Notes under the pieces: model-generated
What the model was told of the DNA's origin: nothing
Database searches by the model: none
Seen by the model: only the letters and a program-made list of their open reading frames with translations
Position numbers and translations under genes: made by a program
Shown: positions 1-64,000 of the stretch, one piece after another
Layout: the number at the start of each line of letters is the position of its first letter
How positions within the stretch are numbered: position 1 is the stretch's first letter
Source: Minisyncoccota bacterium
GTDB lineage: Bacteria > Patescibacteriota > Microgenomatia > UBA1400 > PJMF01
Direction of reading: 5' to 3'
DNA: 64,000 bases
Assembly: GCA_018657765.1 (NCBI GenBank)
Contig: JABHWM010000020.1
Location: 18,786-82,785 of the forward strand

Positions 1-426
1 ACAGATGAAAATAGAGGAAAAATATTAGTAGGGAAAATAGAAATCGGCAAAATATGGATAGATACCCTCAAGGGTACAGGTAAAAAAATGACTTGCATTG
101 AGATAGAAATGAAAGCATTACTACCATTAATCAAAACTCATCCGGCTTACAAAGCTTTACCAAAAACAGCTAGTATAAAAGAACAACTTACTTTTACGTT
201 ACCAGCCAAAACTCAGATTGGACCGGTGCTCCAAACAATCAGAGAAATTGATGGAAACATAAAGCAAGTAACTCTAGATGATGTTTACCAAGCTAACCAT
301 ACTTTTAGTATTGAATATTGGAATGAAAAGAAAAACCTTTCCAATGAACTAATCAAACCATTGAGAGAAAAAATAGTTAAAACTATAGAAAAAGATTACT
401 CAGCAAAATTAGTTGGTAAAATATAA
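1..426 (+). CDS. pheT: Phenylalanine--tRNA ligase beta subunit, C-terminal fragment (5' end outside window)
   Basis: Frame 1 is open from base 1 to the TAA at 424-426, so the Met at 88 is internal. The tail (..LDDVYQANHTFSIEYWNEKKNLSNELIKPLREKIV..) resembles the FDX-ACB domain that ends bacterial PheT. Recognised by eye only. Confidence 0.55.
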   Translation, partial: TDENRGKILVGKIEIGKIWIDTLKGTGKKMTCIEIEMKALLPLIKTHPAYKALPKTASIKEQLTFTLPAKTQIGPVLQTIREIDGNIKQVTLDDVYQANHTFSIEYWNEKKNLSNELIKPLREKIVKTIEKDYSAKLVGKI

Positions 427-447
427 AAAATTAAAAAAGAATTTAAA

Positions 448-1752
448 ATGGTGATTGGCTTATTTTTAAAACAAAAAAATATAGTCTACAACTGGCTAGT
501 AGCTATTATTATTTTCTTGGCACCATTCAATTTATTTTACAAATGGTCAGAAAACTCTGCCTATATAAACGGTATTCTAAGTGACTACCTAATTCCCAAA
601 ATTTGGCTTGTAGAGATACCTATTTTACTTACCTTATTTATATGGGTGATAGATTATCTAAGAAAATTTATTACTGCCTCAAATTCTAAAAAGTCCAAAA
701 CTATTTCAGAAATATTACTAAACATAAAAAATAATAAACTATTTGTAAGTCTATTATTAGCTTTTTTCTTACGACAGTTATTTTCCATAAATTCTTTAAG
801 TAGTTTACTAATTACTTTAAGACTCAGTGAATTATTTTTATTCGGCTTATTTATAAAAAATAATATTAAGTATATTTCTCAAAAAATAATTTATATCGCT
901 ATAACTATAAGTATTTTATTACAGGTATCTCTGGCAAACTACCAATTTTTTTCCCAAAAGAATCTCTTTCCTTACTTTGTATCTGGAGAGACAAATCTAA
1001 CTGGCTCATTAAATATCGCAAAATTGTTCTTTAAAAAAGGAATTTATGTTGCCCCCTATGGCAGTACTGCCCACCCCAATATCCTGGCTGGATACCTAGT
1101 AATTATGATAATTATTTTGACAAGATTAATTCAAAAAAATTCTATTGTTAAAACAACTATTGAAGTTACCAGAAATGAAATAAAAAATAAAAAAATAATA
1201 CAAAAATACTTAGTAGGTTGGCTCGGAATTTCTCTAATTAGTTGGACTTTATTCTTGACTCAATCCTACAGCGCTATTATTAGTTTCATAGTTTTTATAA
1301 CTTTAAAAACATTCCCAAAATTAGTAAAAAAACTTTCATATCTACTATTCTTTATAACAGCGCTAACAATACCTATTATGCTGTTTTTATTATCCCAAAA
1401 AACTTCTTTTATTTCTATTGATAGAAGAGTTTTTCTAAACCAGCAAGCAATTTTATCTTTTACAGAGAATATTCTTTGGGGAACTGGTCTAAATAATTTT
1501 CTATACTCTTTAAAAACAATTAATACTTCAGAAATAGTTCGTTTTCTTCAACCAGCTCACAATATCTTTTTACTTTGGTTAACAGAAACAGGTCTGCTAG
1601 GGATTGCTCTAATAGCTGTTTTACAAAAACAAATAAGGAAACACGTATCACTGCTTACTTTGTTTGTTTTGCTACCAATAGTCAGCTTAGATCATTATTT
1701 TCTTACTCAGTGGATAGGTAATTACATGCTCATACTTATGGTGTATCTGTAG
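448..1752 (+). CDS. O-antigen ligase / Wzy_C-family polytopic membrane protein
   Basis: 434 aa with many hydrophobic helices. The PAHNIFLLWLTETGLLG motif is typical of the O-antigen ligase-like family. Confidence 0.6.
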   Translation: MVIGLFLKQKNIVYNWLVAIIIFLAPFNLFYKWSENSAYINGILSDYLIPKIWLVEIPILLTLFIWVIDYLRKFITASNSKKSKTISEILLNIKNNKLFVSLLLAFFLRQLFSINSLSSLLITLRLSELFLFGLFIKNNIKYISQKIIYIAITISILLQVSLANYQFFSQKNLFPYFVSGETNLTGSLNIAKLFFKKGIYVAPYGSTAHPNILAGYLVIMIIILTRLIQKNSIVKTTIEVTRNEIKNKKIIQKYLVGWLGISLISWTLFLTQSYSAIISFIVFITLKTFPKLVKKLSYLLFFITALTIPIMLFLLSQKTSFISIDRRVFLNQQAILSFTENILWGTGLNNFLYSLKTINTSEIVRFLQPAHNIFLLWLTETGLLGIALIAVLQKQIRKHVSLLTLFVLLPIVSLDHYFLTQWIGNYMLILMVYL

Positions 1753-4459
1753 GAGTTGGAGTTGGAGTTGAACTAGGTTCTGGAGTAGGGGAAGGTGGTA
1801 TATCAGTAGGCTCTGGATCTTTCCAATCAGCCCCACCAGCACCTATCTTGATAGTATTACTCTTAGATTCTTTACCATCTCTAGAAAAAGCTTTGGCATA
1901 AATTTCATGCTTGCCTGTTGAGAAATTAATGTTTCCTTTATAGCTTCTATCATTAATAGTCTCTTTCTTTTCACCATCAACAAAAATCTCTATTTTATCT
2001 ATCCCAGCATCACTACCAGCCTCTATATTCACTTCAATATCATTCTCTCCATAGCTTTTTTCATTCTCTGGTTTTGAGACATGAACATAAACTTCACTAG
2101 CATCTCCACAATACTCTGTTGGTATCTTAAAACGAGAATCATCCTGTCCATTAATCCAGCTCTGGATTGATTCTTGCCATCTATTCTGACCATCCTGACT
2201 GAAAGGATCACTTTCTTTCAAGATAATAAACTCTCTATCAGAATAATCATTAGCGCTTATCTTAGCTTCTGTAGCCAATTTACCTTCATCACCCTTACAC
2301 ATCTTCAATTTTGAATGAATAGGATCTGGTAAAGAGGGGACCGTTCCCTTCAAAAAGTAATCTGATCTACTAGGAAAATCATCATGTTTGGGATATCCAG
2401 AAAGACTATCTACTTCTATCTGTTCAACATCTTCAGGTATCTCCCAAGCTGGAGCGCCATAACCATCATCAAGAGCTGCAAAAATAATTCTGCGCCAGAT
2501 AGGGGAGGCACCAGTAATACCAGAAGCCACCTTGGTCATAGGACTATTATCATTATTTCCTACCCAAGTCCCGACCATTATTTCTTGACTCCAACCAATA
2601 GTCCAGTTATCTCGTTGATCGTTTGTAGTACCAGTTTTTACAGCGATTGGTCTACCTGTATTCAAAAGAGAATTAGCTCCAAAAGCCAGTAACCTAGCAT
2701 TATTATCTGACAAGATATCATTAATCAAGAATGATTCTCCAGTAGTCATCACTCGTTGTCCTTCAACAGCTTTATGTTCAAATAGAACTCTACCATCTCT
2801 GTCTTCTACTTTCAAAATAGCAACTGGATTAACCCTAAGACCTGTATTTGCAAAAGAACTATATGCCGTCACAGTATCCAAAAGATGAACTTCTGCACCA
2901 CCCAAAGTTACAGCTAGACCAAATCTTTTCATGTTGTCATCAGTTGGTTCCAAAGTTACAAAACCCATGTCATAAGCTATCTGTAAAAAATCTTTTACTC
3001 CTACAATAGCGACTCCTTTAACAGCCGGAATATTCAAGGAACTACCAAGACTATTTCTCAAACTAACCGGACCACGAAACTCACCATCATAGTTTTTGGG
3101 TTTGTATTCATCAGCAGATTCATTTGGTCTAAATACCGTTTCTACATCAGAGATCATTGATGCTGGACCATAACCTCTCCTGAAAAGTCCTAGATAGGTA
3201 ACAGGCTTAATAGATGAACCTGGCTGCCTCAATCCATCTGCAGCCACATTGAATTGTCCATCAATATCTTTATCAAAAAAATCTTTACTACCTACCATAC
3301 TAAGAATCTCACCAGTCTGTGGATTCATTACAACTGCAGAACCATTAGTAATATTAAAACTTTCCACACCCTCTACTTCTTCGGTAACGATTGCTTGAGC
3401 TTCTTCATGTAGACCTAGATCAAGTGAAGTAGTAACTTTAAGACCACCTTTTTCTACTAGATCCTCACCAAACATTTCTTCTAATAAGTCACGAACATAA
3501 AACACAAAATGAGGAGCTTTGATATCTGTATCTGTAGAGTTGAATTCTAGGGAATCAAGAGAAGCTATTGCTTCTTCCATTTGGAGTTTTGTAATATTAC
3601 TATTTTTCTCCATTGCACGTAAAACACTCTCTGTTCGAATCCTCCAATATGGAGTTCCTTCATCATTTTTCTTACCTGCAAAAGGAGAATAGACACTAGG
3701 CCTTTGTGGCAATCCAGCCAAAAAAGCTGATTCCACCAAAGATAAATCTACTGTTTGTTTACTGAAATATAATTCTGCAGCTGTACCAACGCCCCAGGCA
3801 GTACCACCATAAGGAGCTTCATTGAGATACATTTCCAAAATTTGATCTTTTGTAAAAGTTCTTTCTATTTGAACAGATAGAACCAACTCCTTGAATTTAC
3901 GAGAGATAGTTCTCTCGTTTGTTAAAAGAGCATTTTTTACTAGTTGTTGTGTCAAAGTAGAACCACCGACAACTCTTCTTTTAAAAACCATGTTGTAAGG
4001 AATACGAACAACAGTGAGAAAATCAAATCCGCTGTGCTTATAAAAATCTTTATCTTCAATAGCAACGGTAGCTTGTTTTAAATACTCTGGAACTTGCTCT
4101 AAAGTAATAGGATTTCTTCGTTCTGTGTCATAAAGATCATAAAGAAGTAAGCCCTCACGATCAAAAAGCTTGGTACTAAAACCTTCTCTACGAATGACTT
4201 CACCAGGTTTAGGAAGATCTTTGGAGTACCAAGCAAACATTGCCAAAAAGCCAACTATACCCACTACAACTCCAATCATAGAAAAGATAGCAATTAGTCT
4301 CATTTTTTTGGCCTTCAAAAGATCTTGTTGAACTTTAGAAAGTCGTGATTTTTTCATTTTACCTCTGGACATACGGATAATATGAACACGAAGTTTTCTA
4401 GTAAGCTTTTTATAATAAGCTCTACCTTTATCTGCTATAGCTGTAAAATTTATCTCCAT
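1736..4459 (-). CDS. Class A penicillin-binding protein (PBP1A-type transglycosylase/transpeptidase) with C-terminal Ig-like module and Pro/Thr tail
   Basis: N-terminal TM anchor. GT51 motifs EDKDFYKHSGFD, GGSTLTQQLVKN and RKFKE. Transpeptidase motifs SSIK (SxxK) and KTGTT. Ends in PSPTPEPSSTPTPTPTDTP. Confidence 0.9.
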   Translation of the reverse strand: MEINFTAIADKGRAYYKKLTRKLRVHIIRMSRGKMKKSRLSKVQQDLLKAKKMRLIAIFSMIGVVVGIVGFLAMFAWYSKDLPKPGEVIRREGFSTKLFDREGLLLYDLYDTERRNPITLEQVPEYLKQATVAIEDKDFYKHSGFDFLTVVRIPYNMVFKRRVVGGSTLTQQLVKNALLTNERTISRKFKELVLSVQIERTFTKDQILEMYLNEAPYGGTAWGVGTAAELYFSKQTVDLSLVESAFLAGLPQRPSVYSPFAGKKNDEGTPYWRIRTESVLRAMEKNSNITKLQMEEAIASLDSLEFNSTDTDIKAPHFVFYVRDLLEEMFGEDLVEKGGLKVTTSLDLGLHEEAQAIVTEEVEGVESFNITNGSAVVMNPQTGEILSMVGSKDFFDKDIDGQFNVAADGLRQPGSSIKPVTYLGLFRRGYGPASMISDVETVFRPNESADEYKPKNYDGEFRGPVSLRNSLGSSLNIPAVKGVAIVGVKDFLQIAYDMGFVTLEPTDDNMKRFGLAVTLGGAEVHLLDTVTAYSSFANTGLRVNPVAILKVEDRDGRVLFEHKAVEGQRVMTTGESFLINDILSDNNARLLAFGANSLLNTGRPIAVKTGTTNDQRDNWTIGWSQEIMVGTWVGNNDNSPMTKVASGITGASPIWRRIIFAALDDGYGAPAWEIPEDVEQIEVDSLSGYPKHDDFPSRSDYFLKGTVPSLPDPIHSKLKMCKGDEGKLATEAKISANDYSDREFIILKESDPFSQDGQNRWQESIQSWINGQDDSRFKIPTEYCGDASEVYVHVSKPENEKSYGENDIEVNIEAGSDAGIDKIEIFVDGEKKETINDRSYKGNINFSTGKHEIYAKAFSRDGKESKSNTIKIGAGGADWKDPEPTDIPPSPTPEPSSTPTPTPTDTP

Positions 4460-4564
4460 AGGCTTCTATTGTAACAGAAAAACCTCCTGACGAAATCAAA
4501 GAGGTTAGTATAAAATAAGAAGCGTAACAATCGCTGTAATTAAATAAAAGAGAACAATAATAAT

Positions 4565-5758
4565 ATGAAAAAAACAACATTCCCTACAGAAGAAGTACTC
4601 TCCCGTGGAGTAGCAGAAATTCTACCAAATAAAAAAACTTTTGAAGAAAAAATAAATAAAGGGAAAATTCGTCTCTACCTTGGAATAGACCCAACAGGTA
4701 GTTCTCTTACACTAGGACATGCTGTAGTTTTACGAAAAATCCAGCAGTTTGCAGATCTTGGTCATGAAGTAATTATGCTTATTGGTAACGGTACAGTAAA
4801 GATTGGTGATCCTACTGGTAAAGATAGTACTAGACCAGAACTAACCGATGAACAAATCAATGAAAACTTTAAAAACTGGAAAGCACAAGCCAGCAAGGTT
4901 CTAAATTTTGACAAAATAACGATCAGACACAATGGTGACTGGCTAGACAAAATGACCATGCCAGATGTTATTAAACTAATGGCCAAAGTCACTGTTCAAC
5001 AACTTCTAGAACGAGATATGTTCCAGGAACGTCTCAAAAATGGTCTACCTATTCATGGACATGAAATTATGTACCCAATGCTCCAAGGATATGATTCTGT
5101 TGTTATGGATGTGGATCTCGAGATAGGTGGTTCGGATCAAATGTTCAACATGATGGTTGGTAGAACTTTACAAAAAGTTTACAACAATAAAGAAAAATGG
5201 GTCCTTACTACACCGATTATTAATGGCCTAGATGGTCGTAAAATGAGTAAGTCATACGGCAACTACATTGCTATAACTGAAGATCCAATCAATATGTACG
5301 GTAAGCTTATGAGAATTGCTGATGAAATGATTATCGAATACTTCACTTTATTAACTGATATTCATCAAGAAGAATTAGATGAAATCCAAGCAGACATTTC
5401 TGCTAACGGTAATCCAATGCTCTGGAAAAAGAAACTAGCCTGGGAAATAACTAATATCTATCACTCAGAAGATGAAGCAAATAAAGCTCAAACTCATTTT
5501 GAAGATACTATTCAAAACAAAACAGTCTCTGAAGCTAGTGAAAAAATACAAAAAAATGAGCTTGAGAATAAAACCGTTTTAGAAATAGTCTCTATGTTAA
5601 CTAAAGAAAGTAACAGTCAATCTAGAAGACTTATAGAACAAGGAGCTTTTACTTTACTTCCAAAAGAAGAGAAGATCACTGATCCTCAAGCTGTGGTAGA
5701 TTTATCTACGGTAACTGGGCTTAAGATAGGTAAAAGACGTTTCTATACATTAGTTTAG
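4565..5758 (+). CDS. tyrS: Tyrosine--tRNA ligase
   Basis: Class I HIGH-type motif (GIDPTGSSLTLGH), verbatim KMSKS, and a C-terminal S4-like domain (RRLIEQGAF). Confidence 0.9.
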   Translation: MKKTTFPTEEVLSRGVAEILPNKKTFEEKINKGKIRLYLGIDPTGSSLTLGHAVVLRKIQQFADLGHEVIMLIGNGTVKIGDPTGKDSTRPELTDEQINENFKNWKAQASKVLNFDKITIRHNGDWLDKMTMPDVIKLMAKVTVQQLLERDMFQERLKNGLPIHGHEIMYPMLQGYDSVVMDVDLEIGGSDQMFNMMVGRTLQKVYNNKEKWVLTTPIINGLDGRKMSKSYGNYIAITEDPINMYGKLMRIADEMIIEYFTLLTDIHQEELDEIQADISANGNPMLWKKKLAWEITNIYHSEDEANKAQTHFEDTIQNKTVSEASEKIQKNELENKTVLEIVSMLTKESNSQSRRLIEQGAFTLLPKEEKITDPQAVVDLSTVTGLKIGKRRFYTLV

Positions 5759-5793
5759 AAAAACTAGATTTAAAAACTATAAATAAGGATAAA

Positions 5794-5895
5794 ATGTCTC
5801 GCAAAAAAAGAGAGAAAATGATTAAAACATTTGCGATAGTAGCTATTATCGGCATGATTGTCAGTAGTATTGCTAGCTTATTCTTTTATCTGTAA
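5794..5895 (+). CDS. Small (33 aa) single-pass membrane peptide, hypothetical
   Basis: Not in the ORF track (too short). ATG preceded by AAGGAT. Sequence MSRKKREKMIKTFAIVAIIGMIVSSIASLFFYL has a basic N-terminus plus one TM helix. Confidence 0.3.
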   Translation: MSRKKREKMIKTFAIVAIIGMIVSSIASLFFYL

Positions 5896-5926
5896 AGATT
5901 ACTAATTTTTGTTACACTAGCAACTA

Positions 5927-7960
5927 ATGTACCGTTTCGATGAATCCATCAATGTAGTCAAAGGTGTTGGCCCAACTTTGGCTAAAGATCTGAATAAAAA
6001 AGATATCTTTACTATCTTGGATTTATTATTACGCCTGCCATTTCGTTATGAAGATAGATCTCAAATGGTCACTATTGATCAGCTGGAAATAGGGGAGTTG
6101 GCTACTTTTAGAGCTCATGTAATTAGTATATCTACCTCATATCGTGGCAGAAGAGTGATGGCTAGAGCTACTCTTCAGGACACAACTGGGAAAGTCACTG
6201 CTTTTTGGTTCAATAACCGCTACATAGGATCCCAGCTAAAAAAGGGTAGTGAGTGGTATTTTTCTGGAAAACTAAACGAAAAAAGAACTATTACCCAAGC
6301 AACTGTAGAAAAAATATCAAATGAAACTATTCATACTGGCAGGCTGGTCCCTTTATATTCTGTAATTGGTGAACATATGAAGATAGGCACCTTCCGTAGA
6401 ATAGTCAAAGAAATTACCGATAGGCTAGATGATCCTACTCAAAGTTTAGATACTCTTTTAAATGAAAATAAAGAAAATCTACCAGAAAAAACTTTATCTT
6501 TATCCAAATCGCTTAGAACTCTTCATTTCCCAGAAAATACAGAAGATGTCCCAGCTGCTAGAGAAAGATTAGCTCTAGAAGAATTACTCAGTCTGATTCA
6601 ACACTCTCATAAAATAAAAGCAGAGTGGAAAGATAAACACAGTTCATTTCCTATAAAACTTCCAGATGAAAATACAAAAGATTTCGAGAGTTGGTTGCCA
6701 GACAAACTTCCGTTTTCACTAACTCAGGCTCAAGATAGATCTACTCATGAATTACTAGAAGATCTGCAAAATGATATTCCAATGAATAGATTATTAATCG
6801 GTGATGTTGGTTCTGGAAAAACAGTGGTTGTCGGTATTGGGTGTTTTGCAGCAGTAGAACTTAATAAAAAAAATGCTGTGATTGTGGCTCCTACACAAAT
6901 CCTAGCTCAACAACATATTAAATCACTAGAAAAACTATTCCCATCACTTTCTATCCAACTTCTCACAACAAAAGAAACAAAAAAATTCACAGTAAATAAA
7001 AAACCAACTCTTTATGTTGGAACACATGCTGTATTAAATAAACTAGAAGAAATCGATCCTGTTTTTATTGCTTACGATGAACAACACAGGTTTGGTGTAA
7101 AACAAAGATCTGTCCCACTCATGAGTCACGGTACACCTCACATCATGACTCTTTCTGCTACACCTATCCCTCGTAGTTTGATGCTCACTCTTTTTTCCCA
7201 TCTAAGTCTGAGTGTAATTGATAAAATGCCACCAGGTAGAATTCCTACTAAATCATGGCTCATTAAAGACAGTAAAAAACAAGACTCTCTTGCTTGGATT
7301 ACCAAGACTTTACAAGAAACAAAAGGTCAAGCACTTATCGTCTGTCCTTTTATCGAGCCATCTTCTCAAGAAACATTATCTGCTGTAGCTGCCGCAAAAG
7401 ACTTATTCAAATCCACAAAAAAATACTATGCAAAAAATGCTCCAGAATTTAAAGTAGGGTTGTTACATGGGAAACTTCCCGCTAAAGAAAAGCAGCAAGT
7501 AATCAAAGAAATATTCGATCACTCGATAGATATTCTAGTCACAACTCCAGTTGTTGAAGTAGGAGTAGACCTACCAAAAGCCAATATCATTGTCATCGAA
7601 GCTGCCGAAAGATTTGGTCTAGCTAGTTTGCATCAGCTAAGAGGAAGAGTAGGACGTGCTGGGCAAGAAAGTTTCTGCTTATTATTTAGTAACTCATCTG
7701 CTCCAGAGACAAAAAATAGACTTAAGATATTCACACAAGAAACAAATGGGTTGAAGCTAGCAGAAAAAGATCTCAGTAATAGAGGAGCAGGTGACCTTTT
7801 TGGATTTCAACAACATGGTTTTGATTCTTTACGTTTTGCCTCTTGGACAAATATAGAATTAATAAAATCTGCTCATACTTTTTTTCAACAATTAAAAGAT
7901 ACAACCTGGAAACCTCTTTTTGTCTTTTCTAGAAAAGAGCAGACACCTACAAATAATTGA
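5927..7960 (+). CDS. recG: ATP-dependent DNA helicase RecG
   Basis: Walker A GDVGSGKT, DEQH box (YDEQHRFG) and QLRGRVGRAG helicase motif VI, with an N-terminal OB/wedge region. Ends with a TGA stop. Confidence 0.9.
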   Translation: MYRFDESINVVKGVGPTLAKDLNKKDIFTILDLLLRLPFRYEDRSQMVTIDQLEIGELATFRAHVISISTSYRGRRVMARATLQDTTGKVTAFWFNNRYIGSQLKKGSEWYFSGKLNEKRTITQATVEKISNETIHTGRLVPLYSVIGEHMKIGTFRRIVKEITDRLDDPTQSLDTLLNENKENLPEKTLSLSKSLRTLHFPENTEDVPAARERLALEELLSLIQHSHKIKAEWKDKHSSFPIKLPDENTKDFESWLPDKLPFSLTQAQDRSTHELLEDLQNDIPMNRLLIGDVGSGKTVVVGIGCFAAVELNKKNAVIVAPTQILAQQHIKSLEKLFPSLSIQLLTTKETKKFTVNKKPTLYVGTHAVLNKLEEIDPVFIAYDEQHRFGVKQRSVPLMSHGTPHIMTLSATPIPRSLMLTLFSHLSLSVIDKMPPGRIPTKSWLIKDSKKQDSLAWITKTLQETKGQALIVCPFIEPSSQETLSAVAAAKDLFKSTKKYYAKNAPEFKVGLLHGKLPAKEKQQVIKEIFDHSIDILVTTPVVEVGVDLPKANIIVIEAAERFGLASLHQLRGRVGRAGQESFCLLFSNSSAPETKNRLKIFTQETNGLKLAEKDLSNRGAGDLFGFQQHGFDSLRFASWTNIELIKSAHTFFQQLKDTTWKPLFVFSRKEQTPTNN

Positions 7961-8009
7961 GTTTTTCAGTCTTGTTTCTTGAGAAAATTATCCGTATCAT
8001 GGTATTAAT

Positions 8010-8810
8010 ATGAAAAGATTTCTGAGGTTTTATAATCATAGTAATTCTGGTCAGGTAGGCCTAATTATTTTACTCATCATGGTGGTGATTCTTTCGTTAG
8101 GACTATCTCTAGCTACTAGAACATCACAACAAGCAGAAATAGCTATCCAACAAGAAGATACAACCCGTGTGTTTAACGCTGCTGAATCTGGAGTAGAAGC
8201 AGCCTTAGCAAATATTTACCAACATGAAGAAGCTGGTGATGTTGATGGTATTTCTGAAGATATTTCATCTTTAGATTTATTAGAAAGTAACTCTGATATC
8301 AACTACAACATTACTAAAAGTAATATCCTAGAAACTCACCTAAAGCAAGGAACTAGCACAGAACTGCAAGTGCCTGCAGCAGGTAGTATTAGTTTCTACT
8401 GGGCAACAGAACTCAGTTGTGAAGATACCGCTTCTATTCTACTTTCAATCTATGCAGATGATGGCTCTGATGTAACTGCTAGACATTATGCTGTTGGAGA
8501 TTGTACCGGAGCTAGTACCAGAGGAGATAACTTTATAGCCAACTCAGCAGGACCTGCCCCATATCAATATGCATACACTCTTTTTACATCTGCAAATGAT
8601 GTTTTTGTTAGAGTGAAACCTGTCTACAGTGATACCGATATAAAAATAGTTGGTTCACCTGCTGTCAGTCAATTTACCATTAACTCTCAGGCTCAAAACT
8701 CTTTGGCCGGAGAAGAAACTAGAACATTCGAAGTAAAAAGAACTCTTTCTACTGCACCGGCATTCATGGAGTATGCCGTGGTTAGTGGAAGCTCTATTAT
8801 TAAAAACTAG
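8010..8810 (+). CDS. PilX-N-like pilus assembly/minor pilin-like protein (hypothetical)
   Basis: N-terminal hydrophobic anchor (GQVGLIILLIMVVILSLGLSLA) followed by a helical QQAEIAIQQ segment, as in PilX_N proteins. Sits directly upstream of pilMNO. Confidence 0.45.
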   Translation: MKRFLRFYNHSNSGQVGLIILLIMVVILSLGLSLATRTSQQAEIAIQQEDTTRVFNAAESGVEAALANIYQHEEAGDVDGISEDISSLDLLESNSDINYNITKSNILETHLKQGTSTELQVPAAGSISFYWATELSCEDTASILLSIYADDGSDVTARHYAVGDCTGASTRGDNFIANSAGPAPYQYAYTLFTSANDVFVRVKPVYSDTDIKIVGSPAVSQFTINSQAQNSLAGEETRTFEVKRTLSTAPAFMEYAVVSGSSIIKN

Positions 8811-8818
8811 AAAATAAA

Positions 8819-9826
8819 ATGCCTGCCACAGCTATAGATATCGGCACTTACGCCGTCAAAGTCATCACTGCTGATCCTGGAAAACAACCTAATATTCATA
8901 GAGTTGTTGAGGTAATAAACCCATTTGGGACATCTCTTCCTACTGATGATTTACAAATAGAACAAATAGGAGAGCTTGTAAATAATCTTATTTTTGATAA
9001 TAAGATACCTCATAACGATGTTAGATTGAGCTTACCAGAGTCAATGGTTTCCTCAAAAATAATTTCTATTCCACCTCTTACTGATGCAGAGTTAGCTTCT
9101 GCCATAGGCTGGCAAGCAGAGCAACATATTCCTATTCAAAAAGAAGATCTTTCCTTGCAATATAGAATCTTGTTCAGACCAGAAAAAGGAGATACTCAAA
9201 CCCCTATGAGAGTCCTTCTCATCGGAACTAGAAAATCTATTGTAGAAAAATATGTAAACATGTTTATCTCGATGGGAATAGAACCAACTATTCTAGAAAC
9301 TCATGTTCTCTCCATCCTAAGATCTCTAGATATAACTCCAGAAGAACCACCTACAATGGTTCTTAACATGGGAGCAACTAATATGGATGTTGCTGTTGTT
9401 TTCAAAGGAGAAATTCAATTTGTTTTCACTCACACAGGAGTTGGTGCCTTACTTACAAAAACACTCCAACAAATTCTTGGTCTTGACCTTCAGCAAGCAG
9501 AGCAATATAAACGCTCTTATGGACTAGATCCCAATCAATTTGAAGGAAGAGTAAGAAATGCTCTACTACCAACTGTTAATACACTAGTCAGTGAAATCCA
9601 AAAAGCACAAAGATACTTTGTCAGTCAGTTTCCTCAACATAAACTATCTAGGATAGTAGTAACTGGTGGATCATCCCAACTACCAGGATTGGTAGAACAC
9701 ATATCAGAAACTCTAGGTATCGAGATACTTTTTGCAGCCCCTTTTGCGACAGCTACTGGTGAAGTTCCAACAGAAAATCAACAAACACTATCTGTTTGTT
9801 TAGGATTATTGATGAGGGAAGTCTAA
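8819..9826 (+). CDS. pilM: Type IV pilus assembly protein PilM (actin-like ATPase fold)
   Basis: IDIGTYAVKVI phosphate-1 motif and VVTGGSSQLPGL adenosine motif. Followed by pilN- and pilO-like genes. Confidence 0.8.
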   Translation: MPATAIDIGTYAVKVITADPGKQPNIHRVVEVINPFGTSLPTDDLQIEQIGELVNNLIFDNKIPHNDVRLSLPESMVSSKIISIPPLTDAELASAIGWQAEQHIPIQKEDLSLQYRILFRPEKGDTQTPMRVLLIGTRKSIVEKYVNMFISMGIEPTILETHVLSILRSLDITPEEPPTMVLNMGATNMDVAVVFKGEIQFVFTHTGVGALLTKTLQQILGLDLQQAEQYKRSYGLDPNQFEGRVRNALLPTVNTLVSEIQKAQRYFVSQFPQHKLSRIVVTGGSSQLPGLVEHISETLGIEILFAAPFATATGEVPTENQQTLSVCLGLLMREV

Positions 9827-9830
9827 AGAT

Positions 9831-10412
9831 ATGCTAGAGATTAATTTTCTCAGCCAGCGAAGACTCACTTTGACAAAAGTTGAAGAAAAAGATGTTGTCT
9901 ACCAAAAATATAGTTCTTGGGTATTTGGAGGAGTCTTACTACTTTTTTCTATCGCTGCAGGATTTAATATTTTTTTCACCCAACAACTCAAAAAAATTAA
10001 TACCAGTGAAGAACTCTTTACAAAACAAATAGCTGGTGAAGAATCAACTGAACTTACATACCTTGTCTTTGCCCATAAATTAAAAACTGTCAAAAAACTT
10101 TATCAAAATAGAAGTAATAAACAACAAGCTATTGATTATTTTTCAAACCTTTTTGGTAACCAGGTATTTTTATCTGGAATGAACTATGGGGGAGACACTA
10201 ATGAACTCTCTCTAAGATTAACTAGTGAAAATGTCTTTGCTTTAGAAAAAATTCTAAATACATTGGATTCAGAAAATGTAAAAAACTCTTTTTCATCCGT
10301 CACTAAAAGTGGCCTGAGAAGAGATAATAATGGAAGCTACAACCTTGATATTGCTATAGAATTACTAAAACAAGGAGAAATTAAAGAAGAGGAGAGTGAT
10401 GGCAACACTTAA
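9831..10412 (+). CDS. pilN: Type IV pilus assembly protein PilN
   Basis: N-terminal INFLSQRR (INLLP-type motif) followed by a single TM helix. Positioned after pilM. Confidence 0.65.
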   Translation: MLEINFLSQRRLTLTKVEEKDVVYQKYSSWVFGGVLLLFSIAAGFNIFFTQQLKKINTSEELFTKQIAGEESTELTYLVFAHKLKTVKKLYQNRSNKQQAIDYFSNLFGNQVFLSGMNYGGDTNELSLRLTSENVFALEKILNTLDSENVKNSFSSVTKSGLRRDNNGSYNLDIAIELLKQGEIKEEESDGNT

Positions 10413-11232
10413 TAATCTTAATTCCATTAATTTTTCTTTGATTATGAGTACTAGAAAAAAACTAGTCACTGCTATCTCCCTTGGAATAACTAGCTTTATT
10501 CTCTTGATTCTAACTTATACCCAAATAACAGCTATTTTTGAAACAAGAAGAAAAATAGAGATTACCCAAAAAAAAGTTGATCAATTAAATGCAAAAACTA
10601 CAGAGTTACAACAACTAAAATTCACACCAGAATATGCTCAAGCAAGTAGAATGAGTGAAGTTTTACCTTCATATAAACCACTACTAGAGCTTCTCAATAA
10701 TCTAAATTCTGTTGCCAATAAAACAAATGTTTCTATTACTGAATTTCAGATAAACCCAGGTGAAATCATTACTGAAGAAGAAGGAAAAACCAAGGTATTG
10801 GTGAAAAAAAAGCAATCAGCAGAATACGACCAATTAAATCTAGAACTTAGTATTCTAGGGGAGCTAAATCAAGTAAAAGAGTTTATGAATCTGATAGAAC
10901 GTGTATCCCCGTTAACAACTATTACTAGCCTGACTATAGATAGAAAAACAACTAGTTTTACTACAGAGGACCAGCAACTTACCAGAGCTGACCTGTTTCT
11001 TAATACTTATTACTACACAAAGCCTATTTCTTCGACTCTGTCTTCTGCATTACCAGATATCACTGTAGAAGAAAAAGATATTTTTCAAGAAATTCTAGAC
11101 TTTACCCCTCCAGAAGTAGAGAGTCAGACTCAGATTATTGGCGGGAACAACACAGACTTATTTGGAATAGATGGATTAGCTGTTAGTGATCTAGAAAAAC
11201 AAATAGAAAAAGAATTAACTTTTACAGAATAA
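10396..11232 (+). CDS. PilO-like bitopic pilus assembly protein
   Basis: Single TM helix, then a coiled-coil segment (RRKIEITQKKVDQLNAKTTELQQL). Overlaps the pilN stop by 17 nt, which suggests translational coupling. Confidence 0.45.
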   Translation: MMATLNNLNSINFSLIMSTRKKLVTAISLGITSFILLILTYTQITAIFETRRKIEITQKKVDQLNAKTTELQQLKFTPEYAQASRMSEVLPSYKPLLELLNNLNSVANKTNVSITEFQINPGEIITEEEGKTKVLVKKKQSAEYDQLNLELSILGELNQVKEFMNLIERVSPLTTITSLTIDRKTTSFTTEDQQLTRADLFLNTYYYTKPISSTLSSALPDITVEEKDIFQEILDFTPPEVESQTQIIGGNNTDLFGIDGLAVSDLEKQIEKELTFTE

Positions 11233-11259
11233 AATTAAAAAATAAAATAAATAGAGAAA

Positions 11260-11490
11260 TTACTCAACAATCTCGACTCTTACTTGAAGGTCTTCTTGAG
11301 CTGCTTTGACTTGAACTAGTTTTCTGATTGCTTTGATGACTTTACCACCTTTGCCGATAACTCTACCCATGTCTTCTTGATTTACAGTAATCTGTAATAA
11401 CAAGCCATTTTCATTTTCTTCTTCTGAGACCTGAAGTTCCTCAGGATAATCAATTAAACGTACTAATAAATATTCAACAAAATTCTTCAT
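11260..11490 (-). CDS. KH-domain RNA-binding protein (YlqC/UPF0109 family)
   Basis: 76 aa with the GRVIGKGGKVIKAIRKLV (GxxG KH) motif. Lies downstream of rpsP, the usual synteny. Confidence 0.8.
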   Translation of the reverse strand: MKNFVEYLLVRLIDYPEELQVSEEENENGLLLQITVNQEDMGRVIGKGGKVIKAIRKLVQVKAAQEDLQVRVEIVE

Positions 11491-11573
11491 GATTTCCTTT
11501 TATATTCTTGATTGTTTTTTTATAGTAAAGTATTTTTTCTCAAAAGAATAGAGAAAAATAAATAATTCTTCAA

Positions 11574-12041
11574 TTATTTTGCAGGAGCTTCTGCTTTTTC
11601 TTCTGTTTTAACCTCTGCAGTTTTTTCCTTAACAGGAGCATCAGTTACTGGAGTTGCTTCTGGAGCAGCTTCTTTAACTTCAACAGCTTCTGCTGGTTTC
11701 TCTTCTACAGGATTATTCTTTGCTTCTTCTGCGGCTTCTTTTGCTGCAGCTAACTTTGTTTTTGCTTTACGAGAAAGCTTTGCTTTCTTTGGAGGAAAAG
11801 GATTACCAGATTCAAAACGAGTAAAAAGAGCAGCTACTGTATCAGTAGGTTGTGCACCTTTGGTAAGCCAATCTTTATATGCTTCTACATTGAATTCCAA
11901 TATTTTTGGTTCCTGCATTGGAGCATAACGACCCACTTGAGCAGTGTATTTTCCATCTCTCTTATCTCTAGCTTCGTTGATTACTATACGATAATGTGGC
12001 TGTTTTCTTTTTCCAAAACGAGCAAGTTTTATTTTCAACAT
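11574..12041 (-). CDS. rpsP: 30S ribosomal protein S16 with ~70-aa A/E/K/P-rich C-terminal extension
   Basis: MLKIKLARFGKRKQPHYRIVI.. is the canonical S16 N-terminus. Total length is 155 aa. Confidence 0.9.
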   Translation of the reverse strand: MLKIKLARFGKRKQPHYRIVINEARDKRDGKYTAQVGRYAPMQEPKILEFNVEAYKDWLTKGAQPTDTVAALFTRFESGNPFPPKKAKLSRKAKTKLAAAKEAAEEAKNNPVEEKPAEAVEVKEAAPEATPVTDAPVKEKTAEVKTEEKAEAPAK

Positions 12042-12230
12042 ATTTTTATTTTCTTTTTTTATATCTTCTAGATTCTTTGATTATCTTGATGATATTTTTA
12101 CTCTTCTTATTTATAAGAGTGTTTATTAATATTTATTAAGCCTGCTAAGTTCATTATGCTCCAGAGAAAGGAACATAAATATCATAGGAGAGGATTGTAC
12201 CCTTTTTTTGTAAAATTCTCAAGACAGATG

Positions 12231-12899
12231 TCAAGATTTGTCAAAATCTTCTAAAGCCTGAAAAGCAGCCTCTTGTTGAGCAAGTTGTTTTGTCTTACCT
12301 GTTCCTTCACCCATAACCTTTTTATCAACCAAAACTTGGACAGTAAAAACCTTGTTATGATCTGGACCTTCTTCACTAATCACCTCATAGTCAGGAGTTA
12401 ATAAACCTTTGGCCTGAACAATTTCTTGCAACAAGCTTTTACTATCTTTATATAATTTCTTTTCTTTTATTTCTGCAAATTTGGGAAATAAGTATTTATG
12501 TAAAAATTTCTTTACTGCGTCAAAACCCTGATCTAAATAAATAGCTCCAATGACAGATTCACAAACATCAGCAAGTAAACCATCATTTTCTCTACCACCA
12601 GTAGCTTCTTCACCTTTACTCATGTACATTTTTTCACCAAGTTTTAATTCTCTAGAGACATTTGCCAAAGTAGTTGTTTTTACCAAAGCACTTCTATAAG
12701 AGGTAAGAACACCTTCTGGTTCTGTAGGATGTTCTTCAAATAAAAACTCTGTTGTAGCCAGCTCAAGAACTGCATCACCCAAAAATTCTAGTCTTTCATA
12801 TGACTCTGAAGAAGTGGTCCCAGAACTTGACTCATTAAGAGAACTCCTGTGAGAAAGAGCTGTTGTCAACAAAGCTTCGTTTTTGAATGAAGGTAACAT
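12231..12899 (-). CDS. rnc: Ribonuclease III
   Basis: ERLEFLGDAVLEL signature and a C-terminal dsRBD (GEGTGKTKQLAQQEAA). Confidence 0.9.
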   Translation of the reverse strand: MLPSFKNEALLTTALSHRSSLNESSSGTTSSESYERLEFLGDAVLELATTEFLFEEHPTEPEGVLTSYRSALVKTTTLANVSRELKLGEKMYMSKGEEATGGRENDGLLADVCESVIGAIYLDQGFDAVKKFLHKYLFPKFAEIKEKKLYKDSKSLLQEIVQAKGLLTPDYEVISEEGPDHNKVFTVQVLVDKKVMGEGTGKTKQLAQQEAAFQALEDFDKS

Positions 12900-12901
12900 A
12901 T

Positions 12902-13189
12902 TTATCCTAACTCTACTTCTTCCTCAACTAATTTTGCTAATTGTTCTACAGAATCTTCTGCTTCTTCTAGCTCATTAAGAACATGATAAATTTCTAGTTC
13001 AATCTCGAAGGATTGATTGATAACTGCAATAAGTCTAGGAAAATCTTCTTCTAGATTAATTCCCAAGTCTTCTTCTAATAGGGAAGTTGTAAAAATCTCT
13101 TCAACAGAATGACCCGTTGCAAAAGCCAGTAGCTCTCTGAGTTTCTTGAATACTTCGTTTTCTTGGTTATCTTCTACTTTATTTTCCAC
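12902..13189 (-). CDS. Acyl-carrier-protein-like small acidic protein lacking the phosphopantetheine Ser
   Basis: 95 aa. [38 protein letters not shown] aligns by eye to ACP helices I-III (..[21 protein letters not shown]..), but DSL is replaced by NLE. Lies immediately upstream of rnc. Confidence 0.5.
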
Positions 13190-13571
13190 TGGTTTCCTCC
13201 ATTAGTACTTTTCCTAAAACTCCATTTACAAACTTCGGTGAGCTATCTGAGCCATATTCCTTGGCCAACTCAATAGCTTCATCAATCAAGACTTTTTTGG
13301 GTGTTTTTTTTGTTTGTGATTCATGAATAATCAAGCGCATAACAGATAGATCTACCTGATTAATCTCTGTAAGAGGTCTCTCCGGGGCATGTAAAGCTAT
13401 CTCTTTATCAAGAATCTCTGCTTTTGCGATAACCTCACGAGCTTCTTCTAAGTAAGAAAGTTTAGGAAGATCCTGAACTTCTTCTCCTGAGAACGTAATC
13501 GCAAAAATAGTCTGCATGAGCTGCGCTCTTTTCTCATGTCTTGGATCAATCTTATCTATTTTATCTGTCAT
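13179..13571 (-). CDS. nusB: Transcription antitermination factor NusB
   Basis: [28 protein letters not shown] is the conserved NusB C-terminal motif. 130 aa. Confidence 0.8.
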
Positions 13572-13742
13572 ATATATCTTACGTTTTTTCTGTATTTTGA
13601 AAATAAAAAATAACCTAGTAACTGTAGACTACAAGTTTCTAATTACAAACACAATTAGCACTCAATTTCTATGATTAGAGTAGGGGAGTATTTTCTAAAA
13701 ATCAATAACTAATTAAACTCTATCCCAAAATAAGTTTAGAGA

Positions 13743-13931
13743 TTATTTAGTTGCAGTTTTTTTATTTTGATTTTTCTTGCTTGAAAAAAGCTTTGAAAAA
13801 CTAGCCATTAAGCCTCTTTTATGAAGAGGTACTTTTGTAACACGAACGTCTTTTTTTAGTTTTGGTCTGTTTCCAGCACGACGTTTACCGCGTTCTACAC
13901 TAGTGATTTTATTTTTTGGTACTGCTCCCAT
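13743..13931 (-). CDS. rpmF: 50S ribosomal protein L32
   Basis: MGAVPKNKITSVERGKRRA matches the L32 N-terminal signature (AVPKxKxSxxRxxxRR). Has a basic tail. Confidence 0.7.
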   Translation of the reverse strand: MGAVPKNKITSVERGKRRAGNRPKLKKDVRVTKVPLHKRGLMASFSKLFSSKKNQNKKTATK

Positions 13932-14214
13932 AATTTCTTTCTTTGCTTTTTCAAAAGCCAGTCGTTGTATTTCTATATTTAGAAAATTTGAGTTCTATCT
14001 ATATTTTACTACAGATATTATATTTTACTTCAATAACTGAAAAGAAGAATTGTAACGTTAAAAAAAAGAAAAATCAAGCTCATAATAGAAAATTTACAAG
14101 GACTCTTATTTTTTAATAAAAAATTGGCTTTAATTAGATGTTTATTGATTAAATAAAAATAAGTTGAAGTCCCATATTTTTTATACCAATGATACTAAAA
14201 AGTATAGAAAATAC

Positions 14215-14243
14215 TTGCAAAAACCTACTTTTGGATTTATAAT
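14215..14243 (+). promoter_or_regulatory. Near-consensus sigma70-type promoter (TTGCAA-17 nt-TATAAT)
   Basis: -35 TTGCAA at 14215-14220, a 17-nt spacer, and -10 TATAAT at 14238-14243. Lies in a 442-bp AT-rich intergenic region upstream of the 14374 gene. A 7-bp hairpin (14312-14318 / 14330-14336) lies in the putative 5' UTR. Confidence 0.5.
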
Positions 14244-14373
14244 ACTTCTTTAGACTCTGAAATATATTGTTTTATATAGTTTGGAGATTTGTACAAATAA
14301 TTATAAGTAAGCACTACTGGATATCAAAAAGTAGTGAAATTACAAACAAGTTTTATTTGAAAACTCAGGTAAC

Positions 14374-16458
14374 TTGTTAGAAAAAATACAAAACATGTCT
14401 AAAATTTTTTTTGATAGATCCCCAGGAAAACCAACTGATCGTGAACTACTAGCTGCCTTCGGTGGTAGAGGTAGAGACGCCCGTTTAAAAACAAGAGCTA
14501 ATGTTCGCTCTATGGAAAAATCTAGACAAGCTCAAGAATCTGTGGAAAGTTTGCCTGGATATAAGAAGGTTCATCTTTATGCAGACCCAAGATTAGTAGA
14601 TCAGGTTTTAAATACTTTAGAAGAAAACTTTGCTGCAATGGAATCTGCAAGATTAAGTAAAGCAAAAGCTCAATTAACTTGGGAAGCTGCACGGAGAGTT
14701 GCCAAAAAAGCTGAAGAGGCTGGAATAACTCCAGCAGAATTAAGTGCTGCTGCAAATAGTGAAAAACCAAATAGGCTTTTTTCGAAGTTTGCATCAATTA
14801 TAGAGAAAATTGGAGATACTCTAGAACCAAAACTTGTCTACAAATTAGCTGCTCCTATTTTAACCTTTGCTTTTATTTTATCTGCTTGTGGTGGTGAAGC
14901 TACTGCAACAGAAGAGCCAGATGTAAAGCCTGGAGTAACAATAGTAGCAGAGGTACCTCCAACAGCAGTAAAACCTCCTACAGAAAAAGCTCCGGCCCCT
15001 GCTATAGCTACTAGTATCCCTATGTCAGATGTTAATCTGACTTACTCTTCACAATACTCAGGGTACGAATTGGAAGCACAAGTTTTTGTTGCAAACAACT
15101 GGCCAGCTAGTCTATCTGGTGAAGCTCTTGGACAATTTGGAAGTGTGGCCTTAATTTCTAACTATGAAGTTGCAGACATTTCAAATAATCCTAGAGGTCT
15201 TATCCTCAAAATAATTGGTGAGGGTTGGCCTGAAGGAACTCATGTAATGGAATCTCCTTTTAAACCAGGAGAGCTACTATTTATGACAACTAGTTATGCT
15301 AGTGAACAACTAGGAGTAGAAGTAGCTAGTTTTGAAATAGGTGCTGACGGAAAGCCTGTTGCTGTAGATAGCAATGGAAATGTTGTGGGGTATATAAAAT
15401 ATAACGAAGATGGTACTACCTCGTATATCCTTGGGGGGAAAGATAAAGCTCCAAATGCTGTGGTTATAGAAAAAGATTACTTTGAGATGAGTATTGAGCA
15501 AAGATGGGAACACACAGCTTCATTCACAAATGAAATAAATAATGGTTTCACTGGTCTATTAGAAATAATTCCCGATCCTGATGTAGTACTTAATACAAAT
15601 CCAACAGATCCTTCTGTTTACTGGAATCCCACAACAAATAAATGGGAGTATGAAAATGAAGGTAATACAAATCAACTTGATAAAACTGGTGAAAGTTTTG
15701 GTGGTATGGTAGCGGATACAATAGAGACAGATGATGGTAACTTTATAATAAAAGACCCAGAAACTGGAGTAGAAATGACCTTTCCAGGAACAGTCTTTTT
15801 ACCTGGATTTGGAGAAATTTCACTAAAAGAGATAGCTGCAATGAATAATGAAGAATTTGGTACTAAATTAGTAGACGCTTTAATAGAAAAAGCACCAGCA
15901 GAATCAAATCCTATTTTTCTAAGCAGAACAGATAGTGTCAAAGATGATTCTGTATTTTTACCTGGATTTGTAGTTGGAACTCCAGAAGAAGATTATCCTT
16001 TAGCTGGTGGATTAAAACCAGGTGTTAACAGATCCGAAAGTGATATAGCATTTTATCAAATAGATAGTAATGACTTTTATAATCTTACTTTCAGCCCAGA
16101 GACAGGTGAAGTAATGTTTTCTGTTAAAACAAAACAAGTTAACCCTATTAGTACTTTAAATATTACTTACTCTCCAGATGGATCAACTGATTTTCAGACA
16201 AAATCTTATGGAACTACTGATAATTTTGGAATGAACGGGAAAGATGAATTTGCTGTACTTATAGAACATCATGTTCCAATAGTGTCACATAATGAAGGCG
16301 GGGGAGTTCCTGTATTACAAGGAAATCAGGGAATTTTTGGTCCAGAAGAGTTTCTTACAATGTTCTCATTTAGCTCTGAACAAGAGATTATAGATTTTGC
16401 AAAACAATATAAACTAGCAGTGTCATATGCTTTTAGAATAGCATCTCCAAAAAGATAG
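14374..16458 (+). CDS. Hypothetical bitopic envelope protein (N-terminal ~155-aa cytoplasmic region, TM with lipobox-like ILSAC, ~520-aa external domain)
   Basis: Long uninterrupted ORF with TTG start (alternative ATG at 14395). The only hydrophobic segment is LAAPILTFAFILSAC|GG (Cys172 codon at 14887-14889). No recognisable family motifs. Confidence 0.7.
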   Translation: MLEKIQNMSKIFFDRSPGKPTDRELLAAFGGRGRDARLKTRANVRSMEKSRQAQESVESLPGYKKVHLYADPRLVDQVLNTLEENFAAMESARLSKAKAQLTWEAARRVAKKAEEAGITPAELSAAANSEKPNRLFSKFASIIEKIGDTLEPKLVYKLAAPILTFAFILSACGGEATATEEPDVKPGVTIVAEVPPTAVKPPTEKAPAPAIATSIPMSDVNLTYSSQYSGYELEAQVFVANNWPASLSGEALGQFGSVALISNYEVADISNNPRGLILKIIGEGWPEGTHVMESPFKPGELLFMTTSYASEQLGVEVASFEIGADGKPVAVDSNGNVVGYIKYNEDGTTSYILGGKDKAPNAVVIEKDYFEMSIEQRWEHTASFTNEINNGFTGLLEIIPDPDVVLNTNPTDPSVYWNPTTNKWEYENEGNTNQLDKTGESFGGMVADTIETDDGNFIIKDPETGVEMTFPGTVFLPGFGEISLKEIAAMNNEEFGTKLVDALIEKAPAESNPIFLSRTDSVKDDSVFLPGFVVGTPEEDYPLAGGLKPGVNRSESDIAFYQIDSNDFYNLTFSPETGEVMFSVKTKQVNPISTLNITYSPDGSTDFQTKSYGTTDNFGMNGKDEFAVLIEHHVPIVSHNEGGGVPVLQGNQGIFGPEEFLTMFSFSSEQEIIDFAKQYKLAVSYAFRIASPKR

Positions 16459-16514
16459 ACCTAATATTTTTTATTCCCTTGCTTCTCAGGGTCATTTATT
16501 GCTAAAATGAACTT

Positions 16515-17162
16515 GTGGAAAATGAAAATATTAAAACTCTAACTGATCCAAAGCAAAAACAGGTATTATCTTTTTTTATTATAACTCTGATATTTTTTGT
16601 CGGTGTTTTATCTTTATATATATTTCTTTTTCTTAAAAAGAATAAAACTATAACAACTAAACCTACCCGGATAGAACGACCAGAAACGGAGTTCTTTGAA
16701 AAGAAATCACCTAACTCTGAGATTATCAAAACTACAGAAAATCCAAAAAACATAGTCCTTACTGACTTAGATTTGGCTCAAGATGACACTCAATCTATTG
16801 GTAAAGTTCTTCAGGGATATTCTGATAGTTATGATCCTAGTCAGCAAATATTTAAATTAAAAAATAAGCTAGTAAGAAGTACTACTCTACAACTGTTAGA
16901 AACTAGTACCAAAGAGATAACTCAATTCTATTGCTGGCCAGATACAATCTCTAGTAAAAATGGACCAGTGGAAGTTCAATCGCTACAAATATTTGTGGAA
17001 CCAGATGGTAGAGATGTAATAATGCCAACAGAAAAAATCATACCTTTGGATCAATTAGAAATATTTTTGAAAAAAGATCATTATATTATTCTTCAACTCA
17101 AACAAATATTCGATATAAATAAAACCAATGCTATTCAAAAATTAATTATAGTAGGCTGCTAG
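16515..17162 (+). CDS. Hypothetical membrane-anchored protein
   Basis: GTG start and one N-terminal TM helix (VLSFFIITLIFFVGVLSLYIFLFL). Same strand as, and tightly spaced with, its neighbours. Confidence 0.5.
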   Translation: MENENIKTLTDPKQKQVLSFFIITLIFFVGVLSLYIFLFLKKNKTITTKPTRIERPETEFFEKKSPNSEIIKTTENPKNIVLTDLDLAQDDTQSIGKVLQGYSDSYDPSQQIFKLKNKLVRSTTLQLLETSTKEITQFYCWPDTISSKNGPVEVQSLQIFVEPDGRDVIMPTEKIIPLDQLEIFLKKDHYIILQLKQIFDINKTNAIQKLIIVGC

Positions 17163-17168
17163 TAATAT

Positions 17169-19019
17169 ATGAAACAATTAAAATTATTTTTTACTATTTT
17201 TCTAAGCGTATTTTTCCTAGTAATTACATCTTTACCTAGAAAAAAATTTTCAAATAAAGTTTATGCTGCTTGCCCTGGTAACAGTAGCTGTTCATCTGAT
17301 GGCTGTGGAGTAGAATCATTACAATATACAGGTACCTTTGATGATGGATCTTCAACCCTCACCTGTACATATGATCCAGACTATTGTCAAAGTCCTGACG
17401 CTGCAACAACTGTTCCATGTCCAGATTCAGCCGATTGCCCAGCTGCATGTGAACCATGTGGTTGTACACCAGATCCAACTGATCCTTATGATACTTGTAG
17501 TTGTCCTGACTGTGATGCCAATGATCCTGATGCTGGCTGTAATCTTCCAGGTGCCTGGGATGGAGTCTGTTTTGAGGGTGGAGTAAATGATGGCTGTATT
17601 GACGATCAACATTGTATAACTTCTAATGACGGAGGAGCTTGTTTCATAAATAACGTAGATGTCTACTGCTCTGCTGGTTGTGCTGCAGGACCAACCCCTA
17701 CCTCTGGACCAGGACCAACCTCACCACCTGGAGTCACTCCCACACCCACCCCAGGCCCTCGTACCTTCCAAGGAAACTTCTACGAAGATGCAGATGCTAC
17801 AACAACCGGTATAGGAGGTACAGATAATCTCTGTACAGGACTTACCACAGCTCCTATAGTTCCAGCTATTTACATGCCTGGCTCAGAAGTCTCTGCTACT
17901 AGAACTGGTGGAGAGTCACAATCTGTATTAGCAGATACAGCCTATTACTCCATCACCACCAACACCTCCAACTCTGACTACACCGTAGCTCTCCAACTTC
18001 CATTCCCACCACCAGATCCAGACAATGCCTGGCAGTGTGCTTGTAATGCAGATCCTGGTGACCCATATCGCTGTCTTTATACAAATCAGACTCCTTCTGA
18101 CTTTGCTGTTGCTAACTTCTTCCTCAAACAAGCCAATATTGCAGATGCAGCTTGGTTCCAGACTCTAGGGGGTAGCTCTTGGGCAGCAAATAATATTGAA
18201 TCACTCATACCAACTAGTACCTGTACACCACCTAGCTGTTCTCCAGCATTAATATCTAGTGATCCAGCTGGTAATTCTGATAGTGCCGGATTCCCTCTTA
18301 CAGAGTCTGGAAGTGTCTCAACTAGTATCAGTGGTGATAACTATATTCATGAAGCAACAGATAGAACAACTGCTGTTCAAGCACAAGCCACAGGTGTATC
18401 TGTTCCTACAGAGAACTATGATTACTTCTTTGATAAAGTAGGGGACCAAGCTGAAACTCTTGCTACTGCTGCCAAGCCAATAGTAGGAACTGAACTGGGA
18501 ATCTATCAACATACAGGTAACCTAGTCATTGATGAAAATAATCCATGGAACTTAACAAATACAGAAAGAATTATTGTCTTTGTAGATGGAGATATAACTA
18601 TTGATGATACAGTCGCTGGTGAAAATAGAATTACTACTGTAGCCACTGGCGGTAATGCCTACCTAATGTTTATTTCTAGTGGAGATATAACTGTTACAGC
18701 GGATGTTGGTTACAGTAATATTGCCACAGATCCAACCACTGCAGATATCTCAAATCTAGAAGGTGTTTTCATTGCAGATGGAACCCTAACCATTGCTGGA
18801 ACAGATAGCACTACAGATCGTAAATTCATCGGTGCTGGTACTTTTGTAGGCTGGAGTGGAATAGCTTTGGGACGTAACTTTGATGATGGAGCAAGCCCAA
18901 CTCTCAATGATGATGAAGCTACAGAAACATTTATCTTTAGACCAGACTTCTTGGTAAATACTCCAAAAGCAATAAAATCTGCTCAAATGACCTGGAGAGA
19001 AGTAGAACCTAGTTTCTAA
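17169..19019 (+). CDS. Secreted protein: signal peptide + 20-Cys/Asp-rich module + Pro/Thr linker + ~420-aa conserved domain (paralog A)
   Basis: Signal peptide ending KVYA|A. 20 Cys in residues 35-171 (nt 17271-17681). Linker GPTPTSGPGPTSPPGVTPTPTPGP. The C-terminal domain is colinear with the next gene. Confidence 0.8.
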   Translation: MKQLKLFFTIFLSVFFLVITSLPRKKFSNKVYAACPGNSSCSSDGCGVESLQYTGTFDDGSSTLTCTYDPDYCQSPDAATTVPCPDSADCPAACEPCGCTPDPTDPYDTCSCPDCDANDPDAGCNLPGAWDGVCFEGGVNDGCIDDQHCITSNDGGACFINNVDVYCSAGCAAGPTPTSGPGPTSPPGVTPTPTPGPRTFQGNFYEDADATTTGIGGTDNLCTGLTTAPIVPAIYMPGSEVSATRTGGESQSVLADTAYYSITTNTSNSDYTVALQLPFPPPDPDNAWQCACNADPGDPYRCLYTNQTPSDFAVANFFLKQANIADAAWFQTLGGSSWAANNIESLIPTSTCTPPSCSPALISSDPAGNSDSAGFPLTESGSVSTSISGDNYIHEATDRTTAVQAQATGVSVPTENYDYFFDKVGDQAETLATAAKPIVGTELGIYQHTGNLVIDENNPWNLTNTERIIVFVDGDITIDDTVAGENRITTVATGGNAYLMFISSGDITVTADVGYSNIATDPTTADISNLEGVFIADGTLTIAGTDSTTDRKFIGAGTFVGWSGIALGRNFDDGASPTLNDDEATETFIFRPDFLVNTPKAIKSAQMTWREVEPSF

Positions 19020-19038
19020 CCTGGTATAAATTAAAAAT

Positions 19039-20364
19039 ATGCTATTTATTTTTCTACTAACCTTTCTTTTTTTGGTGTCTTTTTCACCAGTTTCTGCTAA
19101 TAGTTTTTCTGGTCAACTTTATGAAGATCCTGATGCCAATACAATTGGTTTTGGAGGGACAGATAACCGCTGTGAGGGAAGTCTTGAAACACCTGTTGTA
19201 GGAGCTGGCTTCAGAGCAAAAGCACTTAGGACCGGAGAAACAGACTACGGCACCTTCATGGGAGCTACTTATACCATTACTACTGGAACAAATAACCTAG
19301 ACTATACAGTCACCATAGATATGCCTTATCCTCCAGCAGATCCCGCTAATGCCTGGCAATGTGCTTGTAATGCAAATCCACTAGATCCATACCAATGTAT
19401 TTTTACCAATCAAGATCCTACTGATTTATCATCCTTAAATTTTTTTATAAAACGAGCCAATGCCAATAACAATTCATGGTGGCAAGTCCTAGGTGGAAAT
19501 ATATTCTCCAAACAAAATATCCAAAGCCTCATTCCAAACTCTGAACTACCTGGATACTGTAATACTACACCTGGATGTATTCCTGCTTTGATAGATACAA
19601 ATCCTACACTAACCCTAGAGAGTCCCGGGTTTGCCTTTACTCTAGATGGCTCTATTTCTACAAGCCAAATCCCAGGATCATCCTTTCTACATACAAGTCA
19701 AAGTAGAACAAATGCCCTCCAAGCTTTTGCCTTAACTTCTGATCTTCCAGAAGAAAAATATGACTTTTTTTACAAAAAAATGAAACAAGAAAGTGTTGCT
19801 TTACCTAGTTCTCAAAAACCAGTTCCAACAGAAAATCCAGGGATATATCTCCATTCTGGAGATCTAACAATTAATGATCAAAACTCCTGGCAGGTGTTAA
19901 ATACAGAACAAATAATTGTTTTTATCACTGGGAACTTACTGATTGATGATACTAGTGGTGAGCAACGCATAATCACAGTAGAGAAGGGTGGAGATGGATT
20001 TCTATCATTTATTGTTCAGGAAGATATTATTATCTCTCCTAACGTGGGCTACACAGATATTATGACTGATCCACACTCAGCAAATATTCCACTAGTAGAA
20101 GGAGTCTTTATAGCTGATGGTAAAATTCAAATTCAAGGAACAGCTGATACTCAAGATAAAAAATTTATTGGTGCTGGAACCTTTGTAAGTTGGGATGGGG
20201 TACAACTCCAAAGAAGCTTTGCTACACCAGGGAACAATTCTTTGAATAATATTAGTCCAGCAGAAGTCTTTATTTTCCGTCCAGATTTTCTAGTTAATAC
20301 TCCCAAGAACATGAAAGCTGCTCATTTTTACCTCAGAGAACTACAACCAAAACTATTACAATAA
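19039..20364 (+). CDS. Secreted protein, paralog B of the preceding gene's C-terminal domain
   Basis: Signal peptide ending VSA|NS. Blocks shared with paralog A: YEDxDAxTxGxGGTDNxC, NAWQCACNAxPxDPYxC, IIVFxxG..IDDT, EGVFIADG, KFIGAGTFV and IFRPDFLVNTPK. Confidence 0.8.
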   Translation: MLFIFLLTFLFLVSFSPVSANSFSGQLYEDPDANTIGFGGTDNRCEGSLETPVVGAGFRAKALRTGETDYGTFMGATYTITTGTNNLDYTVTIDMPYPPADPANAWQCACNANPLDPYQCIFTNQDPTDLSSLNFFIKRANANNNSWWQVLGGNIFSKQNIQSLIPNSELPGYCNTTPGCIPALIDTNPTLTLESPGFAFTLDGSISTSQIPGSSFLHTSQSRTNALQAFALTSDLPEEKYDFFYKKMKQESVALPSSQKPVPTENPGIYLHSGDLTINDQNSWQVLNTEQIIVFITGNLLIDDTSGEQRIITVEKGGDGFLSFIVQEDIIISPNVGYTDIMTDPHSANIPLVEGVFIADGKIQIQGTADTQDKKFIGAGTFVSWDGVQLQRSFATPGNNSLNNISPAEVFIFRPDFLVNTPKNMKAAHFYLRELQPKLLQ

Positions 20365-20399
20365 AAATATAACAAAACTCACTTAATAATTGAAAAAAT

Positions 20400-20996
20400 A
20401 TGAACATAAAAAATATAATAAACCAGCATAAAAATAGTAAAGAAAAATCTTGTAAACAAAATCAACAAGCTGGCTTTACTCTGATAGAACTACTCATCGT
20501 CTCGACAATTACTGTTATGGTTATGATGACCGTTACTGCAATGTTACTTACTTTTATCATTACTTCAAAAAAATCTAGCATCAAGCAAAAAGTTAATAAT
20601 GAAGGTAATAATGCTTTATCAAAAATAGAGTTCGTTTTACGGAACTCCCAAAAACTGGTGGCTGGACTGGACGGTTCTACTATCTGTAGTAATGATGCAG
20701 AAACACCTATGACAGATATTGCTATTCAAGGACTAGACGGCTATGTAACTACTCTTCAGACATATCCTTTGGAAAATGGACAAATTGCCTCATATTCTTC
20801 GGCTATTAATGATTACTACTATATAACCTCAGATGAAACAACTCTTTCAAATTTACAGTTTACTTGTCTGACAGGAGAAGAGAATTCTTACTATGTAGGA
20901 GTCTCGTTTGACCTCAAAATCGGTTCTGGACTATCAAGTGATAAAGAGACAGCTATTGAGAATTTTCAGACTGGAATAACCCTTAGAAATCATTAA
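20400..20996 (+). CDS. Prepilin-type N-terminal cleavage/methylation domain protein (minor pilin)
   Basis: Class III signal ..NQQAG|FTLIELLIVSTI with Glu at +5. The leader is 25 aa long. Confidence 0.8.
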   Translation: MNIKNIINQHKNSKEKSCKQNQQAGFTLIELLIVSTITVMVMMTVTAMLLTFIITSKKSSIKQKVNNEGNNALSKIEFVLRNSQKLVAGLDGSTICSNDAETPMTDIAIQGLDGYVTTLQTYPLENGQIASYSSAINDYYYITSDETTLSNLQFTCLTGEENSYYVGVSFDLKIGSGLSSDKETAIENFQTGITLRNH

Positions 20997-21017
20997 ACTT
21001 GTAAACTGCAAAAATCA

Positions 21018-21491
21018 CTAATCCCATTTACGAAAAGTCTGAACAAGCTCTACATCTTTTACACTATCATTAGTGGACCATGAAACAGTAATTTTCACTC
21101 TTATCTGTGGCTCACTCGGTACTGTTTCATCAACAACAACCTCTGCTTCTCTAAAAAACTCTTGACTGGATATAACAATTGTATCTGTAGCCTCACAAGC
21201 ACCAGCCACAAAAGCTTCTTTAGGAGCGGGGATAGTTTGAAAACAATAAGTAGTATTATCTCTCAAGGAATCTGAAAAACCTTCCCAACCCAATAAAGTT
21301 CTTTCTCTACGAAATGCCTCCATTGCTATTTGAGCTCTCTTTACTGCCTGAGACCTGTATTCTGACTCCGCATTTGTCTTCAGTGATAAAGTCAAACTAG
21401 CTACAATAGCCGTCAAAACTAAAGCCATAACACCTACAGCTACAATAATCTCGATAAGACTAGAACCTTTTTGTAATACAAATTTACTCAT
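21018..21491 (-). CDS. Pilin-like/pseudopilin protein (PilV/GspI-like)
   Basis: MSKFVLQKG|SSLIEIIVAVGVMALVL, with Gly at -1, Glu at +5 and a hydrophobic helix. Confidence 0.7.
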   Translation of the reverse strand: MSKFVLQKGSSLIEIIVAVGVMALVLTAIVASLTLSLKTNAESEYRSQAVKRAQIAMEAFRRERTLLGWEGFSDSLRDNTTYCFQTIPAPKEAFVAGACEATDTIVISSQEFFREAEVVVDETVPSEPQIRVKITVSWSTNDSVKDVELVQTFRKWD

Positions 21492-21997
21492 TACTGCCAG
21501 TCTCCTTCGCTAAACCTACCTTCTCTATAAATAGTAAAAGTAAAACTATTTGTTTCATTAGAAACATTAATAGCCTCACTAGCTGCTCCTCCAGTCAGAT
21601 CAACCCCAGCATGTAAAACATTAAAATTATAATCAATAGTAGGACTAATATTTACTCTTCTAGCAAACTCATAGGTCTCTGCAGCATCGGCTGTTCCAAT
21701 ACTACAAGTTGCTTGTAAAGAAAGCTCTGTTATTTCTCCAACTTGATAAGTCATTACTCTATAACCACTTAGCTGATCACAACCACCAAGATCACCAGAG
21801 CTAGCTTCTGCCTGAGCTCTTTGAAAAAACGTCTTTAACTCGTCTACAGAATTACTGACTTTTCTTTTATCTAGATAATTTAAAAAAGTTCCAATAATAC
21901 TACTCATTAAAATCAAACTAATAGCTACTGCCACTAACAACTCTATTAAGGTAAATCCTTGCTTTTTTTTGTTGGTAAGTTTTTTATTAATTAACAT
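21491..21997 (-). CDS. Prepilin-type minor pilin
   Basis: Start preferred at ATG 21997 (MLINKKLTNKKKQG|FTLIELLVAV). The longer ORF-track start at 22045 would overlap the upstream pilin gene. Confidence 0.8.
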   Translation of the reverse strand: MLINKKLTNKKKQGFTLIELLVAVAISLILMSSIIGTFLNYLDKRKVSNSVDELKTFFQRAQAEASSGDLGGCDQLSGYRVMTYQVGEITELSLQATCSIGTADAAETYEFARRVNISPTIDYNFNVLHAGVDLTGGAASEAINVSNETNSFTFTIYREGRFSEGDWQ

Positions 21998-22013
21998 CTT
22001 TTGTAAAATAAAA

Positions 22014-22415
22014 CTACGGATTCTGTACAGAATAAGCAGTGTCATCTGGTTCTAAAGCAGCCTCTAGAGTAAATCCGGATGCCTCAGTTGTATTACACGT
22101 TCCAGATGGGACATAGGTATATAAAGGATTTGCCTCACTACCCAAAGGATCAAAAGGAATTTCATTTGTATAGCCATCAATAGTAGTCAACATTGCCAAA
22201 TAAGTAACATCTGCTGGATAACAACCATTATCACTACGATACAAAACAAGCTGCTGCTGAACAGACAAAATATCTGACTTTCTTTTGGCATTACGACTAC
22301 TTTGAGTAGCCTGCCTGTAACTAACCAGAGCTATAGTTGTAAGAATAATCATGATTGTAGAAACCACAAGGATCTCGATCATTGAAAATCCATGATTGTT
22401 GTTTTTTATTTTCAT
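22014..22415 (-). CDS. Prepilin-type minor pilin
   Basis: MKIKNNNHG|FSMIEILVVSTI class III signal. Confidence 0.8.
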   Translation of the reverse strand: MKIKNNNHGFSMIEILVVSTIMIILTTIALVSYRQATQSSRNAKRKSDILSVQQQLVLYRSDNGCYPADVTYLAMLTTIDGYTNEIPFDPLGSEANPLYTYVPSGTCNTTEASGFTLEAALEPDDTAYSVQNP

Positions 22416-22453
22416 AATATGAGATTAATACTTTCTATTACTTTTCATAAACT

Positions 22454-22885
22454 TTACTGTAAGTTTGTCAAACAATAATAATCACCTGAAGTATAGTCAC
22501 AAGTAACTCCAGAAGGTGCAGAAGAATTTCCTATACTACCTTCCAAATAAGCACAGACACAATATCCGGTAGCGTCACAACCATCAGCAGTGTTATAGAT
22601 AAAACTACCAGAGTTTTTGGGATCGCTTGGCAAACCTCCAGGCATGATTGCACCAGATCCAGAGTCATAAGCCGCCATAGTACTACATGCTTCATAAGAA
22701 GTATTATCTGCTTTATATTGCTCAAAAGCATCCTGCATAGCTTTTATATCACCCCGTCTTCTACTATCTCTACCTTTTTTCTGTACCGTAATAAATGCCA
22801 CTGTTCCCAAAGCAATCAAGATTCCCATGATAGAGATCACTACCAATAGTTCTAATAGACTAAAACCTTTTTGTTTTTTTTTCAT
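22454..22885 (-). CDS. Prepilin-type pilin (GspG/PilA-like)
   Basis: MKKKQKG|FSLLELLVVISIMGILIALG, followed by a RDSRRRGDIKAMQDAFEQY helix typical of T2SS-G/T4 pilins. Confidence 0.85.
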   Translation of the reverse strand: MKKKQKGFSLLELLVVISIMGILIALGTVAFITVQKKGRDSRRRGDIKAMQDAFEQYKADNTSYEACSTMAAYDSGSGAIMPGGLPSDPKNSGSFIYNTADGCDATGYCVCAYLEGSIGNSSAPSGVTCDYTSGDYYCLTNLQ

Positions 22886-22939
22886 TTTATGTGCCTTTAT
22901 GGTTATTTAAACCATTTTTAATTTTTCTCGACTAGTTTT

Positions 22940-23974
22940 TTATGGACTTACTTGAACTTGTATTCTAGAAAGTCCTTCCAGGCTACTTTTTACACCCTGC
23001 TTTGTCTCTGCCTGAAGAATAACATTATAAATACACCTAGATCCACCAGTACAAGTATATGTATGTTGAACCCTGCCATTTAGATCTAGTAAATCTTCTA
23101 TTTTCCCATCACCAAAATTAATAGTTACCTTATTAACCTGATCTTCTTCTGAATTTTTTTCTGCATACTTATTCAAAATTCTTATTAATTTATCATCCCA
23201 ACGCAGTTCCATCTCAGACTCTCCAAAAATAGTTTCTTGGGCAAAGACATCTCCTTTGACATCACTAACTGTATAAATAAACTCCATAAAATCTCCAGAT
23301 TTTAGAAAAACAACTCTAGATTCAGAACTAACAGCTGGCTCAGAATTAAATGTCAAAACTACTGGTTTTTCACTACAACTAGAATAACAAGATCTAGGGC
23401 AATCAAGAGCATCTGTCTGTTGAAAGTCTTGACCAGATTGATAGGTGCTTTCACAGCAAGTATAGCCATATCCACCACAAACGGTAGCTGGACCTTCATT
23501 CAAAACCACACTTAGATCTGCATCGACTTTGCTAGAACTCACAATAACTGACTCATCTTCATAAACAATTCCAGTTCTACCAAAAATAGAAAGCTCTAGG
23601 CCATGAAGATATTGACCTTGAATAAAACCAGACTGACCTTTTCCTCTTCTTACCAAAGCTGGTAAGGTTTTCCTCTTGATAACATTACGAAGATCTTCAG
23701 AAACCTGACAAACAGATTCCAAAACATACTCTCTATCAGAAATAAAACGAAGCTGATTTCTTACCAAAATGCCATCATCAGTAAAAGCACCACCATACTC
23801 CAAGCAATCTTTGACAAGGTCGTGAGGAGTCTGAAGCTTAGAAAGGTATCGGACATCACTTTTGAGCTGTCTTAGCCCTGTAGAAAGAAGAATCTCCCGA
23901 CTAATAAAACCTCCTAGAAAAAAGAGAATAAATATAAAGAAAGTGGCAGTAAAAAATATCTTTAGAACTCGCAT
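22940..23974 (-). CDS. Hypothetical membrane-anchored Cys-rich protein with PKD-like C-terminal domain
   Basis: N-terminal TM helix, a Cys cluster (CGGYGYTCCES..DCPRSCYSSCSEKP), and a C-terminus INFGDGKIE..VQHTYTCTGGSRCIYNVILQAETKQG that resembles a PKD repeat. Confidence 0.6.
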   Translation of the reverse strand: MRVLKIFFTATFFIFILFFLGGFISREILLSTGLRQLKSDVRYLSKLQTPHDLVKDCLEYGGAFTDDGILVRNQLRFISDREYVLESVCQVSEDLRNVIKRKTLPALVRRGKGQSGFIQGQYLHGLELSIFGRTGIVYEDESVIVSSSKVDADLSVVLNEGPATVCGGYGYTCCESTYQSGQDFQQTDALDCPRSCYSSCSEKPVVLTFNSEPAVSSESRVVFLKSGDFMEFIYTVSDVKGDVFAQETIFGESEMELRWDDKLIRILNKYAEKNSEEDQVNKVTINFGDGKIEDLLDLNGRVQHTYTCTGGSRCIYNVILQAETKQGVKSSLEGLSRIQVQVSP

Positions 23975-23989
23975 AAATTAGCCAGTAAA

Positions 23990-24808
23990 TCAGCTAACTA
24001 ATATCTTGACATATTCTGCCCAAACTGCATATCCCCAGACTAAACTAAGACCTGTAGAAAGCAGGAGAAATGGACCAAAAGGCAGAGTTTGTCCAAACTT
24101 TTTTTTCTTTATTAAAATCAAAAATACTCCTACCAAAGCCCCTATTACAAATGATCCAAAAATAGCGACTAAAATTCTTTGCCATGATCCAAGTAAAAGC
24201 CCCAACGGTATAGCCAGTTTTACATCTCCAAAACCAAACCCTTTGCCTTTAGTAAAAAACCACAAGGAAAAAAAGAAACTTACTAGACAAAAAGTCCATA
24301 ACAAACTAAATCCAAAATCTCTAAACTGCATCTCACCTTTATAGAGTAGGGCGAACCTATAAGCCAAAGTTCCTATTGTAAGAAGAGCAACCGTCCAATC
24401 AGGAATAATCATATACTTGAGGTCTGTAATAAAAATAACCACAAAAATAACTGCAACAAATAACCAAAAGGCTGGTTGCACATAGAGTAGAGGAGCGGCA
24501 GTGATCTTGAAAAAAACAAACCCTGCAAAGTACCACCATAAAAATAAAATACCAGTCATTCCCTCTACCAGAGGATGAACAAGACCTATTTTTGCCTGAC
24601 ATTTGGAACATTTTCCCTTCAGAAATAAATAGGAAAACAAAGGAATATTTTCATACCATGGGATCTTCTTTTTACAGTGTTCACAAACAGAACGAGCTCG
24701 TACCCAATCCTGACCACGCATAGATCTATAAATCAAGACATTTAGAAAACTACCAACAGCAGTTCCAAAGAAAAAAACTAGAATACCCATGATCTCAAAA
24801 AAGTTCAT
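23990..24808 (-). CDS. pilD: Prepilin peptidase (A24 family, PilD)
   Basis: N-terminal Zn-finger-like CEHCKKKIPWYENIPLFSYLFLKGKCSKC, the catalytic GFGDVKL motif, and a polytopic topology. Confidence 0.9.
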   Translation of the reverse strand: MNFFEIMGILVFFFGTAVGSFLNVLIYRSMRGQDWVRARSVCEHCKKKIPWYENIPLFSYLFLKGKCSKCQAKIGLVHPLVEGMTGILFLWWYFAGFVFFKITAAPLLYVQPAFWLFVAVIFVVIFITDLKYMIIPDWTVALLTIGTLAYRFALLYKGEMQFRDFGFSLLWTFCLVSFFFSLWFFTKGKGFGFGDVKLAIPLGLLLGSWQRILVAIFGSFVIGALVGVFLILIKKKKFGQTLPFGPFLLLSTGLSLVWGYAVWAEYVKILVS

Positions 24809-24901
24809 GTCTTTGAGTATACATGGTTGAGATTATGGGTGGTATTTAAAAATATTTTTTGTGAGACAAGAATAAAACTGTAAAAATAAGAAATAAGCAG
24901 T

Positions 24902-24930
24902 AAAAAAGCGGCCATGATGACCGCTTTTTT
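24902..24930. terminator. Bidirectional hairpin AAAAAAGCGG-9 nt-CCGCTTTTTT
   Basis: 10-bp stem (24902-24911 / 24921-24930) with A/T runs on both sides. Lies between the small Flp-like gene and pilD. Confidence 0.5.
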
Positions 24931-24961
24931 GTTCTTTAAATTTACCTCCCTAGAATAAAGT

Positions 24962-25150
24962 TTAAAAGGATAATGCATTTTCCATTATCCAAATAAAATA
25001 ATCCGCCAAATAGTTCATCCATCCTAAGATGGACAAACCTGTTTCGATTTTAATAAAGTAACTAATCCCAGAAAGGATTATTACTAAAACTAAAATCATC
25101 AAAGCCGACTCTACGAGCCCTTGACCTTTCTCTTTTTCACTAAATAGCAT
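24962..25150 (-). CDS. Small Flp/Fap-like pilin candidate (62 aa)
   Basis: ATG at 25150 is preceded by GGAGAG. MLFSEKEKG|QGLVESALMILVLVIILSG resembles the Flp-type G/xxxxE(Y) class III signal. The ORF-track TTG start at 25171 is less likely. Confidence 0.45.
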   Translation of the reverse strand: MLFSEKEKGQGLVESALMILVLVIILSGISYFIKIETGLSILGWMNYLADYFIWIMENALSF

Positions 25151-25536
25151 TTTTCTCTCCAATAATTTCAAGTTATCTTTTTAAAGATAAAGTTTAGTTT
25201 TACGAGCTTGAAACAACAATTCAGGATTTAATCTAGAATCACTCTTTCAAGCCCATATCTCTATTAAAATTACAAGAAAAATAGGGTAGAGGTGCTAAAA
25301 AACTTTATTTAAATTTATCTACTGAATATTTACTGCATTAGTAAAATCCAATATCAAAAAAATTAAATTTAGCTTATAGCATTTAATTTTGAAAGAACTC
25401 AATCATTATATATTAAAAGTTATAGGATGTCAATCTTGGCTAAAATAAATACAAAAAAACTGCCCACACCCCTAAAGGGGTTTATCTCACAATAAACTGA
25501 CAAACAACTTAATAATCACTTCAACCCCAACAAAAA

Positions 25537-25558
25537 CTCCCCTGTAAAAACAGGGGAG
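25537..25558 (-). terminator. Rho-independent terminator downstream of the major pilin gene
   Basis: Perfect 8-bp stem CTCCCCTG/CAGGGGAG with a 6-nt loop. On the minus strand it is followed by TTTTTG. Confidence 0.7.
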
Positions 25559-25588
25559 TAGTATCTTCAATAATTATTTTTTACAAAA

Positions 25589-26221
25589 TTATGGGAGACA
25601 GACACAGTTACCAATAGCACCACATTGAGCAGTGTTACCGATAGCACTAGCAGCTGGATAATCAGCTGGATAGTTATCTAGAGTATCATCTCCATCTGGA
25701 TCAAGTCTTGTATCTACCTCTTGCACAAAAGCATTTGATTTTGGTGCAAAACAAGCATAAGTACTAGCTCCTTGAGTCCCAGAATTATAAAGATAGAGGT
25801 AATTATAAGTTGTCTGAGAAACTCTTTCCAAGAAACTTTGTTTCAACTCATCAGCTCCAGTACAACCTACAGTAGAAGCTGTTCCTATTTTTTCTGCAAT
25901 AGGACAAGTACCACCACTATCTGTTAAAGTACTATCTTCAAAATGGACCCATGCTAAACCAACATTTCCAGAATCAGAAGCCCCTACTTGCCATGGATAA
26001 AATCCATTAAATGCATAGTAACGATCGATAGCACTAATCAATTGTTCTGCATCAGATCTGTTTCCAGTATCTCTACCTCTGTTGATCTGCTCAATAGGAT
26101 TAATGGCTGCCAAAACTGCCACTGCCAAAATTCCTAAAATACCGATAACAATCAGTAGTTCAATCATCGTAAAACCAGCTTGCTGTTTTATTTGATTTAA
26201 AAGTGAAAATATCTTTTTCAT
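25589..26221 (-). CDS. pilA: Type IV pilin, probable major subunit
   Basis: MKKIFSLLNQIKQQAG|FTMIELLIVIGILGILAVAVLAAINPIEQINRGRD. Has its own terminator, an AAAGGAA RBS, and C-terminal Cys pairs. Confidence 0.85.
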   Translation of the reverse strand: MKKIFSLLNQIKQQAGFTMIELLIVIGILGILAVAVLAAINPIEQINRGRDTGNRSDAEQLISAIDRYYAFNGFYPWQVGASDSGNVGLAWVHFEDSTLTDSGGTCPIAEKIGTASTVGCTGADELKQSFLERVSQTTYNYLYLYNSGTQGASTYACFAPKSNAFVQEVDTRLDPDGDDTLDNYPADYPAASAIGNTAQCGAIGNCVCLP

Positions 26222-26323
26222 ATTATCTAAATTCCTTTCTTTAATTTCAATATCTACTATAAACTATTTCTTGACAGTAATACAAGGGTGTTCCAGTCCA
26301 AAACAACTATTTTAATAAAAAAA

Positions 26324-27526
26324 CTAAAACTGACTGGTCAAACTGTATATTGGCATAATAATAGCAATCACCATTGCCCCAACACCTATTCCTAGTACTA
26401 CCATAATTAATGGCTCCATAGCAGAGGTAAGATTCTTGACTGCTTGCTCACTTTCAGATTCAAAATACTTTGAGAGCTTTAATAAAACTTCATCTAGTTT
26501 TCCAGTTTCTTCACCTACCGCAAGCATTTGATGTAAAATTCCTGGAAATAAGCTAAATACAGAAACTGCTCCAGACAAAGAAACACCTTTCTCTACTTTT
26601 TTACTAATACTTTGCATTGCCTCTCGATACAAAATACTATCCATAGACTCAGTCACGATCATCAAAGCATTCAATAAAGGAACTCCAGAATTCAATAGAA
26701 GAGATAATGTTCTAGCAAAACTAGTCAAAATTATTTTCTGCCTTAGGGTTCCAATAATAGGTACTTTAAACAAAAATCCATCTATTTTTCTTTGACCAAT
26801 TTTTGTTTTGTTCCAACTTCGAAGTCCAGAAACTCCGCCACCAATAATAGAAAGAATTAACCACCAATACTTCGCCATAAAGTTGGCTACAGACATCAAA
26901 ATCAGAGTAGGGAGTGGTAGCTCAGCCCCAAAATCTTTATACATATCAGTGAGTTTCGGAATAACAAAAATCATCATCACAAAACCAACAACCAACATAG
27001 CGATAAAAACAATTATAGGGTAAATCATGGCCCCTTTTGTTTTTGCCTTAAACTCTTTATCTTTCTCTAAATTTTCAGCTAATTTATCCAATACTTTATC
27101 CAAAACACCACCCAATTCACCAGCTTTTACCAACTGAATATAGGTACGATCAAAAACATCGGATTGCTTTGCCAGAGATTTGGCAAAGGTAGATCCACCT
27201 TCTACTTCTCGCAGTAGAGAACTTACAACTTCTTTCATTGCTGGATTATCTTGTTCTTTGAGAATATTTAACCCTGTAGCCAAGGGTAGACCAGCATCAA
27301 TCATGGTTGATAACTGTCTAGTAAAGTTAACTAGATCTTCATGTTTTACTTTATTTAGAGCACCAGACAGAACAGAAAGCCCAGAACCACTTAAAAGAGA
27401 AATATCTATTACCAATAATTTTCTACTAATTAAAACACCCGCAGCTTGACTCTTATCTTGAGCTTCGACTTTACCTTTTACGGTTTCACCGTGAGGATTT
27501 TTGGCTGTATAAGAAAAAATAGCCAT
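26324..27526 (-). CDS. pilC: Type IV pilus platform protein PilC (GspF family)
   Basis: 400 aa with two T2SS-F repeats, three TM segments and the typical ..GEETGKLDEVL.. motif. Confidence 0.9.
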   Translation of the reverse strand: MAIFSYTAKNPHGETVKGKVEAQDKSQAAGVLISRKLLVIDISLLSGSGLSVLSGALNKVKHEDLVNFTRQLSTMIDAGLPLATGLNILKEQDNPAMKEVVSSLLREVEGGSTFAKSLAKQSDVFDRTYIQLVKAGELGGVLDKVLDKLAENLEKDKEFKAKTKGAMIYPIIVFIAMLVVGFVMMIFVIPKLTDMYKDFGAELPLPTLILMSVANFMAKYWWLILSIIGGGVSGLRSWNKTKIGQRKIDGFLFKVPIIGTLRQKIILTSFARTLSLLLNSGVPLLNALMIVTESMDSILYREAMQSISKKVEKGVSLSGAVSVFSLFPGILHQMLAVGEETGKLDEVLLKLSKYFESESEQAVKNLTSAMEPLIMVVLGIGVGAMVIAIIMPIYSLTSQF

Positions 27527-27533
27527 AAACTTA

Positions 27534-39594: not shown

Positions 39595-40464
39595 ATTTAT
39601 TGGGTGTTTTTAGTGAGACGATTGAAAGAGAGTGCGCTCTCGCTCTTCTCTTCCAAAGTAGTAAAAAGGAACTAACTGACTAACAATTATTTATTTACCT
39701 TGATACCACTTCCCAAAATATTCTAAAAAGCTTTTTTTACCCCTATAAAAAGACCTATTCGGGTTTTATATGAGCCACTCTCATTTGATGAGATTTATTG
39801 CTAATTTTCTGTACTTGAGGTGAACCAGGCTATAAACAGGCTTCTACTCGAGTAAATTAGGTCTCAAATCTAGACTAGATATACATTTTTTACTCAGTTA
39901 TTCCAGGGGTAGAGATCTATTCTTGCAGAATTCATGCTGTATCTGAACAAAGAAGTGAATGAAAATATATCATGTACAAGACAATACTAGTGTTCTACTC
40001 GGGCAAATAAGCTTAAATAACTCTAACGCTGAAAGTGAAAGATCCTATAACTTTTTCACGAGAAGGCTTATAGTTTTCCACAATTTACTATAATATTATA
40101 GGACTATATCAAACTATATCACTTTCCCCTTTTTACCCTGGACTCCTACTCTATTTTTTAGCAGCACTTCCCCATTTTTGCGACTTAAAATTTATTTAAT
40201 TAATAAAAAAACATTAAAACTGCCCTTATAAAAAATAATTAACTTGTTCTGAAGCCTTCAGAATAGCATTTCTAACTAAATCTAGTATTCCAGATGAAAA
40301 CCTCTGGTACTCCCCTCCACTCTAGTTAATTTTCTTAGCCTGGTATCCAGGCAGAGAAAAACTACAAAAAACCTAAAAACTACCTCTAAATAATAGGTTT
40401 TCACTAAAATAACACTTAAATATAAAAACAAACAGGTAAGTTAAAAACACAGAGTAGGACTTCT

Positions 40465-41232
40465 CTACTTCCAAGGCAACAAAAGAAAGAAAATAAACCC
40501 TAGAAATACTGCTACCAGAGTATATTCATTAGCCGTATTATGAAAAAGCCGCTCTTTAATCTGACTCTGTAATACCCCTAGGCCAATATAAAGTAACCCC
40601 ATGATAAATAAGGCATTGTGCCAGGCAGGGAAAGGCAATAAAGATAATAAGGCCATAAGTTCTGCCAAGATAAGAGTTAATAAAGTGGTTTTCTGAAAAA
40701 TAGAAATACTAACAGAAGATTCTAATTTTATGGACCATAAGCTCATCATAATGAGTGGAAAATGAACAATTGATCCAAGCAACGCATTGCTATAAAAAGG
40801 CAGTCTTAAAGAGAAAATCGTATTGGTCAAAAGCATTGAAGTAAAAAGGGTGAAAAACAAGCCTACAGCGTGTGCTGCATATAGAAGCTGGATCGTTCGA
40901 CCCTTTGCAACAGAAAAAATATTACTAGTAAGGTATAAAGCATACATTCCTACCCCAAATAAAAGTAAAAGAATTATCCTTGTTAAAAAAGCACTGGGTA
41001 GTAAAAAATAAAATAAAGCTACTGCTGCTGTATAAATAACTGGAAAAGGCAATATGGTTGACCACTCATGAACCTGTAAATCATCACTCAGAGCCCAGGC
41101 AGAAACTCCATATGTAGCAGCCATCAAACCTGCAATCGCATAGTAACGCCACTCTAGACCGGTGTACTGGACCAAAGCCAAACCAACACTTAAAAATAGA
41201 GCCGCTAGAACAAATTTTTCTCTTCTTCGCAT
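40465..41232 (-). CDS. Hypothetical polytopic membrane protein
   Basis: 255 aa with about 8 hydrophobic helices and no recognisable motifs. Confidence 0.6.
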   Translation of the reverse strand: MRRREKFVLAALFLSVGLALVQYTGLEWRYYAIAGLMAATYGVSAWALSDDLQVHEWSTILPFPVIYTAAVALFYFLLPSAFLTRIILLLLFGVGMYALYLTSNIFSVAKGRTIQLLYAAHAVGLFFTLFTSMLLTNTIFSLRLPFYSNALLGSIVHFPLIMMSLWSIKLESSVSISIFQKTTLLTLILAELMALLSLLPFPAWHNALFIMGLLYIGLGVLQSQIKERLFHNTANEYTLVAVFLGFIFFLLLPWK

Positions 41233-41256
41233 ATTTATTATTTATATAGAGTTAGC

Positions 41257-41817
41257 TTACTCCTTATTCTCCCATTCACCACTACAAAAAACTTCTTCTA
41301 CATCATCATTGTCTCGTAAGTTATCTATTAATGATTGTAACGCTTCTTGCTGAGTTGGGTCTTCTACTTGAAAAGGAATAGCTACTGTATAGCTTCCATC
41401 TTTTGACCTAGAAAAAAGATACATTGCTGATCCAGGTGCACCAACAGATCCACCACCTTTTGAAAAAATAGTTTTAACTTCAGAGTTAGTTCTATTAGAA
41501 TTATCAGTAAAAACAACAGCTAACATCCCAACTCCACCAGGACCAAAACCTTCATAAACTATCTCACGGACTTGTCCACCTTTGCCTTTACCCAGACCCA
41601 CATCGATAGCTTTCTTGATTTTTTCATTAGGCATGTTTTCTGAACGAGCTTTTTCCAGAATAGTTCTTAAAGTAGGATTTGCCTGAGGATCACCAGATTT
41701 TCCCTCTTTCACAGCAGATCTAATTTGACGAGCGATCATTCCAAAAATCTTGCCCCTCTTTGCATCAACCGCACCTTTTCTTTTCTTAATATTATTCCAT
41801 TTGCTATGTCCAGCCAT
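41257..41817 (-). CDS. YebC/PmpR-family protein (shortened)
   Basis: MAGHSKWNNIKKRKGAVDAKRGKIF is the invariant YebC N-terminus, so the start is placed at ATG 41817. About 186 aa versus about 240 aa typically. Confidence 0.85.
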   Translation of the reverse strand: MAGHSKWNNIKKRKGAVDAKRGKIFGMIARQIRSAVKEGKSGDPQANPTLRTILEKARSENMPNEKIKKAIDVGLGKGKGGQVREIVYEGFGPGGVGMLAVVFTDNSNRTNSEVKTIFSKGGGSVGAPGSAMYLFSRSKDGSYTVAIPFQVEDPTQQEALQSLIDNLRDNDDVEEVFCSGEWENKE

Positions 41818-41944
41818 ATAATCCCTTCCACGCAATTGTATGTTACACACTATTAGTTGACAATATTAGTCTTTACCAGTATCCTTTCACGAAGTTTTTC
41901 AAAACGATTTTTAACATAGAATAAAATAAAAAAGGGACTGATAC

Positions 41945-42700
41945 ATGAAAAAATACGCCACTTTAATACAGGAGGCAATCAGTGCAGCCAAGAGCCAAGA
42001 TTGGAAGAAGGCTCTTGAGTTAAATAACGAACTTCTAGAAAGAAATAATAAAGATGTTGGAGCCCTTAATAGGATTGGTTTGGCTCATCTTCAGCTAGAA
42101 GAAACAGGTAAAGCTAAAAAATCTTTCGCTGCTGTTATTGAAATAGATAAGTCTAATATTATTGCTAATAAACATTTGAAAAATATTAAAAATAAACAAA
42201 AAACTAGCCTTTCTATGGCTCAAACATATTTCATTGAAGAACCTGGAAAAACAAAAATCACTGTTCTGCATAGATTAGCCAGAAAAGATTTACTTAAAAA
42301 ACTTCAGGTTGGTCAAAAATGCTCACTAATTATCAAAGGTAAACATATTTCTATCGAAACAGAAGAAAATAAATATGTTGGAGCTTTACCAGATGATTTA
42401 TCATTCCGTCTTTGTAAATTAATCCAAAGAGGTAATAAATATGACTGTCTTATTCATAAAATTACTACCAAGAGCTGTTCTGTTCACTTAAAAGAAAATA
42501 GAGTTTCTGCAAAGAACAAACATATTCTTTCGTTTCCTACTGGAAAAGCTTCTGCAATTCAAAGCATCTCTCCTCTTGAGGAAGAATTTCTTATTGAGAA
42601 AGATATTCCTATCAACATAAATAATGAATCTACTAACGAAAATAAAACAGATGAATTCGAGAATACTCTTGAAAAAATAAATAAGGGTGAAGAGATCTAA
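41945..42700 (+). CDS. Hypothetical protein with N-terminal TPR-like repeats
   Basis: AISAAKSQDWKKALELNNELLERNNKDVGALNRIGLAHLQLEETGKAKKSF is a TPR-like pattern. The remainder is unrecognised. Confidence 0.6.
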   Translation: MKKYATLIQEAISAAKSQDWKKALELNNELLERNNKDVGALNRIGLAHLQLEETGKAKKSFAAVIEIDKSNIIANKHLKNIKNKQKTSLSMAQTYFIEEPGKTKITVLHRLARKDLLKKLQVGQKCSLIIKGKHISIETEENKYVGALPDDLSFRLCKLIQRGNKYDCLIHKITTKSCSVHLKENRVSAKNKHILSFPTGKASAIQSISPLEEEFLIEKDIPININNESTNENKTDEFENTLEKINKGEEI

Positions 42701-43681
42701 CTACTGATCCATATCTACACCAAGTTTTATCACGATATCAGCCCGGTATTGCTGAACTACCTGATCATCTTCTTTATAACTAATAGAACCTGGAAGTAAC
42801 TTTTCTGTTTTTTCTCTGGCTTTCTGGCAATTATTTTGTATCAAAGGGTCACTACTAACTACTATTTCAGTTCTTTCCAAGACATCTTCATCATTACCAA
42901 TTCTAATCACTGAAAATCCATCCTGGCTTAATACAGAGTCTATTCTGCCAGCCAGACCACTCATCGAAGTTGTATTGACCAAAGCAATACTACATAGAAA
43001 ACTATTAGTATCAGTAATAGCTAACTTTTTTTTCAAAGGAAAATCTTTCTGAGTATCATGAATATTAACTTCTGTTCTAGAATCACTCATCAGGGCTATC
43101 CAAGAAAATTTTGTTTTCATTGATGATGGTAACTCTAGTATTTCTTTGGAAAATAAAAGTTTTCTGAAATTATTTTTTCTATCCCACTGAGCCAAAGTCT
43201 CACTAACTGGCCAAACATCATCAACCACTGTTCCCAAAGTGAAACTATAAGTAGAACGAACTAAATTCAATGGCTTCTTCTCGAATGAAGCCAATAAAGG
43301 ATAAATAGCCTGAAAACGATAATCACCATACTCACCTACTTCTATCTCTACAGAAGTATCGAGTGGATACACATTAACATATAACTGTGAAAAATCTGCT
43401 TCTACAAGATAAGCTGGTGAACTATCTACTTCCCTGGAAACTACAAGAATAGTTTGCTTTGCATGGTTACTAACAAAGTCGCCAAAATGAATATTTCTGA
43501 TCATTAATCCAATAAAAAATAAACCCAATCCAAAACTCAAATATTTGAAACTTCGTTTTGATATAAAACCTTGTTTACTTTTTCTTTTATTCTTCTTTGA
43601 ACTGGCGTTTGTGGCAAAATCTTTCACTTTTTCTATTATGAGAAGAAATTGCTTCTGAGGCAAGACTACTTCTGCAAACAA
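42701..43681 (-). CDS. Membrane-anchored protein with LytR_C-like C-terminal domain
   Basis: TM helix (YLSFGLGLFFIGLMI). The C-terminus GLAGRIDSVLSQDGFSVIRIGNDEDVLERTEIVVSSD resembles LytR_C. The TTG start at 43681 is uncertain (alternative GTG at 43627). Confidence 0.55.
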   Translation of the reverse strand: MFAEVVLPQKQFLLIIEKVKDFATNASSKKNKRKSKQGFISKRSFKYLSFGLGLFFIGLMIRNIHFGDFVSNHAKQTILVVSREVDSSPAYLVEADFSQLYVNVYPLDTSVEIEVGEYGDYRFQAIYPLLASFEKKPLNLVRSTYSFTLGTVVDDVWPVSETLAQWDRKNNFRKLLFSKEILELPSSMKTKFSWIALMSDSRTEVNIHDTQKDFPLKKKLAITDTNSFLCSIALVNTTSMSGLAGRIDSVLSQDGFSVIRIGNDEDVLERTEIVVSSDPLIQNNCQKAREKTEKLLPGSISYKEDDQVVQQYRADIVIKLGVDMDQ

Positions 43682-43685
43682 AAAA

Positions 43686-43710
43686 GCGAGTACTTATTTT
43701 AAGTACTCGC
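43686..43710 (-). terminator. Rho-independent terminator after tsf
   Basis: Perfect 10-bp stem GCGAGTACTT/AAGTACTCGC with a 5-nt loop. On the minus strand it is followed by TTTTT. Confidence 0.7.
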
Positions 43711-43737
43711 CTCTTATTTTTTAAAAAATTAATTAAT

Positions 43738-44208
43738 TTACTCAGCAATCTCAGCACCAACCTCGAAACGTACAAATCTTCGTAACTCCATCTTTTCACC
43801 GATCTTACCGCTCAAAGCTTTGATCATCATTGCAATAGTAGTACTAGCATCACGAACAAATTCTTGTTCTAAAAGCTCTTCTACAGTTGCTGGATTCATA
43901 GCAGTAACATGCATAGCAATATCACTAGCCATACTTGTAAACTCTTCATTTTTTGCAACAAAATCAGTTTCACAAACTATCTCTACCAAACTAGCAACCT
44001 TACCAGTGTTGTGAACATAACTGGCTATATAGCCTTCTTTTGTTTCACGATCAGAATTCTTCTCTGCTCTTGCAAGACCTTTTTCTTCAACGATTTTAAC
44101 TGCCTTGTCAAAATCACCATCAGCCTTTTCCAAAGCTTTTTTACAGTCCATTATACGAGCACTAGTTGCTTCTCTAAGTTTTTTAATATCATCCATGGAA
44201 ATAGCCAT
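43738..44208 (-). CDS. tsf: Elongation factor Ts (short form, 156 aa)
   Basis: UBA-like N-terminus (IKKLREATSARIMDCKKALEKADGDFDKAV) and the core motif VEIVCETDFVAKNEEF. Lies downstream of rpsB, the usual synteny. Confidence 0.85.
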   Translation of the reverse strand: MAISMDDIKKLREATSARIMDCKKALEKADGDFDKAVKIVEEKGLARAEKNSDRETKEGYIASYVHNTGKVASLVEIVCETDFVAKNEEFTSMASDIAMHVTAMNPATVEELLEQEFVRDASTTIAMMIKALSGKIGEKMELRRFVRFEVGAEIAE

Positions 44209-44238
44209 TATGATCCTCCTTTATTTATTCTTTAAATT

Positions 44239-44961
44239 TTATTTTTTAGATTTTCTTCCCTCAGCATAAGCTTTGGAAAGTTCAGTAAGTACAATTTCAA
44301 TACTACTCAAAGCATCATCATTACCAGGAATAGGTAAATCTATATTAGCTGGGTTAGTATTGGAATCAATCAAAGCAATAACAGGAATTCCCACTTTAGT
44401 GGCTTCTGCTACAGCATTTTTTTCTCTTTTTGGATCAATGACAACGAGACAATCAGGTTTACCTTTGAGATCTTTTACACCTTCAAAGAAACGAGATAAA
44501 CGATTATGTTCTTTTTCTAGCTGAACTCTTTCAAATTTTGTATATCCATCGAATTTTCCAGATTCAAGACCACTAGCAATAGTATTCATTCTCTTGATAG
44601 ATTTATTTATCTGATTCCAGTTAGTGAGCATTCCACCCATCCAACGTTGAGCCATATATAAAGCACCTGCTTCAGAAGCTTTTCCACGAACTAAATCTCT
44701 AGCTTGACGTTTTGTACCAACAAAAATAACTTTCTTACCTTTACTCCCTAGATCAAATAAGAAATTGTAAGCTAATTTTAGTTGAGCTTCTGTTTTTGCT
44801 AAATCAAAAATATGAACACCATCTTTTTCCATGTAGATGAAGTCCTTCATTTTTGGATGCCATTTGGCACTACTGTGTCCAAAATGCATACCTGCCTCAA
44901 GAAAATTTCTCAAGTCGTACTCTGGAGCTTTATCTGGATATTCTGAAAAATCCATAAACAT
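44239..44961 (-). CDS. rpsB: 30S ribosomal protein S2
   Basis: LLEAGMHFGHSSAKWHPKM, ILFVGTKRQA-like and RWMGGMLTNW motifs. Confidence 0.95.
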   Translation of the reverse strand: MFMDFSEYPDKAPEYDLRNFLEAGMHFGHSSAKWHPKMKDFIYMEKDGVHIFDLAKTEAQLKLAYNFLFDLGSKGKKVIFVGTKRQARDLVRGKASEAGALYMAQRWMGGMLTNWNQINKSIKRMNTIASGLESGKFDGYTKFERVQLEKEHNRLSRFFEGVKDLKGKPDCLVVIDPKREKNAVAEATKVGIPVIALIDSNTNPANIDLPIPGNDDALSSIEIVLTELSKAYAEGRKSKK

Positions 44962-45092
44962 ATATGTCCTTGCTTCTCCGAATTCTTATTCGGTGTCTCC
45001 CCTCTCACTACAAATCAGGACGATGTAAAAAGTGATTTGGGGCTAATAATACTTATTAATTTTCACTAACTACTGTCAATGAAGAGATTGGA

Positions 45093-46025
45093 TTATATCA
45101 TAGATTTCATCTGGTGTAACCAAAAAGCATTCTCCATCAAACTAACAACCGTCATTGGCCCTACTCCGCCAGGAACTGGAGTCACTGCAGCGGCAATATT
45201 CATTACAGAATCTTGATCAACATCACCATTGGGTTCACCTACATCTATGATGACTGATCCTTCTTTCACCATACTGCCATTTATCAGATTTTTTCTGCCT
45301 GTAGCTGTTACTATTACATCTGCATCTTTCAAGAAAATATTATCCTCAATTCTTGTTTTTAATTCCTGTGAACCAATCATTTCTACAGAACATTTTTTTG
45401 AAGATAGAACAGCATAAAGTGGTTGGCCCAATAAATCTGACTTACCAATAATTACTGTTTTTAGAGAGTTATCACGAAGATGTGCAAAGAGATGTTCTGT
45501 CTCAAATGCTTTTTCCAAAAGTCTAATAGTTGCCTGACAAGTTGCTGGTAAAACTCTACCTTTTGCTCTCCAGCCACCTTCTTGTAAAGTACTCAGATTA
45601 CTAGGATGAAGTCCATCTACATCTTTATTTATATCTAGTACAGAGACTAACTCTCTCCACCATTTACCAAATTTATCTTTTCCTTCTTCCATAGAATAAC
45701 CACTAGCTTTTATCCAAGTTTTTCTCCATGGTTTCTGAATAATAATCCCGGTGATATCTGTTTGTTTATTAAGCTTTTGCAGCTTATCAATAATCTTTTG
45801 CTGATCATCAACAACAGAGAAAGAAAAAACCCGATACTCTATCCCCAAATCCTCTGCTAATTCTTTTTTTAGCCTAGTATAAAGTTGACTACCAATGTCC
45901 TCATGAAAAAGAATCGCAGCAATCACCAGCTTAGTTTCTGATAAACGTAAGGCTCTAGCTTCATCTAGAAGTTTTTTCTGATAATAAAAAGCCAGCTGGT
46001 AGCCATCAAGTATTTTTGTTTTCAT
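45093..46025 (-). CDS. folD: Bifunctional methylenetetrahydrofolate dehydrogenase/cyclohydrolase
   Basis: N-terminal ILDG.., a DVDG motif, and C-terminal VTPVPGGVGPMTV. Confidence 0.9.
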   Translation of the reverse strand: MKTKILDGYQLAFYYQKKLLDEARALRLSETKLVIAAILFHEDIGSQLYTRLKKELAEDLGIEYRVFSFSVVDDQQKIIDKLQKLNKQTDITGIIIQKPWRKTWIKASGYSMEEGKDKFGKWWRELVSVLDINKDVDGLHPSNLSTLQEGGWRAKGRVLPATCQATIRLLEKAFETEHLFAHLRDNSLKTVIIGKSDLLGQPLYAVLSSKKCSVEMIGSQELKTRIEDNIFLKDADVIVTATGRKNLINGSMVKEGSVIIDVGEPNGDVDQDSVMNIAAAVTPVPGGVGPMTVVSLMENAFWLHQMKSMI

Positions 46026-46056
46026 TTTTTAATATCTTTTTTAAGATTTTATCTGG

Positions 46057-46902
46057 TTATTTTAACATTTTCTTTAGCTTATTAATATTTTCTGCATCAG
46101 GACCTTTGCCTTCACCTGGAACTTCTAGAACTAGAGGTATGTTTTTAAGTCGTTTATCATTAACAAATTCCTCAAGTTCTTCAGGTGGAATGTTTCCTTC
46201 ACCAAGGTTGGCATGACGATCACGACCAGAGGCAAAAGTATCTCTACTATCATTGACATGAACACAAGCCAAAGTATCTAGTAGATCCAGCTTTTCAATT
46301 GTATCTACAACAGAGTTCTCACCAGATAAATTCCAGCCTGCAGCAAAACCATGACAGGTATCAAAACACCAACTCACTCTATCTGACTTAAGTTGATCCA
46401 TTAACCAACGAATCTCTGTAAGATCACTGGCTATTTTCCCTTTTTGACCAGCCGAATTCTCTATAATAAAAGTAGAGTCTTCTGGTGTGTCTTCCAAGAC
46501 TTCGGATATTCTTTGGACCATTAGATCTTTGGTAGCATCAAATCCTCTACCTTGATGACTACCCAAATGAACTACTACTCCAGCCCCCTTTATATGGCTA
46601 TCAAAACGTAAATCATGCTCCAAAGCCTCTATAGATTTTTGAGCTAGTTCTGGTTTATCTGTAGCAAGATTCACCAAATATAATGCATGAGTAAAGATTG
46701 GTGTAACATCATATTTATCTCTATTTGCAGATATTTTATCTACATTGATTCTATCCAAAGAGGTACGTCTCCACATCCGAGGACTTCCCGAAAAGATCTG
46801 TAAAGCATTGGCCCCAATTGCATGAGCTCTCTCTACGGCTTTATCTACTCCACCTGTAGTAGATAGATGAGCTCCTATTCTTTTTGTTTTTGCACTTTTC
46901 AT
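46057..46902 (-). CDS. nfo: Endonuclease IV (AP endonuclease family 2)
   Basis: IGAHLSTTGG, VVHLGSH, IENSAGQ, CFDTCH and HVNDS metal-ligand motifs. Confidence 0.9.
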   Translation of the reverse strand: MKSAKTKRIGAHLSTTGGVDKAVERAHAIGANALQIFSGSPRMWRRTSLDRINVDKISANRDKYDVTPIFTHALYLVNLATDKPELAQKSIEALEHDLRFDSHIKGAGVVVHLGSHQGRGFDATKDLMVQRISEVLEDTPEDSTFIIENSAGQKGKIASDLTEIRWLMDQLKSDRVSWCFDTCHGFAAGWNLSGENSVVDTIEKLDLLDTLACVHVNDSRDTFASGRDRHANLGEGNIPPEELEEFVNDKRLKNIPLVLEVPGEGKGPDAENINKLKKMLK

Positions 46903-46948
46903 AATTTTTCCAATCTAAAAATAGAGTTTCTCTTTCTATTACCAGTTA

Positions 46949-48307
46949 CTATTCCCAAGTAAATAATGGATACTTTTCTGCCAAAGTTTCTACTTCATGA
47001 CGAATAGCTAGCAACTTTTCATTTTTAAGAGCTTTTACTCTAAAGTCTTTAATGAATTGACGACGTTCTTTTTTATCACTTGGTAATTGTTCTCCTTTTA
47101 CTTCATCAACCACCGCAACTATCCAGTCAGCAATTTGCTCCATTTCTTTCTCTTTCATTCCTCTACTTGTTACTAAAGGAGTTCCAAGTCTTATTCCAGA
47201 TGGATAAAAAGGAGAGCATGGCTCATGAGGGATTGTATTTCTATTGGCATAAAGACCAGCCACATCCATCGCAAAAGCTACTTGTAATCCCATACCTTCT
47301 CCATAAGGAGTTAGATCTAAAAGCATTAGGTGAGTTTCTGTTCCTCCTCCTACCAATTTGAGACCTTTTTCTTGAAGAGATGCTGCTAAAACATCAGCGT
47401 TTTTTCTTACCTGTTGTCCATATTTCTTGAATTCAGGTCTAGCTGCTTCCTCAGCTGCAATAGCAATACCAGCTGTAGTTGCGTTATGAGGACCACCTTG
47501 TAGTGCTGGGAAAACTGCTTTATCTATTTTCTTTCCTAGATCAGGATCTCTATCAAGTCCTTTTTGAGTTACCAATATCATTGCACCACGAGGACCTCTA
47601 AAAGTTTTGTGAGTTGTAGACATAATCACATCTGCAAATGGTACTGGAGATAGATGTTCCTCTGCCACTACTAGACCAGTGACATGAGAGATGTCTGCCA
47701 ATAACCAAGCTCCCACCTCATCTGCAATCTCTCTGAACTTAGCAAAATCTAACTCAAAGGGATAAGCTGTATTTCCAGCAATTATTAATTTTGGCTTATG
47801 TTTCAGGGCTAGTTCTCTAACTTGCTCAAAATCAATTCTGGCATTTTCATCTAGACCATACTGAACAGAATTAAAGTATTTACCAGAGAAAGTTACCTTG
47901 GGATGGCCGTGAGTCAGATGTCCTCCTCCAGAAAGAGCTAGACCCATCATTGTGTCCCCAGGCTCTAGCAAAGCAAACTCTATAGCTCCATTTGCTGGAG
48001 ATCCAGAATATGGCTGAACATTAACATGAGGCACACCAAATAATTTTTTTATTCTTTCTTGAGCCAAAACCTCTATTTCATCAACAAACTGATTACCTTC
48101 ATAGTACCTACGATGAGGATAACCCTCTGCATACTTACTAGAAAGACAACTTGATAAAACCTCAGATACCTCTGGAGAAATATGATTTTCTGAAGGAATC
48201 AAACCAATCATTTTTGTCTGACGATCACATTCTTTATTAATTAGGGAAAAAACTATGTGACCCAGGTCATCTTCTCTTGTTTTACAATTCACCTTATCTT
48301 TTTTCAT
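46949..48307 (-). CDS. glyA: Serine hydroxymethyltransferase
   Basis: PLP-Lys motif TTHKTFRGPRGAMIL, SGGHLTHG, and YPHRRYYEG. Confidence 0.95.
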   Translation of the reverse strand: MKKDKVNCKTREDDLGHIVFSLINKECDRQTKMIGLIPSENHISPEVSEVLSSCLSSKYAEGYPHRRYYEGNQFVDEIEVLAQERIKKLFGVPHVNVQPYSGSPANGAIEFALLEPGDTMMGLALSGGGHLTHGHPKVTFSGKYFNSVQYGLDENARIDFEQVRELALKHKPKLIIAGNTAYPFELDFAKFREIADEVGAWLLADISHVTGLVVAEEHLSPVPFADVIMSTTHKTFRGPRGAMILVTQKGLDRDPDLGKKIDKAVFPALQGGPHNATTAGIAIAAEEAARPEFKKYGQQVRKNADVLAASLQEKGLKLVGGGTETHLMLLDLTPYGEGMGLQVAFAMDVAGLYANRNTIPHEPCSPFYPSGIRLGTPLVTSRGMKEKEMEQIADWIVAVVDEVKGEQLPSDKKERRQFIKDFRVKALKNEKLLAIRHEVETLAEKYPLFTWE

Positions 48308-48557
48308 GAATAACTACTTTCTTTTTATATAGTAGATCTTAATATACTACTTTTTTTATTGAATTACTGAATTTATACAAATACTTTTAAAATGAAACGA
48401 AAAATAACCAAACTCAAACCAAGTATGATCTGAATCTAATCAAAAAAACCTTAGCTAGCTAAGCAGTAGAAAGGCTAGTTAAAAAAAATAAACGAGATTT
48501 AATCATGATCTAGGTATTTTACTTTGTTTAGTAAAAACTGAAAAGAAGCTAATCTAA

Positions 48558-49172
48558 TTAGCCTAAATCTTGGTGATACTCTTCTAGCCACTCTTTTCTA
48601 GCACCCAACTGCATCATTCTCTTATTTATCTCCTCTACAGAAAGACCCTCTTTACTCCATTTTTCTTGGAAAAAAGAAAAAGCTTCCTTATTCTCATAAG
48701 GAAAAACAATCCAAGCACTTGTCTCTGGACCATGAAAATCTGGTTTGATAACTGAATGCTTTTTATAAAACAAAGTTACTATCGTAATATCCTTAACACC
48801 AGCTTCCAATAAATACTGCTTGGTAAACTCGAGTGACTTACCTGTATCTGCAACATCATCAAACAAAACTACACTTTCTCCTTTGACAGAGATTGGTAAT
48901 TCTTGGTAAACAACCGGCTTTTCAAAACGTTCCCCTATTTCTTTTTTATAGAACTTAACTCCAACACTAGCTACTTCTTTGATTCCAGTGAAATCTACTA
49001 AAGACCGAGTCATTGGCCAACCACCTTTTGCCAAAGTAATAATTCTATCTGCTTTAACTCCTGCCTGTTTCATTTTCTTTGATAATAAAAAAGTAATCTG
49101 GCTCATCTCATCCCAGGTGGGAGCGATGTATTCAATAGAATCATTAGAAAATGTAATTGTTGAAAAATCCAT
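48558..49172 (-). CDS. Phosphoribosyltransferase family protein (purine PRT-like)
   Basis: PRPP-binding loop VVLFDDVADTGKSL. 204 aa. Confidence 0.75.
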   Translation of the reverse strand: MDFSTITFSNDSIEYIAPTWDEMSQITFLLSKKMKQAGVKADRIITLAKGGWPMTRSLVDFTGIKEVASVGVKFYKKEIGERFEKPVVYQELPISVKGESVVLFDDVADTGKSLEFTKQYLLEAGVKDITIVTLFYKKHSVIKPDFHGPETSAWIVFPYENKEAFSFFQEKWSKEGLSVEEINKRMMQLGARKEWLEEYHQDLG

Positions 49173-49217
49173 AGATTTGCTTTCTGTTATGTTAAATTAA
49201 AAAACTAGTAACTCTGT

Positions 49218-50084
49218 TTATTTTTCTTTCAAAAAATCTAATACTTGTTGTAGATCATCAGCTAAAGGTGCTTTAAACTCTACTTTTTTTTGAGTCCTTG
49301 GATGAAAAACTTCCAAAGTTTCTGCATGTAAAAATTGACGAGGACACCAAATAGGATCTATCTTTGCTCTTTTTCTGCCAAGATAAGTAACATCTCCAAC
49401 CAAAGGATGCTGTTCATGGGCCATATGCACTCTAATTTGGTGCGTTCTGCCTGTTTTTGGCCAGCAATGGACCAATGAAAATCCCTGATCATAAAACCTT
49501 AGAGATTGCTTCATTAGCTTTGCTTTTTTTTCTTCCAGTTCTACAAAATCATCTTTTTGAAAACCTCTATAAACTGTTTTGACCAGGTACTTTGTCTCGG
49601 CTGCTCTGCCAGAAACATCCACTGCAAATTTTCTACGATCTACTCTGGCTCTAGCCAAAGGAGCAGAAATCACTCCAGCCGGAACTCGGAATGCTCCATG
49701 AACAAGGGTTAAGTATTTCTTCTGAGTTTTTCTTTTACGAAATTGAGCCAATAAATTAACCAAACTACCAGGATGTTTTGCAAAAATCATTACTCCACTC
49801 GTATCTTTATCTAAACGATGCACCATCCCTTGTCGTTGTTCAAATATCTCTTCTGGAGATCCATACTCTGTAGAGAAATTTACAGGCACTAACTTCTGCC
49901 AATCTTCTGGAAAAACAGTTTTATTTTGTAGATAATTATCTGTAAACCACTCTTGTAGAGATTTTTCTTTTACTGATACGGCTGCATTTGTCACAACACC
50001 ACTGGGTTTTGAAACAATAACTATATCTTGATCTTCAAAAATAACAGTAATTTTATCTAGTAGGTTTGTTTTATTTATTTGCAC
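49218..50084 (-). CDS. RluA-family pseudouridine synthase
   Basis: Catalytic HRLDKDTSGVMIFAK motif and the downstream GRTHQIRVH motif. Confidence 0.85.
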   Translation of the reverse strand: MQINKTNLLDKITVIFEDQDIVIVSKPSGVVTNAAVSVKEKSLQEWFTDNYLQNKTVFPEDWQKLVPVNFSTEYGSPEEIFEQRQGMVHRLDKDTSGVMIFAKHPGSLVNLLAQFRKRKTQKKYLTLVHGAFRVPAGVISAPLARARVDRRKFAVDVSGRAAETKYLVKTVYRGFQKDDFVELEEKKAKLMKQSLRFYDQGFSLVHCWPKTGRTHQIRVHMAHEQHPLVGDVTYLGRKRAKIDPIWCPRQFLHAETLEVFHPRTQKKVEFKAPLADDLQQVLDFLKEK

Positions 50085-50089
50085 TTTAT

Positions 50090-50542
50090 TTACTTGTGCC
50101 CTTTACTTTGGGTATTACTTTTTTTAACTAAATACAAATTAATTATTTCATCCCCTATTATGCCCAAAAAGCCAATAATTATAAAGATGTCTGCAAAATT
50201 ATTAGTAAAATTAAAAAAAGGTAACTGCAGCCAATCTCTTACCCCAGTAAAAAACAACCTATCTAGTAAATTAGAAAAAGCTCCAGCTAGAAAAAAAACT
50301 CTGCCTAGCTTACCTATAAAGGCAGTTGGTGGGTAAAACTTTAGTAAAAAAAGAATAGTTGCTACAAAAAAGAAAACTATAATAAATAAAGTAAAAGGTA
50401 GATTAACACCAAAACTAACTCCTGAATTGATTTCTTTTACTGGTGAAAGATACTTCGAAAATTGATCAGCAAAAATAATAAATATGCTCAGTAAAATCCA
50501 TAGAACTTGTTTTGAAAAATTATCAGAAGAGCTATTCTTCAC
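50090..50542 (-). CDS. lspA: Lipoprotein signal peptidase (signal peptidase II)
   Basis: NSGVSFG and FNFTNNFADIFIIIG (catalytic Asp regions). The ATG at 50614 would overlap lgt by 83 nt. An in-frame GTG at 50542 gives an 11-nt overlap and is preferred, but the start remains uncertain. Confidence 0.8.
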   Translation of the reverse strand: MKNSSSDNFSKQVLWILLSIFIIFADQFSKYLSPVKEINSGVSFGVNLPFTLFIIVFFFVATILFLLKFYPPTAFIGKLGRVFFLAGAFSNLLDRLFFTGVRDWLQLPFFNFTNNFADIFIIIGFLGIIGDEIINLYLVKKSNTQSKGHK

Positions 50543-51362
50543 GTTTCTTCCTAGATCTATTTCTAAGTTTTTCTCTAAAAGAAGCTGGCAAAAATGGTTT
50601 ATCTGATCTACCAAGGAGCATCCTTACTCCATAAAAAAGTATTCCCAAATAGATCCAACCATCTAATGCCTTTCCAGCAATAATAAACTCTGGTAAACGG
50701 AAGAAAAGCATTAACAAAGAAAAAAGAGAAAAGAAAATCCAGAAGTTACTCATCAAAAAACCAGTCTGAGCAGCTTTCTTTCCTAATCTGTACCACTCAA
50801 AAGTTCTATAACGACTCTCTGCCCAATTGAGATATATATAAAGAATAAAAAAGAAAATTATAGAGTAAACCTGAACTGGATGAGTTTTTTGAATAGCTCC
50901 AGGAAAAGTAATACCTATAAAGCTCTCTGTAAATTTACCTCTACCAACCCCAGCAAAGAACTCTCCAATACTCCCAAATAGAAGCCAAACAGTCAAAGTA
51001 ATCGACCAAAAATCAAGCACTTCATGAACATCCCATTTTTTTCTAGTCGAAAAAATCTTTAGAAAAATACTAGAGATAATAATAAAAACAATATCTTGCA
51101 GACCAGGATTACCAATAAAATCTAACCATTTACCAATGTTTAAACCAAATCTAGACCAATTAAGTAAGATAAAACCTATACGAGCTCCCACCAATCCGAC
51201 CAAAAAAGACAATAAAAAACCATCAAAAAGTTGTATCTCTGAGTAATGCTCTTCTTTACCTCTTCTCCAAAAAGCCAGCCCCGTTAGAAAAAATCCAAGT
51301 AATAAAATAATGCTGATTGTAGATATGCTAAATGATCCAAAAGAAATAAGAGTAGGCCACAT
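50532..51362 (-). CDS. lgt: Prolipoprotein diacylglyceryl transferase
   Basis: Polytopic. VGARIGFIL and THPVQVYS (HPxQLYE-like) motifs, a basic C-terminal tail, and lspA immediately downstream. Confidence 0.75.
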   Translation of the reverse strand: MWPTLISFGSFSISTISIILLLGFFLTGLAFWRRGKEEHYSEIQLFDGFLLSFLVGLVGARIGFILLNWSRFGLNIGKWLDFIGNPGLQDIVFIIISSIFLKIFSTRKKWDVHEVLDFWSITLTVWLLFGSIGEFFAGVGRGKFTESFIGITFPGAIQKTHPVQVYSIIFFFILYIYLNWAESRYRTFEWYRLGKKAAQTGFLMSNFWIFFSLFSLLMLFFRLPEFIIAGKALDGWIYLGILFYGVRMLLGRSDKPFLPASFREKLRNRSRKKREE

Positions 51363-51388
51363 AATAGTTTCCTATTATAATACGGAAC

Positions 51389-51841
51389 ATGCTTTCAATC
51401 TCACACGGATTAACAGGAGCCTTTTTTGCAGCTCAGTTACAAGATCCTATTCTATATGTACCAATTGCTCTATTTTCTCATTATCTAGAGGACTGGATCC
51501 CCCATTGGGACATGGGAACAGGACTCTCTGACGGAAAAAGAACTAGATCTGCAGCTATTATTTTAGGAAGTATTGAATTATCAATTGCTCTTGGAGCTAT
51601 CTTTTTTTTGTGGGGCTCCCCTACTCTTGCCAATTATCATATCTGGCTGGGAGCGTTTATTGGCTTGTTACCAGATTTTCTAGAAGCACCTCGTAATTTT
51701 CTTCATTGGGAACCAAGTTTCCTGAAATCAATAAATAAATTCCATGCAGGGTTTCATCACTCTGTCCCCAATAAAGTGTTGGGACTGGTGCCACAGGTAT
51801 TGTTATGGGGTATAATAATAGCTCTTACAATATCAAAGTAA
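51389..51841 (+). CDS. Hypothetical membrane protein (possible YdjM/DUF457-like metal-dependent hydrolase)
   Basis: SHGLTG..HYLEDWIPHWD His/Asp-rich motifs set in 4 TM helices. Weak call. Confidence 0.5.
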   Translation: MLSISHGLTGAFFAAQLQDPILYVPIALFSHYLEDWIPHWDMGTGLSDGKRTRSAAIILGSIELSIALGAIFFLWGSPTLANYHIWLGAFIGLLPDFLEAPRNFLHWEPSFLKSINKFHAGFHHSVPNKVLGLVPQVLLWGIIIALTISK

Positions 51842-51848
51842 TATTATC

Positions 51849-52781
51849 TTGATAGGTAATTTTAAAAAAGATTTAAAAAAAGAATTTAAATTTATGCCAA
51901 TAAAACAAGAAAATTTAGCTAGAGAGACTGCTATTAAAGCAGCTTTAGAAGCAAAACAAAGACTAGATGAAGGAGAAAAAATAGCTCTAGAGGATAGAAC
52001 TGCTAGTGCTTTTAAAGAAGAAGATTTCCAAGCAAAACATTTTGAAATTGTGAATACTATTATGATGGATGGTAGCAGTGAAATAGCATCTGATTATCCT
52101 GAAAAAAATCTTAGACAAATAAGACATGTCATGGCAAAAGCCATAGAACAATCCAGTAATGTTTTTCGTAAGTTTACTGGAGAAGATGCCCTACCTGTAT
52201 ACACAACTGATAAGAAAAAAACTTCAGAATATGCAGAAGCTATAGATATCACTGGTCCTATATCAGCAGAATTTGCTCAAGAACTTCTAGAAGTTGCTGG
52301 ACTAGAAGAAGTAAATGCAGCTGAACTTCTTGGTAAACTGTCTTTTACAAATTTGCTGGAATATAGCTATAGAAAAATAACAGGAAATGAAATAACAGAG
52401 GACTTATCTAAAGTAACTGAGGAAGAAATAGAAGCTATTCTTTCAGAGGTTGCCCCAGAAGAAAACCGCTGGGACTTTGATAATGAAGTTATTGATAGCA
52501 TTAACTATAGCCAAGGAGAAAATCTCTCTGATGCTGAAAAGAAAGCAATGGATTTGTTATTTATTTTGATGAACCAACTCTGGAAAGTACAACAAGTTCA
52601 TCGAGCCACATTTGAAGATGCCAGTCATAGAATTTCTTCTAGAGAAAATGTTGATTATCAGACCTATGAAGGATATTTGGCTTATGCCTATGATGAATTC
52701 AGCGACAAATCCTCTCTCCATGGACTCATTAATGCAGGATATGGAGTTCAAAAAGATTTGATGATTTATTTGAGAAAATAA
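51849..52781 (+). CDS. Hypothetical acidic cytoplasmic protein
   Basis: Uninterrupted 310-codon ORF (TTG start; alternative ATG at 51894) followed by a strong terminator. No motifs recognised. Confidence 0.6.
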   Translation: MIGNFKKDLKKEFKFMPIKQENLARETAIKAALEAKQRLDEGEKIALEDRTASAFKEEDFQAKHFEIVNTIMMDGSSEIASDYPEKNLRQIRHVMAKAIEQSSNVFRKFTGEDALPVYTTDKKKTSEYAEAIDITGPISAEFAQELLEVAGLEEVNAAELLGKLSFTNLLEYSYRKITGNEITEDLSKVTEEEIEAILSEVAPEENRWDFDNEVIDSINYSQGENLSDAEKKAMDLLFILMNQLWKVQQVHRATFEDASHRISSRENVDYQTYEGYLAYAYDEFSDKSSLHGLINAGYGVQKDLMIYLRK

Positions 52782-52783
52782 AA

Positions 52784-52801
52784 AAATCCCCTTCGGGATT
52801 T
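52784..52801. terminator. Bidirectional intrinsic terminator
   Basis: AAATCCC-CTTC-GGGATTT hairpin flanked by A6 and TCTTTATTTT. Serves the + gene ending at 52781 and the minus-strand tRNA-region transcript. Confidence 0.7.
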
Positions 52802-52819
52802 CTTTATTTTGTGTTATTT

Positions 52820-52845
52820 TGTGCCGAGAGAGGGAATCTACCCTC
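52820..52845 (-). pseudogene. Duplicated, decayed 3' end of tRNA-Leu(CAA) (tRNA fragment or att-type scar)
   Basis: 52820-52838 (TGTGCCGAGAGAGGGAATC) is identical to 52988-53006. The T-loop is corrupted (UAGAUU instead of UUCGAUU). No convincing matching 5' half was found upstream. Confidence 0.5.
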
Positions 52846-52864
52846 CGGGTATTAGCCATGCGCT

Positions 52865-52940
52865 TCGACTTTCAATTATTTCTGAGTGTTACTACCTCGC
52901 TTGGCGGTAGAACCTATCTCGCTCTGCTCGACCTTCAATT
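52865..52940. repeat. Two direct copies of TCGAC(T/C)TTCAATT spaced 63 bp apart
   Basis: 52865-52877 versus 52928-52940 match at 12 of 13 positions, and the flanks are also loosely similar. Lies between the tRNA-Leu fragment and the intact tRNA-Leu. Confidence 0.4.
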
Positions 52941-52962
52941 CACTTTAGCTCACCACAAATTA

Positions 52963-52982
52963 AAAACCCCTAAAGGGGTTTT
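52963..52982 (-). terminator. Hairpin/terminator just 3' of tRNA-Leu
   Basis: AAAACCCC-TAAA-GGGGTTTT, a perfect 8-bp stem. On the minus strand it is followed by a T-run. Confidence 0.65.
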
Positions 52983-52989
52983 AAATCTG

Positions 52990-53073
52990 TGCCGAGAGAG
53001 GGAATCGAACCCTCACGAAGTTGCCTTCATGGGTTTTTGAGACCCACGCGTCTACCAATTCCGCCACCTCGGC
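52990..53073 (-). tRNA. tRNA-Leu (anticodon CAA)
   Basis: 84 nt, hand-folded: acceptor GCCGAGG/UCUCGGC, anticodon arm UGGGU-CUCAAAA-ACCCA, a long variable arm, and T arm GAGGG-UUCGAUU-CCCUC. CCA is not encoded. Confidence 0.9.
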
Positions 53074-53141
53074 TAATTAATGTTAGTGATTATATCACTT
53101 CTATCTTGCTTTTTCCCTCAAACCTCGGCATAGTATTAGAG

Positions 53142-53375
53142 ATGGAAATTTTACAAGACATTCTTCAAAAATCATTTGCTGTAGATAGTATTTGGTCTAT
53201 AGTTACTAGAGGTCTCATTTGGCTCGGGGTTGCGATGGTTGTTATCGTCAGTATGGATAAACCAGATCCAGATAAATCACTCAAAGACCTCAAATCAAAT
53301 CTTGGTTTCTTCTTGTTCTTTACAGTGATAACTGGAGGACTTATTTATATGCTATTTGGTTTTACAGCGGCTTAA
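53142..53375 (+). CDS. Small hypothetical two-TM membrane protein (77 aa)
   Basis: The ORF-track N-terminus (52989-53141) runs antisense through tRNA-Leu and is rejected. The first ATG after the tRNA is at 53142 (MEILQDILQ..). Confidence 0.5.
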   Translation: MEILQDILQKSFAVDSIWSIVTRGLIWLGVAMVVIVSMDKPDPDKSLKDLKSNLGFFLFFTVITGGLIYMLFGFTAA

Positions 53376-53466
53376 AACTAGAACTAACTAAAATCTCCAA
53401 AAAAATTAGAAGCTCTCAACAATATTACAATTAAAAATTTGAAAAAATAATTAGAGATTAACTACT

Positions 53467-54786
53467 CTACCCAGCAACCTTTTGCTCCATACCATAAAAA
53501 CGAATACGATCACCTCTAAAGAAGAGTTCTACCTCGCCCATGGCACCATTTCTATGTTTAGCTATTTTTAAAGTAACCTGCTCTCTAATGTCATCATCTT
53601 TTCTATACAAAAACATCACTACATCAGCATCTTGCTCTATAGATCCAGATTCACGAAGATCAGATAATTGAGGTGATTTTTCTCCTCTACTTTCGATAGC
53701 ACGAGAAAGCTGAGCCAAAGCCAAAACAGGAATCTTCAATTCACGAGCAATGTTCTTCAAACCTTGAGAAATTTCACCAACTTCCTGAACACGATTATCT
53801 CTTGTTCTACCGTGAGCTAGCTGCAAATAATCAACAACTAATAAATCTATTTGTTGCTCTGTCATCAGTTTTCTAGCTTTGGTTCTCATCTCATAGATAC
53901 TCATACCAGGGGTATCATCGATATATATCTGTGCATCAGCCAAAACTCCCATAGCATCAGATAACTTCAAAAAGTCCTGTTGATCCAAACGACCCGTCTT
54001 CAACTTCCAAGCATCGATATCTGCCTGAGAAACTAATAAACGATCTACTAATTCTTCTTTACTCATTTCCAAAGAAAATAAGCCAACTTTTTTATTATGC
54101 AAAACAGAAGTACTCTGAGCGATATTCAAAGAAAAAGCTGTCTTACCAGTACCAGGACGTGCAGCTAAAATAATAAGGTTAGACTTCTGGAATCCAGCCA
54201 ACATCCTATCCAGATCTTGAAAACCAGTTGGACAACCACGTAGCTGTCCTCCATGCTTTTGTAATTCATCAATACGATCAAAACTTTCTACTAAGGTATT
54301 TTTCAAAGGAATAAATGATTTTGAAGAATGAGCCTGAGAAACACTCAAGACCTTTTGCTCAGCAAGATCCAGAATATCTTTGGCATTCTTTGATTCATCA
54401 AAAGCCAACTCACTTACTTCTCCACCAAGGGAGATAAGTCTTCTTTTGACATTCTTTTCTTGAACAATCTTGGCATAGTTAGCTGCATTAGCCGCAGTAG
54501 AAAGTGTGTTAGAAAGCTCTGTCAGCTCTGATGCTCCTCCAGCTTTTGTCAAAAGTTTTTTCTTTTTTAACTGAGCTGTCAAAGTAACAACATCGATTGG
54601 ATCTCTTTTTTCATAGAGATCTTGCATTGCCTCGAAAATAACTTGATGTTTAGGCTGATAAAAACTTTTTGGACCCAGATGTTCTGAAACCCTCACAATA
54701 GCATCAGGATCAATCAAAACAGCCGCTAATACAGAGCGTTCTGCTTCATTATCATATGGCGGAATTCTTGCATTCATTTTACTCAA
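53467..54786 (-). CDS. dnaB: Replicative DNA helicase DnaB
   Basis: PPYDNEAERSVLAAVL N-terminus, Walker A ARPGTGKTAF, LVVDYLQL, and RESGSIEQDADVVMFLYR. No intein. Confidence 0.95.
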   Translation of the reverse strand: MSKMNARIPPYDNEAERSVLAAVLIDPDAIVRVSEHLGPKSFYQPKHQVIFEAMQDLYEKRDPIDVVTLTAQLKKKKLLTKAGGASELTELSNTLSTAANAANYAKIVQEKNVKRRLISLGGEVSELAFDESKNAKDILDLAEQKVLSVSQAHSSKSFIPLKNTLVESFDRIDELQKHGGQLRGCPTGFQDLDRMLAGFQKSNLIILAARPGTGKTAFSLNIAQSTSVLHNKKVGLFSLEMSKEELVDRLLVSQADIDAWKLKTGRLDQQDFLKLSDAMGVLADAQIYIDDTPGMSIYEMRTKARKLMTEQQIDLLVVDYLQLAHGRTRDNRVQEVGEISQGLKNIARELKIPVLALAQLSRAIESRGEKSPQLSDLRESGSIEQDADVVMFLYRKDDDIREQVTLKIAKHRNGAMGEVELFFRGDRIRFYGMEQKVAG

Positions 54787-54836
54787 TGTACCATTCCCAC
54801 ACGTAGAGTCAATAGAGTTAACAAAGAATTAACAAT

Positions 54837-55502
54837 CTAAGTGCGTTCAATAATTACCAGCTCTTTTTCCTCTGGTAAACGGTCTTTCTCTACTTTTAGT
54901 TTATCTACAGTTTCTACTTTTTCTGCACCGAATTCTTTGACAAATTCTGACAATTCTTGGAGTTCTCCAAACTTTCCAGCATCATGCGCCGAAGTTTTGA
55001 AATGCATTGGAACTACATATCCAGGTTCTAATGATTTGACTGCAGCTACGGCTTGCTTTGCATTGATAGTATAAACCCCTCCAACAGGAACAAGTAATAT
55101 ATCTACAGCCCCGATTTCTTTAATTGTCTCTGCAGTAAGTTCATGACCTAACTCACCCAAATGACAAACCCTAATTCCATCAATAATAATCGTAAAAATA
55201 CGATTTTCTCTTTTTTCCTCTTCTGCATCCTTACTAACTTGAGCAGATTTTACTCCAAAGACAGAAATTCCACCGACTTCATACTCTCCTAAGTTATTAA
55301 CTACAAAAGGTTTTTTCCTTCTGGACGTACCAGAAACTGCAGAAGAATTATTATGACTACTATTATCGTGAGAGATAGTAACTATGTCAGCACTCAAGTT
55401 AGGCATAGAAAAACCAACCGAGCTACTGAATGGGTCTACAACGACTGTTCCTAGTTTACCCTTAAGCTTAAAACAAGAATGTCCGTGATATGTAAGAATC
55501 AT
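54837..55502 (-). CDS. MBL-fold metal-dependent hydrolase (UPF0173 family)
   Basis: MILTYHGHSCFKLKG N-terminus, with ISHDNSSHNN and VPMHF metal-ligand motifs. Confidence 0.8.
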   Translation of the reverse strand: MILTYHGHSCFKLKGKLGTVVVDPFSSSVGFSMPNLSADIVTISHDNSSHNNSSAVSGTSRRKKPFVVNNLGEYEVGGISVFGVKSAQVSKDAEEEKRENRIFTIIIDGIRVCHLGELGHELTAETIKEIGAVDILLVPVGGVYTINAKQAVAAVKSLEPGYVVPMHFKTSAHDAGKFGELQELSEFVKEFGAEKVETVDKLKVEKDRLPEEKELVIIERT

Positions 55503-55620
55503 GTGTTTTTCCTTTTCCTTATAAATTTTTTTATAAAAACTGTATATTTATGTATTGATAATACCATTCGTTACAAATCATTTATAATACAATTCACGAC
55601 TTTTATAAAAGTACCTGTTT

Positions 55621-56112
55621 ATGAAAAAAGAAACTATCATTGCTATTTTGGTTGGACTATCACTAGGACTCTTCATTACCTATGGTGTCTACCAGGCAAA
55701 AACTAGCATCTCACCAGAAAGTGATAAAGATCAAGAAATTCTTTCTTTAACACCAGCCCCAGAAAATGAATTTTCTGGAGAACTAGTTCTTAATAGCCCA
55801 GAAAATGAAATAATCCAAGAAGATAGCTCTATTAGTGTTTCTGGAACAACCCTTCCAAATAGCTTTGTTGTTATTTTTGTCGATAATAAAGAAACAATTA
55901 CATCCTCTGATGAATCTGGAAACTTCTCTATAGAGATTTCCTTAGAAAATGGTCTTAACATTATTACAATCACTGTCCTTGATGAAAATGGTAGATCGAT
56001 TTCTACAGAAAGAACAGTTATAGTCAGTGATGACCCTCTTGTTTCAGCTTCAGAAGCCTCTGATTCTGCTGAAGTAGATTCTAGTGAAGAAACAACAACT
56101 GGAAATAATTAA
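55621..56112 (+). CDS. Hypothetical membrane-anchored protein with Ig-like domain
   Basis: N-terminal TM helix. The segment SISVSGTTLPNSFVVIFVDNKETITSSDESGNFSIEISLENGLNIITITV resembles a bacterial Ig-like fold. Confidence 0.55.
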   Translation: MKKETIIAILVGLSLGLFITYGVYQAKTSISPESDKDQEILSLTPAPENEFSGELVLNSPENEIIQEDSSISVSGTTLPNSFVVIFVDNKETITSSDESGNFSIEISLENGLNIITITVLDENGRSISTERTVIVSDDPLVSASEASDSAEVDSSEETTTGNN

Positions 56113-56116
56113 AAAT

Positions 56117-56848
56117 ATGCAAAAAAAAATCACAGCATTATTTGTTACTACCCTTTTCATTATCATCAGCAGTATGTTTATAAATCTTTCTCAAAATGCT
56201 GTTTATGCCCAAGAAAATCAAGATGAAACTGATACAACACCAACCACTACTGAAAAGTTGAAAGAAAGAATAGAAAAAATAGTAGAACAAAGAAAAGATA
56301 AAGTAGAACAAGTACTTGGAAATATCTCTTCACAGAAAAAAGGATTTATTGGACAAGTCTCTAGAGTATCAGAAACAACTCTGACTCTAGATGTTATCGG
56401 TACAACCAGAGTTGTTCCTTTTGATAAAACAGTCTCTCTCTTGAAAAATACCGATAGTGCAAATAATACTGAAGGTAAAGAAACCTCTACAGAAAATATT
56501 TCTGTAGATAACTGGGCTCTAGTCATGGGGATGTGGGAAGATGACACCTTAACCCCTAGAAAAATAATAATTTTTGAAAAATCACCTAGACCTGATACTC
56601 ATATTGTTTCATTGGGATCTCTTCAAAAGATTAACAAGAACTCAATCAAGTTCCAAGCTAGAGGTAAAGAAGAAGTCTTGTCCATAACTTTAAATAACAA
56701 TACAACCTTTGAAGATTTTAATGGTGAAGAAGCCATCGTCTCTAGATTTACAGAAGAAGATCAAGCTTTAGTAGTAGGTTACAAAACTGATAAAGGCTCA
56801 TATGCCACTACTATCAGAGCTTTAGCTCCTTTTTCTAAAGAAGAATAA
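56117..56848 (+). CDS. Hypothetical secreted protein
   Basis: Start preferred at ATG 56117 (MQKKITALFVTTLFIIISSMFINLSQNAVYA|QE signal peptide). Confidence 0.55.
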   Translation: MQKKITALFVTTLFIIISSMFINLSQNAVYAQENQDETDTTPTTTEKLKERIEKIVEQRKDKVEQVLGNISSQKKGFIGQVSRVSETTLTLDVIGTTRVVPFDKTVSLLKNTDSANNTEGKETSTENISVDNWALVMGMWEDDTLTPRKIIIFEKSPRPDTHIVSLGSLQKINKNSIKFQARGKEEVLSITLNNNTTFEDFNGEEAIVSRFTEEDQALVVGYKTDKGSYATTIRALAPFSKEE

Positions 56849-56850
56849 TT

Positions 56851-57927
56851 ATGACTTCAGTCACTCACTTTTACGCAAAACGACTAAAAATAATTCAAAA
56901 AAACATCTCACCAAATCAAGCATTCCTAATTTCAAAACCAACAGACATTACTCACCTAACTGGTTTTCCGCAACTTGTTCCAGAAGAAAGAGAAGCTCTA
57001 CTTTGCTTAACTCACAAAAAAGCATTCTTGTTTCACCACAGCTTTAGTCCAACTATTCCTCACTTTCCAGAGCTCACATATATCCCCCAAACTAATCTTA
57101 AAAGAATTCGGCAAACATTAGAACAAGAAAGTATAGAAACAGTTCAGATAGATGAACAAACTCTGACAGCAGAAGAATATAAATTCTTTTACAACCATTT
57201 TCAAGAAAAACTAACAACTTGTGCACCTGAATATTTTTGGCAATTTCGCCTAGAAAAAGATGAACTAGCTCTCACCTACCAACAAAAAGCTGGAAAAATA
57301 ATTGCTCAAGTACTAGAACTAATTCCAAAATCCTTTTATGAAGGAATTACTGAAAAACAACTCGCTGGAAAAATAATTGGAACGATGATGGAAATGGGAG
57401 CTGAAGCACCAGCTTTTCCTACTATAGTGGCTTTTGGTGAGCATGGAGCACTTCCCCACCACCAACCTACAGATAAAAAACTCAAGAAGGAAACAGCTGT
57501 TCTAATAGATGCTGGAGCAAGATTCAATGGTTATCGTTCTGATATGACTCGCACTTTTTGGTTTGGTGAAAACCCTGATGAAGAATTTATTTCCATAGAA
57601 AAAATAGTCAAAACTGCCTATAAAAAAGCTGTCACACTAATTAAGAATGGTCCAGAAAATAAGACTGTAAAAGATATTGATGATGCTGCCAGAAATTATA
57701 TTGATACTCAAGGATTTAGCGAAGAATTTGTCCACACCACCGGGCACGGCATCGGTCTAGATATTCATGAGCCACCATCTGTCTCTTGGTCTAACACTAC
57801 CCCTCTAAAATCAAACATTACTTTTACTATAGAACCAGGTATTTACCTAAAAAATAAATTTGGCTATCGATTTGAAGATACTATTCACTTATCAGATAAA
57901 GGATATACTGTTCTTACAAAGATTTAA
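56851..57927 (+). CDS. M24-family Xaa-Pro peptidase
   Basis: Metal ligands in IDAGARFNGYRSDMTRT, HTTGHGIGLDIHEPP, IEPGIY and FEDT. Confidence 0.85.
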   Translation: MTSVTHFYAKRLKIIQKNISPNQAFLISKPTDITHLTGFPQLVPEEREALLCLTHKKAFLFHHSFSPTIPHFPELTYIPQTNLKRIRQTLEQESIETVQIDEQTLTAEEYKFFYNHFQEKLTTCAPEYFWQFRLEKDELALTYQQKAGKIIAQVLELIPKSFYEGITEKQLAGKIIGTMMEMGAEAPAFPTIVAFGEHGALPHHQPTDKKLKKETAVLIDAGARFNGYRSDMTRTFWFGENPDEEFISIEKIVKTAYKKAVTLIKNGPENKTVKDIDDAARNYIDTQGFSEEFVHTTGHGIGLDIHEPPSVSWSNTTPLKSNITFTIEPGIYLKNKFGYRFEDTIHLSDKGYTVLTKI

Positions 57928-57967
57928 CAAAATAGAAACTTTTAAAAAATAAGTATTCAGAAAAATA

Positions 57968-58504
57968 ATGATCATAAGACAACTTACAGGAGCCGATGCT
58001 CTAATTTATAAAGAACTGAGACTCCAAGCACTACAAAACAATCCAGAAAGCTACTTGGCTACTTTTGAATCAGAGGTCAGACGATCTATCGAGTCCTTTG
58101 CCTCCGAACTTCGTTATGCTTTCTCTCCACCAATATTTGGCTATTATGGAATCTTTGTAAATAAAAAAGACAAAAATGGAAAAACAAAAGAAAAACTAGT
58201 TGGCTATACTCACTTGGATAAATCTTACTTGGAAAAACAACAACATATTGCTTTTATGTATAACCTCTATGTTGACCCTGAATATCGAGGCCAAGGTCTA
58301 GCTACCAAAGTTTTTGAATTCTTACTCAAAGAAACTCAAGAAAAAACAAATGTAGAACGAATCTTTCTCTCATGTAATAGGAAAAACATCCCTGCTCAAA
58401 AACTATATAAAAAACTAGGATTTACCGAATATGGGGTCAAAGAAAAAAGCGTCAAATATAATGGGAAGTATGATGATGAGGTCGAGTTAGTAAAAGAAAT
58501 TTAG
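57968..58504 (+). CDS. GNAT-family N-acetyltransferase
   Basis: Acetyl-CoA motif A YRGQGLATKVFEFLL and the ..NIPAQKLYKKLGF.. motif. Confidence 0.8.
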   Translation: MIIRQLTGADALIYKELRLQALQNNPESYLATFESEVRRSIESFASELRYAFSPPIFGYYGIFVNKKDKNGKTKEKLVGYTHLDKSYLEKQQHIAFMYNLYVDPEYRGQGLATKVFEFLLKETQEKTNVERIFLSCNRKNIPAQKLYKKLGFTEYGVKEKSVKYNGKYDDEVELVKEI

Positions 58505-58518
58505 GTTACAATAGAAAT

Positions 58519-59334
58519 ATGTTTAATTTTTTCAAAAAAACCCTTACTGAAGAACAGATGAAACAAATGGATAAAACCATCGAGAAATTCAAGAAAAATC
58601 CTCATCAATTCCGTTTTACAGTCATGTTCTTTATTTCTTCAATAATTTTTGGCTTATTATCGATTTTCCTCTTACAACAAAAATTTTCACTTCTCATGAA
58701 AGAAGGAAAACCAGAAATAAGAGAAATCGTAAAAGAAATATTCGTTACTCCTCCTCCTAAAACTTCTATCACCCCTTCACCAGAGGCCACCTCTGAAGCC
58801 GAAATAATAGAAGAAACTTCTTGGATTCTAGAAAAAAGTGAATCATGTAATGTTTTAATACCGATTTCTCCATACAAAGCTAGTTACGAAGATAATAATA
58901 CTATTACACGAAGCTGGAGCTCTTACTCAATGACTGCTGGGAATGATTTTCCAACTCCCTTCTTAGATATTTTCAATTATGTAACAATTAATATTTTTAA
59001 AAGCAATGAAGATACAAGCGAAAATCCTAGAGGGATGATTTCTATCTATTGTAATAACAATGTAGACAAAATTAGTGATAATGACTTAAAAAATAAGATT
59101 ATCTCTTCAGCCGAAGAGATTGGTCTTTCTATTACTGAAACTGAAGAAGTAGAAAAATGGGATAAAAAATCTACAAAACTTCTATTTTCTGGAGGAAAGT
59201 TTGAGGGGAAAATCTTTTATGCCTTCACAACAGATAAACATCTCTATCTAATTGGTTATGAAAATACTCACAACGACCAACCAGTAATTGATGATACATT
59301 GAGAAGTTTTAATAACCTTATCTTTCTTGATTAA
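58519..59334 (+). CDS. Hypothetical membrane-anchored protein
   Basis: One TM helix (FTVMFFISSIIFGLLSIFLL) and an external domain with no recognised motifs. Confidence 0.55.
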   Translation: MFNFFKKTLTEEQMKQMDKTIEKFKKNPHQFRFTVMFFISSIIFGLLSIFLLQQKFSLLMKEGKPEIREIVKEIFVTPPPKTSITPSPEATSEAEIIEETSWILEKSESCNVLIPISPYKASYEDNNTITRSWSSYSMTAGNDFPTPFLDIFNYVTINIFKSNEDTSENPRGMISIYCNNNVDKISDNDLKNKIISSAEEIGLSITETEEVEKWDKKSTKLLFSGGKFEGKIFYAFTTDKHLYLIGYENTHNDQPVIDDTLRSFNNLIFLD

Positions 59335-59382
59335 AACTTTTCTCTTGACTAATCTCCTATTTTCTTATAGGATACTAAGTAT

Positions 59383-59433
59383 ATGTTAAATATTGCTGTT
59401 ATTTCAGCTCATCACCATACCCTCCTCTGCTAA
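59383..59433 (+). CDS. Candidate His-rich leader peptide (16 aa, MLNIAVISAHHHTLLC)
   Basis: ATG is preceded by AGGA 10 nt upstream. Three consecutive His codons CAT CAC CAT lie at 59410-59418. The stop codon abuts the antiterminator strand. Confidence 0.55.
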   Translation: MLNIAVISAHHHTLLC

Positions 59434-59486
59434 AGTGTGGGATGTGATTGTATTGACATAAATTACCCGCACTTAGCGGGTTTTTT
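59411..59486 (+). promoter_or_regulatory. Candidate transcription attenuator (alternative 1:2, 2:3 and 3:4 helices) controlling hisS
   Basis: Hand pairing. 59411-59422 pairs with 59439-59448 (10 bp, 2 bulges). 59433-59441 pairs with 59466-59474 (9 bp, 1 G-U). 59465-59470 pairs with 59476-59481 and is followed by U6. Confidence 0.55.
59465..59486 (+). terminator. Intrinsic terminator inside the hisS leader
   Basis: ACCCGC-ACTTA-GCGGGT followed by TTTTT. Lies 127 nt upstream of the hisS ATG. Confidence 0.65.
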
Positions 59487-59612
59487 GATGGCTTAAAATA
59501 AAAAGCTATCCTAGAACCTGAAAAAACAGAGGATAAAGAAAAACCTGTAAATAAAAATTAATACAATCAAAGTACAATAAGATTAACGATAATAAGAAAG
59601 AAAAAATATAAA

Positions 59613-60899
59613 ATGAAAAAAAATAAACAACAAGGTGAATTGCAAAGCAAGAGAGGGTACCCTGGGGTATTACTACAACCACTCAAGGGATTCCGTGATT
59701 TTCTGCCTGCAGAAAAACAAGCACGTAACTTTGTGATGGATAAAATAACAGAGACTTTCGAGACTTTTGGTTTTCAACCACTCGAGACACCTACTCTAGA
59801 GTATGCTTCTCTTCTCCTGGGTAAATATGGTGATGAAGCAGATAAACTAGTCTATACATTCGAGGATCGAGGAAACAGAAAAATCGGCCTTAGATATGAT
59901 CAGACAGTTCCTAGTGCCAGAATATTAGCCCAATACCAGGATAAATTACCAAAATACTTCCGTCGTTATCAAATCCAGAATGTATTCCGGGCAGATAAAC
60001 CACAAAAAGGTCGCTATAGAGAATTTACTCAGTGTGACATTGATGTTTTTGGTAGCACTTCTCCCCTGGCAGATGCCGAGATCATGGCTTGTACTTACAA
60101 GGCTTTTCAGAATGTAGGGTTTAATAAAATAATCTTGAAATTTAATGACCGAGAAACCCTAATCAAAACCATAAAGCCTTTTGTTACAGAAACGGTGGAT
60201 GTTTTTTCTATTATTCAAAGCATTGATAAATTAGACAAAATGAAACCCGAAGATGTAGTAGCAGAACTAGTCAAAAAAGGCCTTGAAAAGGCTGATGCAG
60301 AGAAAGCTTTGACATCTATAAAAAATGCTGAAAAATCAGCTAATTTGAAAGAAATTGAACAAAATATGTATGATTTAGGAGTTCCTAAGGAAGCTGTAGA
60401 GTTTTCTCCTATATTAGCTCGTGGTTTGGACTACTACACTGGAGTTATTTTTGAAGTCATAATCCCAGAATATGGAGTTGGTTCATGTGGTGGAGGTGGT
60501 CGTTATGACAAACTTATCAATGATCTAGGTGGTCCAAACATTCCTGCTGTAGGTATTGCTTTTGGTTTCGATAGAATGGTTCAGGCTGCTACAGAACTGG
60601 ACATTATTCCTCAAGACCAAGGTGTGGAAATCTTGGTAGCAAATTTTGATGAGACAGTTCTACCTCAAACTCTTCAGGCAACAAAGAAACTACGAGAACA
60701 AGGAATCCGTACAGAACTCTATCCTGCCTTGGATAAACTAGGTAAACAGTTCAAGTATGCAAGTCAAAATAATATTCCTTATGTCTGTATAGTCGGTGAA
60801 GATGAAGCTAAAAACAATACTATTTCTATCAAAAACATGGCAACTGGAGAGCAAAAAACTCTTGCTTTGACAGAGATCATGAAGTATAGAGAGATTTAA
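59613..60899 (+). CDS. hisS: Histidine--tRNA ligase
   Basis: Class II motifs GFRDFLP, FRADKPQKGRYREFTQCDIDVFG and GGGGRYD, plus a C-terminal anticodon-binding domain. Confidence 0.9.
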   Translation: MKKNKQQGELQSKRGYPGVLLQPLKGFRDFLPAEKQARNFVMDKITETFETFGFQPLETPTLEYASLLLGKYGDEADKLVYTFEDRGNRKIGLRYDQTVPSARILAQYQDKLPKYFRRYQIQNVFRADKPQKGRYREFTQCDIDVFGSTSPLADAEIMACTYKAFQNVGFNKIILKFNDRETLIKTIKPFVTETVDVFSIIQSIDKLDKMKPEDVVAELVKKGLEKADAEKALTSIKNAEKSANLKEIEQNMYDLGVPKEAVEFSPILARGLDYYTGVIFEVIIPEYGVGSCGGGGRYDKLINDLGGPNIPAVGIAFGFDRMVQAATELDIIPQDQGVEILVANFDETVLPQTLQATKKLREQGIRTELYPALDKLGKQFKYASQNNIPYVCIVGEDEAKNNTISIKNMATGEQKTLALTEIMKYREI

Positions 60900-60911
60900 G
60901 TATAAAAGATC

Positions 60912-60934
60912 TTCCTGTAGCAATAGCTATGGAA
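60912..60934 (+). terminator. Probable terminator after hisS
   Basis: TTCCTGTAGC-AATA-GCTATGGAA stem (9 bp with one bulge and one G-U), followed by AGGTTTTTCTTTTT. Confidence 0.5.
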
Positions 60935-60946
60935 AGGTTTTTCTTT

Positions 60947-60975
60947 TTGGTAATTACCAGATACCATGATATAAT
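60947..60975 (+). promoter_or_regulatory. Sigma70-type promoter with extended -10 (TTGGTA-17 nt-TGnTATAAT) for rpmE
   Basis: -35 TTGGTA at 60947-60952, TG at 60967-60968, and -10 TATAAT at 60970-60975. Confidence 0.55.
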
Positions 60976-61047
60976 CTCTTCTCGTCAAGATTGCGTCTAG
61001 TGACAATAATCAAGCGATAGTTTGAAGAAAATTCTTTAAGGAAAAAA

Positions 61048-61431
61048 ATGAAAGCAAATATACATCCAAAATGGCACCATGATTCAGTGGTCACTTGTAG
61101 CTGTGGTAACACCTTTACTACTGGTTCTACAGTAAAAACTATTACTGTTGATATTTGTAGTGCTTGTCACCCATTCTTTACTGGCGAAATGAGATTTGTT
61201 GATAGACAAGGTCGTGTTGATCGCTTCATGGCAAAGATGAAATTAGCAGAAAAGAAAAAAGCCGACGCAAAGAAAAAAGGCAGTAAAGCTGCTCCTGTTC
61301 TAAGTGAAGATTCTCAATCCTATCAAGATATCCTTAGAGATAAAAAATCTTCCATCAAGAAAGCTAAAAAAGCTTCTATTGTAGAAGACACCAAAGTAGT
61401 CGTCAAAAAAGACGAAACTCCAGCTAGTTAG
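61048..61431 (+). CDS. rpmE: 50S ribosomal protein L31 (Zn-ribbon type) with ~55-aa Lys-rich C-terminal extension
   Basis: [26 protein letters not shown] is a canonical CxxC-type L31. 127 aa in total. Confidence 0.85.
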
Positions 61432-61497
61432 CTCATAAAAAACTTGGTTTGTTCCTCCCCTATTTTTACAGGGTATAATGAGGGATATTCTTTTTGT

Positions 61498-62433
61498 ATG
61501 AAAAACCCTTACGCCCAACAAATTAGCCAACTAGAAGAGAAAATTGCAGAGAATAATACTCTGATCAATGATCCAGAACTTGGTGAACTAGCAAAGCTAG
61601 AAATCACTGACCTGGAATCTCAAAAGAAAATGCTAGAAGAGGCAGCAGAAGATCTCTCACAAAATTCCCAAGACTCAGCCAAAGAAACAGATACTAGTAA
61701 ATCCAATGCTATCTTGGAGATTCGTGGTGGTGCTGGTGGAGATGAAGCAAAAATCTGGGCTAACGATCTGATGCGCATGTACATAAGGTTTATCGAATCT
61801 GTTGATATGAAAGCAGAATATATCGATGATCTTGTGATTAAAATTCGTGGAAAAGTAACTATCGGTGAAGAAAAAATTCATGCTTATGATTTCTTCAAAT
61901 ATGAATCTGGAGTTCATAGAGTTCAACGAGTTCCTAGTACAGAATCTCAAGGTAGAATCCATACTTCAACCGCTTCAGTAGCTGTTTTACCAGAAGTTAA
62001 AGAAAATGCTGTAATTATCCGTGATGAAGACTTAGATTGGCAGTTTATGCGAGCTGGTGGTGCTGGTGGACAATCAGTGAATAAAACCAGTAGTGCTGTG
62101 AGACTTACTCATAAACCAACTGGAATTGTTGTTAATTCTAGACAAGAAAGAAAACAAGTTCAAAATAGACAGATTGCTCTAGAACTACTTAGATCTCAGA
62201 TGTGGGAAATTGAAGAAGAAAAGAAACAAGCAGAACTTGGTAATGCCAGAAAAGCCATTGGTCGCAATATGCGAGCCGAGAAAATCCGTACTTATAACTA
62301 CCCTCAAAATAGAATCACTGATCATAGGATCACTGTTTCTTGGCATAGTTTAGAAGATACTTTGGATGGAAATATTTTGAAAATGCTCACTGATATTCGT
62401 GAGAATATGGAAAAAGAAGAAGATAGTGAGTAA
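61498..62433 (+). CDS. prfA: Peptide chain release factor 1
   Basis: GGQ motif ([19 protein letters not shown]) and the PxT-type tripeptide PST ([17 protein letters not shown]), which indicates RF1. Start placed at ATG 61498; the upstream TTG extension is rejected. Confidence 0.9.
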
Positions 62434-62638
62434 AAAAGAAAAAAATCTACCAGAACCACAAATCTCTACAGGCACTGTCTTAAAAGTAATCAAAGAAAGA
62501 CCAGAATTTGCCAGGTGGGCTGCTGAAAATCTAGACCACCCTATTTCAAAAGCCTTTGGGGAAGCTATTGTTGATGCTGTTATGGAAGAACCAGCAAAAT
62601 TTGGCCTAGCTATATTAAATAGAAAAAAACGTAAATAA
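62399..62638 (+). CDS. Small hypothetical protein (start uncertain; possible GTG at 62426 overlapping the prfA stop)
   Basis: The helical-looking sequence [36 protein letters not shown] is more protein-like than the antisense ORF at 62350-62691. Confidence 0.35.
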
Positions 62639-63826
62639 CTACTTCTTCTTAATAACCCTATACCGCACCAACTGCGGTAACAAAAACCCAACCATTACTA
62701 TTCCCAGTATCAAAGCAAACTCATTAGGTGAAGTCTTGTCTATTGCGTCCCCTATAAAATAGGATAAAAGAACAAATGGAAGTTCTGAGAGCAACGTCAT
62801 TGTAGAAAGAGCTGTAGCTCTGTTTTTGGAATCGATAAACTCATTAATAATCAGTGATTTTGAGTTCAAAAATGTTGTAGAGCTGACAATTCTCAAAAAA
62901 ATTAAAACCATTCCAAAAAATATTCCTACAAAGTAGGCTCCCAAAAATGAAGCTATAAGAACTAACGAAGCAAGAACAGCTAATTTACCTGCAGAAAGTT
63001 TCTTTCTAATCTGTGGATAAAAATGAGAAGAAAAAGCAGCTATCAAATAACCAGCCCCAAATAACATTCCTACCCCTTTACCCTCTAGGCCATACTCTAT
63101 AGCTTGTGAAATACCCAATATTTTTGAAGCAATAAAATAACCAGCCGTAATTGTAATCATAATAAGTGAAATAGATCTTCTTTTCTGCGTTGAAAAAAGC
63201 TCATGAAATCCTTTCAAGGTTTGCTTTATGTAGCTCGAAAACGAAAAGACTTCTGAATCAATTTTGGGCTCTTCTATGAAAAATGTAATAATCAAAGTGA
63301 TTGCCGTAAAAAAAGTAGTTACGATATATGGGAGAGTTGGGGATATATCAAAAAGAAACCCACCAACAACAGATGAAACAAATAAAGCTAGCCAACTAAG
63401 TACACCATTACGAGATACTACATCAGTAAATCTATCTTTTTGCCCTGATTCTTTTAATGTATCGTATTGCAAAGATTCCAAAGAACCTGACCAAAGTGCC
63501 TGAGAGATACCCTGAATAAATCTAGCAACAAGAAACACCCAAAAAGTCTTTCCCAGAATCATCATTACAAATGAAGTTATTCCAAAAAGTCTTGAGATAA
63601 TCAAAGTTTTTTTTCTTCCAATGATATCTGAAATAGCTCCTGTTGGAATCTCAAAAATACTTCCAGCAATAGTAGAAGCTGCTCCAATAATAGCTACTTC
63701 TCTAAAATCCAAATACTGCAAAAAATAAAACATCCAGATGGCAATTGGAAAATACAGATACCACTGAAACAATAAAATCCAACTTATAAATATATTTTTG
63801 TGTAACTTCTTTGACTGTTTAGACAT
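62639..63826 (-). CDS. MFS-family transporter
   Basis: 395 aa with about 12 TM helices and the loop 2-3 motif GAISDIIGRKKTL (MFS signature). Confidence 0.8.
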   Translation of the reverse strand: MSKQSKKLHKNIFISWILLFQWYLYFPIAIWMFYFLQYLDFREVAIIGAASTIAGSIFEIPTGAISDIIGRKKTLIISRLFGITSFVMMILGKTFWVFLVARFIQGISQALWSGSLESLQYDTLKESGQKDRFTDVVSRNGVLSWLALFVSSVVGGFLFDISPTLPYIVTTFFTAITLIITFFIEEPKIDSEVFSFSSYIKQTLKGFHELFSTQKRRSISLIMITITAGYFIASKILGISQAIEYGLEGKGVGMLFGAGYLIAAFSSHFYPQIRKKLSAGKLAVLASLVLIASFLGAYFVGIFFGMVLIFLRIVSSTTFLNSKSLIINEFIDSKNRATALSTMTLLSELPFVLLSYFIGDAIDKTSPNEFALILGIVMVGFLLPQLVRYRVIKKK

Positions 63827-63896
63827 GAATACTTATTTAGTAAGATATAAAAAAACTAAGGTGGTTTTATTATTTATCTGAAATAGTTTTTGAGTT

Positions 63897-64000
63897 TTAA
63901 AGCTCCTCGATCCCCTTTAATAAAACTTCATCTTCCTCGGTTTCATAATCACCTTTGACCTCTACATCTACAGGAATTCCTTCATCATGAATCCACTCTC
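63897..64000 (-). CDS. 3' end of an unidentified gene (5' part beyond window)
   Basis: The minus-strand frame is open from the window edge to a TAA at 63899-63897 (..EWIHDEGIPVDVEVKGDYETEEDEVLLKGIEEL*). Confidence 0.4.
   Translation of the reverse strand, partial: EWIHDEGIPVDVEVKGDYETEEDEVLLKGIEEL

What the first reader, a model, noticed from the sequence alone, without database searches (positions are those of the whole stretch)
14215..20996. Operon of four uncharacterised envelope/secreted proteins ending in a prepilin gene, fused head-to-tail to the type IV pilus locus
A near-consensus promoter (TTGCAA-17-TATAAT, 14215-14243) sits upstream of five same-strand genes separated by gaps of only 6-56 nt:
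- A 694-aa bitopic protein.
- A 215-aa anchored protein.
- A 616-aa secreted protein and a 441-aa secreted protein, which are paralogs.
- A prepilin with a 25-aa leader (..QQAG|FTLIELL).

The block converges on the pilin-pilD-pilA-pilC-pilT-pilB operon (21018-30398). None of the four large proteins shows a motif I can assign to a known pilus component such as PilY1, a secretin or a vWA tip adhesin.

Co-transcription with a minor pilin suggests a pilus-associated surface module. It could be a tip or adhesion complex, or host-contact machinery in an episymbiont. That functional reading is inference.
Basis: partly seen in the sequence, partly recalled or inferred. Interest (0 to 1): 0.7.

Follow-up and report, generated by a model that had tools for sequence, protein, structure and literature searches.

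The report
Surface adhesin-like operon joined to pilus genes
An uncultured ultrasmall bacterium (Pacebacteria) has a real five-gene operon for a fast-evolving membrane lipoprotein, a small anchor protein, two secreted beta-solenoid proteins of a large unstudied family and the last minor pilin of the neighbouring type IV pilus; it is most likely a pilus-presented adhesin, but the same module also occurs without pilus genes.

Summary
Five same-strand ORFs (14374-20996) lie 6-56 nt apart. g3 and g4 are 48% identical paralogs, and g5 is a prepilin (G25|FTLIE).

The promoter match alone is no better than chance. Its two hexamers are, however, conserved in position in four orthologous loci.

g1-g4 match no curated family. 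g3/g4 belong to a large uncharacterised family (2729 clusters at 50% identity, mostly CPR, some Chloroflexi). Members have a signal peptide, a Cys-rich module, swappable CBM/Ig/LamG-type modules, and a conserved C-terminal beta-sandwich plus triangular beta-solenoid. The solenoid is DUF7305-like, and its weak best fold matches are ice-binding proteins, the fold class reported for the solenoid of the Thermus pilus-tip protein ComZ.

In 30 of 55 species-representative loci the family gene is followed by a g5 orthologue; the median gap is 3 nt over 31 non-redundant loci. In 20 of the 55 the family gene has no pilus gene nearby; several of these still keep g1-like and g2-like genes upstream. g5 orthologues also occur as the last gene of pilin operons without the family.

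Best reading (about 0.42): a PilY1/ComZ-like tip adhesin module loaded through g5. A pilus-independent surface complex is nearly as likely. This is a new variant of a known kind.

The parts
14215..14243 (+). Candidate sigma-70-type promoter TTGCAA-17-TATAAT of the operon. It lies in the divergent region between a small bL32-like ORF and g1.
   Evidence: The sequence was read directly. Alone it is not above chance. Both hexamers and the spacing are invariant in L008-L011 (alignment A7).
14374..16458 (+). g1: bitopic protein of 694 aa (687 aa from ATG 14395). It has a helical cytoplasmic N-region of about 150 aa, one TM (aa 154-173) ending in the lipobox-like ILSAC172, a Pro/Thr linker and an ectodomain of about 470 aa. 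It is hypervariable.
   Evidence: ORF. No Pfam or NCBIfam match. Only 2 hits in 5.8e9 proteins. 26-29% identity to the closest syntenic loci, whose neighbouring genes are 55-89% identical. A TM ending in a lipobox-like Cys recurs in about 20 positional equivalents. The AF2 model failed, pLDDT 33.6.
16515..17162 (+). g2: 215-aa protein with an N-terminal membrane anchor and an extracytoplasmic domain carrying two invariant Cys (C140, C215).
   Evidence: A profile search finds 16 relatives, always directly upstream of a family gene. They include L041 and L042, which have no pilus genes. Alignment A8. No Pfam or PDB match.
17169..19019 (+). g3: 616-aa secreted family member. It has a signal peptide, a Cys-rich module (20 Cys in the first 200 aa), a PT linker, a beta-sandwich and a C-terminal beta-solenoid.
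   Evidence: Paralogy with g4. Cys count and linker. Family searches.
19039..20364 (+). g4: 441-aa secreted paralog without the Cys-rich module. It has a signal peptide, a beta-sandwich (aa 21-140) and a beta-solenoid (aa 240-420).
   Evidence: AF2 model with mean pLDDT 82.9, and above 90 over the solenoid. The best Foldseek matches are ice-binding proteins of the DUF3494 type, all weak (E 7e-3, TM 0.45-0.48 relative to the target).
20400..20996 (+). g5: 198-aa prepilin with a 25-aa leader (G25|F26TLIE) and two invariant Cys. It is the orthologue of the terminal core minor pilin of the CPR pilin operon, here flipped onto the strand of g1-g4.
   Evidence: Pfam N_methyl and TIGR02532 above cut-off. 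40 full-length g5-profile matches among all loci held at that point (a few of them duplicate loci), all next to a family gene; other pilins match only in the N-terminal helix. Orthologues inside pilin operons in L064, L066 and L067.
21018..22885 (-). Four convergent minor prepilin genes (157, 184, 133 and 143 aa).
   Evidence: Pfam N_methyl; the 157-aa protein's N_methyl and ComGE matches are both below cut-off. Conserved in all syntenic loci.
22940..30422 (-). The rest of the pilus operon: a conserved 344-aa unknown, PilD, a 210-aa major-type pilin, PilC, PilT and PilB.
   Evidence: Pfam.
8010..11232 (+). PilX_N-like protein, PilM, a 193-aa ORF in the PilN position (no Pfam match) and PilO, from the same pilus system. 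They are separated from the block by rpsP, rnc and nusB.
   Evidence: Pfam. The synteny is conserved.

Best explanation
**What it is.** The block is a single operon for a cell-surface module. It is joined to the type IV pilus of a Pacebacteria (CPR) cell.

**The effectors.** g3 and g4 are Sec-exported. Each consists of a conserved beta-sandwich plus a triangular beta-solenoid. In relatives, this conserved part carries swappable glycan- or protein-binding modules in front of it.

**The membrane partners.** g1 is a hypervariable bitopic protein with a lipobox-like Cys at the outer end of its TM. g2 is a small N-anchored protein with two invariant Cys. They are membrane-held partners that retain or hand over the secreted proteins.

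**The pilin.** g5 is the last member of the core minor-pilin set that primes pilus assembly.

**Proposed mechanism.**
1. g3 and g4 are secreted.
2. They dock through the conserved solenoid half onto the g5-containing priming complex.
3. They are carried out on the pilus tip.
4. There they act as the adhesin for a host or surface ligand, most likely a glycan.

Functionally this is what PilY1 does with PilVWX, and what the ComZ solenoid does with PilA2.

**Shown:** gene structure, paralogy, prepilin motif, family architecture, fold class, conserved adjacency and tight coupling to g5.

**Inferred:** secretion route, docking to g5, tip location, ligand, and the role of g1 and g2.
For: - The operon is tight and its promoter is conserved.
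- In 30 of 55 species-representative loci the family gene is followed on the same strand by a g5 orthologue. The median gap is 3 nt over 31 non-redundant loci, and 10 pairs overlap.
- In the distant locus L064, whose pilin operon is organised differently, the g5 orthologue (HMM E 1.9e-20, against about 1e-6 for the other pilins) again abuts the family gene, there on the opposite strand. In the window's lineage g5 alone sits on the family operon's strand.
- The position, at the end of the minor-pilin series, is where pilY1 lies in classical loci (my own knowledge of the fimU-pilVWXY1E arrangement).
- The conserved domain is always at the extreme C-terminus, behind variable N-terminal parts of up to about 1300 aa. 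These carry CBM_4_9, Big_2, Big_7, fn3, Laminin_G, F5/8-C and TSP1 domains.
- The g4 model is confident.
- Its best structural matches are the FfIBP entries 7ehk and 4nu2. FfIBP is the protein reported as the closest relative of the ComZ solenoid, which binds the adjacent minor pilin PilA2 and is placed at the pilus tip (PMC6561018).
- g1 and g2 evolve far faster than every neighbouring gene, as expected for exposed interaction surfaces.
Against: - 20 of 55 loci carry the family gene with no pilus gene within about 8 kb; several of them keep g1-like and g2-like genes upstream. Two further contexts of this kind are L063 and L065.
- Linked and unlinked copies interleave in the C-terminal-domain tree.
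- g5 orthologues occur with no family gene beside them in L066 and L067.
- Most linked loci belong to one 30-kb syntenic block, so they are not independent observations.
- The partial correlation of evolutionary distances between the family and g5 is only 0.13. The value for the family and pil133 is 0.57.
- The fold matches are weak (E 7e-3 or worse), and ComZ itself is not among the 50 listed hits.
- No complex model, expression data or localisation data were available.
Confidence: 0.42

Rival explanations
1. The module is a pilus-independent surface complex. g1 (lipid- or TM-anchored) and g2 (N-anchored) tether the secreted solenoid proteins to the cell envelope as a fixed adhesin or envelope structure. 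Its place next to the pilus genes, and next to g5, is inherited gene order in one lineage.
For: - g1-like and g2-like genes precede the family gene in several loci without any pilus gene, for example L040, L044, L041, L042, L063 and L065.
- g2 relatives sit directly upstream of family genes in unlinked loci.
- g5 exists without the family gene beside it.
- There is no specific co-variation between g5 and the family.
- The linked loci share one syntenic block.
Against: - The median gap between the family gene and g5 is 3 nt, with frequent overlap.
- In this lineage g5 alone has been moved onto the family operon's strand. In L064 and L066 it is part of the pilin operon.
- Adjacency recurs in L064 despite a different pilin operon layout.
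Confidence: 0.33
2. The conserved beta-solenoid is a carbohydrate-active enzyme, such as a lyase or hydrolase, as in pectate lyases and phage tailspikes. The module would degrade host wall or matrix polysaccharide, and the CBM-type modules would be targeting domains.
For: - CBM_4_9, Laminin_G_3 and discoidin domains occur in relatives.
- The C-terminal half holds invariant charged residues (R223, R392, R414, D416, E434).
Against: - No match to any glycoside hydrolase or lyase family in Pfam, NCBIfam or PDB sequences.
- The best fold matches are non-enzymatic ice-binding-type solenoids.
- The isopullulanase hit has probability 0.04.
Confidence: 0.1
3. The module is a ComZ-like DNA receptor. The solenoid proteins would bind extracellular DNA at the pilus tip for uptake, which CPR cells are thought to need for nucleotides.
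For: - The fold class is the one reported for ComZ, and the gene lies next to a minor pilin, as comZ lies next to pilA2.
- The neighbouring pilin pil133 has a weak ComP_DUS-like match (E 1.6e-4, below cut-off). It shows the strongest co-variation with the family.
Against: - g3 and g4 have no pilin-like domain, unlike ComZ.
- The variable modules in relatives are of glycan- or protein-binding types.
- Half of the family loci are not pilus-linked.
- No DNA-binding motif was found.
Confidence: 0.07

Closest known systems
PilY1 with the minor pilins PilV/W/X (type IVa pili of Pseudomonas and Myxococcus)
   Same: It is a large non-pilin protein with a Sec signal, encoded at the end of the minor-pilin series. 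It has a conserved C-terminal domain and a variable N-terminal adhesive part. It is proposed to ride on the priming complex at the pilus tip.
   Different: There is no PilY1/PilC beta-propeller and no vWA domain. The conserved domain is a beta-solenoid. Two extra membrane proteins (g1, g2) belong to the module. The module also occurs away from pilus genes.
ComZ-PilA2 of Thermus thermophilus (PMC6561018)
   Same: ComZ has a triangular beta-solenoid whose nearest solved relative is the ice-binding protein FfIBP. The same entries head the Foldseek list for g4. Its gene lies next to a minor pilin, and it is proposed to sit at the pilus tip.
   Different: In ComZ the solenoid is inserted into a GspK-like pilin fold in a single polypeptide. 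Here the solenoid proteins have cleavable-type signal peptides and no pilin domain, and the pilin (g5) is a separate gene. No sequence similarity to any PDB chain was detectable. DNA binding was not tested.
Pfam DUF7305 (PF23981), function unknown
   Same: It matches the solenoid region of divergent family members: P0167 at E 2.7e-5 and P0103 at 0.0047. P0205-P0207 carry a precomputed DUF7305 hit and match the family profile at 1e-27 to 1e-31. P0206 shows the full family architecture.
   Different: g3 and g4 give no DUF7305 hit even at E up to 10. Nothing is published on DUF7305 in the searched library.
DUF3494 / ice-binding-protein beta-solenoids
   Same: These are the best structural matches of the g4 C-terminal domain in the PDB and in BFVD.
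   Different: The matches are weak (E 7e-3 or worse, TM 0.45-0.48 relative to the target). There is no Pfam sequence match. An ice-binding role is not implied.
Modular minor pilins (Saccharibacteria PilX1/PilX2, PMC11623550; Streptococcus sanguinis PilB, PMC8179133)
   Same: They are pilus-borne adhesion modules (jelly-roll, propeller, vWA) in monoderm or CPR pili, and they are candidates for host binding.
   Different: In those proteins the adhesive domain is fused to a pilin. Here the adhesive-type protein and the pilin are separate gene products.

Membership tests
Type IV prepilin (g5) | Class III signal: a short charged leader, Gly at -1, a hydrophobic residue at +1 and Glu at +5, followed by a hydrophobic helix | tested here: met
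   The motif is QQAG25|F26TLIE30. Pfam N_methyl scores 24.7 bits (cut-off 21.2) and TIGR02532 scores 17.5 bits (cut-off 16.3). F26, L28 and E30 are invariant in 24 orthologues.
Type IV prepilin (g5) | A prepilin peptidase and an assembly machinery are present | tested here: met
   PilD (A24_N_bact plus Peptidase_A24), PilC, PilT and PilB lie within 10 kb. PilM and PilO, with a PilN-position ORF, lie upstream.
Type IV prepilin (g5) | Cleavage and N-methylation, and incorporation into pili | not testable with these tools
   This needs proteomics of pili.
PilY1/PilC tip adhesin (g3, g4) | C-terminal PilY1/Neisseria_PilC beta-propeller domain | tested here: not met
   No Pfam or NCBIfam hit at E up to 1. 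The AF2 model shows a beta-sandwich plus a beta-solenoid, not a propeller.
PilY1/PilC tip adhesin (g3, g4) | Encoded with the core minor pilins and dependent on them | tested here: inconclusive
   The family gene is adjacent to the terminal minor pilin in 30 of 55 loci and in L064. It is unlinked in 20 of 55. Dependence cannot be tested.
ComZ-type tip pilin | Pilin-like (GspK-like) domain with an inserted beta-solenoid in one chain | tested here: not met
   g4 has only a 13-residue N-terminal helix (the signal peptide) and no pilin fold. The PDB profile search finds no ComZ.
ComZ-type tip pilin | IBP-like triangular beta-solenoid | tested here: inconclusive
   The top Foldseek hits are FfIBP entries 7ehk and 4nu2 at E 7e-3 to 2e-2. 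FfIBP is the reported nearest relative of the ComZ solenoid. ComZ is not among the 50 hits shown.
Pfam DUF7305 | A score above the Pfam gathering cut-off (27 bits) | tested here: not met
   g3 and g4 give no hit. The best relative scores 24.6 bits. Family members P0205-P0207 carry the precomputed domain, so the relation is at superfamily level.
Bacterial lipoprotein (g1) | A lipobox [LVI][ASTVI][GAS]C at the end of a signal-peptide h-region | tested here: inconclusive
   ILSAC172 ends the only hydrophobic span. The motif recurs in about 20 positional equivalents. The n-region of about 150 aa is far longer than in normal signal peptides, and no alternative start codon lies nearer. Lgt and Lsp were not looked for.
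Operon (g1-g5) | Same strand, short gaps, one promoter and no internal terminator | tested here: met
   The gaps are 6-56 nt. The promoter hexamers are conserved. Terminator-like sites are not above chance.
Operon (g1-g5) | A single transcript | not testable with these tools
   This needs metatranscriptome coverage.

The most novel reading that the evidence does not exclude
This is a 'split ComZ' kind of pilus tip. A Sec-secreted solenoid adhesin with an ice-binding-protein-like fold is captured after export by the terminal minor pilin and carried on the type IV pilus. A hypervariable protein with a lipobox-like Cys (g1) and a small anchor (g2) act as a membrane loading platform. The swappable N-terminal modules and the fast-evolving g1 and g2 would then be the host-range determinants of Paceibacteria-type episymbionts. 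The unlinked copies would be alternative cargoes used in trans.
Probability: 0.25. Interest if true: 0.8.

Novelty: new variant of a known kind. Interest (0 to 1): 0.55.

Why it matters
CPR bacteria are thought to find and hold their hosts with type IV pili, yet outside Saccharibacteria no adhesin is known. This locus offers a concrete candidate. It is a family of about 2,700 clusters (50% identity) with no described function. Its members have modular binding domains on a conserved solenoid. In one large lineage the family gene is tightly coupled to the last minor pilin.

If the coupling is physical, it would show a third way of putting an adhesin on a pilus tip. The known ways are a fused modular pilin and a PilY1 propeller; this one would be a separately secreted solenoid. 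It would also give a sequence marker for host-specificity evolution in uncultured episymbionts.

If the coupling is not physical, the g1/g2/solenoid module is still an undescribed surface module of monoderm CPR and Chloroflexi.

Tried and rejected
- **Curated libraries.** Pfam and NCBIfam on g1-g4 gave nothing.
- **Relatives of g1 and g2.** Pfam on ten g1-like proteins from other loci gave nothing useful. Pfam and PDB profile searches on the g2 family gave nothing.
- **PDB sequence searches.** g4, the family profiles A1 and A5, the DUF7305-bearing P0206 and the g5 profile gave no informative match. The g5 profile matched only pilin N-terminal helices.
- **AF2 of g1.** With the only admissible alignment (2 sequences) the model failed, pLDDT 33.6, and was not used.
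- **Alternative start for g1.** A nearer start would make g1 a normal lipoprotein. This was rejected because there is no in-frame ATG, GTG or TTG between residue 89 and the TM.
- **Promoter as a statistical signal.** Rejected on the single sequence, then rescued by conservation.
- **g3/g4 as cryptic pilins.** Rejected: there is no G|FxxxE motif and no long N-terminal helix in the model.
- **Mirror-tree co-variation of g5 and the family.** No specific signal (0.13). It is treated as inconclusive, not as evidence against.
- **Fused g4-linker-g5 alignment for a pseudo-complex.** It was prepared but not submitted. The structure tool admits only window or database sequences, and it reports no interface metric.
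- **Reciprocal scan from g5.** The first alignment was too divergent. The second used only the generic pilin N-terminus and gave just two clear g5 orthologues with readable context.
- **Literature.** Searches for DUF7305, and for CPR pilus tip proteins of this kind, found no prior description.

Full report
**1. The observation**

| Gene | Coordinates | Length |
|---|---|---|
| g1 | 14374-16458 | 694 aa (TTG start) |
| g2 | 16515-17162 | 215 aa (GTG start) |
| g3 | 17169-19019 | 616 aa |
| g4 | 19039-20364 | 441 aa |
| g5 | 20400-20996 | 198 aa |

- The public annotation of the identical g1 protein starts at ATG 14395 (687 aa). It comes from a Candidatus Pacebacteria MAG.
- The gaps between the genes are 56, 6, 19 and 35 nt.
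- g5 stops 21 nt before the stop of a convergent pilin gene.
- g3 and g4 are 48% identical over 424 aa, E 5e-138.
- g5 carries QQAG25|F26TLIE. It passes the Pfam N_methyl and TIGR02532 cut-offs.

Hydropathy gives the following topology:
- g1 has one hydrophobic span (aa 154-173) that ends in ILSAC172.
- g2 has an N-terminal anchor.
- g3 and g4 have N-terminal signal-type segments.

The surroundings are a type IV pilus super-locus:
- PilX_N, PilM, a PilN-position ORF and PilO lie at 8010-11232.
- rpsP, rnc and nusB follow on the minus strand, and then the block.
- After the block come four prepilins, a 344-aa unknown, PilD, a 210-aa pilin, PilC, PilT and PilB, all on the minus strand.
- The rest of the window is housekeeping.

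**2. The promoter**

- TTGCAA-17-TATAAT is present at 14215-14243.
- In this AT-rich DNA such matches are as frequent as in shuffled sequence: 27 found against 26.3 +/- 5.4 expected.
- In an alignment of the orthologous upstream regions of four related loci, TTGCA, TAYAAT and their spacing are invariant. The surrounding region is poorly conserved, at 62% mean column identity.
- I therefore accept it as the likely operon promoter.
- Terminator-like sites are not enriched.

**3. What the proteins are**

*No curated family.* No curated Pfam or NCBIfam family matches g1-g4.

*Size of the g3/g4 family.*
- A word-indexed search with g4 found only 50 relatives, all hypothetical proteins of Patescibacteria.
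- A full HMMER search of 1.84 billion cluster representatives with the family profile found 2729 at E <= 1e-3 and 576 at E <= 1e-30.
- The match always runs to the extreme C-terminus of the target, behind N-terminal parts of very different length.

*Variable N-terminal parts.* Long members carry CBM_4_9, Big_2, Big_7, fn3, Laminin_G, F5/8-type C, TSP1 and Gly_rich_2 domains.

*Structure of g4.*
- An AF2 model (mean pLDDT 82.9; above 90 for residues 240-400) shows a beta-sandwich (21-140), a less certain middle part and a beta-solenoid with a flanking helix.
- Foldseek finds no match better than E 7e-3.
- The best hits in the PDB and among viral models are ice-binding proteins of the DUF3494 type. 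FfIBP entries 7ehk and 4nu2 come first.

*Link to DUF7305.*
- By sequence, the solenoid of divergent members touches Pfam DUF7305: 24.6 bits, just under the cut-off.
- Three members carry a precomputed DUF7305 hit and match the family profile at 1e-27 to 1e-31.
- One of them, P0206, shows the whole family architecture.
- Nothing is published on DUF7305 in the searched library.

*g2.* It defines a small family with two invariant Cys and no known relatives.

*g1.*
- It is hypervariable: only two hits in 5.8 billion proteins.
- It is 26-29% identical to the closest syntenic loci, where g3, g4, g5 and the neighbouring genes are 55-89% identical. g2 is 36-50% identical there.
- What is conserved among the positional equivalents of g1 is only the juxtamembrane helix, the TM, a lipobox-like [LVI]x[GAS]C and a Pro-rich linker.
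- Its structure could not be predicted.

*g5.*
- It belongs to a well-defined orthologous group with two invariant Cys and a C-terminal LRN.
- Only its N-terminal helix resembles solved pilins.

**4. Gene neighbourhood**

*Scan of species-representative genomes.* A scan of one genome per species with the family profile gave 55 loci. Classified by a script:

| Arrangement | Loci (of 55) |
|---|---|
| Family gene followed on the same strand by a g5 orthologue | 30 |
| g5 on the other strand | 1 |
| Other pilus genes nearby but no g5 | 2 |
| No pilus gene in the locus | 20 |
| No complete family ORF within the locus | 2 |

- In the linked loci the whole 30-kb region is syntenic. They are therefore not independent observations.
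- Over 31 non-redundant linked loci the gap between the family gene and g5 has a median of 3 nt, and 10 pairs overlap.

*Unlinked loci.*
- Several still keep a g1-like protein (TM plus lipobox-like Cys) and a g2-like anchor in front of the family gene. Examples are L040, L044, L041, L042, L063 and L065.
- A genuinely Chloroflexi contig (GC 51%) has three copies, each behind a protein with a Tat-type signal.
- In a tree of C-terminal domains, linked and unlinked copies interleave.

*Three loci that sharpen the picture.*
- L064 holds a very distant family member. It has a g1-like Tat-lipobox protein and the family gene. These converge on a differently organised pilin operon whose last gene, abutting the family gene, is the g5 orthologue (HMM E 1.9e-20, against about 1e-6 for the other pilins).
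- L066 and L067 were found from g5 itself. There the g5 orthologue is the last gene of the pilin operon and is followed directly by pilX_N or pilM. No family, g1 or g2 gene is present.

*What this means for g5.* g5 is the ancestral terminal minor pilin and not a pilin invented for this module. In the window's lineage it alone has moved onto the strand of the family operon.

**5. Interpretation**

The conserved functional unit appears to be the family protein with its g1-like and g2-like partners: a surface module of CPR and some Chloroflexi. Three features point to an exposed binding function:
- its architecture of variable binding modules on a constant C-terminal half;
- its Cys-rich extracellular composition;
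- the extreme divergence of g1 and g2.

In Paceibacteria-type genomes this unit is tightly coupled to the terminal minor pilin. It sits at the end of the minor-pilin series, which is the position pilY1 has in classical loci (my own knowledge).

The nearest mechanistic precedent is Thermus ComZ (PMC6561018):
- Its solenoid is reported to resemble FfIBP most closely.
- It binds the adjacent minor pilin PilA2.
- It is argued to cap the pilus.

Here the solenoid and the pilin would be separate polypeptides.

I therefore favour a pilus-tip adhesin loaded through g5, with confidence about 0.42. Against it stand:
- the many unlinked copies;
- g5 orthologues without the family gene;
- the shared ancestry of the linked loci;
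- a mirror-tree test with no specific g5-family signal (0.13; family-pil133 0.57; g5 with pil157 and pil143 above 0.5);
- the weakness of the fold matches.

A pilus-independent envelope complex is nearly as likely (0.33). An enzymatic solenoid (0.10) and a DNA receptor (0.07) are minor alternatives.

**6. Comparison and novelty**

- It is not a PilY1 family member: there is no propeller and no vWA domain.
- It is not a ComZ-type pilin: there is no pilin domain.
- It reaches DUF7305 only at superfamily level.
- It may work like PilY1 or ComZ.
- I found no description of this family or module in the searchable literature.
- I rate it a new variant of a known kind, namely a tip-associated non-pilin adhesin. 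It rests on a sizeable uncharacterised protein family and two unexplained accessory proteins.
- Interest is 0.55. It is a good, testable candidate for host recognition in uncultured CPR bacteria, but every functional step is still inference.

Noticed in passing
window 14374-16458 (g1), Cys172 codon at 14887-14889; also L040, L044, L053, L064 and others: g1 and about 20 positional equivalents have a lipobox-like [LVI]x[GAS]C exactly at the outer end of their only TM. The TM follows a cytoplasmic N-region of 90-220 aa, far longer than any normal lipoprotein signal. In L064 and in the Chloroflexi loci the equivalent protein instead has a Tat-type RRDFLK signal. Whether the long N-region is cleaved off by Lsp is open.
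   Followed up: partly
window 24809-25588, ORF 24962-25171 (-): There is a 780-nt gap between pilD and the major-type pilin gene; it is only about 65-115 nt in L001 and L005. It holds a 69-aa ORF with a pilin-like N-terminus (EKGQGLVESALMILVLVIIL). The ORF has no Pfam match.
   Followed up: partly
window 22940-23974 (-): A 344-aa protein with an N-terminal TM lies between the minor pilins and pilD. It is Cys-rich and has only a weak PKD_4 hint (E 0.025). It is conserved in every syntenic pilus locus examined, and its function is unknown.
   Followed up: partly
window 20996/21018; orthologous loci: The two convergent operons end 21 nt apart with no terminator-like structure. In many orthologous loci the g5 and pilin genes overlap by 4 nt at their 3' ends. 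Convergent transcripts must therefore overlap.
   Followed up: partly
window 22014-22415 (-), the 133-aa prepilin: This pilin has weak ComP_DUS (E 1.6e-4) and T2SSG matches, both below cut-off. It is also the pilin whose evolutionary distances co-vary most with the g3/g4 family after controlling for PilC and PilD (0.57).
   Followed up: no
window 14140-14200 and alignment A7: A second invariant block (ATCCTATATT) lies about 40 nt upstream of the -35 hexamer in all five orthologous intergenic regions. It could be a regulator site, or the promoter of the divergent small ORF.
   Followed up: no
window 13743-13931 (-): A 62-aa ORF (MGAVPKNKITSVERGKRRAG...) diverges from g1. It has only a weak Ribosomal_L32p match (E 0.07, below cut-off). 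A similar small ORF is called at the same position in L001, L004 and L005.
   Followed up: partly
window 37020-38668: A tyrosine recombinase gene (Phage_integrase, 37724-38668, -) lies about 630 nt from tRNA-Ala (37020-37094, -). It is followed by about 1.8 kb without an ORF of 110 aa or more. This may be the edge of an integrated element.
   Followed up: no
L042 (record OY760067.1, labelled Anaerolineales, chromosome 2): This locus has the g1-like, g2-like and family genes, with the family protein 49% identical to a Paceibacteria one. Its GC content is only 22-43%, and ParA and restriction-modification genes lie beside it. This suggests horizontal transfer or a mislabelled replicon.
   Followed up: partly
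L065 and the P0047 contig: There is a second recurrent context for the family: a large protein, an anchor of about 210 aa and one or two family genes, followed by an M16 peptidase and nucleoside diphosphate kinase. In L065 this lies downstream of secA.
   Followed up: no

What the first reader, a model, noticed from the sequence alone, without database searches (positions are those of the whole stretch)
17169..20364. Tandem paralogs sharing a ~420-aa domain; the first carries an extra 20-cysteine, Asp/Pro-rich N-terminal module
Residues ~199-616 of the 17169 product and ~22-441 of the 19039 product are colinear. They share several long blocks:
- (F/L)YED(A/P)DA.T.G.GGTDN.C
- DYTV....P(F/Y)PP.DP.NAWQCACNA.P.DPY.C..TNQ.P(S/T)D
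- IIVF..G....DDT
- EGVFIADG
- KFIGAGTFV.W.G
- (T/V)FIFRPDFLVNTPK

Identity is roughly 40% by eye and was not computed.

Only paralog A has the N-terminal module (residues 35-171, nt 17271-17681), joined through a GPTPTSGPGPTSPPGVTPTPTPGP linker. The module has 20 Cys and strings such as CPDSADCPAACEPCGCTPDPTDPYDTCSCPDCDANDPDAGC. These are vaguely reminiscent of Ca-binding thrombospondin type-3-like repeats.

The alternating hydrophobic pattern in the shared C-terminal part suggests a beta-helix or beta-solenoid. A modular adhesin paired with a module-less paralog is typical of surface-variation or binding systems.
Basis: seen in the sequence. Interest (0 to 1): 0.65.

Follow-up and report, generated by a model that had tools for sequence, protein, structure and literature searches.

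The report
Pilus-locus adhesin pair in a Patescibacterium
Two neighbouring genes in an ultrasmall (Patescibacteria) bacterium encode secreted, disulfide-rich proteins of a large family that no database describes, and their fixed position inside the type IV pilus gene cluster suggests they are the pilus-borne grip used to hold a host cell.

Summary
A (17169-19019, 616 aa) and B (19039-20364, 441 aa) align colinearly over 424 residues at 48% identity (E 5e-138). Only A carries a 137-residue module with 20 Cys, followed by a Pro/Thr linker.

- The shared domain is a β-sandwich, a loop-rich region and a roughly 5-rung β-solenoid, not one long solenoid.
- Thrombospondin type-3 similarity is not supported.
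- No in-genome cassette or variation mechanism was found.

New points:
- Both genes sit in a type IV pilus supercluster, in an operon of membrane protein, bitopic 215-aa protein, A, B and a prepilin.
- This order persists in relatives down to about 30% identity. In 32 of 56 species-representative genomes a w198-type prepilin gene directly follows the family gene.
- The family has 2,710 50%-identity clusters. It matches no Pfam, NCBIfam or PHROG model and no solved structure.
- The conserved domain is always C-terminal. The N-terminal parts vary and are Cys-rich, with CBM, lectin, Ig or TSP1 domains in some members.
- B is a headless duplicate found in one Pacebacteria subclade.

Best reading (about 0.45): these are non-pilin, PilY1-like pilus-associated adhesins built on a different fold. 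The main rival is a cell-surface adhesin anchored by the upstream bitopic partner.

The parts
17169..19019 (+). Gene A: 616-aa secreted long form (signal peptide, Cys-rich head, PT linker, conserved domain)
   Evidence: ORF. Orthologs of 565-678 aa. AF2 model with mean pLDDT 77.
17169..17267 (+). Sec-type signal peptide of A (aa 1-33, ..NKVYA|AC). It has no prepilin G/FTLxE motif.
   Evidence: Read directly from the sequence. Helix 2-21 in the model. No N_methyl hit. No family member has a prepilin motif.
17271..17681 (+). Cys-rich head of A (aa 35-171): 20 Cys, Asp/Gly/Pro-rich. It forms two small beta subdomains (aa 47-83 and 133-167) around a poorly modelled D/P/C string (aa 91-131).
   Evidence: Composition. 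Model. No Pfam, PDB or Foldseek match. It diverges faster than the rest of the protein.
17682..17759 (+). Pro/Thr-rich linker (aa 172-197)
   Evidence: Sequence. pLDDT below 50 for residues 174-191. Equivalent PT linkers occur in homologs.
17763..19016 (+). Shared domain of A (aa 199-616): beta-sandwich (~198-321), loop-rich region (~322-415), helix (417-427) and about 5 solenoid rungs (443-589)
19039..20364 (+). Gene B: 441-aa headless paralog (signal peptide aa 1-20, then the shared domain only)
   Evidence: AF2 model with mean pLDDT 83 and pTM 0.66. B orthologs at 54-73% identity in 7 species representatives, always directly after an A ortholog.
19459..20361 (+). Family-wide conserved core in B (aa 141-441, from 'WWQvlGG' to the C-terminus). 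The solenoid rungs lie at about aa 263-412.
   Evidence: Conservation over 166 sequences. The profile search always places the match at the C-terminus.
20400..20996 (+). w198: prepilin-type minor pilin (..QQAG|FTLIELLIV), the last gene of the operon
   Evidence: N_methyl hit at 24.7 bits against a cutoff of 21.2. TIGR02532 hit. An ortholog lies directly downstream of the family gene in 32 of 56 genome loci, often with overlapping stop and start codons.
16515..17162 (+). w215: bitopic ~200-aa membrane protein directly upstream of A, with an N-terminal TM helix and two conserved Cys
   Evidence: jackhmmer finds homologs immediately upstream of the family gene in 15 other loci, including the non-pilus loci L038 and L039.
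14374..16458 (+). w694: first gene of the operon. It is a large, fast-evolving protein with one hydrophobic segment (aa ~155-172).
   Evidence: Positional counterparts of 612-731 aa. Sequence similarity is detectable only in the closest relatives (26-29%).
21018..22885 (-). Four convergent minor-pilin genes (157, 184, 133 and 143 aa)
   Evidence: N_methyl hits in all four: three above the cut-off (27.5-37.3 bits), the 157-aa one below it (17.1 vs 21.2 bits). Sub-threshold ComGE, ComP_DUS and T2SSG hits. Orthologs in the related loci.
22940..30422 (-). Rest of the pilus cluster: conserved 344-aa protein, PilD, probable major pilin (25589-26221), PilC, PilT, PilB
   Evidence: Pfam hits. Same order in L001, L003, L004 and L061.
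8010..11232 (+). PilX_N protein (sub-threshold hit, 22.4 vs 25.5 bits), PilM, PilN-like, PilO: the upstream arm of the same pilus supercluster
   Evidence: Pfam hits. Same arrangement in the related loci.

Best explanation
A and B belong to a large, unannotated family of Sec-exported, disulfide-bonded proteins. In Microgenomatia/Pacebacteria (Patescibacteria) this family is a fixed component of the type IV pilus locus. I propose that they act like PilY1/PilC. The conserved C-terminal domain (beta-sandwich plus short beta-solenoid) would dock onto the minor-pilin priming complex, in particular the prepilin encoded just downstream (w198). PilB-driven assembly would then carry the protein out on the pilus. 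The variable N-terminal Cys-rich head, held on a flexible Pro/Thr linker, would bind a structure on the host-cell surface, and PilT-driven retraction would pull the epibiont onto its host. B is a lineage-specific duplicate that lost the head. It would occupy the same docking site and give head-less pili or pili of different specificity, or act beside A.

Shown: paralogy, export signals, domain architecture, family size, conserved synteny and frequent overlapping or abutting stop and start codons with the pilin gene (suggesting translational coupling), fast-evolving heads, binding-type passenger domains.

Inferred: physical association with the pilus, tip location, host binding, and the role of B.
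For: 1. Context. A and B lie in a + strand operon ending in a prepilin gene. That operon converges on four minor-pilin genes followed by PilD, a pilin, PilC, PilT and PilB, with PilX_N/M/N/O upstream.
2. Synteny. The order bitopic protein, family member, w198-type prepilin, convergent minor pilins holds in relatives at 55%, 38%, 30% and 30% identity (L001, L004, L003, L061). Among 56 species-representative genome loci, 32 have the w198 ortholog directly downstream and 35 have pilus genes within 6 kb.
3. Coupling. The family gene's stop codon overlaps or abuts the pilin start in many loci, which suggests translational coupling.
4. Not pilins. A and B have Sec-type signal peptides. They have no prepilin motif, no C-terminal hydrophobic segment and no LPXTG (seen in the sequence) and no SLH hit, so retention needs a partner.
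5. PilY1-like logic. In all 150 listed matches the conserved domain is at the C-terminus, while N-terminal extensions run from 0 to more than 1,200 aa. Heads diverge faster than the docking domain (25-53% against 56-73%).
6. Passenger domains. Where recognisable they are binding modules: CBM_4_9, Laminin_G_3, F5/8-C, Big_2, fn3, TSP_1, DUF4215.
7. No enzyme signature. Family-wide conserved residues are mostly Gly, aromatic, Cys and Pro.
8. Precedent. In Saccharibacteria, large pilus-locus proteins without a PilD signal (PilX1/PilX2) are proposed adhesins, and PilX2 is needed for efficient host binding (PMC11623550). Pili connect ultrasmall cells to hosts in cryo-TEM (PMC7906910).
Against: - 21 of 56 genome loci show no pilus genes nearby. 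These include all Chloroflexi copies (three in one Aggregatilineales genome) and Beckwithbacteria, so the domain is not bound to pili in every lineage.
- The neighbour kept even in two non-pilus loci (L038, L039) is the upstream bitopic membrane protein, not the pilin. This fits a cell-surface anchor equally well.
- There is no homology or fold similarity to the PilY1/PilC beta-propeller.
- No interaction prediction, expression data or localisation data could be obtained.
- Synteny in small, streamlined Patescibacteria genomes can persist without direct physical interaction.
Confidence: 0.45

Rival explanations
1. A and B are cell-surface adhesins anchored by the upstream bitopic membrane protein (w215) and are not carried on the pilus. 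The conserved C-terminal domain would be an envelope-anchoring module presenting variable binding heads at the cell surface. Its position in the pilus locus would then reflect co-regulation of attachment functions, not physical assembly.
For: w215 homologs sit immediately upstream of the family gene in 15 further loci, including the non-pilus loci L038 and L039 (Anaerolineales). A ~190-217-aa upstream gene, with an N-terminal hydrophobic segment where its sequence could be read, is also seen in L036, L041 and the P0047 locus. 21 of 56 loci lack pilus genes. The architecture of a conserved C-terminal domain with a variable N-terminal passenger is also typical of wall- or S-layer-anchored proteins.
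Against: In 32 of 56 loci a prepilin gene follows directly, often with overlapping stop and start codons. That is hard to explain by co-regulation alone. The domain matches no known wall-binding module such as SLH, LysM or CWB. The two models are not exclusive.
Confidence: 0.28
2. A and B are structural components of the pilus machinery in a cell without an outer membrane. They could be an extracytoplasmic collar or guide through the wall or S-layer, or a priming or chaperone factor for minor pilins. Adhesion would be secondary or absent.
For: Strictly conserved position between the alignment-complex genes and the minor pilins. The headless B shows that the conserved domain alone is maintained. 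Patescibacteria lack PilQ-type secretins (own knowledge), and no secretin gene lies in the annotated cluster 8010-30422.
Against: Machinery parts rarely carry hypervariable N-terminal extensions of 0 to more than 1,200 aa with lectin, CBM or Ig domains, or whole domains inserted in surface loops. Copies in Chloroflexi sit outside pilus loci.
Confidence: 0.12
3. A and B are beta-helix carbohydrate-active enzymes (lyase or hydrolase) or ice-binding-like proteins that act on the host envelope.
For: The best structural matches, although weak, are beta-helical DUF3494 ice-binding proteins, and glycoside-hydrolase beta-helices appear lower in the list. CBM domains occur in some members.
Against: All Foldseek matches have E>=0.03 and TM<=0.45. 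There is no Pfam, NCBIfam or PDB sequence match. The solenoid has only about 5 rungs. Conserved positions are mainly structural residues without a recognisable acidic catalytic cluster.
Confidence: 0.07

Closest known systems
PilY1 / PilC (non-pilin type IVa pilus tip adhesins of Pseudomonas, Myxococcus, Neisseria; Pfam PF05567)
   Same: Large non-pilin protein with a Sec signal peptide. It is encoded among the minor-pilin genes and followed by a minor-pilin gene (own knowledge: compare pilX-pilY1-pilE). The C-terminal domain is conserved and the N-terminal part is variable. Paralogs can coexist.
   Different: There is no sequence or fold relationship. PilY1 has a C-terminal beta-propeller, whereas this family has a beta-sandwich plus a short beta-solenoid. 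The heads are small disulfide-rich modules, not vWA domains. Tip location is not shown here.
PilX1 / PilX2 of Nanosynbacter lyticus TM7x (Saccharibacteria)
   Same: Large pilus-locus proteins of a Patescibacterium without a PilD-type signal. They carry accessory binding domains and are proposed pilus adhesins. PilX2 is needed for efficient host binding (PMC11623550).
   Different: The paper describes them as pilin-like 'lollipop' proteins with a jelly-roll/lectin or beta-propeller C-terminal domain. A and B have no pilin helix and a different fold. No homology was tested directly, because the TM7x sequences were not at hand.
DUF3494 / IBP-1 ice-binding beta-helix proteins (e.g. FfIBP 4nu2, 7ehk; 6bg8)
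   Same: They are the top structural matches to the C-terminal rungs. Both have short right-handed beta-helix rungs with an adjacent helix.
   Different: The matches are not significant (E 0.03-0.3, TM 0.35-0.45). There is no Pfam PF11999 hit, and the context and domain partners are different.
Pfam DUF7305 (PF23981)
   Same: Some family members give recurrent sub-threshold hits, including 5 of 46 in alignment A1 plus P0165 and P0162. The hits always fall on the same solenoid rungs and on profile positions within ~46-115 of 185.
   Different: The best score is 20 bits against a cutoff of 27. A and B themselves do not hit. I could not establish what DUF7305 proteins are.
ComZ of Thermus thermophilus (pilus-tip protein with a beta-solenoid domain; recalled from Salleh et al. 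2019, not checked here)
   Same: It sets a precedent for a beta-solenoid domain presented by a type IV pilus minor-pilin complex.
   Different: ComZ is itself pilin-like and binds DNA. It did not appear among the top 50 Foldseek matches.

Membership tests
PilY1/PilC tip adhesins (PF05567) | Sequence or fold match to the PilY1/PilC C-terminal beta-propeller | tested here: not met
   No PF05567 hit for A, B or any of 46 homologs at E<=1. The models are not propellers, and no PilY1 entry is among the top 50 Foldseek matches.
PilY1/PilC tip adhesins (PF05567) | Non-pilin protein with a Sec signal, encoded within the minor-pilin gene set | tested here: met
   Signal peptides without a prepilin motif. 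Flanked by w198 and four minor pilins, and syntenic in 32-35 of 56 loci.
PilY1/PilC tip adhesins (PF05567) | Physical association with the minor-pilin tip complex and a role in adhesion or pilus priming | not testable with these tools
   This needs co-folding, pull-downs, or localisation and genetics.
Type IV pilins / modular pilins | Class III signal peptide (G/A | F-x-x-x-E) followed by a hydrophobic N-terminal helix | tested here: not met
   No N_methyl hit for A or B. A regex search found none among 194 family members. The feature is met for the neighbour w198.
Thrombospondin type-3 Ca-binding repeats (PF02412) | Match to the TSP_3 repeat profile (DxDxDGxxDxxD motif, recalled) | tested here: not met
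   No Pfam hit for A at E<=0.1. The D/P/C string at residues 91-131 has pLDDT below 50. Calcium binding itself was not testable.
DUF3494 / ice-binding-like beta-helix (PF11999) | Profile match, or a significant structural match to the IBP-1 fold | tested here: inconclusive
   No Pfam hit. Foldseek puts these proteins first or near the top, but with E 0.03-0.3 and TM 0.35-0.45.
DUF7305 (PF23981) | Score at or above the gathering threshold (27 bits) | tested here: not met
   Best score 20.2 bits (P0165). A and B give no hit. Remote homology remains possible.
Diversity-generating or cassette-type surface-variation systems | Template/variable repeat pair, silent cassettes or invertible repeats near the gene | tested here: not met
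   No repeat of 40 nt or more involves A or B, and no such pair exists in the 64-kb window. Reverse transcriptase genes were not searched for.

The most novel reading that the evidence does not exclude
This family is a previously unrecognised, fold-distinct class of non-pilin type IV pilus tip adhesins. It would be the functional counterpart of PilY1 in Microgenomatia-type Patescibacteria, and its interchangeable Cys-rich heads would set host range. The conserved C-terminal domain, together with the upstream bitopic protein and the downstream minor pilin, would form a three-part docking module. Chloroflexi would have re-used that module outside pili. In the A+B clade the headless B would compete with or adapt for A, tuning how adhesive the pili are.
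Probability: 0.3. Interest if true: 0.75.

Novelty: new variant of a known kind. Interest (0 to 1): 0.55.

Why it matters
How uncultivated Patescibacteria recognise and hold their hosts is a central open question. Outside Saccharibacteria no adhesin has been pinned down. This family offers a concrete candidate that can be traced by sequence: 2,710 clusters, no existing annotation, locked into the pilus locus, and with fast-changing binding heads. If it is the pilus-borne adhesin, head types could be used to predict host range from metagenomes. The conserved domain would also define a new way of mounting cargo on a type IV pilus. Even if the tip model is wrong, the domain and its bitopic partner merit a family definition.

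Tried and rejected
- Sequence searches of A and B against Pfam, NCBIfam, PHROGs and PDB sequences gave nothing significant.
- Foldseek of both models against PDB, and of B against BFVD, gave no match with E<=1e-3.
- A search with the isolated Cys-rich head in the 5.8-billion-protein index returned nothing, not even the near-identical P0025. It therefore says nothing about whether the head occurs elsewhere.
- I tried to learn what DUF7305 is through two paper searches and a protein search with the P0165 solenoid. None helped.
- A metagenome scan seeded with the w198 pilin alignment was meant to test whether that pilin always follows a family member.
- The promoter/terminator scan gave promoter-like counts equal to the shuffled controls and 9 terminator-like sites against about 4 expected; none was followed up.
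- Rejected ideas: similarity due to low complexity; a phage tail fibre; a TSP type-3 repeat; tandem-domain fusion proteins, since P0051 and P0052 are single copies with large loop insertions; a DGR or cassette system.
Full report
**1.

The + strand carries two adjacent ORFs: A (17169-19019, 616 aa) and B (19039-20364, 441 aa). BLASTP with compositional adjustment aligns A199-616 to B22-439 in a single colinear segment. It has 203/424 identities (48%), 65% positives, 12 gaps and E 5e-138.

Residues 35-171 of A contain exactly 20 Cys (D 15.3%, C 14.6%, G 10.9%, P 9.5%). They are followed by the quoted Pro/Thr linker. The shared domain has six Cys at equivalent positions in both proteins.

Both proteins begin with Sec-type signal peptides (A ..NKVYA|AC; B ..SPVSA|NSF). 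Neither has a prepilin cleavage motif. Neither has a C-terminal hydrophobic segment or an LPXTG signal (seen in the sequence).

**2. Structure**

AlphaFold2 with family alignments gives usable models: B at mean pLDDT 83 and pTM 0.66, A at mean pLDDT 77. The shared domain has these parts (B numbering):
- A beta-sandwich at about residues 21-140, which carries the NAWQCACNA motif.
- A loop-rich stretch at 141-240 with moderate confidence.
- A short helix at 241-251.
- A very confident (pLDDT above 90) beta-rich block at 263-412.

The sequence of that last block shows five repeats of the rung pattern hhhhxxGxhxh: IYLHSGDLTI, IIVFITGNLLI, FLSFIVQEDIII, GVFIADGKIQI and KFIGAGTFVSWDGVQL.

Foldseek against PDB and BFVD finds nothing at E<=1e-3. 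The best matches are consistent but weak. Ole-e-1/Ig-like sandwiches match the first part. DUF3494 ice-binding beta-helices match the last part, with E 0.03-0.3 and target-normalised TM 0.35-0.45.

In A, the head forms two small beta units (47-83 and 133-167, pLDDT about 70-85). Between them lies an unmodelled Asp/Pro/Cys string (91-131, pLDDT below 50). Pfam gives no thrombospondin type-3 hit or any other hit.

**3. Context**

The genes lie inside a type IV pilus supercluster.
- Upstream: a PilX_N protein (sub-threshold hit), PilM, a PilN-like protein and PilO (8010-11232).
- Next: a housekeeping block with ribosomal protein S16, RNase III and NusB.
- Then the + strand operon: w694 (14374), w215 (16515), A, B and w198 (20400-20996), a bona fide prepilin (G|FTLIELLIV).
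- Converging on it from the - strand: four minor-pilin genes (21018-22885), a conserved 344-aa protein, PilD, a pilin, PilC, PilT and PilB (to 30422).

Composition is uniform across the window at about 30-40% G+C. The closest homologs are annotated as Pacebacteria, Paceibacterota or Patescibacteria.

**4. The family**

The word-indexed search found only 50 homologs. All are 'hypothetical', and only one (P0040, Big_2) has any Pfam domain. The exhaustive profile search shows that the family is large: 2,710 50%-identity cluster representatives at E<=1e-3, 1,783 at E<=1e-10 and 572 at E<=1e-30.

In all 150 listed matches the conserved domain is at the C-terminus. The N-terminal extension runs from none to more than 1,200 residues. 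These extensions are Cys-rich (median 5.5% Cys) and usually end in a Pro/Thr linker. No member has a prepilin motif.

Among 49 long members most of the extension is unannotated. Where Pfam recognises something, it is a binding module: CBM_4_9 (3 members), fn3 (2), Gly_rich_2 (2), Laminin_G_3, F5/8 type C, Big_2, TSP_1 and DUF4215. Two members (P0051, P0052) carry 260-500-residue insertions (Gly-rich, LamG) in the loop between the fourth and fifth rung. That loop must therefore be exposed.

Over 166 diverse sequences the best-conserved positions are W147, Q149, P166, C174, C180, several Gly, Y241, D373, R392, F411, R414, P415, D416, P422 and E434. This is a structural signature without an obvious catalytic motif. 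Some members give recurrent sub-threshold hits to Pfam DUF7305 on the same rungs (best 20 bits against a cutoff of 27). I could not find out what DUF7305 is.

**5. Synteny**

Four relatives at 55%, 38%, 30% and 30% identity (L001, L004, L003, L061) keep the same neighbourhood. In each, the family member is followed by the w198 ortholog and the convergent minor-pilin/PilD/PilC/PilT/PilB arm, and is preceded by two genes of about 200 and 400-730 aa; in L003, L004 and L061 the ~200-aa gene is directly upstream.

A pattern scan of one genome per GTDB species gave 56 loci.
- In 32 loci a w198-type prepilin gene directly follows the family gene (30 by BLAST and HMM hits, 2 more by motif and HMM only).
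- In 35 loci pilus genes lie within 6 kb.
- The family gene's stop codon often overlaps or abuts the pilin start, which suggests translational coupling.
- The other 21 loci show no pilus genes nearby. They include Beckwithbacteria, several Microgenomates and all Chloroflexi copies, three of them in one Aggregatilineales genome.

The upstream bitopic protein w215 is a more persistent neighbour. jackhmmer finds homologs directly upstream of the family gene in 15 further loci. These include the non-pilus loci L038 and L039 (Anaerolineales).

**6. Origin of the pair**

The A+B tandem occurs only in 7 species representatives (L005-L011), always in the order A, B, pilin. All other loci have a single copy, in nearly all complete genes a long form. 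B is therefore a lineage-specific duplicate that lost the head and has since been kept (54-73% identity among orthologs).

Among A orthologs the head is far less conserved than the shared domain (25-53% against 56-73%). It shows presence or absence of the central Asp/Pro/Cys string, and the Cys count is always even (12-20). More distant members carry unrelated heads.

Within the window nothing suggests an active variation mechanism. There is no repeat between A and B, no template/variable repeat pair and no invertible repeats.

**7. Interpretation**

The best-supported reading is that the family is a pilus-associated, non-pilin adhesin that works like PilY1/PilC. Its features fit that logic:
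- Sec export.
- A conserved C-terminal domain that would dock on the minor-pilin complex, especially w198.
- A variable head on a flexible linker that would bind the host.

Precedents exist within Patescibacteria. In TM7x, large pilus-locus proteins without a PilD signal are the proposed adhesins, and PilX2 is required for efficient host binding (PMC11623550). Pili bridge ultrasmall cells and hosts in cryo-TEM (PMC7906910).

This is functional analogy, not family membership. There is no PilY1/PilC profile hit and the fold is different.

The main rival is a cell-surface adhesin anchored through w215. It is favoured by the non-pilus loci and by the persistence of the w215 pairing, and it is not exclusive with the tip model. 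A machinery role and an enzymatic role are less likely, given the hypervariable binding-type passengers and the lack of a catalytic signature.

**8. Verdict**

The real content is broader than the finding. A and B are members of a large, unannotated extracytoplasmic protein family that is embedded in the type IV pilus locus of Microgenomatia-type Patescibacteria. I rate it a new variant of a known kind (a non-pilin pilus adhesin built on an unrelated fold), with moderate-to-good interest. The key claim, physical association with the pilus, remains an inference.

Noticed in passing
window 16515-17162 (+); homologs e.g. L039:4836-5321, L038:4458-5108, L003:9420-10007: w215 is a ~200-aa bitopic protein with an N-terminal TM helix, a conserved 'L(K/R)GY' motif, a Cys in 'CWP' and a Cys at the extreme C-terminus. 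It forms its own unannotated family and is encoded immediately upstream of the A/B-family gene in 15 further loci, including non-pilus loci and an Anaerolineales genome. It is probably a dedicated partner.
   Followed up: partly
window 14374-16458 (+): The first gene of the operon (694 aa from a TTG start; about 150 N-terminal residues, then one hydrophobic segment ending in 'LSAC') has a positional counterpart of 612-731 aa in related pilus loci. Sequence similarity is detectable only in the closest relatives (26-29%), so it is another very fast-evolving envelope protein.
   Followed up: partly
window 22940-23974 (-): A 344-aa Cys-rich protein with an N-terminal hydrophobic segment and a weak PKD hit sits between the minor pilins and PilD. 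It is conserved at that position in nearly all pilus-type loci long enough to include it (26-62% identity). It has no annotation.
   Followed up: partly
window 8010-30422: The pilus supercluster is split by a housekeeping block (ribosomal protein S16, RNase III, NusB; 11.5-13.6 kb). The whole arrangement, including the interruption, is conserved in relatives at only about 30% identity of the A/B family protein (L003, L061).
   Followed up: partly
P0051 (aa ~500-765) and P0052 (aa ~320-830): Family members carry whole domains (Gly_rich_2; Gly-rich plus Laminin_G_3) inserted in the loop between the 'EGVFVADG' and 'DRKFIGAG' rungs (B residues 366-374). This is a second display site besides the N-terminus.
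   Followed up: partly
L005, L006, L016-L018, L021, L023, L026-L028, L033, L036, L040 and others: Many GTDB species-representative MAGs titled 'uncultured Pseudomonadales' (including HK-STAS-PATE isolates) carry the Patescibacteria-type pilus synteny. They appear to be taxonomically mislabelled in their record titles. CP011212.1 (L043, titled candidate division TM6) shows the same synteny.
   Followed up: no
L013 (Chloroflexi MAG contig QWJF01000021.1), 6085-6870: A truncated family copy (261 aa, 70% identical to A) lies on a 51% G+C Chloroflexi MAG contig, a composition unlike the window. This may be a mis-binned contig or a transferred fragment.
   Followed up: no
window 19039 (start of B): A public gene call for B is 430 aa (P0001), which would remove most of the signal peptide. 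B orthologs keep a hydrophobic N-terminus, which supports the 441-aa start.
   Followed up: partly
window 52989-53375 (+) vs 52989-53073 (-): A 128-aa mechanical ORF overlaps tRNA-Leu(CAA) on the opposite strand. It is almost certainly not a gene.
   Followed up: no

What the first reader, a model, noticed from the sequence alone, without database searches (positions are those of the whole stretch)
59345..59612. His-codon leader peptide with terminator/antiterminator upstream of hisS: candidate ribosome-mediated attenuator on an aminoacyl-tRNA synthetase gene
The 278-nt spacer before hisS contains a 16-codon ORF (59383-59433, MLNIAVISAHHHTLLC) with three consecutive His codons at 59410-59418. 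Three mutually exclusive helices, which I paired by hand, follow it.
- 1:2: AUCACCAUACCC (59411-59422) pairs with GGGAUGUGAU (59439-59448). This is 10 bp with 2 single-nt bulges.
- 2:3: AAGUGUGGG (59433-59441) pairs with CCCGCACUU (59466-59474). This is 9 bp including one G-U.
- 3:4: ACCCGC (59465-59470) pairs with GCGGGU (59476-59481) and is followed by a U-run, forming an intrinsic terminator 127 nt before the hisS ATG.

Segment 2 begins at the leader stop codon. A ribosome that reaches the stop would therefore mask segment 2, and the terminator would form. A ribosome stalled on the His codons would leave segment 2 free to sequester the terminator's 5' arm. This is the classical trp/his attenuation logic, but it is wired to the His-tRNA ligase gene in what appears to be a reduced genome with no his operon in view.

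I saw no T-box hallmarks in the spacer. I do not know of a described hisS leader of this kind in this type of organism.

Caveat: a possible promoter (TTGACT 59345-59350, 17 nt, TAGGAT 59368-59373) would make the leader mRNA nearly leaderless.
Basis: partly seen in the sequence, partly recalled or inferred. Interest (0 to 1): 0.8.

Follow-up and report, generated by a model that had tools for sequence, protein, structure and literature searches.

The report
Histidine-sensing attenuator before hisS
A tiny three-histidine reading frame and a switchable terminator hairpin sit in front of the histidyl-tRNA synthetase gene of this reduced (Patescibacteria/CPR) genome, and about 30 related genomes keep the same design, so these bacteria very probably use the textbook "stalled-ribosome" attenuation trick to make more synthetase, and in some relatives more tRNA-His, when charged tRNA-His runs short.

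Summary
The spacer holds a 16-codon ORF (59383-59433) with CAU-CAC-CAU at 59410-59418, an intrinsic terminator (59465-59481 plus a U-run), and mutually exclusive 1:2, 2:3 and 3:4 helices. The antiterminator is longer than reported (12 bp, -16 kcal/mol, against -10.4 for the terminator).

- Among 86 hisS loci from related Patescibacteria (Pacebacteria-like, HisS identity 46-78%), 28 carry the same module.
- The module is a consensus sigma-70 promoter whose -10 box ends 5-11 nt before the leader ATG (a leaderless leader mRNA), a 12-27-codon ORF with 2-4 His codons near its end, a G-rich segment at the stop codon that co-varies with each locus's own terminator 5' arm, and a GC hairpin plus U-run.
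- His-run ORFs occur in 14/81 forward upstream regions, 0/81 reverse, and 0.26 on average in shuffles.
- In several relatives the element drives tRNA-His-hisS, a histidine-racemase homologue or hisG.
- There is no T-box or Rfam His_leader match.

The mechanism is classical and has published precedents: pheST, predicted leaderless aaRS leader peptides in Deinococcus, and a predicted His leader on a Bacillus hisS paralogue. I therefore call it a new variant of a known kind, undescribed in this phylum. No experiment supports it yet.

The parts
59345..59350 (+). -35 hexamer TTGACT of the leader promoter
   Evidence: Found by the promoter scan. A TTGAC(A/T/C/G) hexamer sits at the same spacing in most of the 25 leaders tabulated.
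59368..59373 (+). -10 hexamer TAGGAT (TAnnnT), 17 nt after the -35. It ends 9 nt before the leader ATG, so the predicted transcript starts about 1-3 nt before AUG (leaderless leader mRNA).
   Evidence: In 24 of 25 leaders a -10 box ends 5-11 nt (mode 8) before the ATG, and no Shine-Dalgarno-like motif is present. The exception is the AGGA inside this hexamer, seen in the window and L001 only.
59383..59433 (+). Leader ORF, 16 codons plus UAA: MLNIAVISAHHHTLLC
   Evidence: Equivalent ORFs of 12-27 codons with His codons near the 3' end occur in the related loci.
59410..59418 (+). Three consecutive His codons CAU CAC CAU, the proposed sensor (ribosome stall site)
   Evidence: In alignment A2, C and A of each codon are invariant or nearly so while the third position varies T/C, which is a codon-level signature. 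HHH ORFs are found in 14/81 forward upstream regions, 0/81 reverse, and 0.26 on average in shuffles.
59410..59422 (+). Segment 1 (the His codons and the Thr codon). It pairs with segment 2 (59435-59448) to form the 1:2 helix (anti-antiterminator or pause hairpin).
   Evidence: -7.6 to -9.9 kcal/mol depending on register. Across 21 leaders this helix is weaker but recurrent (7/21 with p<0.05, Fisher combined 1e-8).
59429..59448 (+). Segment 2. It starts 2 nt before the leader stop codon. 59429-59441 pairs with segment 3 (antiterminator); 59435/59439-59448 pairs with segment 1.
   Evidence: In relatives it co-varies with the locus's own terminator arm: cognate duplexes -18.4 against non-cognate -11.8 kcal/mol, p=2e-10. 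On the CM alignment 6 of the 7 core pairs show changes on both sides.
59465..59477 (+). Segment 3: terminator 5' arm ACCCGC, loop ACUUA and the first 2 nt of the 3' arm. It is the target of the antiterminator.
59476..59487 (+). Segment 4 GCGGGU plus the U-run UUUUUU. With 59465-59470 it forms the intrinsic terminator.
   Evidence: 6 pairs, 5 G-C, loop of 5. Terminator pairs across 21 leaders are 83% paired, covariation 0.336 against 0.188 in shuffles, 0/500 as high.
59613..60899 (+). hisS (histidyl-tRNA synthetase, 428 aa), the regulated gene
   Evidence: Pfam tRNA-synt_His 5e-38 plus HGTP_anticodon 2e-17. It is 78% identical to HisS of Ca. Pacebacteria CG2_30_36_39. No other promoter-like site lies between the terminator and the ATG.

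Best explanation
This is a ribosome-mediated (leader-peptide) transcription attenuator that tunes hisS to the supply of charged tRNA-His.

Proposed sequence of events:
1. Transcription starts at a sigma-70-type promoter a few bases before the leader AUG. A 70S ribosome therefore loads on a leaderless mRNA and translates the 16-codon leader while RNA polymerase is still on the roughly 105-nt leader.
2. If His-tRNA-His is plentiful, the ribosome runs to the UAA at 59431-59433 and covers segment 2. Segment 3 is left free to pair with segment 4, the GC hairpin plus U-run forms, and transcription stops 126 nt before hisS.
3. If His-tRNA-His is scarce, the ribosome stalls on CAU-CAC-CAU (59410-59418). 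It occupies segment 1 but leaves GUGUGGG and its flanks free. These pair with the terminator's 5' arm and loop (12 bp), the terminator cannot form, and polymerase reads into hisS.
4. Without a ribosome, 1:2 forms first during transcription and favours termination.

What is shown here: all the sequence parts, the mutually exclusive helices and their energies, conservation and covariation of the parts in related genomes, and the linkage to His-related genes.

What is inferred: the transcription start, translation of the leader, stalling, and the response to histidine.
For: Anatomy and energetics in the window. In-silico ribosome masking in the window gives P(terminator) of about 0 to 0.02 (ribosome on His2/His3), 0.78 (on the stop) and 0.28 (none).

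Conservation independent of the upstream neighbour:
- In L001, L002 and L024 the upstream gene is a divergent tRNA-Ala on the other strand, so the terminator cannot belong to an upstream gene.
- HHH short ORFs occur in 14/81 forward upstream regions, 0/81 reverse, shuffles mean 0.26 and maximum 3.
- All 14 have a canonical terminator 22-68 nt after the stop.
- The antiterminator is better than shuffles at p<0.02 in 13 of 14.
- Cognate against non-cognate duplex energies are -18.4 and -11.8 kcal/mol, p=2e-10.
- The CM finds 29 elements, 8 of them outside the training set. Antiterminator covariation is 0.302 against 0.172 in shuffles (0/500) and at most 0.18 for slid controls.

Evidence that the leader is read as codons: CAY wobble variation in the His codons. 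The -10 box ends 5-11 nt before the ATG in 24 of 25 leaders.

Functional linkage to histidine:
- tRNA-His(GUG) lies between the terminator and hisS in L053, L056 and L095. The gap is only about 5-11 nt in L095 and L056, which leaves no room for a separate promoter.
- Leaders stand directly before tRNA-His in L061 and L072, and about 110 nt before the start of a tRNA-His-like sequence in L094, where ARAGORN was not run.
- The same element precedes hisG (L075), a histidine-racemase homologue (L054, and L072 after its tRNA-His; PDB 9cr1_A, 4e-20), aromatic/histidine ammonia-lyase family genes (L005, L019) and an M20 peptidase (L061).
Against: - There is no experimental datum of any kind: no TSS, no 3' ends, no His response.
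- The equilibrium model reproduces the switch clearly in the window and in roughly half of the first 14 loci. In L002, L025, L053 and L078 the terminator is predicted to dominate whatever the ribosome position, so kinetic (co-transcriptional) control has to be assumed.
- In the window the unconstrained MFE is the antiterminator (-33.5 against -29.5). An untranslated leader would therefore read through at equilibrium, unlike the trp paradigm.
- The window's -10 box (TAGGAT) is weak and contains AGGA 10 nt before the ATG. In this one genome and L001, a leadered mRNA read through from the upstream gene cannot be excluded.
- hisS is essential and no second promoter was detected, so substantial basal read-through is required.
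- About two thirds of related hisS loci lack the element. Most of those have short spacers or sit inside operons.
Confidence: 0.8

Rival explanations
1. The leader is an independent small gene (a His-containing micropeptide or a roughly 105-nt sRNA with its own promoter and terminator) that merely neighbours hisS. hisS would be transcribed from its own promoter in the 126-nt A-rich stretch.
For: The unit has its own strong promoter and terminator. In the window 126 nt separate the U-run from hisS, which is room for a weak promoter that the 9-of-12 scan would miss. Terminated attenuator RNAs and leader peptides can act in trans in other bacteria (rnTrpL/peTrpL, PMC6614838, PMC7298713).
Against: - Only the His codons, the ORF length and the helices are conserved in the peptide. 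The N-terminal sequence is free.
- A conserved, co-varying antiterminator has no purpose in a stand-alone gene.
- The element keeps its position before hisS, tRNA-His or other His genes while the upstream neighbours change.
- In L056 and L095 the tRNA-His starts within about 5-11 nt of the terminator, so the downstream genes must be transcribed by read-through.
- No promoter-like site lies at 59488-59612.
Confidence: 0.07
2. The same terminator/antiterminator switch is set by something other than a translating ribosome. Candidates are uncharged tRNA-His pairing with the CAY codons (a minimal T-box-like device) or an RNA-binding protein.
For: The His codons are complementary to the tRNA-His GUG anticodon. 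Segment 2 often contains UGG(G/C), which resembles the T-box bulge that pairs with the tRNA 3' end (window GUGUGGG).
Against: - No T-box match was found in the spacer even at E<=10, and no T-box at gathering score in 20 leader-negative relatives.
- The UGG motifs lie inside the helix, not in a bulge, and are absent in L003 and L029.
- An AUG at the predicted 5' end, in-frame His codons, a stop codon placed at or just after segment 2, and wobble-only variation of the His triplets are all expected for translation and not for tRNA docking.
Confidence: 0.06
3. Coincidence: the hairpin is just the terminator of the upstream 271-aa gene (58519-59334), and the His ORF and complementary segments are chance.
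For: In the window the upstream gene is co-directional and ends 131 nt before the hairpin.
Against: - The whole module recurs with a divergent tRNA-Ala upstream in L001, L002 and L024.
- Enrichment is 14/81 against 0.26 expected.
- Covariation is seen.
- A conserved promoter sits between the upstream gene and the ORF.
Confidence: 0.02

Closest known systems
E. coli pheST attenuator (pheM leader peptide), and the predicted classical attenuators before trpS and leuS in Streptomyces (PMC1262725)
   Same: A leader ORF enriched in the cognate codon, with alternative antiterminator and terminator hairpins, placed before an aminoacyl-tRNA synthetase gene. It gives homeostatic feedback on the charging of the cognate tRNA.
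   Different: Different amino acid and different phylum, with no sequence relationship. Here the leader mRNA appears leaderless, and in relatives the controlled unit includes the cognate tRNA gene.
Predicted His leader peptide before the Bacillus hisS paralogue (hisS*) and hisZ (Naville & Gautheret 2010, PMC2965389), and His attenuators with 3-5 His codons before his operons of Firmicutes (PMC9413887)
   Same: A short ORF with a run of 3-5 His codons plus terminator and antiterminator. One target is a HisRS-family gene.
   Different: Those control biosynthetic operons or an extra paralogue in His prototrophs. Here the target is a HisRS with an anticodon-binding domain in a Patescibacteria (CPR) genome; no second hisS is seen in the window, but its copy number in the genome is unknown. 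No sequence similarity was tested or claimed.
Leaderless leader peptides predicted before aaRS and amino-acid biosynthesis genes in Deinococcus deserti (for example cysS, PMC4007540), and leaderless poly-Cys sORF attenuators in mycobacteria (bioRxiv 10.1101/834739)
   Same: The leader peptide is translated from an mRNA that starts at or next to its AUG, with no Shine-Dalgarno sequence. The targets include aaRS genes.
   Different: In those organisms the TSS was mapped; here it is only inferred from promoter geometry. I could not see the Deinococcus list (the supplement is not held), so I do not know whether hisS is among its 14 cases. The mycobacterial Cys elements have no obvious intrinsic terminator (PMC1262725).
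Enterobacterial his operon leader (Rfam His_leader RF00514)
   Same: The same logic and the same amino acid.
   Different: That leader has seven consecutive His codons, a Shine-Dalgarno-led ORF and a biosynthetic operon as target. There was no covariance-model match to the window spacer even at E<=10.
T-box riboswitch on hisS of Firmicutes (RF00230)
   Same: The same physiological purpose: hisS is induced when tRNA-His is uncharged.
   Different: A T-box senses the tRNA directly by RNA-RNA contacts. No T-box match was found in the spacer or in 20 relatives.

Membership tests
Ribosome-mediated (leader-peptide) transcription attenuators | A short ORF upstream of the regulated gene with a cluster of codons for the cognate amino acid | tested here: met
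   59383-59433 carries CAU CAC CAU. The feature is conserved and enriched in relatives.
Ribosome-mediated (leader-peptide) transcription attenuators | An intrinsic terminator between the leader ORF and the structural gene | tested here: met
   59465-59481 plus U6. It is present in all 21 characterised leaders, with covariation in the stem.
Ribosome-mediated (leader-peptide) transcription attenuators | An antiterminator mutually exclusive with the terminator, and an upstream 1:2 helix mutually exclusive with the antiterminator | tested here: met
   Energies and exclusivity. The 2:3 helix co-varies with the terminator. The 1:2 helix is weaker but recurrent.
Ribosome-mediated (leader-peptide) transcription attenuators | Geometry: a ribosome stalled on the regulatory codons leaves segment 2 free, and a ribosome at the stop codon masks it | tested here: met
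   Window: the segment 2 core starts 17 nt after the last His codon and 2 nt after the stop. P(terminator) is about 0 to 0.02 (stalled) and 0.78 (at the stop). The equilibrium model is inconclusive for 4-6 of the other 13 loci.
Ribosome-mediated (leader-peptide) transcription attenuators | Read-through responds to the level of charged cognate tRNA and depends on translation of the leader | not testable with these tools
   This needs an experiment (an uncultured organism, so a heterologous or in-vitro system).
Leaderless leader-peptide attenuators (Deinococcus / Mycobacterium type) | The transcript starts at or within a few nt of the leader AUG, with no Shine-Dalgarno sequence | tested here: inconclusive
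   Promoter geometry fits in 24 of 25 leaders (the -10 ends 5-11 nt before the ATG, no SD-like motif), but no TSS is mapped. In the window the -10 box TAGGAT also contains AGGA.
Rfam His_leader (RF00514) | A match to the family covariance model | tested here: not met
   No hit at gathering score or at E<=10 in 59250-59700.
T-box riboswitch (RF00230) | A match to the T-box covariance model (specifier loop plus T-box antiterminator bulge) | tested here: not met
   No hit in the window or in 20 related hisS loci.

The most novel reading that the evidence does not exclude
Patescibacteria (CPR) have a lineage-wide histidine-starvation regulon run by leaderless His-leader attenuators. In the relatives examined it controls HisRS, the tRNA-His gene itself and histidine-scavenging enzymes: a histidine-racemase homologue (once fused to HisRS), an M20 peptidase and an M15 dipeptidase. 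To my knowledge a tRNA gene placed under ribosome-mediated attenuation that senses its own charging has not been described. The regulon would also be direct evidence for coupled transcription-translation control in these uncultured, reduced bacteria.
Probability: 0.55. Interest if true: 0.65.

Novelty: new variant of a known kind. Interest (0 to 1): 0.55.

Why it matters
Almost nothing is known about gene regulation in Patescibacteria (CPR). They are uncultured and have very small genomes, and the group is generally described as having few regulators and little or no amino-acid biosynthesis (general knowledge, not tested here).

A conserved, sequence-readable attenuator would show three things:
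- They monitor tRNA charging through the translating ribosome.
- They couple transcription to leaderless translation.
- They answer histidine shortage by raising HisRS and, in relatives, tRNA-His and apparent histidine-salvage enzymes.

It also gives a compact, portable element of about 140 nt that can be tested in E. coli or in vitro. It supplies a covariance model with which the regulon can be mapped across metagenomes, and it points to candidate functions for unannotated neighbouring genes. The mechanism itself is textbook, so this extends a known principle to new territory. It does not introduce a new principle.

Tried and rejected
- **Rfam.** The whole window at gathering score gave only two tRNAs. 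The spacer at E<=10 gave only weak, terminator-driven hits (isrK 21 bits against a cutoff of 50; Trp_leader 16 bits against 41). I rejected these as non-members.
- **'Terminator of the upstream gene'.** Rejected, because relatives have a divergent tRNA-Ala upstream.
- **Column-wise covariation of the antiterminator on the plain MAFFT alignment.** This was inconclusive: 62% of cells paired, and the slid +1/+2 controls were as good. The helix register shifts between lineages. I replaced it with a cognate against non-cognate duplex test and a CM-based alignment (which leans towards the model).
- **Equilibrium ribosome-masking model.** It works for the window and several loci but not for L002, L025, L053 and L078. 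I kept this as a stated weakness.
- **Search of the window for other leader-type attenuators (any amino-acid run).** None was found. The hit at 7122-7072 (minus strand) lies inside the RecG-like ORF, and 62776-62805 lies inside the opposite-strand ORF 62639-63826. Both were treated as chance. No other aaRS was seen among the eight largest window ORFs scanned.
- **A 'DapF-like' domain guessed from motifs.** Pfam gave no hit. A PDB sequence search then identified it as a histidine-racemase homologue.
- **Supplementary table of the Deinococcus paper.** It is not held, so I cannot say whether hisS is among its 14 leaders.
- **Literature search for attenuation in the candidate phyla radiation.** It returned no paper.
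Full report
**1. What is in the sequence**

The 278-nt spacer 59335-59612 lies between a 271-aa gene with no Pfam match (58519-59334) and hisS (59613-60899). hisS is confirmed by Pfam tRNA-synt_His plus an anticodon-binding domain. The spacer contains the following, in order:
- a promoter-like site, TTGACT-17 nt-TAGGAT (59345-59373);
- nine bases later, an ATG opening a 16-codon ORF (59383-59433, MLNIAVISAHHHTLLC) with CAU-CAC-CAU at 59410-59418;
- a G-rich stretch that starts at the stop codon;
- the hairpin ACCCGC-ACUUA-GCGGGU followed by UUUUUU (59465-59487).

The antiterminator is in fact longer than reported. GCUAA(A)GUGUGGG (59429-59441) pairs with CCCGCACUUAGC (59466-77). That is 12 bp and -16.0 kcal/mol, against -10.4 for the terminator.

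The full antiterminator state (-33.5) and the 1:2 plus terminator state (-29.5) are close in energy and mutually exclusive. The region folds far better than dinucleotide shuffles, with z = -3.8 for the 111-nt region and -4.6 for the whole spacer. Rfam finds nothing here at curated thresholds. At E<=10 it finds no T-box and no His_leader, only weak terminator-driven hits.

**2. Whose genome**

The closest HisS (78% identity) is from Candidatus Pacebacteria CG2_30_36_39. NCBI now places it in phylum Minisyncoccota, that is Patescibacteria/CPR.

**3. Relatives**

One scan of GTDB species genomes and one of JGI metagenomes, both seeded with HisS and so unbiased with respect to the leader, gave 86 usable related hisS loci at 46-78% identity.

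*The core set.* A mechanical scan for ATG-ORFs of at most 45 codons with at least 3 consecutive His codons, within 600 nt upstream of hisS, found one in 14 of 81 regions. It found none on the reverse strand, and 0.26 on average (maximum 3) in shuffled regions. No other amino-acid run stood out: the next commonest, Leu, was as frequent on the reverse strand (8 forward, 10 reverse).

*Shared architecture.* Read side by side, the 14 share one design:
- a near-consensus promoter whose -10 box ends 5-11 nt (mode 8) before the ATG, with no Shine-Dalgarno-like motif, which implies a leaderless mRNA;
- a 12-25-codon ORF whose only conserved feature is the His run a few codons before its end;
- a G-rich segment at or just before the stop codon;
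- a canonical GC hairpin plus U-run 22-68 nt after the stop.

*Further instances.* Relaxed scans and inspection of long spacers added instances with HH, HxH or HHxH. They also added instances located farther upstream, in front of small operons that end in hisS.

*Covariance model.* A model built from 21 instances found 29 elements (E<0.002) in 28 of 86 sources. All were on the hisS strand and upstream of hisS or tRNA-His. Eight were not in the training set. In the 64-kb window the only significant hit was 59404-59492.

*Loci without the element.* Most of these have short spacers or sit inside operons. Twenty of them contain no T-box.

**4. Is the RNA switch real?**

- The terminator stem co-varies on a purely sequence-based alignment: 83% of cells paired, covariation 0.336 against 0.188 in shuffles (0/500 as high), and clearly above the slid controls.
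- The terminator arm differs between lineages (ACCCGC, GATCCCC, GCTCCC, AACCCTCT, CCGCCA, ACCAGCC and others). In each locus the segment after the His codons is complementary to that locus's own arm.
- The duplex beats 1000 shuffles at p<0.02 in 13 of 14 loci. The exception, L018, has a 10-bp helix that lay just outside the target window I used.
- Cognate pairings average -18.4 kcal/mol against -11.8 for non-cognate locus pairs (Mann-Whitney p=2e-10).
- On the plain MAFFT alignment a single consensus register for the antiterminator is inconclusive.
- On the CM alignment of 29 sequences, 6 of the 7 core pairs show changes on both sides. Covariation is 0.302 against 0.172 in shuffles (0/500) and at most 0.18 for slid partners. 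This alignment leans towards the model.
- The 1:2 helix, which uses the His codons themselves (CAUCAC with GUGAUG-like motifs), is individually modest (7/21 at p<0.05) but significant in combination (1e-8).
- Other terminators in the same DNA have less upstream complementarity (-11.0 against -15.8, p=5e-4). The strongest 'background' cases turned out to be further His leaders.

**5. Is the ORF read as codons?**

In the alignment the C and A of each His triplet are invariant or nearly so, while the third base toggles between T and C. The ORF always starts with ATG at the position where the promoter predicts the 5' end. The stop codon sits at or shortly after segment 2. None of this would be expected for a tRNA-docking or protein-binding RNA.

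**6. Does the geometry work?**

I masked the footprint of a ribosome in the window's leader and computed the Boltzmann probability of the complete terminator.

| Ribosome position | P(terminator) |
|---|---|
| A site on His codon 2 or 3 | about 0 to 0.02 |
| On the stop codon | 0.78 |
| No ribosome | 0.28 |

The same direction of switch appears in roughly half of the other 13 loci tested. In four loci (L002, L025, L053, L078) the terminator dominates at equilibrium whatever is masked. For those, co-transcriptional kinetics would have to do the work. This is a real limitation of the in-silico test.

**7. Functional association**

- ARAGORN places a tRNA-His(GUG) gene between the terminator and hisS in L053, L056 and L095. 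In L056 and L095 the tRNA starts within about 5-11 nt of the terminator, so it can only be transcribed by read-through.
- In L061 and L072 a leader stands directly in front of tRNA-His. In L094 a leader and terminator lie about 110 nt upstream of a sequence that starts like tRNA-His, though ARAGORN was not run on that locus. L061 has a second leader after the tRNA.
- The following genes lie downstream of such leaders:
  - hisG (L075; the gene is frameshifted and the His triplets there have no obvious start codon);
  - a class I/II aminotransferase behind a leader reading ...SHYW... (L091);
  - aromatic/histidine ammonia-lyase family genes (L005, L019);
  - an M20 peptidase (L061) and an M15 dipeptidase-like gene (L072);
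  - a homologue of histidine racemase (L054; best PDB match 9cr1_A 'Histidine racemase', 4e-20). A homologous domain is fused to the N-terminus of HisRS in L028 (33% identity to the L054 protein) and appears to be fused to a GNAT domain in L072.
- This company is what one expects of a histidine-specific control element.

**8. Mechanism proposed**

This is a classical ribosome-mediated attenuator, as set out in the best explanation. The parts, their exclusivity, and their conservation, covariation and linkage are shown. The start site, translation, stalling and the histidine response are inferred. I put 0.8 on it.

The rivals are:
- a stand-alone micropeptide or sRNA gene (0.07);
- a non-ribosomal sensor using the same hairpins (0.06);
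- coincidence with the upstream gene's terminator (0.02).

**9. Comparison with what is known**

The logic is that of trp, his and pheST attenuation. Leader-peptide attenuators on aaRS genes are known or predicted in several places:
- pheST in gamma-proteobacteria, and trpS and leuS in Streptomyces (PMC1262725);
- a His leader predicted before a Bacillus hisS paralogue and hisZ (PMC2965389), and 3-5-His attenuators before Firmicute his operons (PMC9413887);
- leaderless leader peptides before aaRS genes, inferred from mapped TSSs in Deinococcus deserti (PMC4007540), and leaderless poly-Cys attenuators studied in mycobacteria (bioRxiv 10.1101/834739).

The present element is not a member of Rfam His_leader or of the T-box family; both were tested and not met. 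A full-text search found no paper combining the candidate phyla radiation with transcription attenuation. A search combining Patescibacteria with 'leader peptide' or 'attenuator' listed none in its top 15 results.

What is new:
- the phylum;
- a coherent family of about 30 instances with a consistent leaderless layout;
- HisRS as the target in a genome of a group generally regarded as unable to make its own amino acids (not tested here, and L075 does carry a hisG);
- in relatives, the cognate tRNA gene and apparent histidine-salvage genes as targets.

**10. Verdict**

It is a new variant of a known kind, of moderate interest (0.55). It is a clean and testable regulatory element in a poorly understood group, but it works by a textbook mechanism with published analogues.

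Noticed in passing
L053 2377-2451, L056 1284-1358, L095 2371-2446; also L061 1107-1181, L072 215-291: A tRNA-His(GUG) gene lies between the His-leader terminator and hisS, or directly after a His leader. In L056 and L095 it starts within about 5-11 nt of the terminator, so the tRNA gene itself appears to be under the attenuator. In L094 a His leader and terminator lie about 110 nt upstream of a tRNA-His-like start near 505, but ARAGORN was not run on that locus. I know of no described tRNA gene controlled by leader-peptide attenuation.
   Followed up: partly
L054 260-1129; L072 509-1903; L028 1793-3733: A protein downstream of His leaders is a homologue of histidine racemase (PDB 9cr1_A, E=4e-20; Pfam finds nothing). 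In L028 a homologous domain of about 235 aa (33% identity) is fused to the N-terminus of HisRS. In L072 the protein carries a C-terminal GNAT domain. This suggests D-His salvage coupled to charging.
   Followed up: partly
L005 2003-3544 and L019 184-1737: An aromatic-amino-acid (histidine/phenylalanine) ammonia-lyase family gene (Pfam Lyase_aromatic, 1e-165; TSG instead of the usual ASG at the MIO-forming site) sits between a His leader and hisS. Inducing a histidine-degrading enzyme under His limitation would be paradoxical, so its real substrate or direction is unclear.
   Followed up: partly
L075 1289-1900: CAT CAT CAC plus an antiterminator and terminator (CM hit, E=3e-8) precede a hisG-like gene (Pfam HisG). 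The His triplets have no obvious in-frame ATG/GTG/TTG start and directly follow the stop codon of the upstream ORF. The hisG reading frame is also split by a frameshift, which may be an assembly error or a pseudogene.
   Followed up: partly
L091 1333-1380: A short ORF, MKTSVKSVASHYWTS (His-Tyr-Trp in a row), with a promoter and terminator precedes a class I/II aminotransferase (HisC-like). It may be a mixed aromatic/His leader.
   Followed up: no
L061 957-1001 and 1223-1306; L072 94-138 and about 323-431; L054 119-196: Two His leaders occur in tandem in one transcription unit, one before tRNA-His and a second after it, before the next genes (M20 peptidase or racemase homologue) and hisS.
   Followed up: partly
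L043 2321-2420: A CM hit (E about 1e-3) upstream of hisS has a leader ORF (MTTATQINTTLHTSLPNGGG) with only one His but six Thr codons. It is either a degenerate His leader or one that senses something else.
   Followed up: no
L004 3840-3960: This close relative (HisS 61% identical) lacks the leader. Instead it has two copies of a CTGCAGG-containing inverted-repeat element upstream of hisS. Its nature is unknown.
   Followed up: no
L084 6060-6170: An identical terminator-like hairpin (CCAGGTACCATACGGTACCTGGCTGTTTTTT) occurs twice in tandem about 45 nt apart, downstream of a gene.
   Followed up: no
window 59488-59612: The 126 nt between the U-run and the hisS ATG are very A-rich, carry no Shine-Dalgarno-like motif before hisS, and contain a small predicted hairpin right after the terminator (about 59485-59508) in the spacer fold. 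The corresponding stretch in L001 looks unrelated on inspection. Its purpose, if any, is unknown.
   Followed up: no
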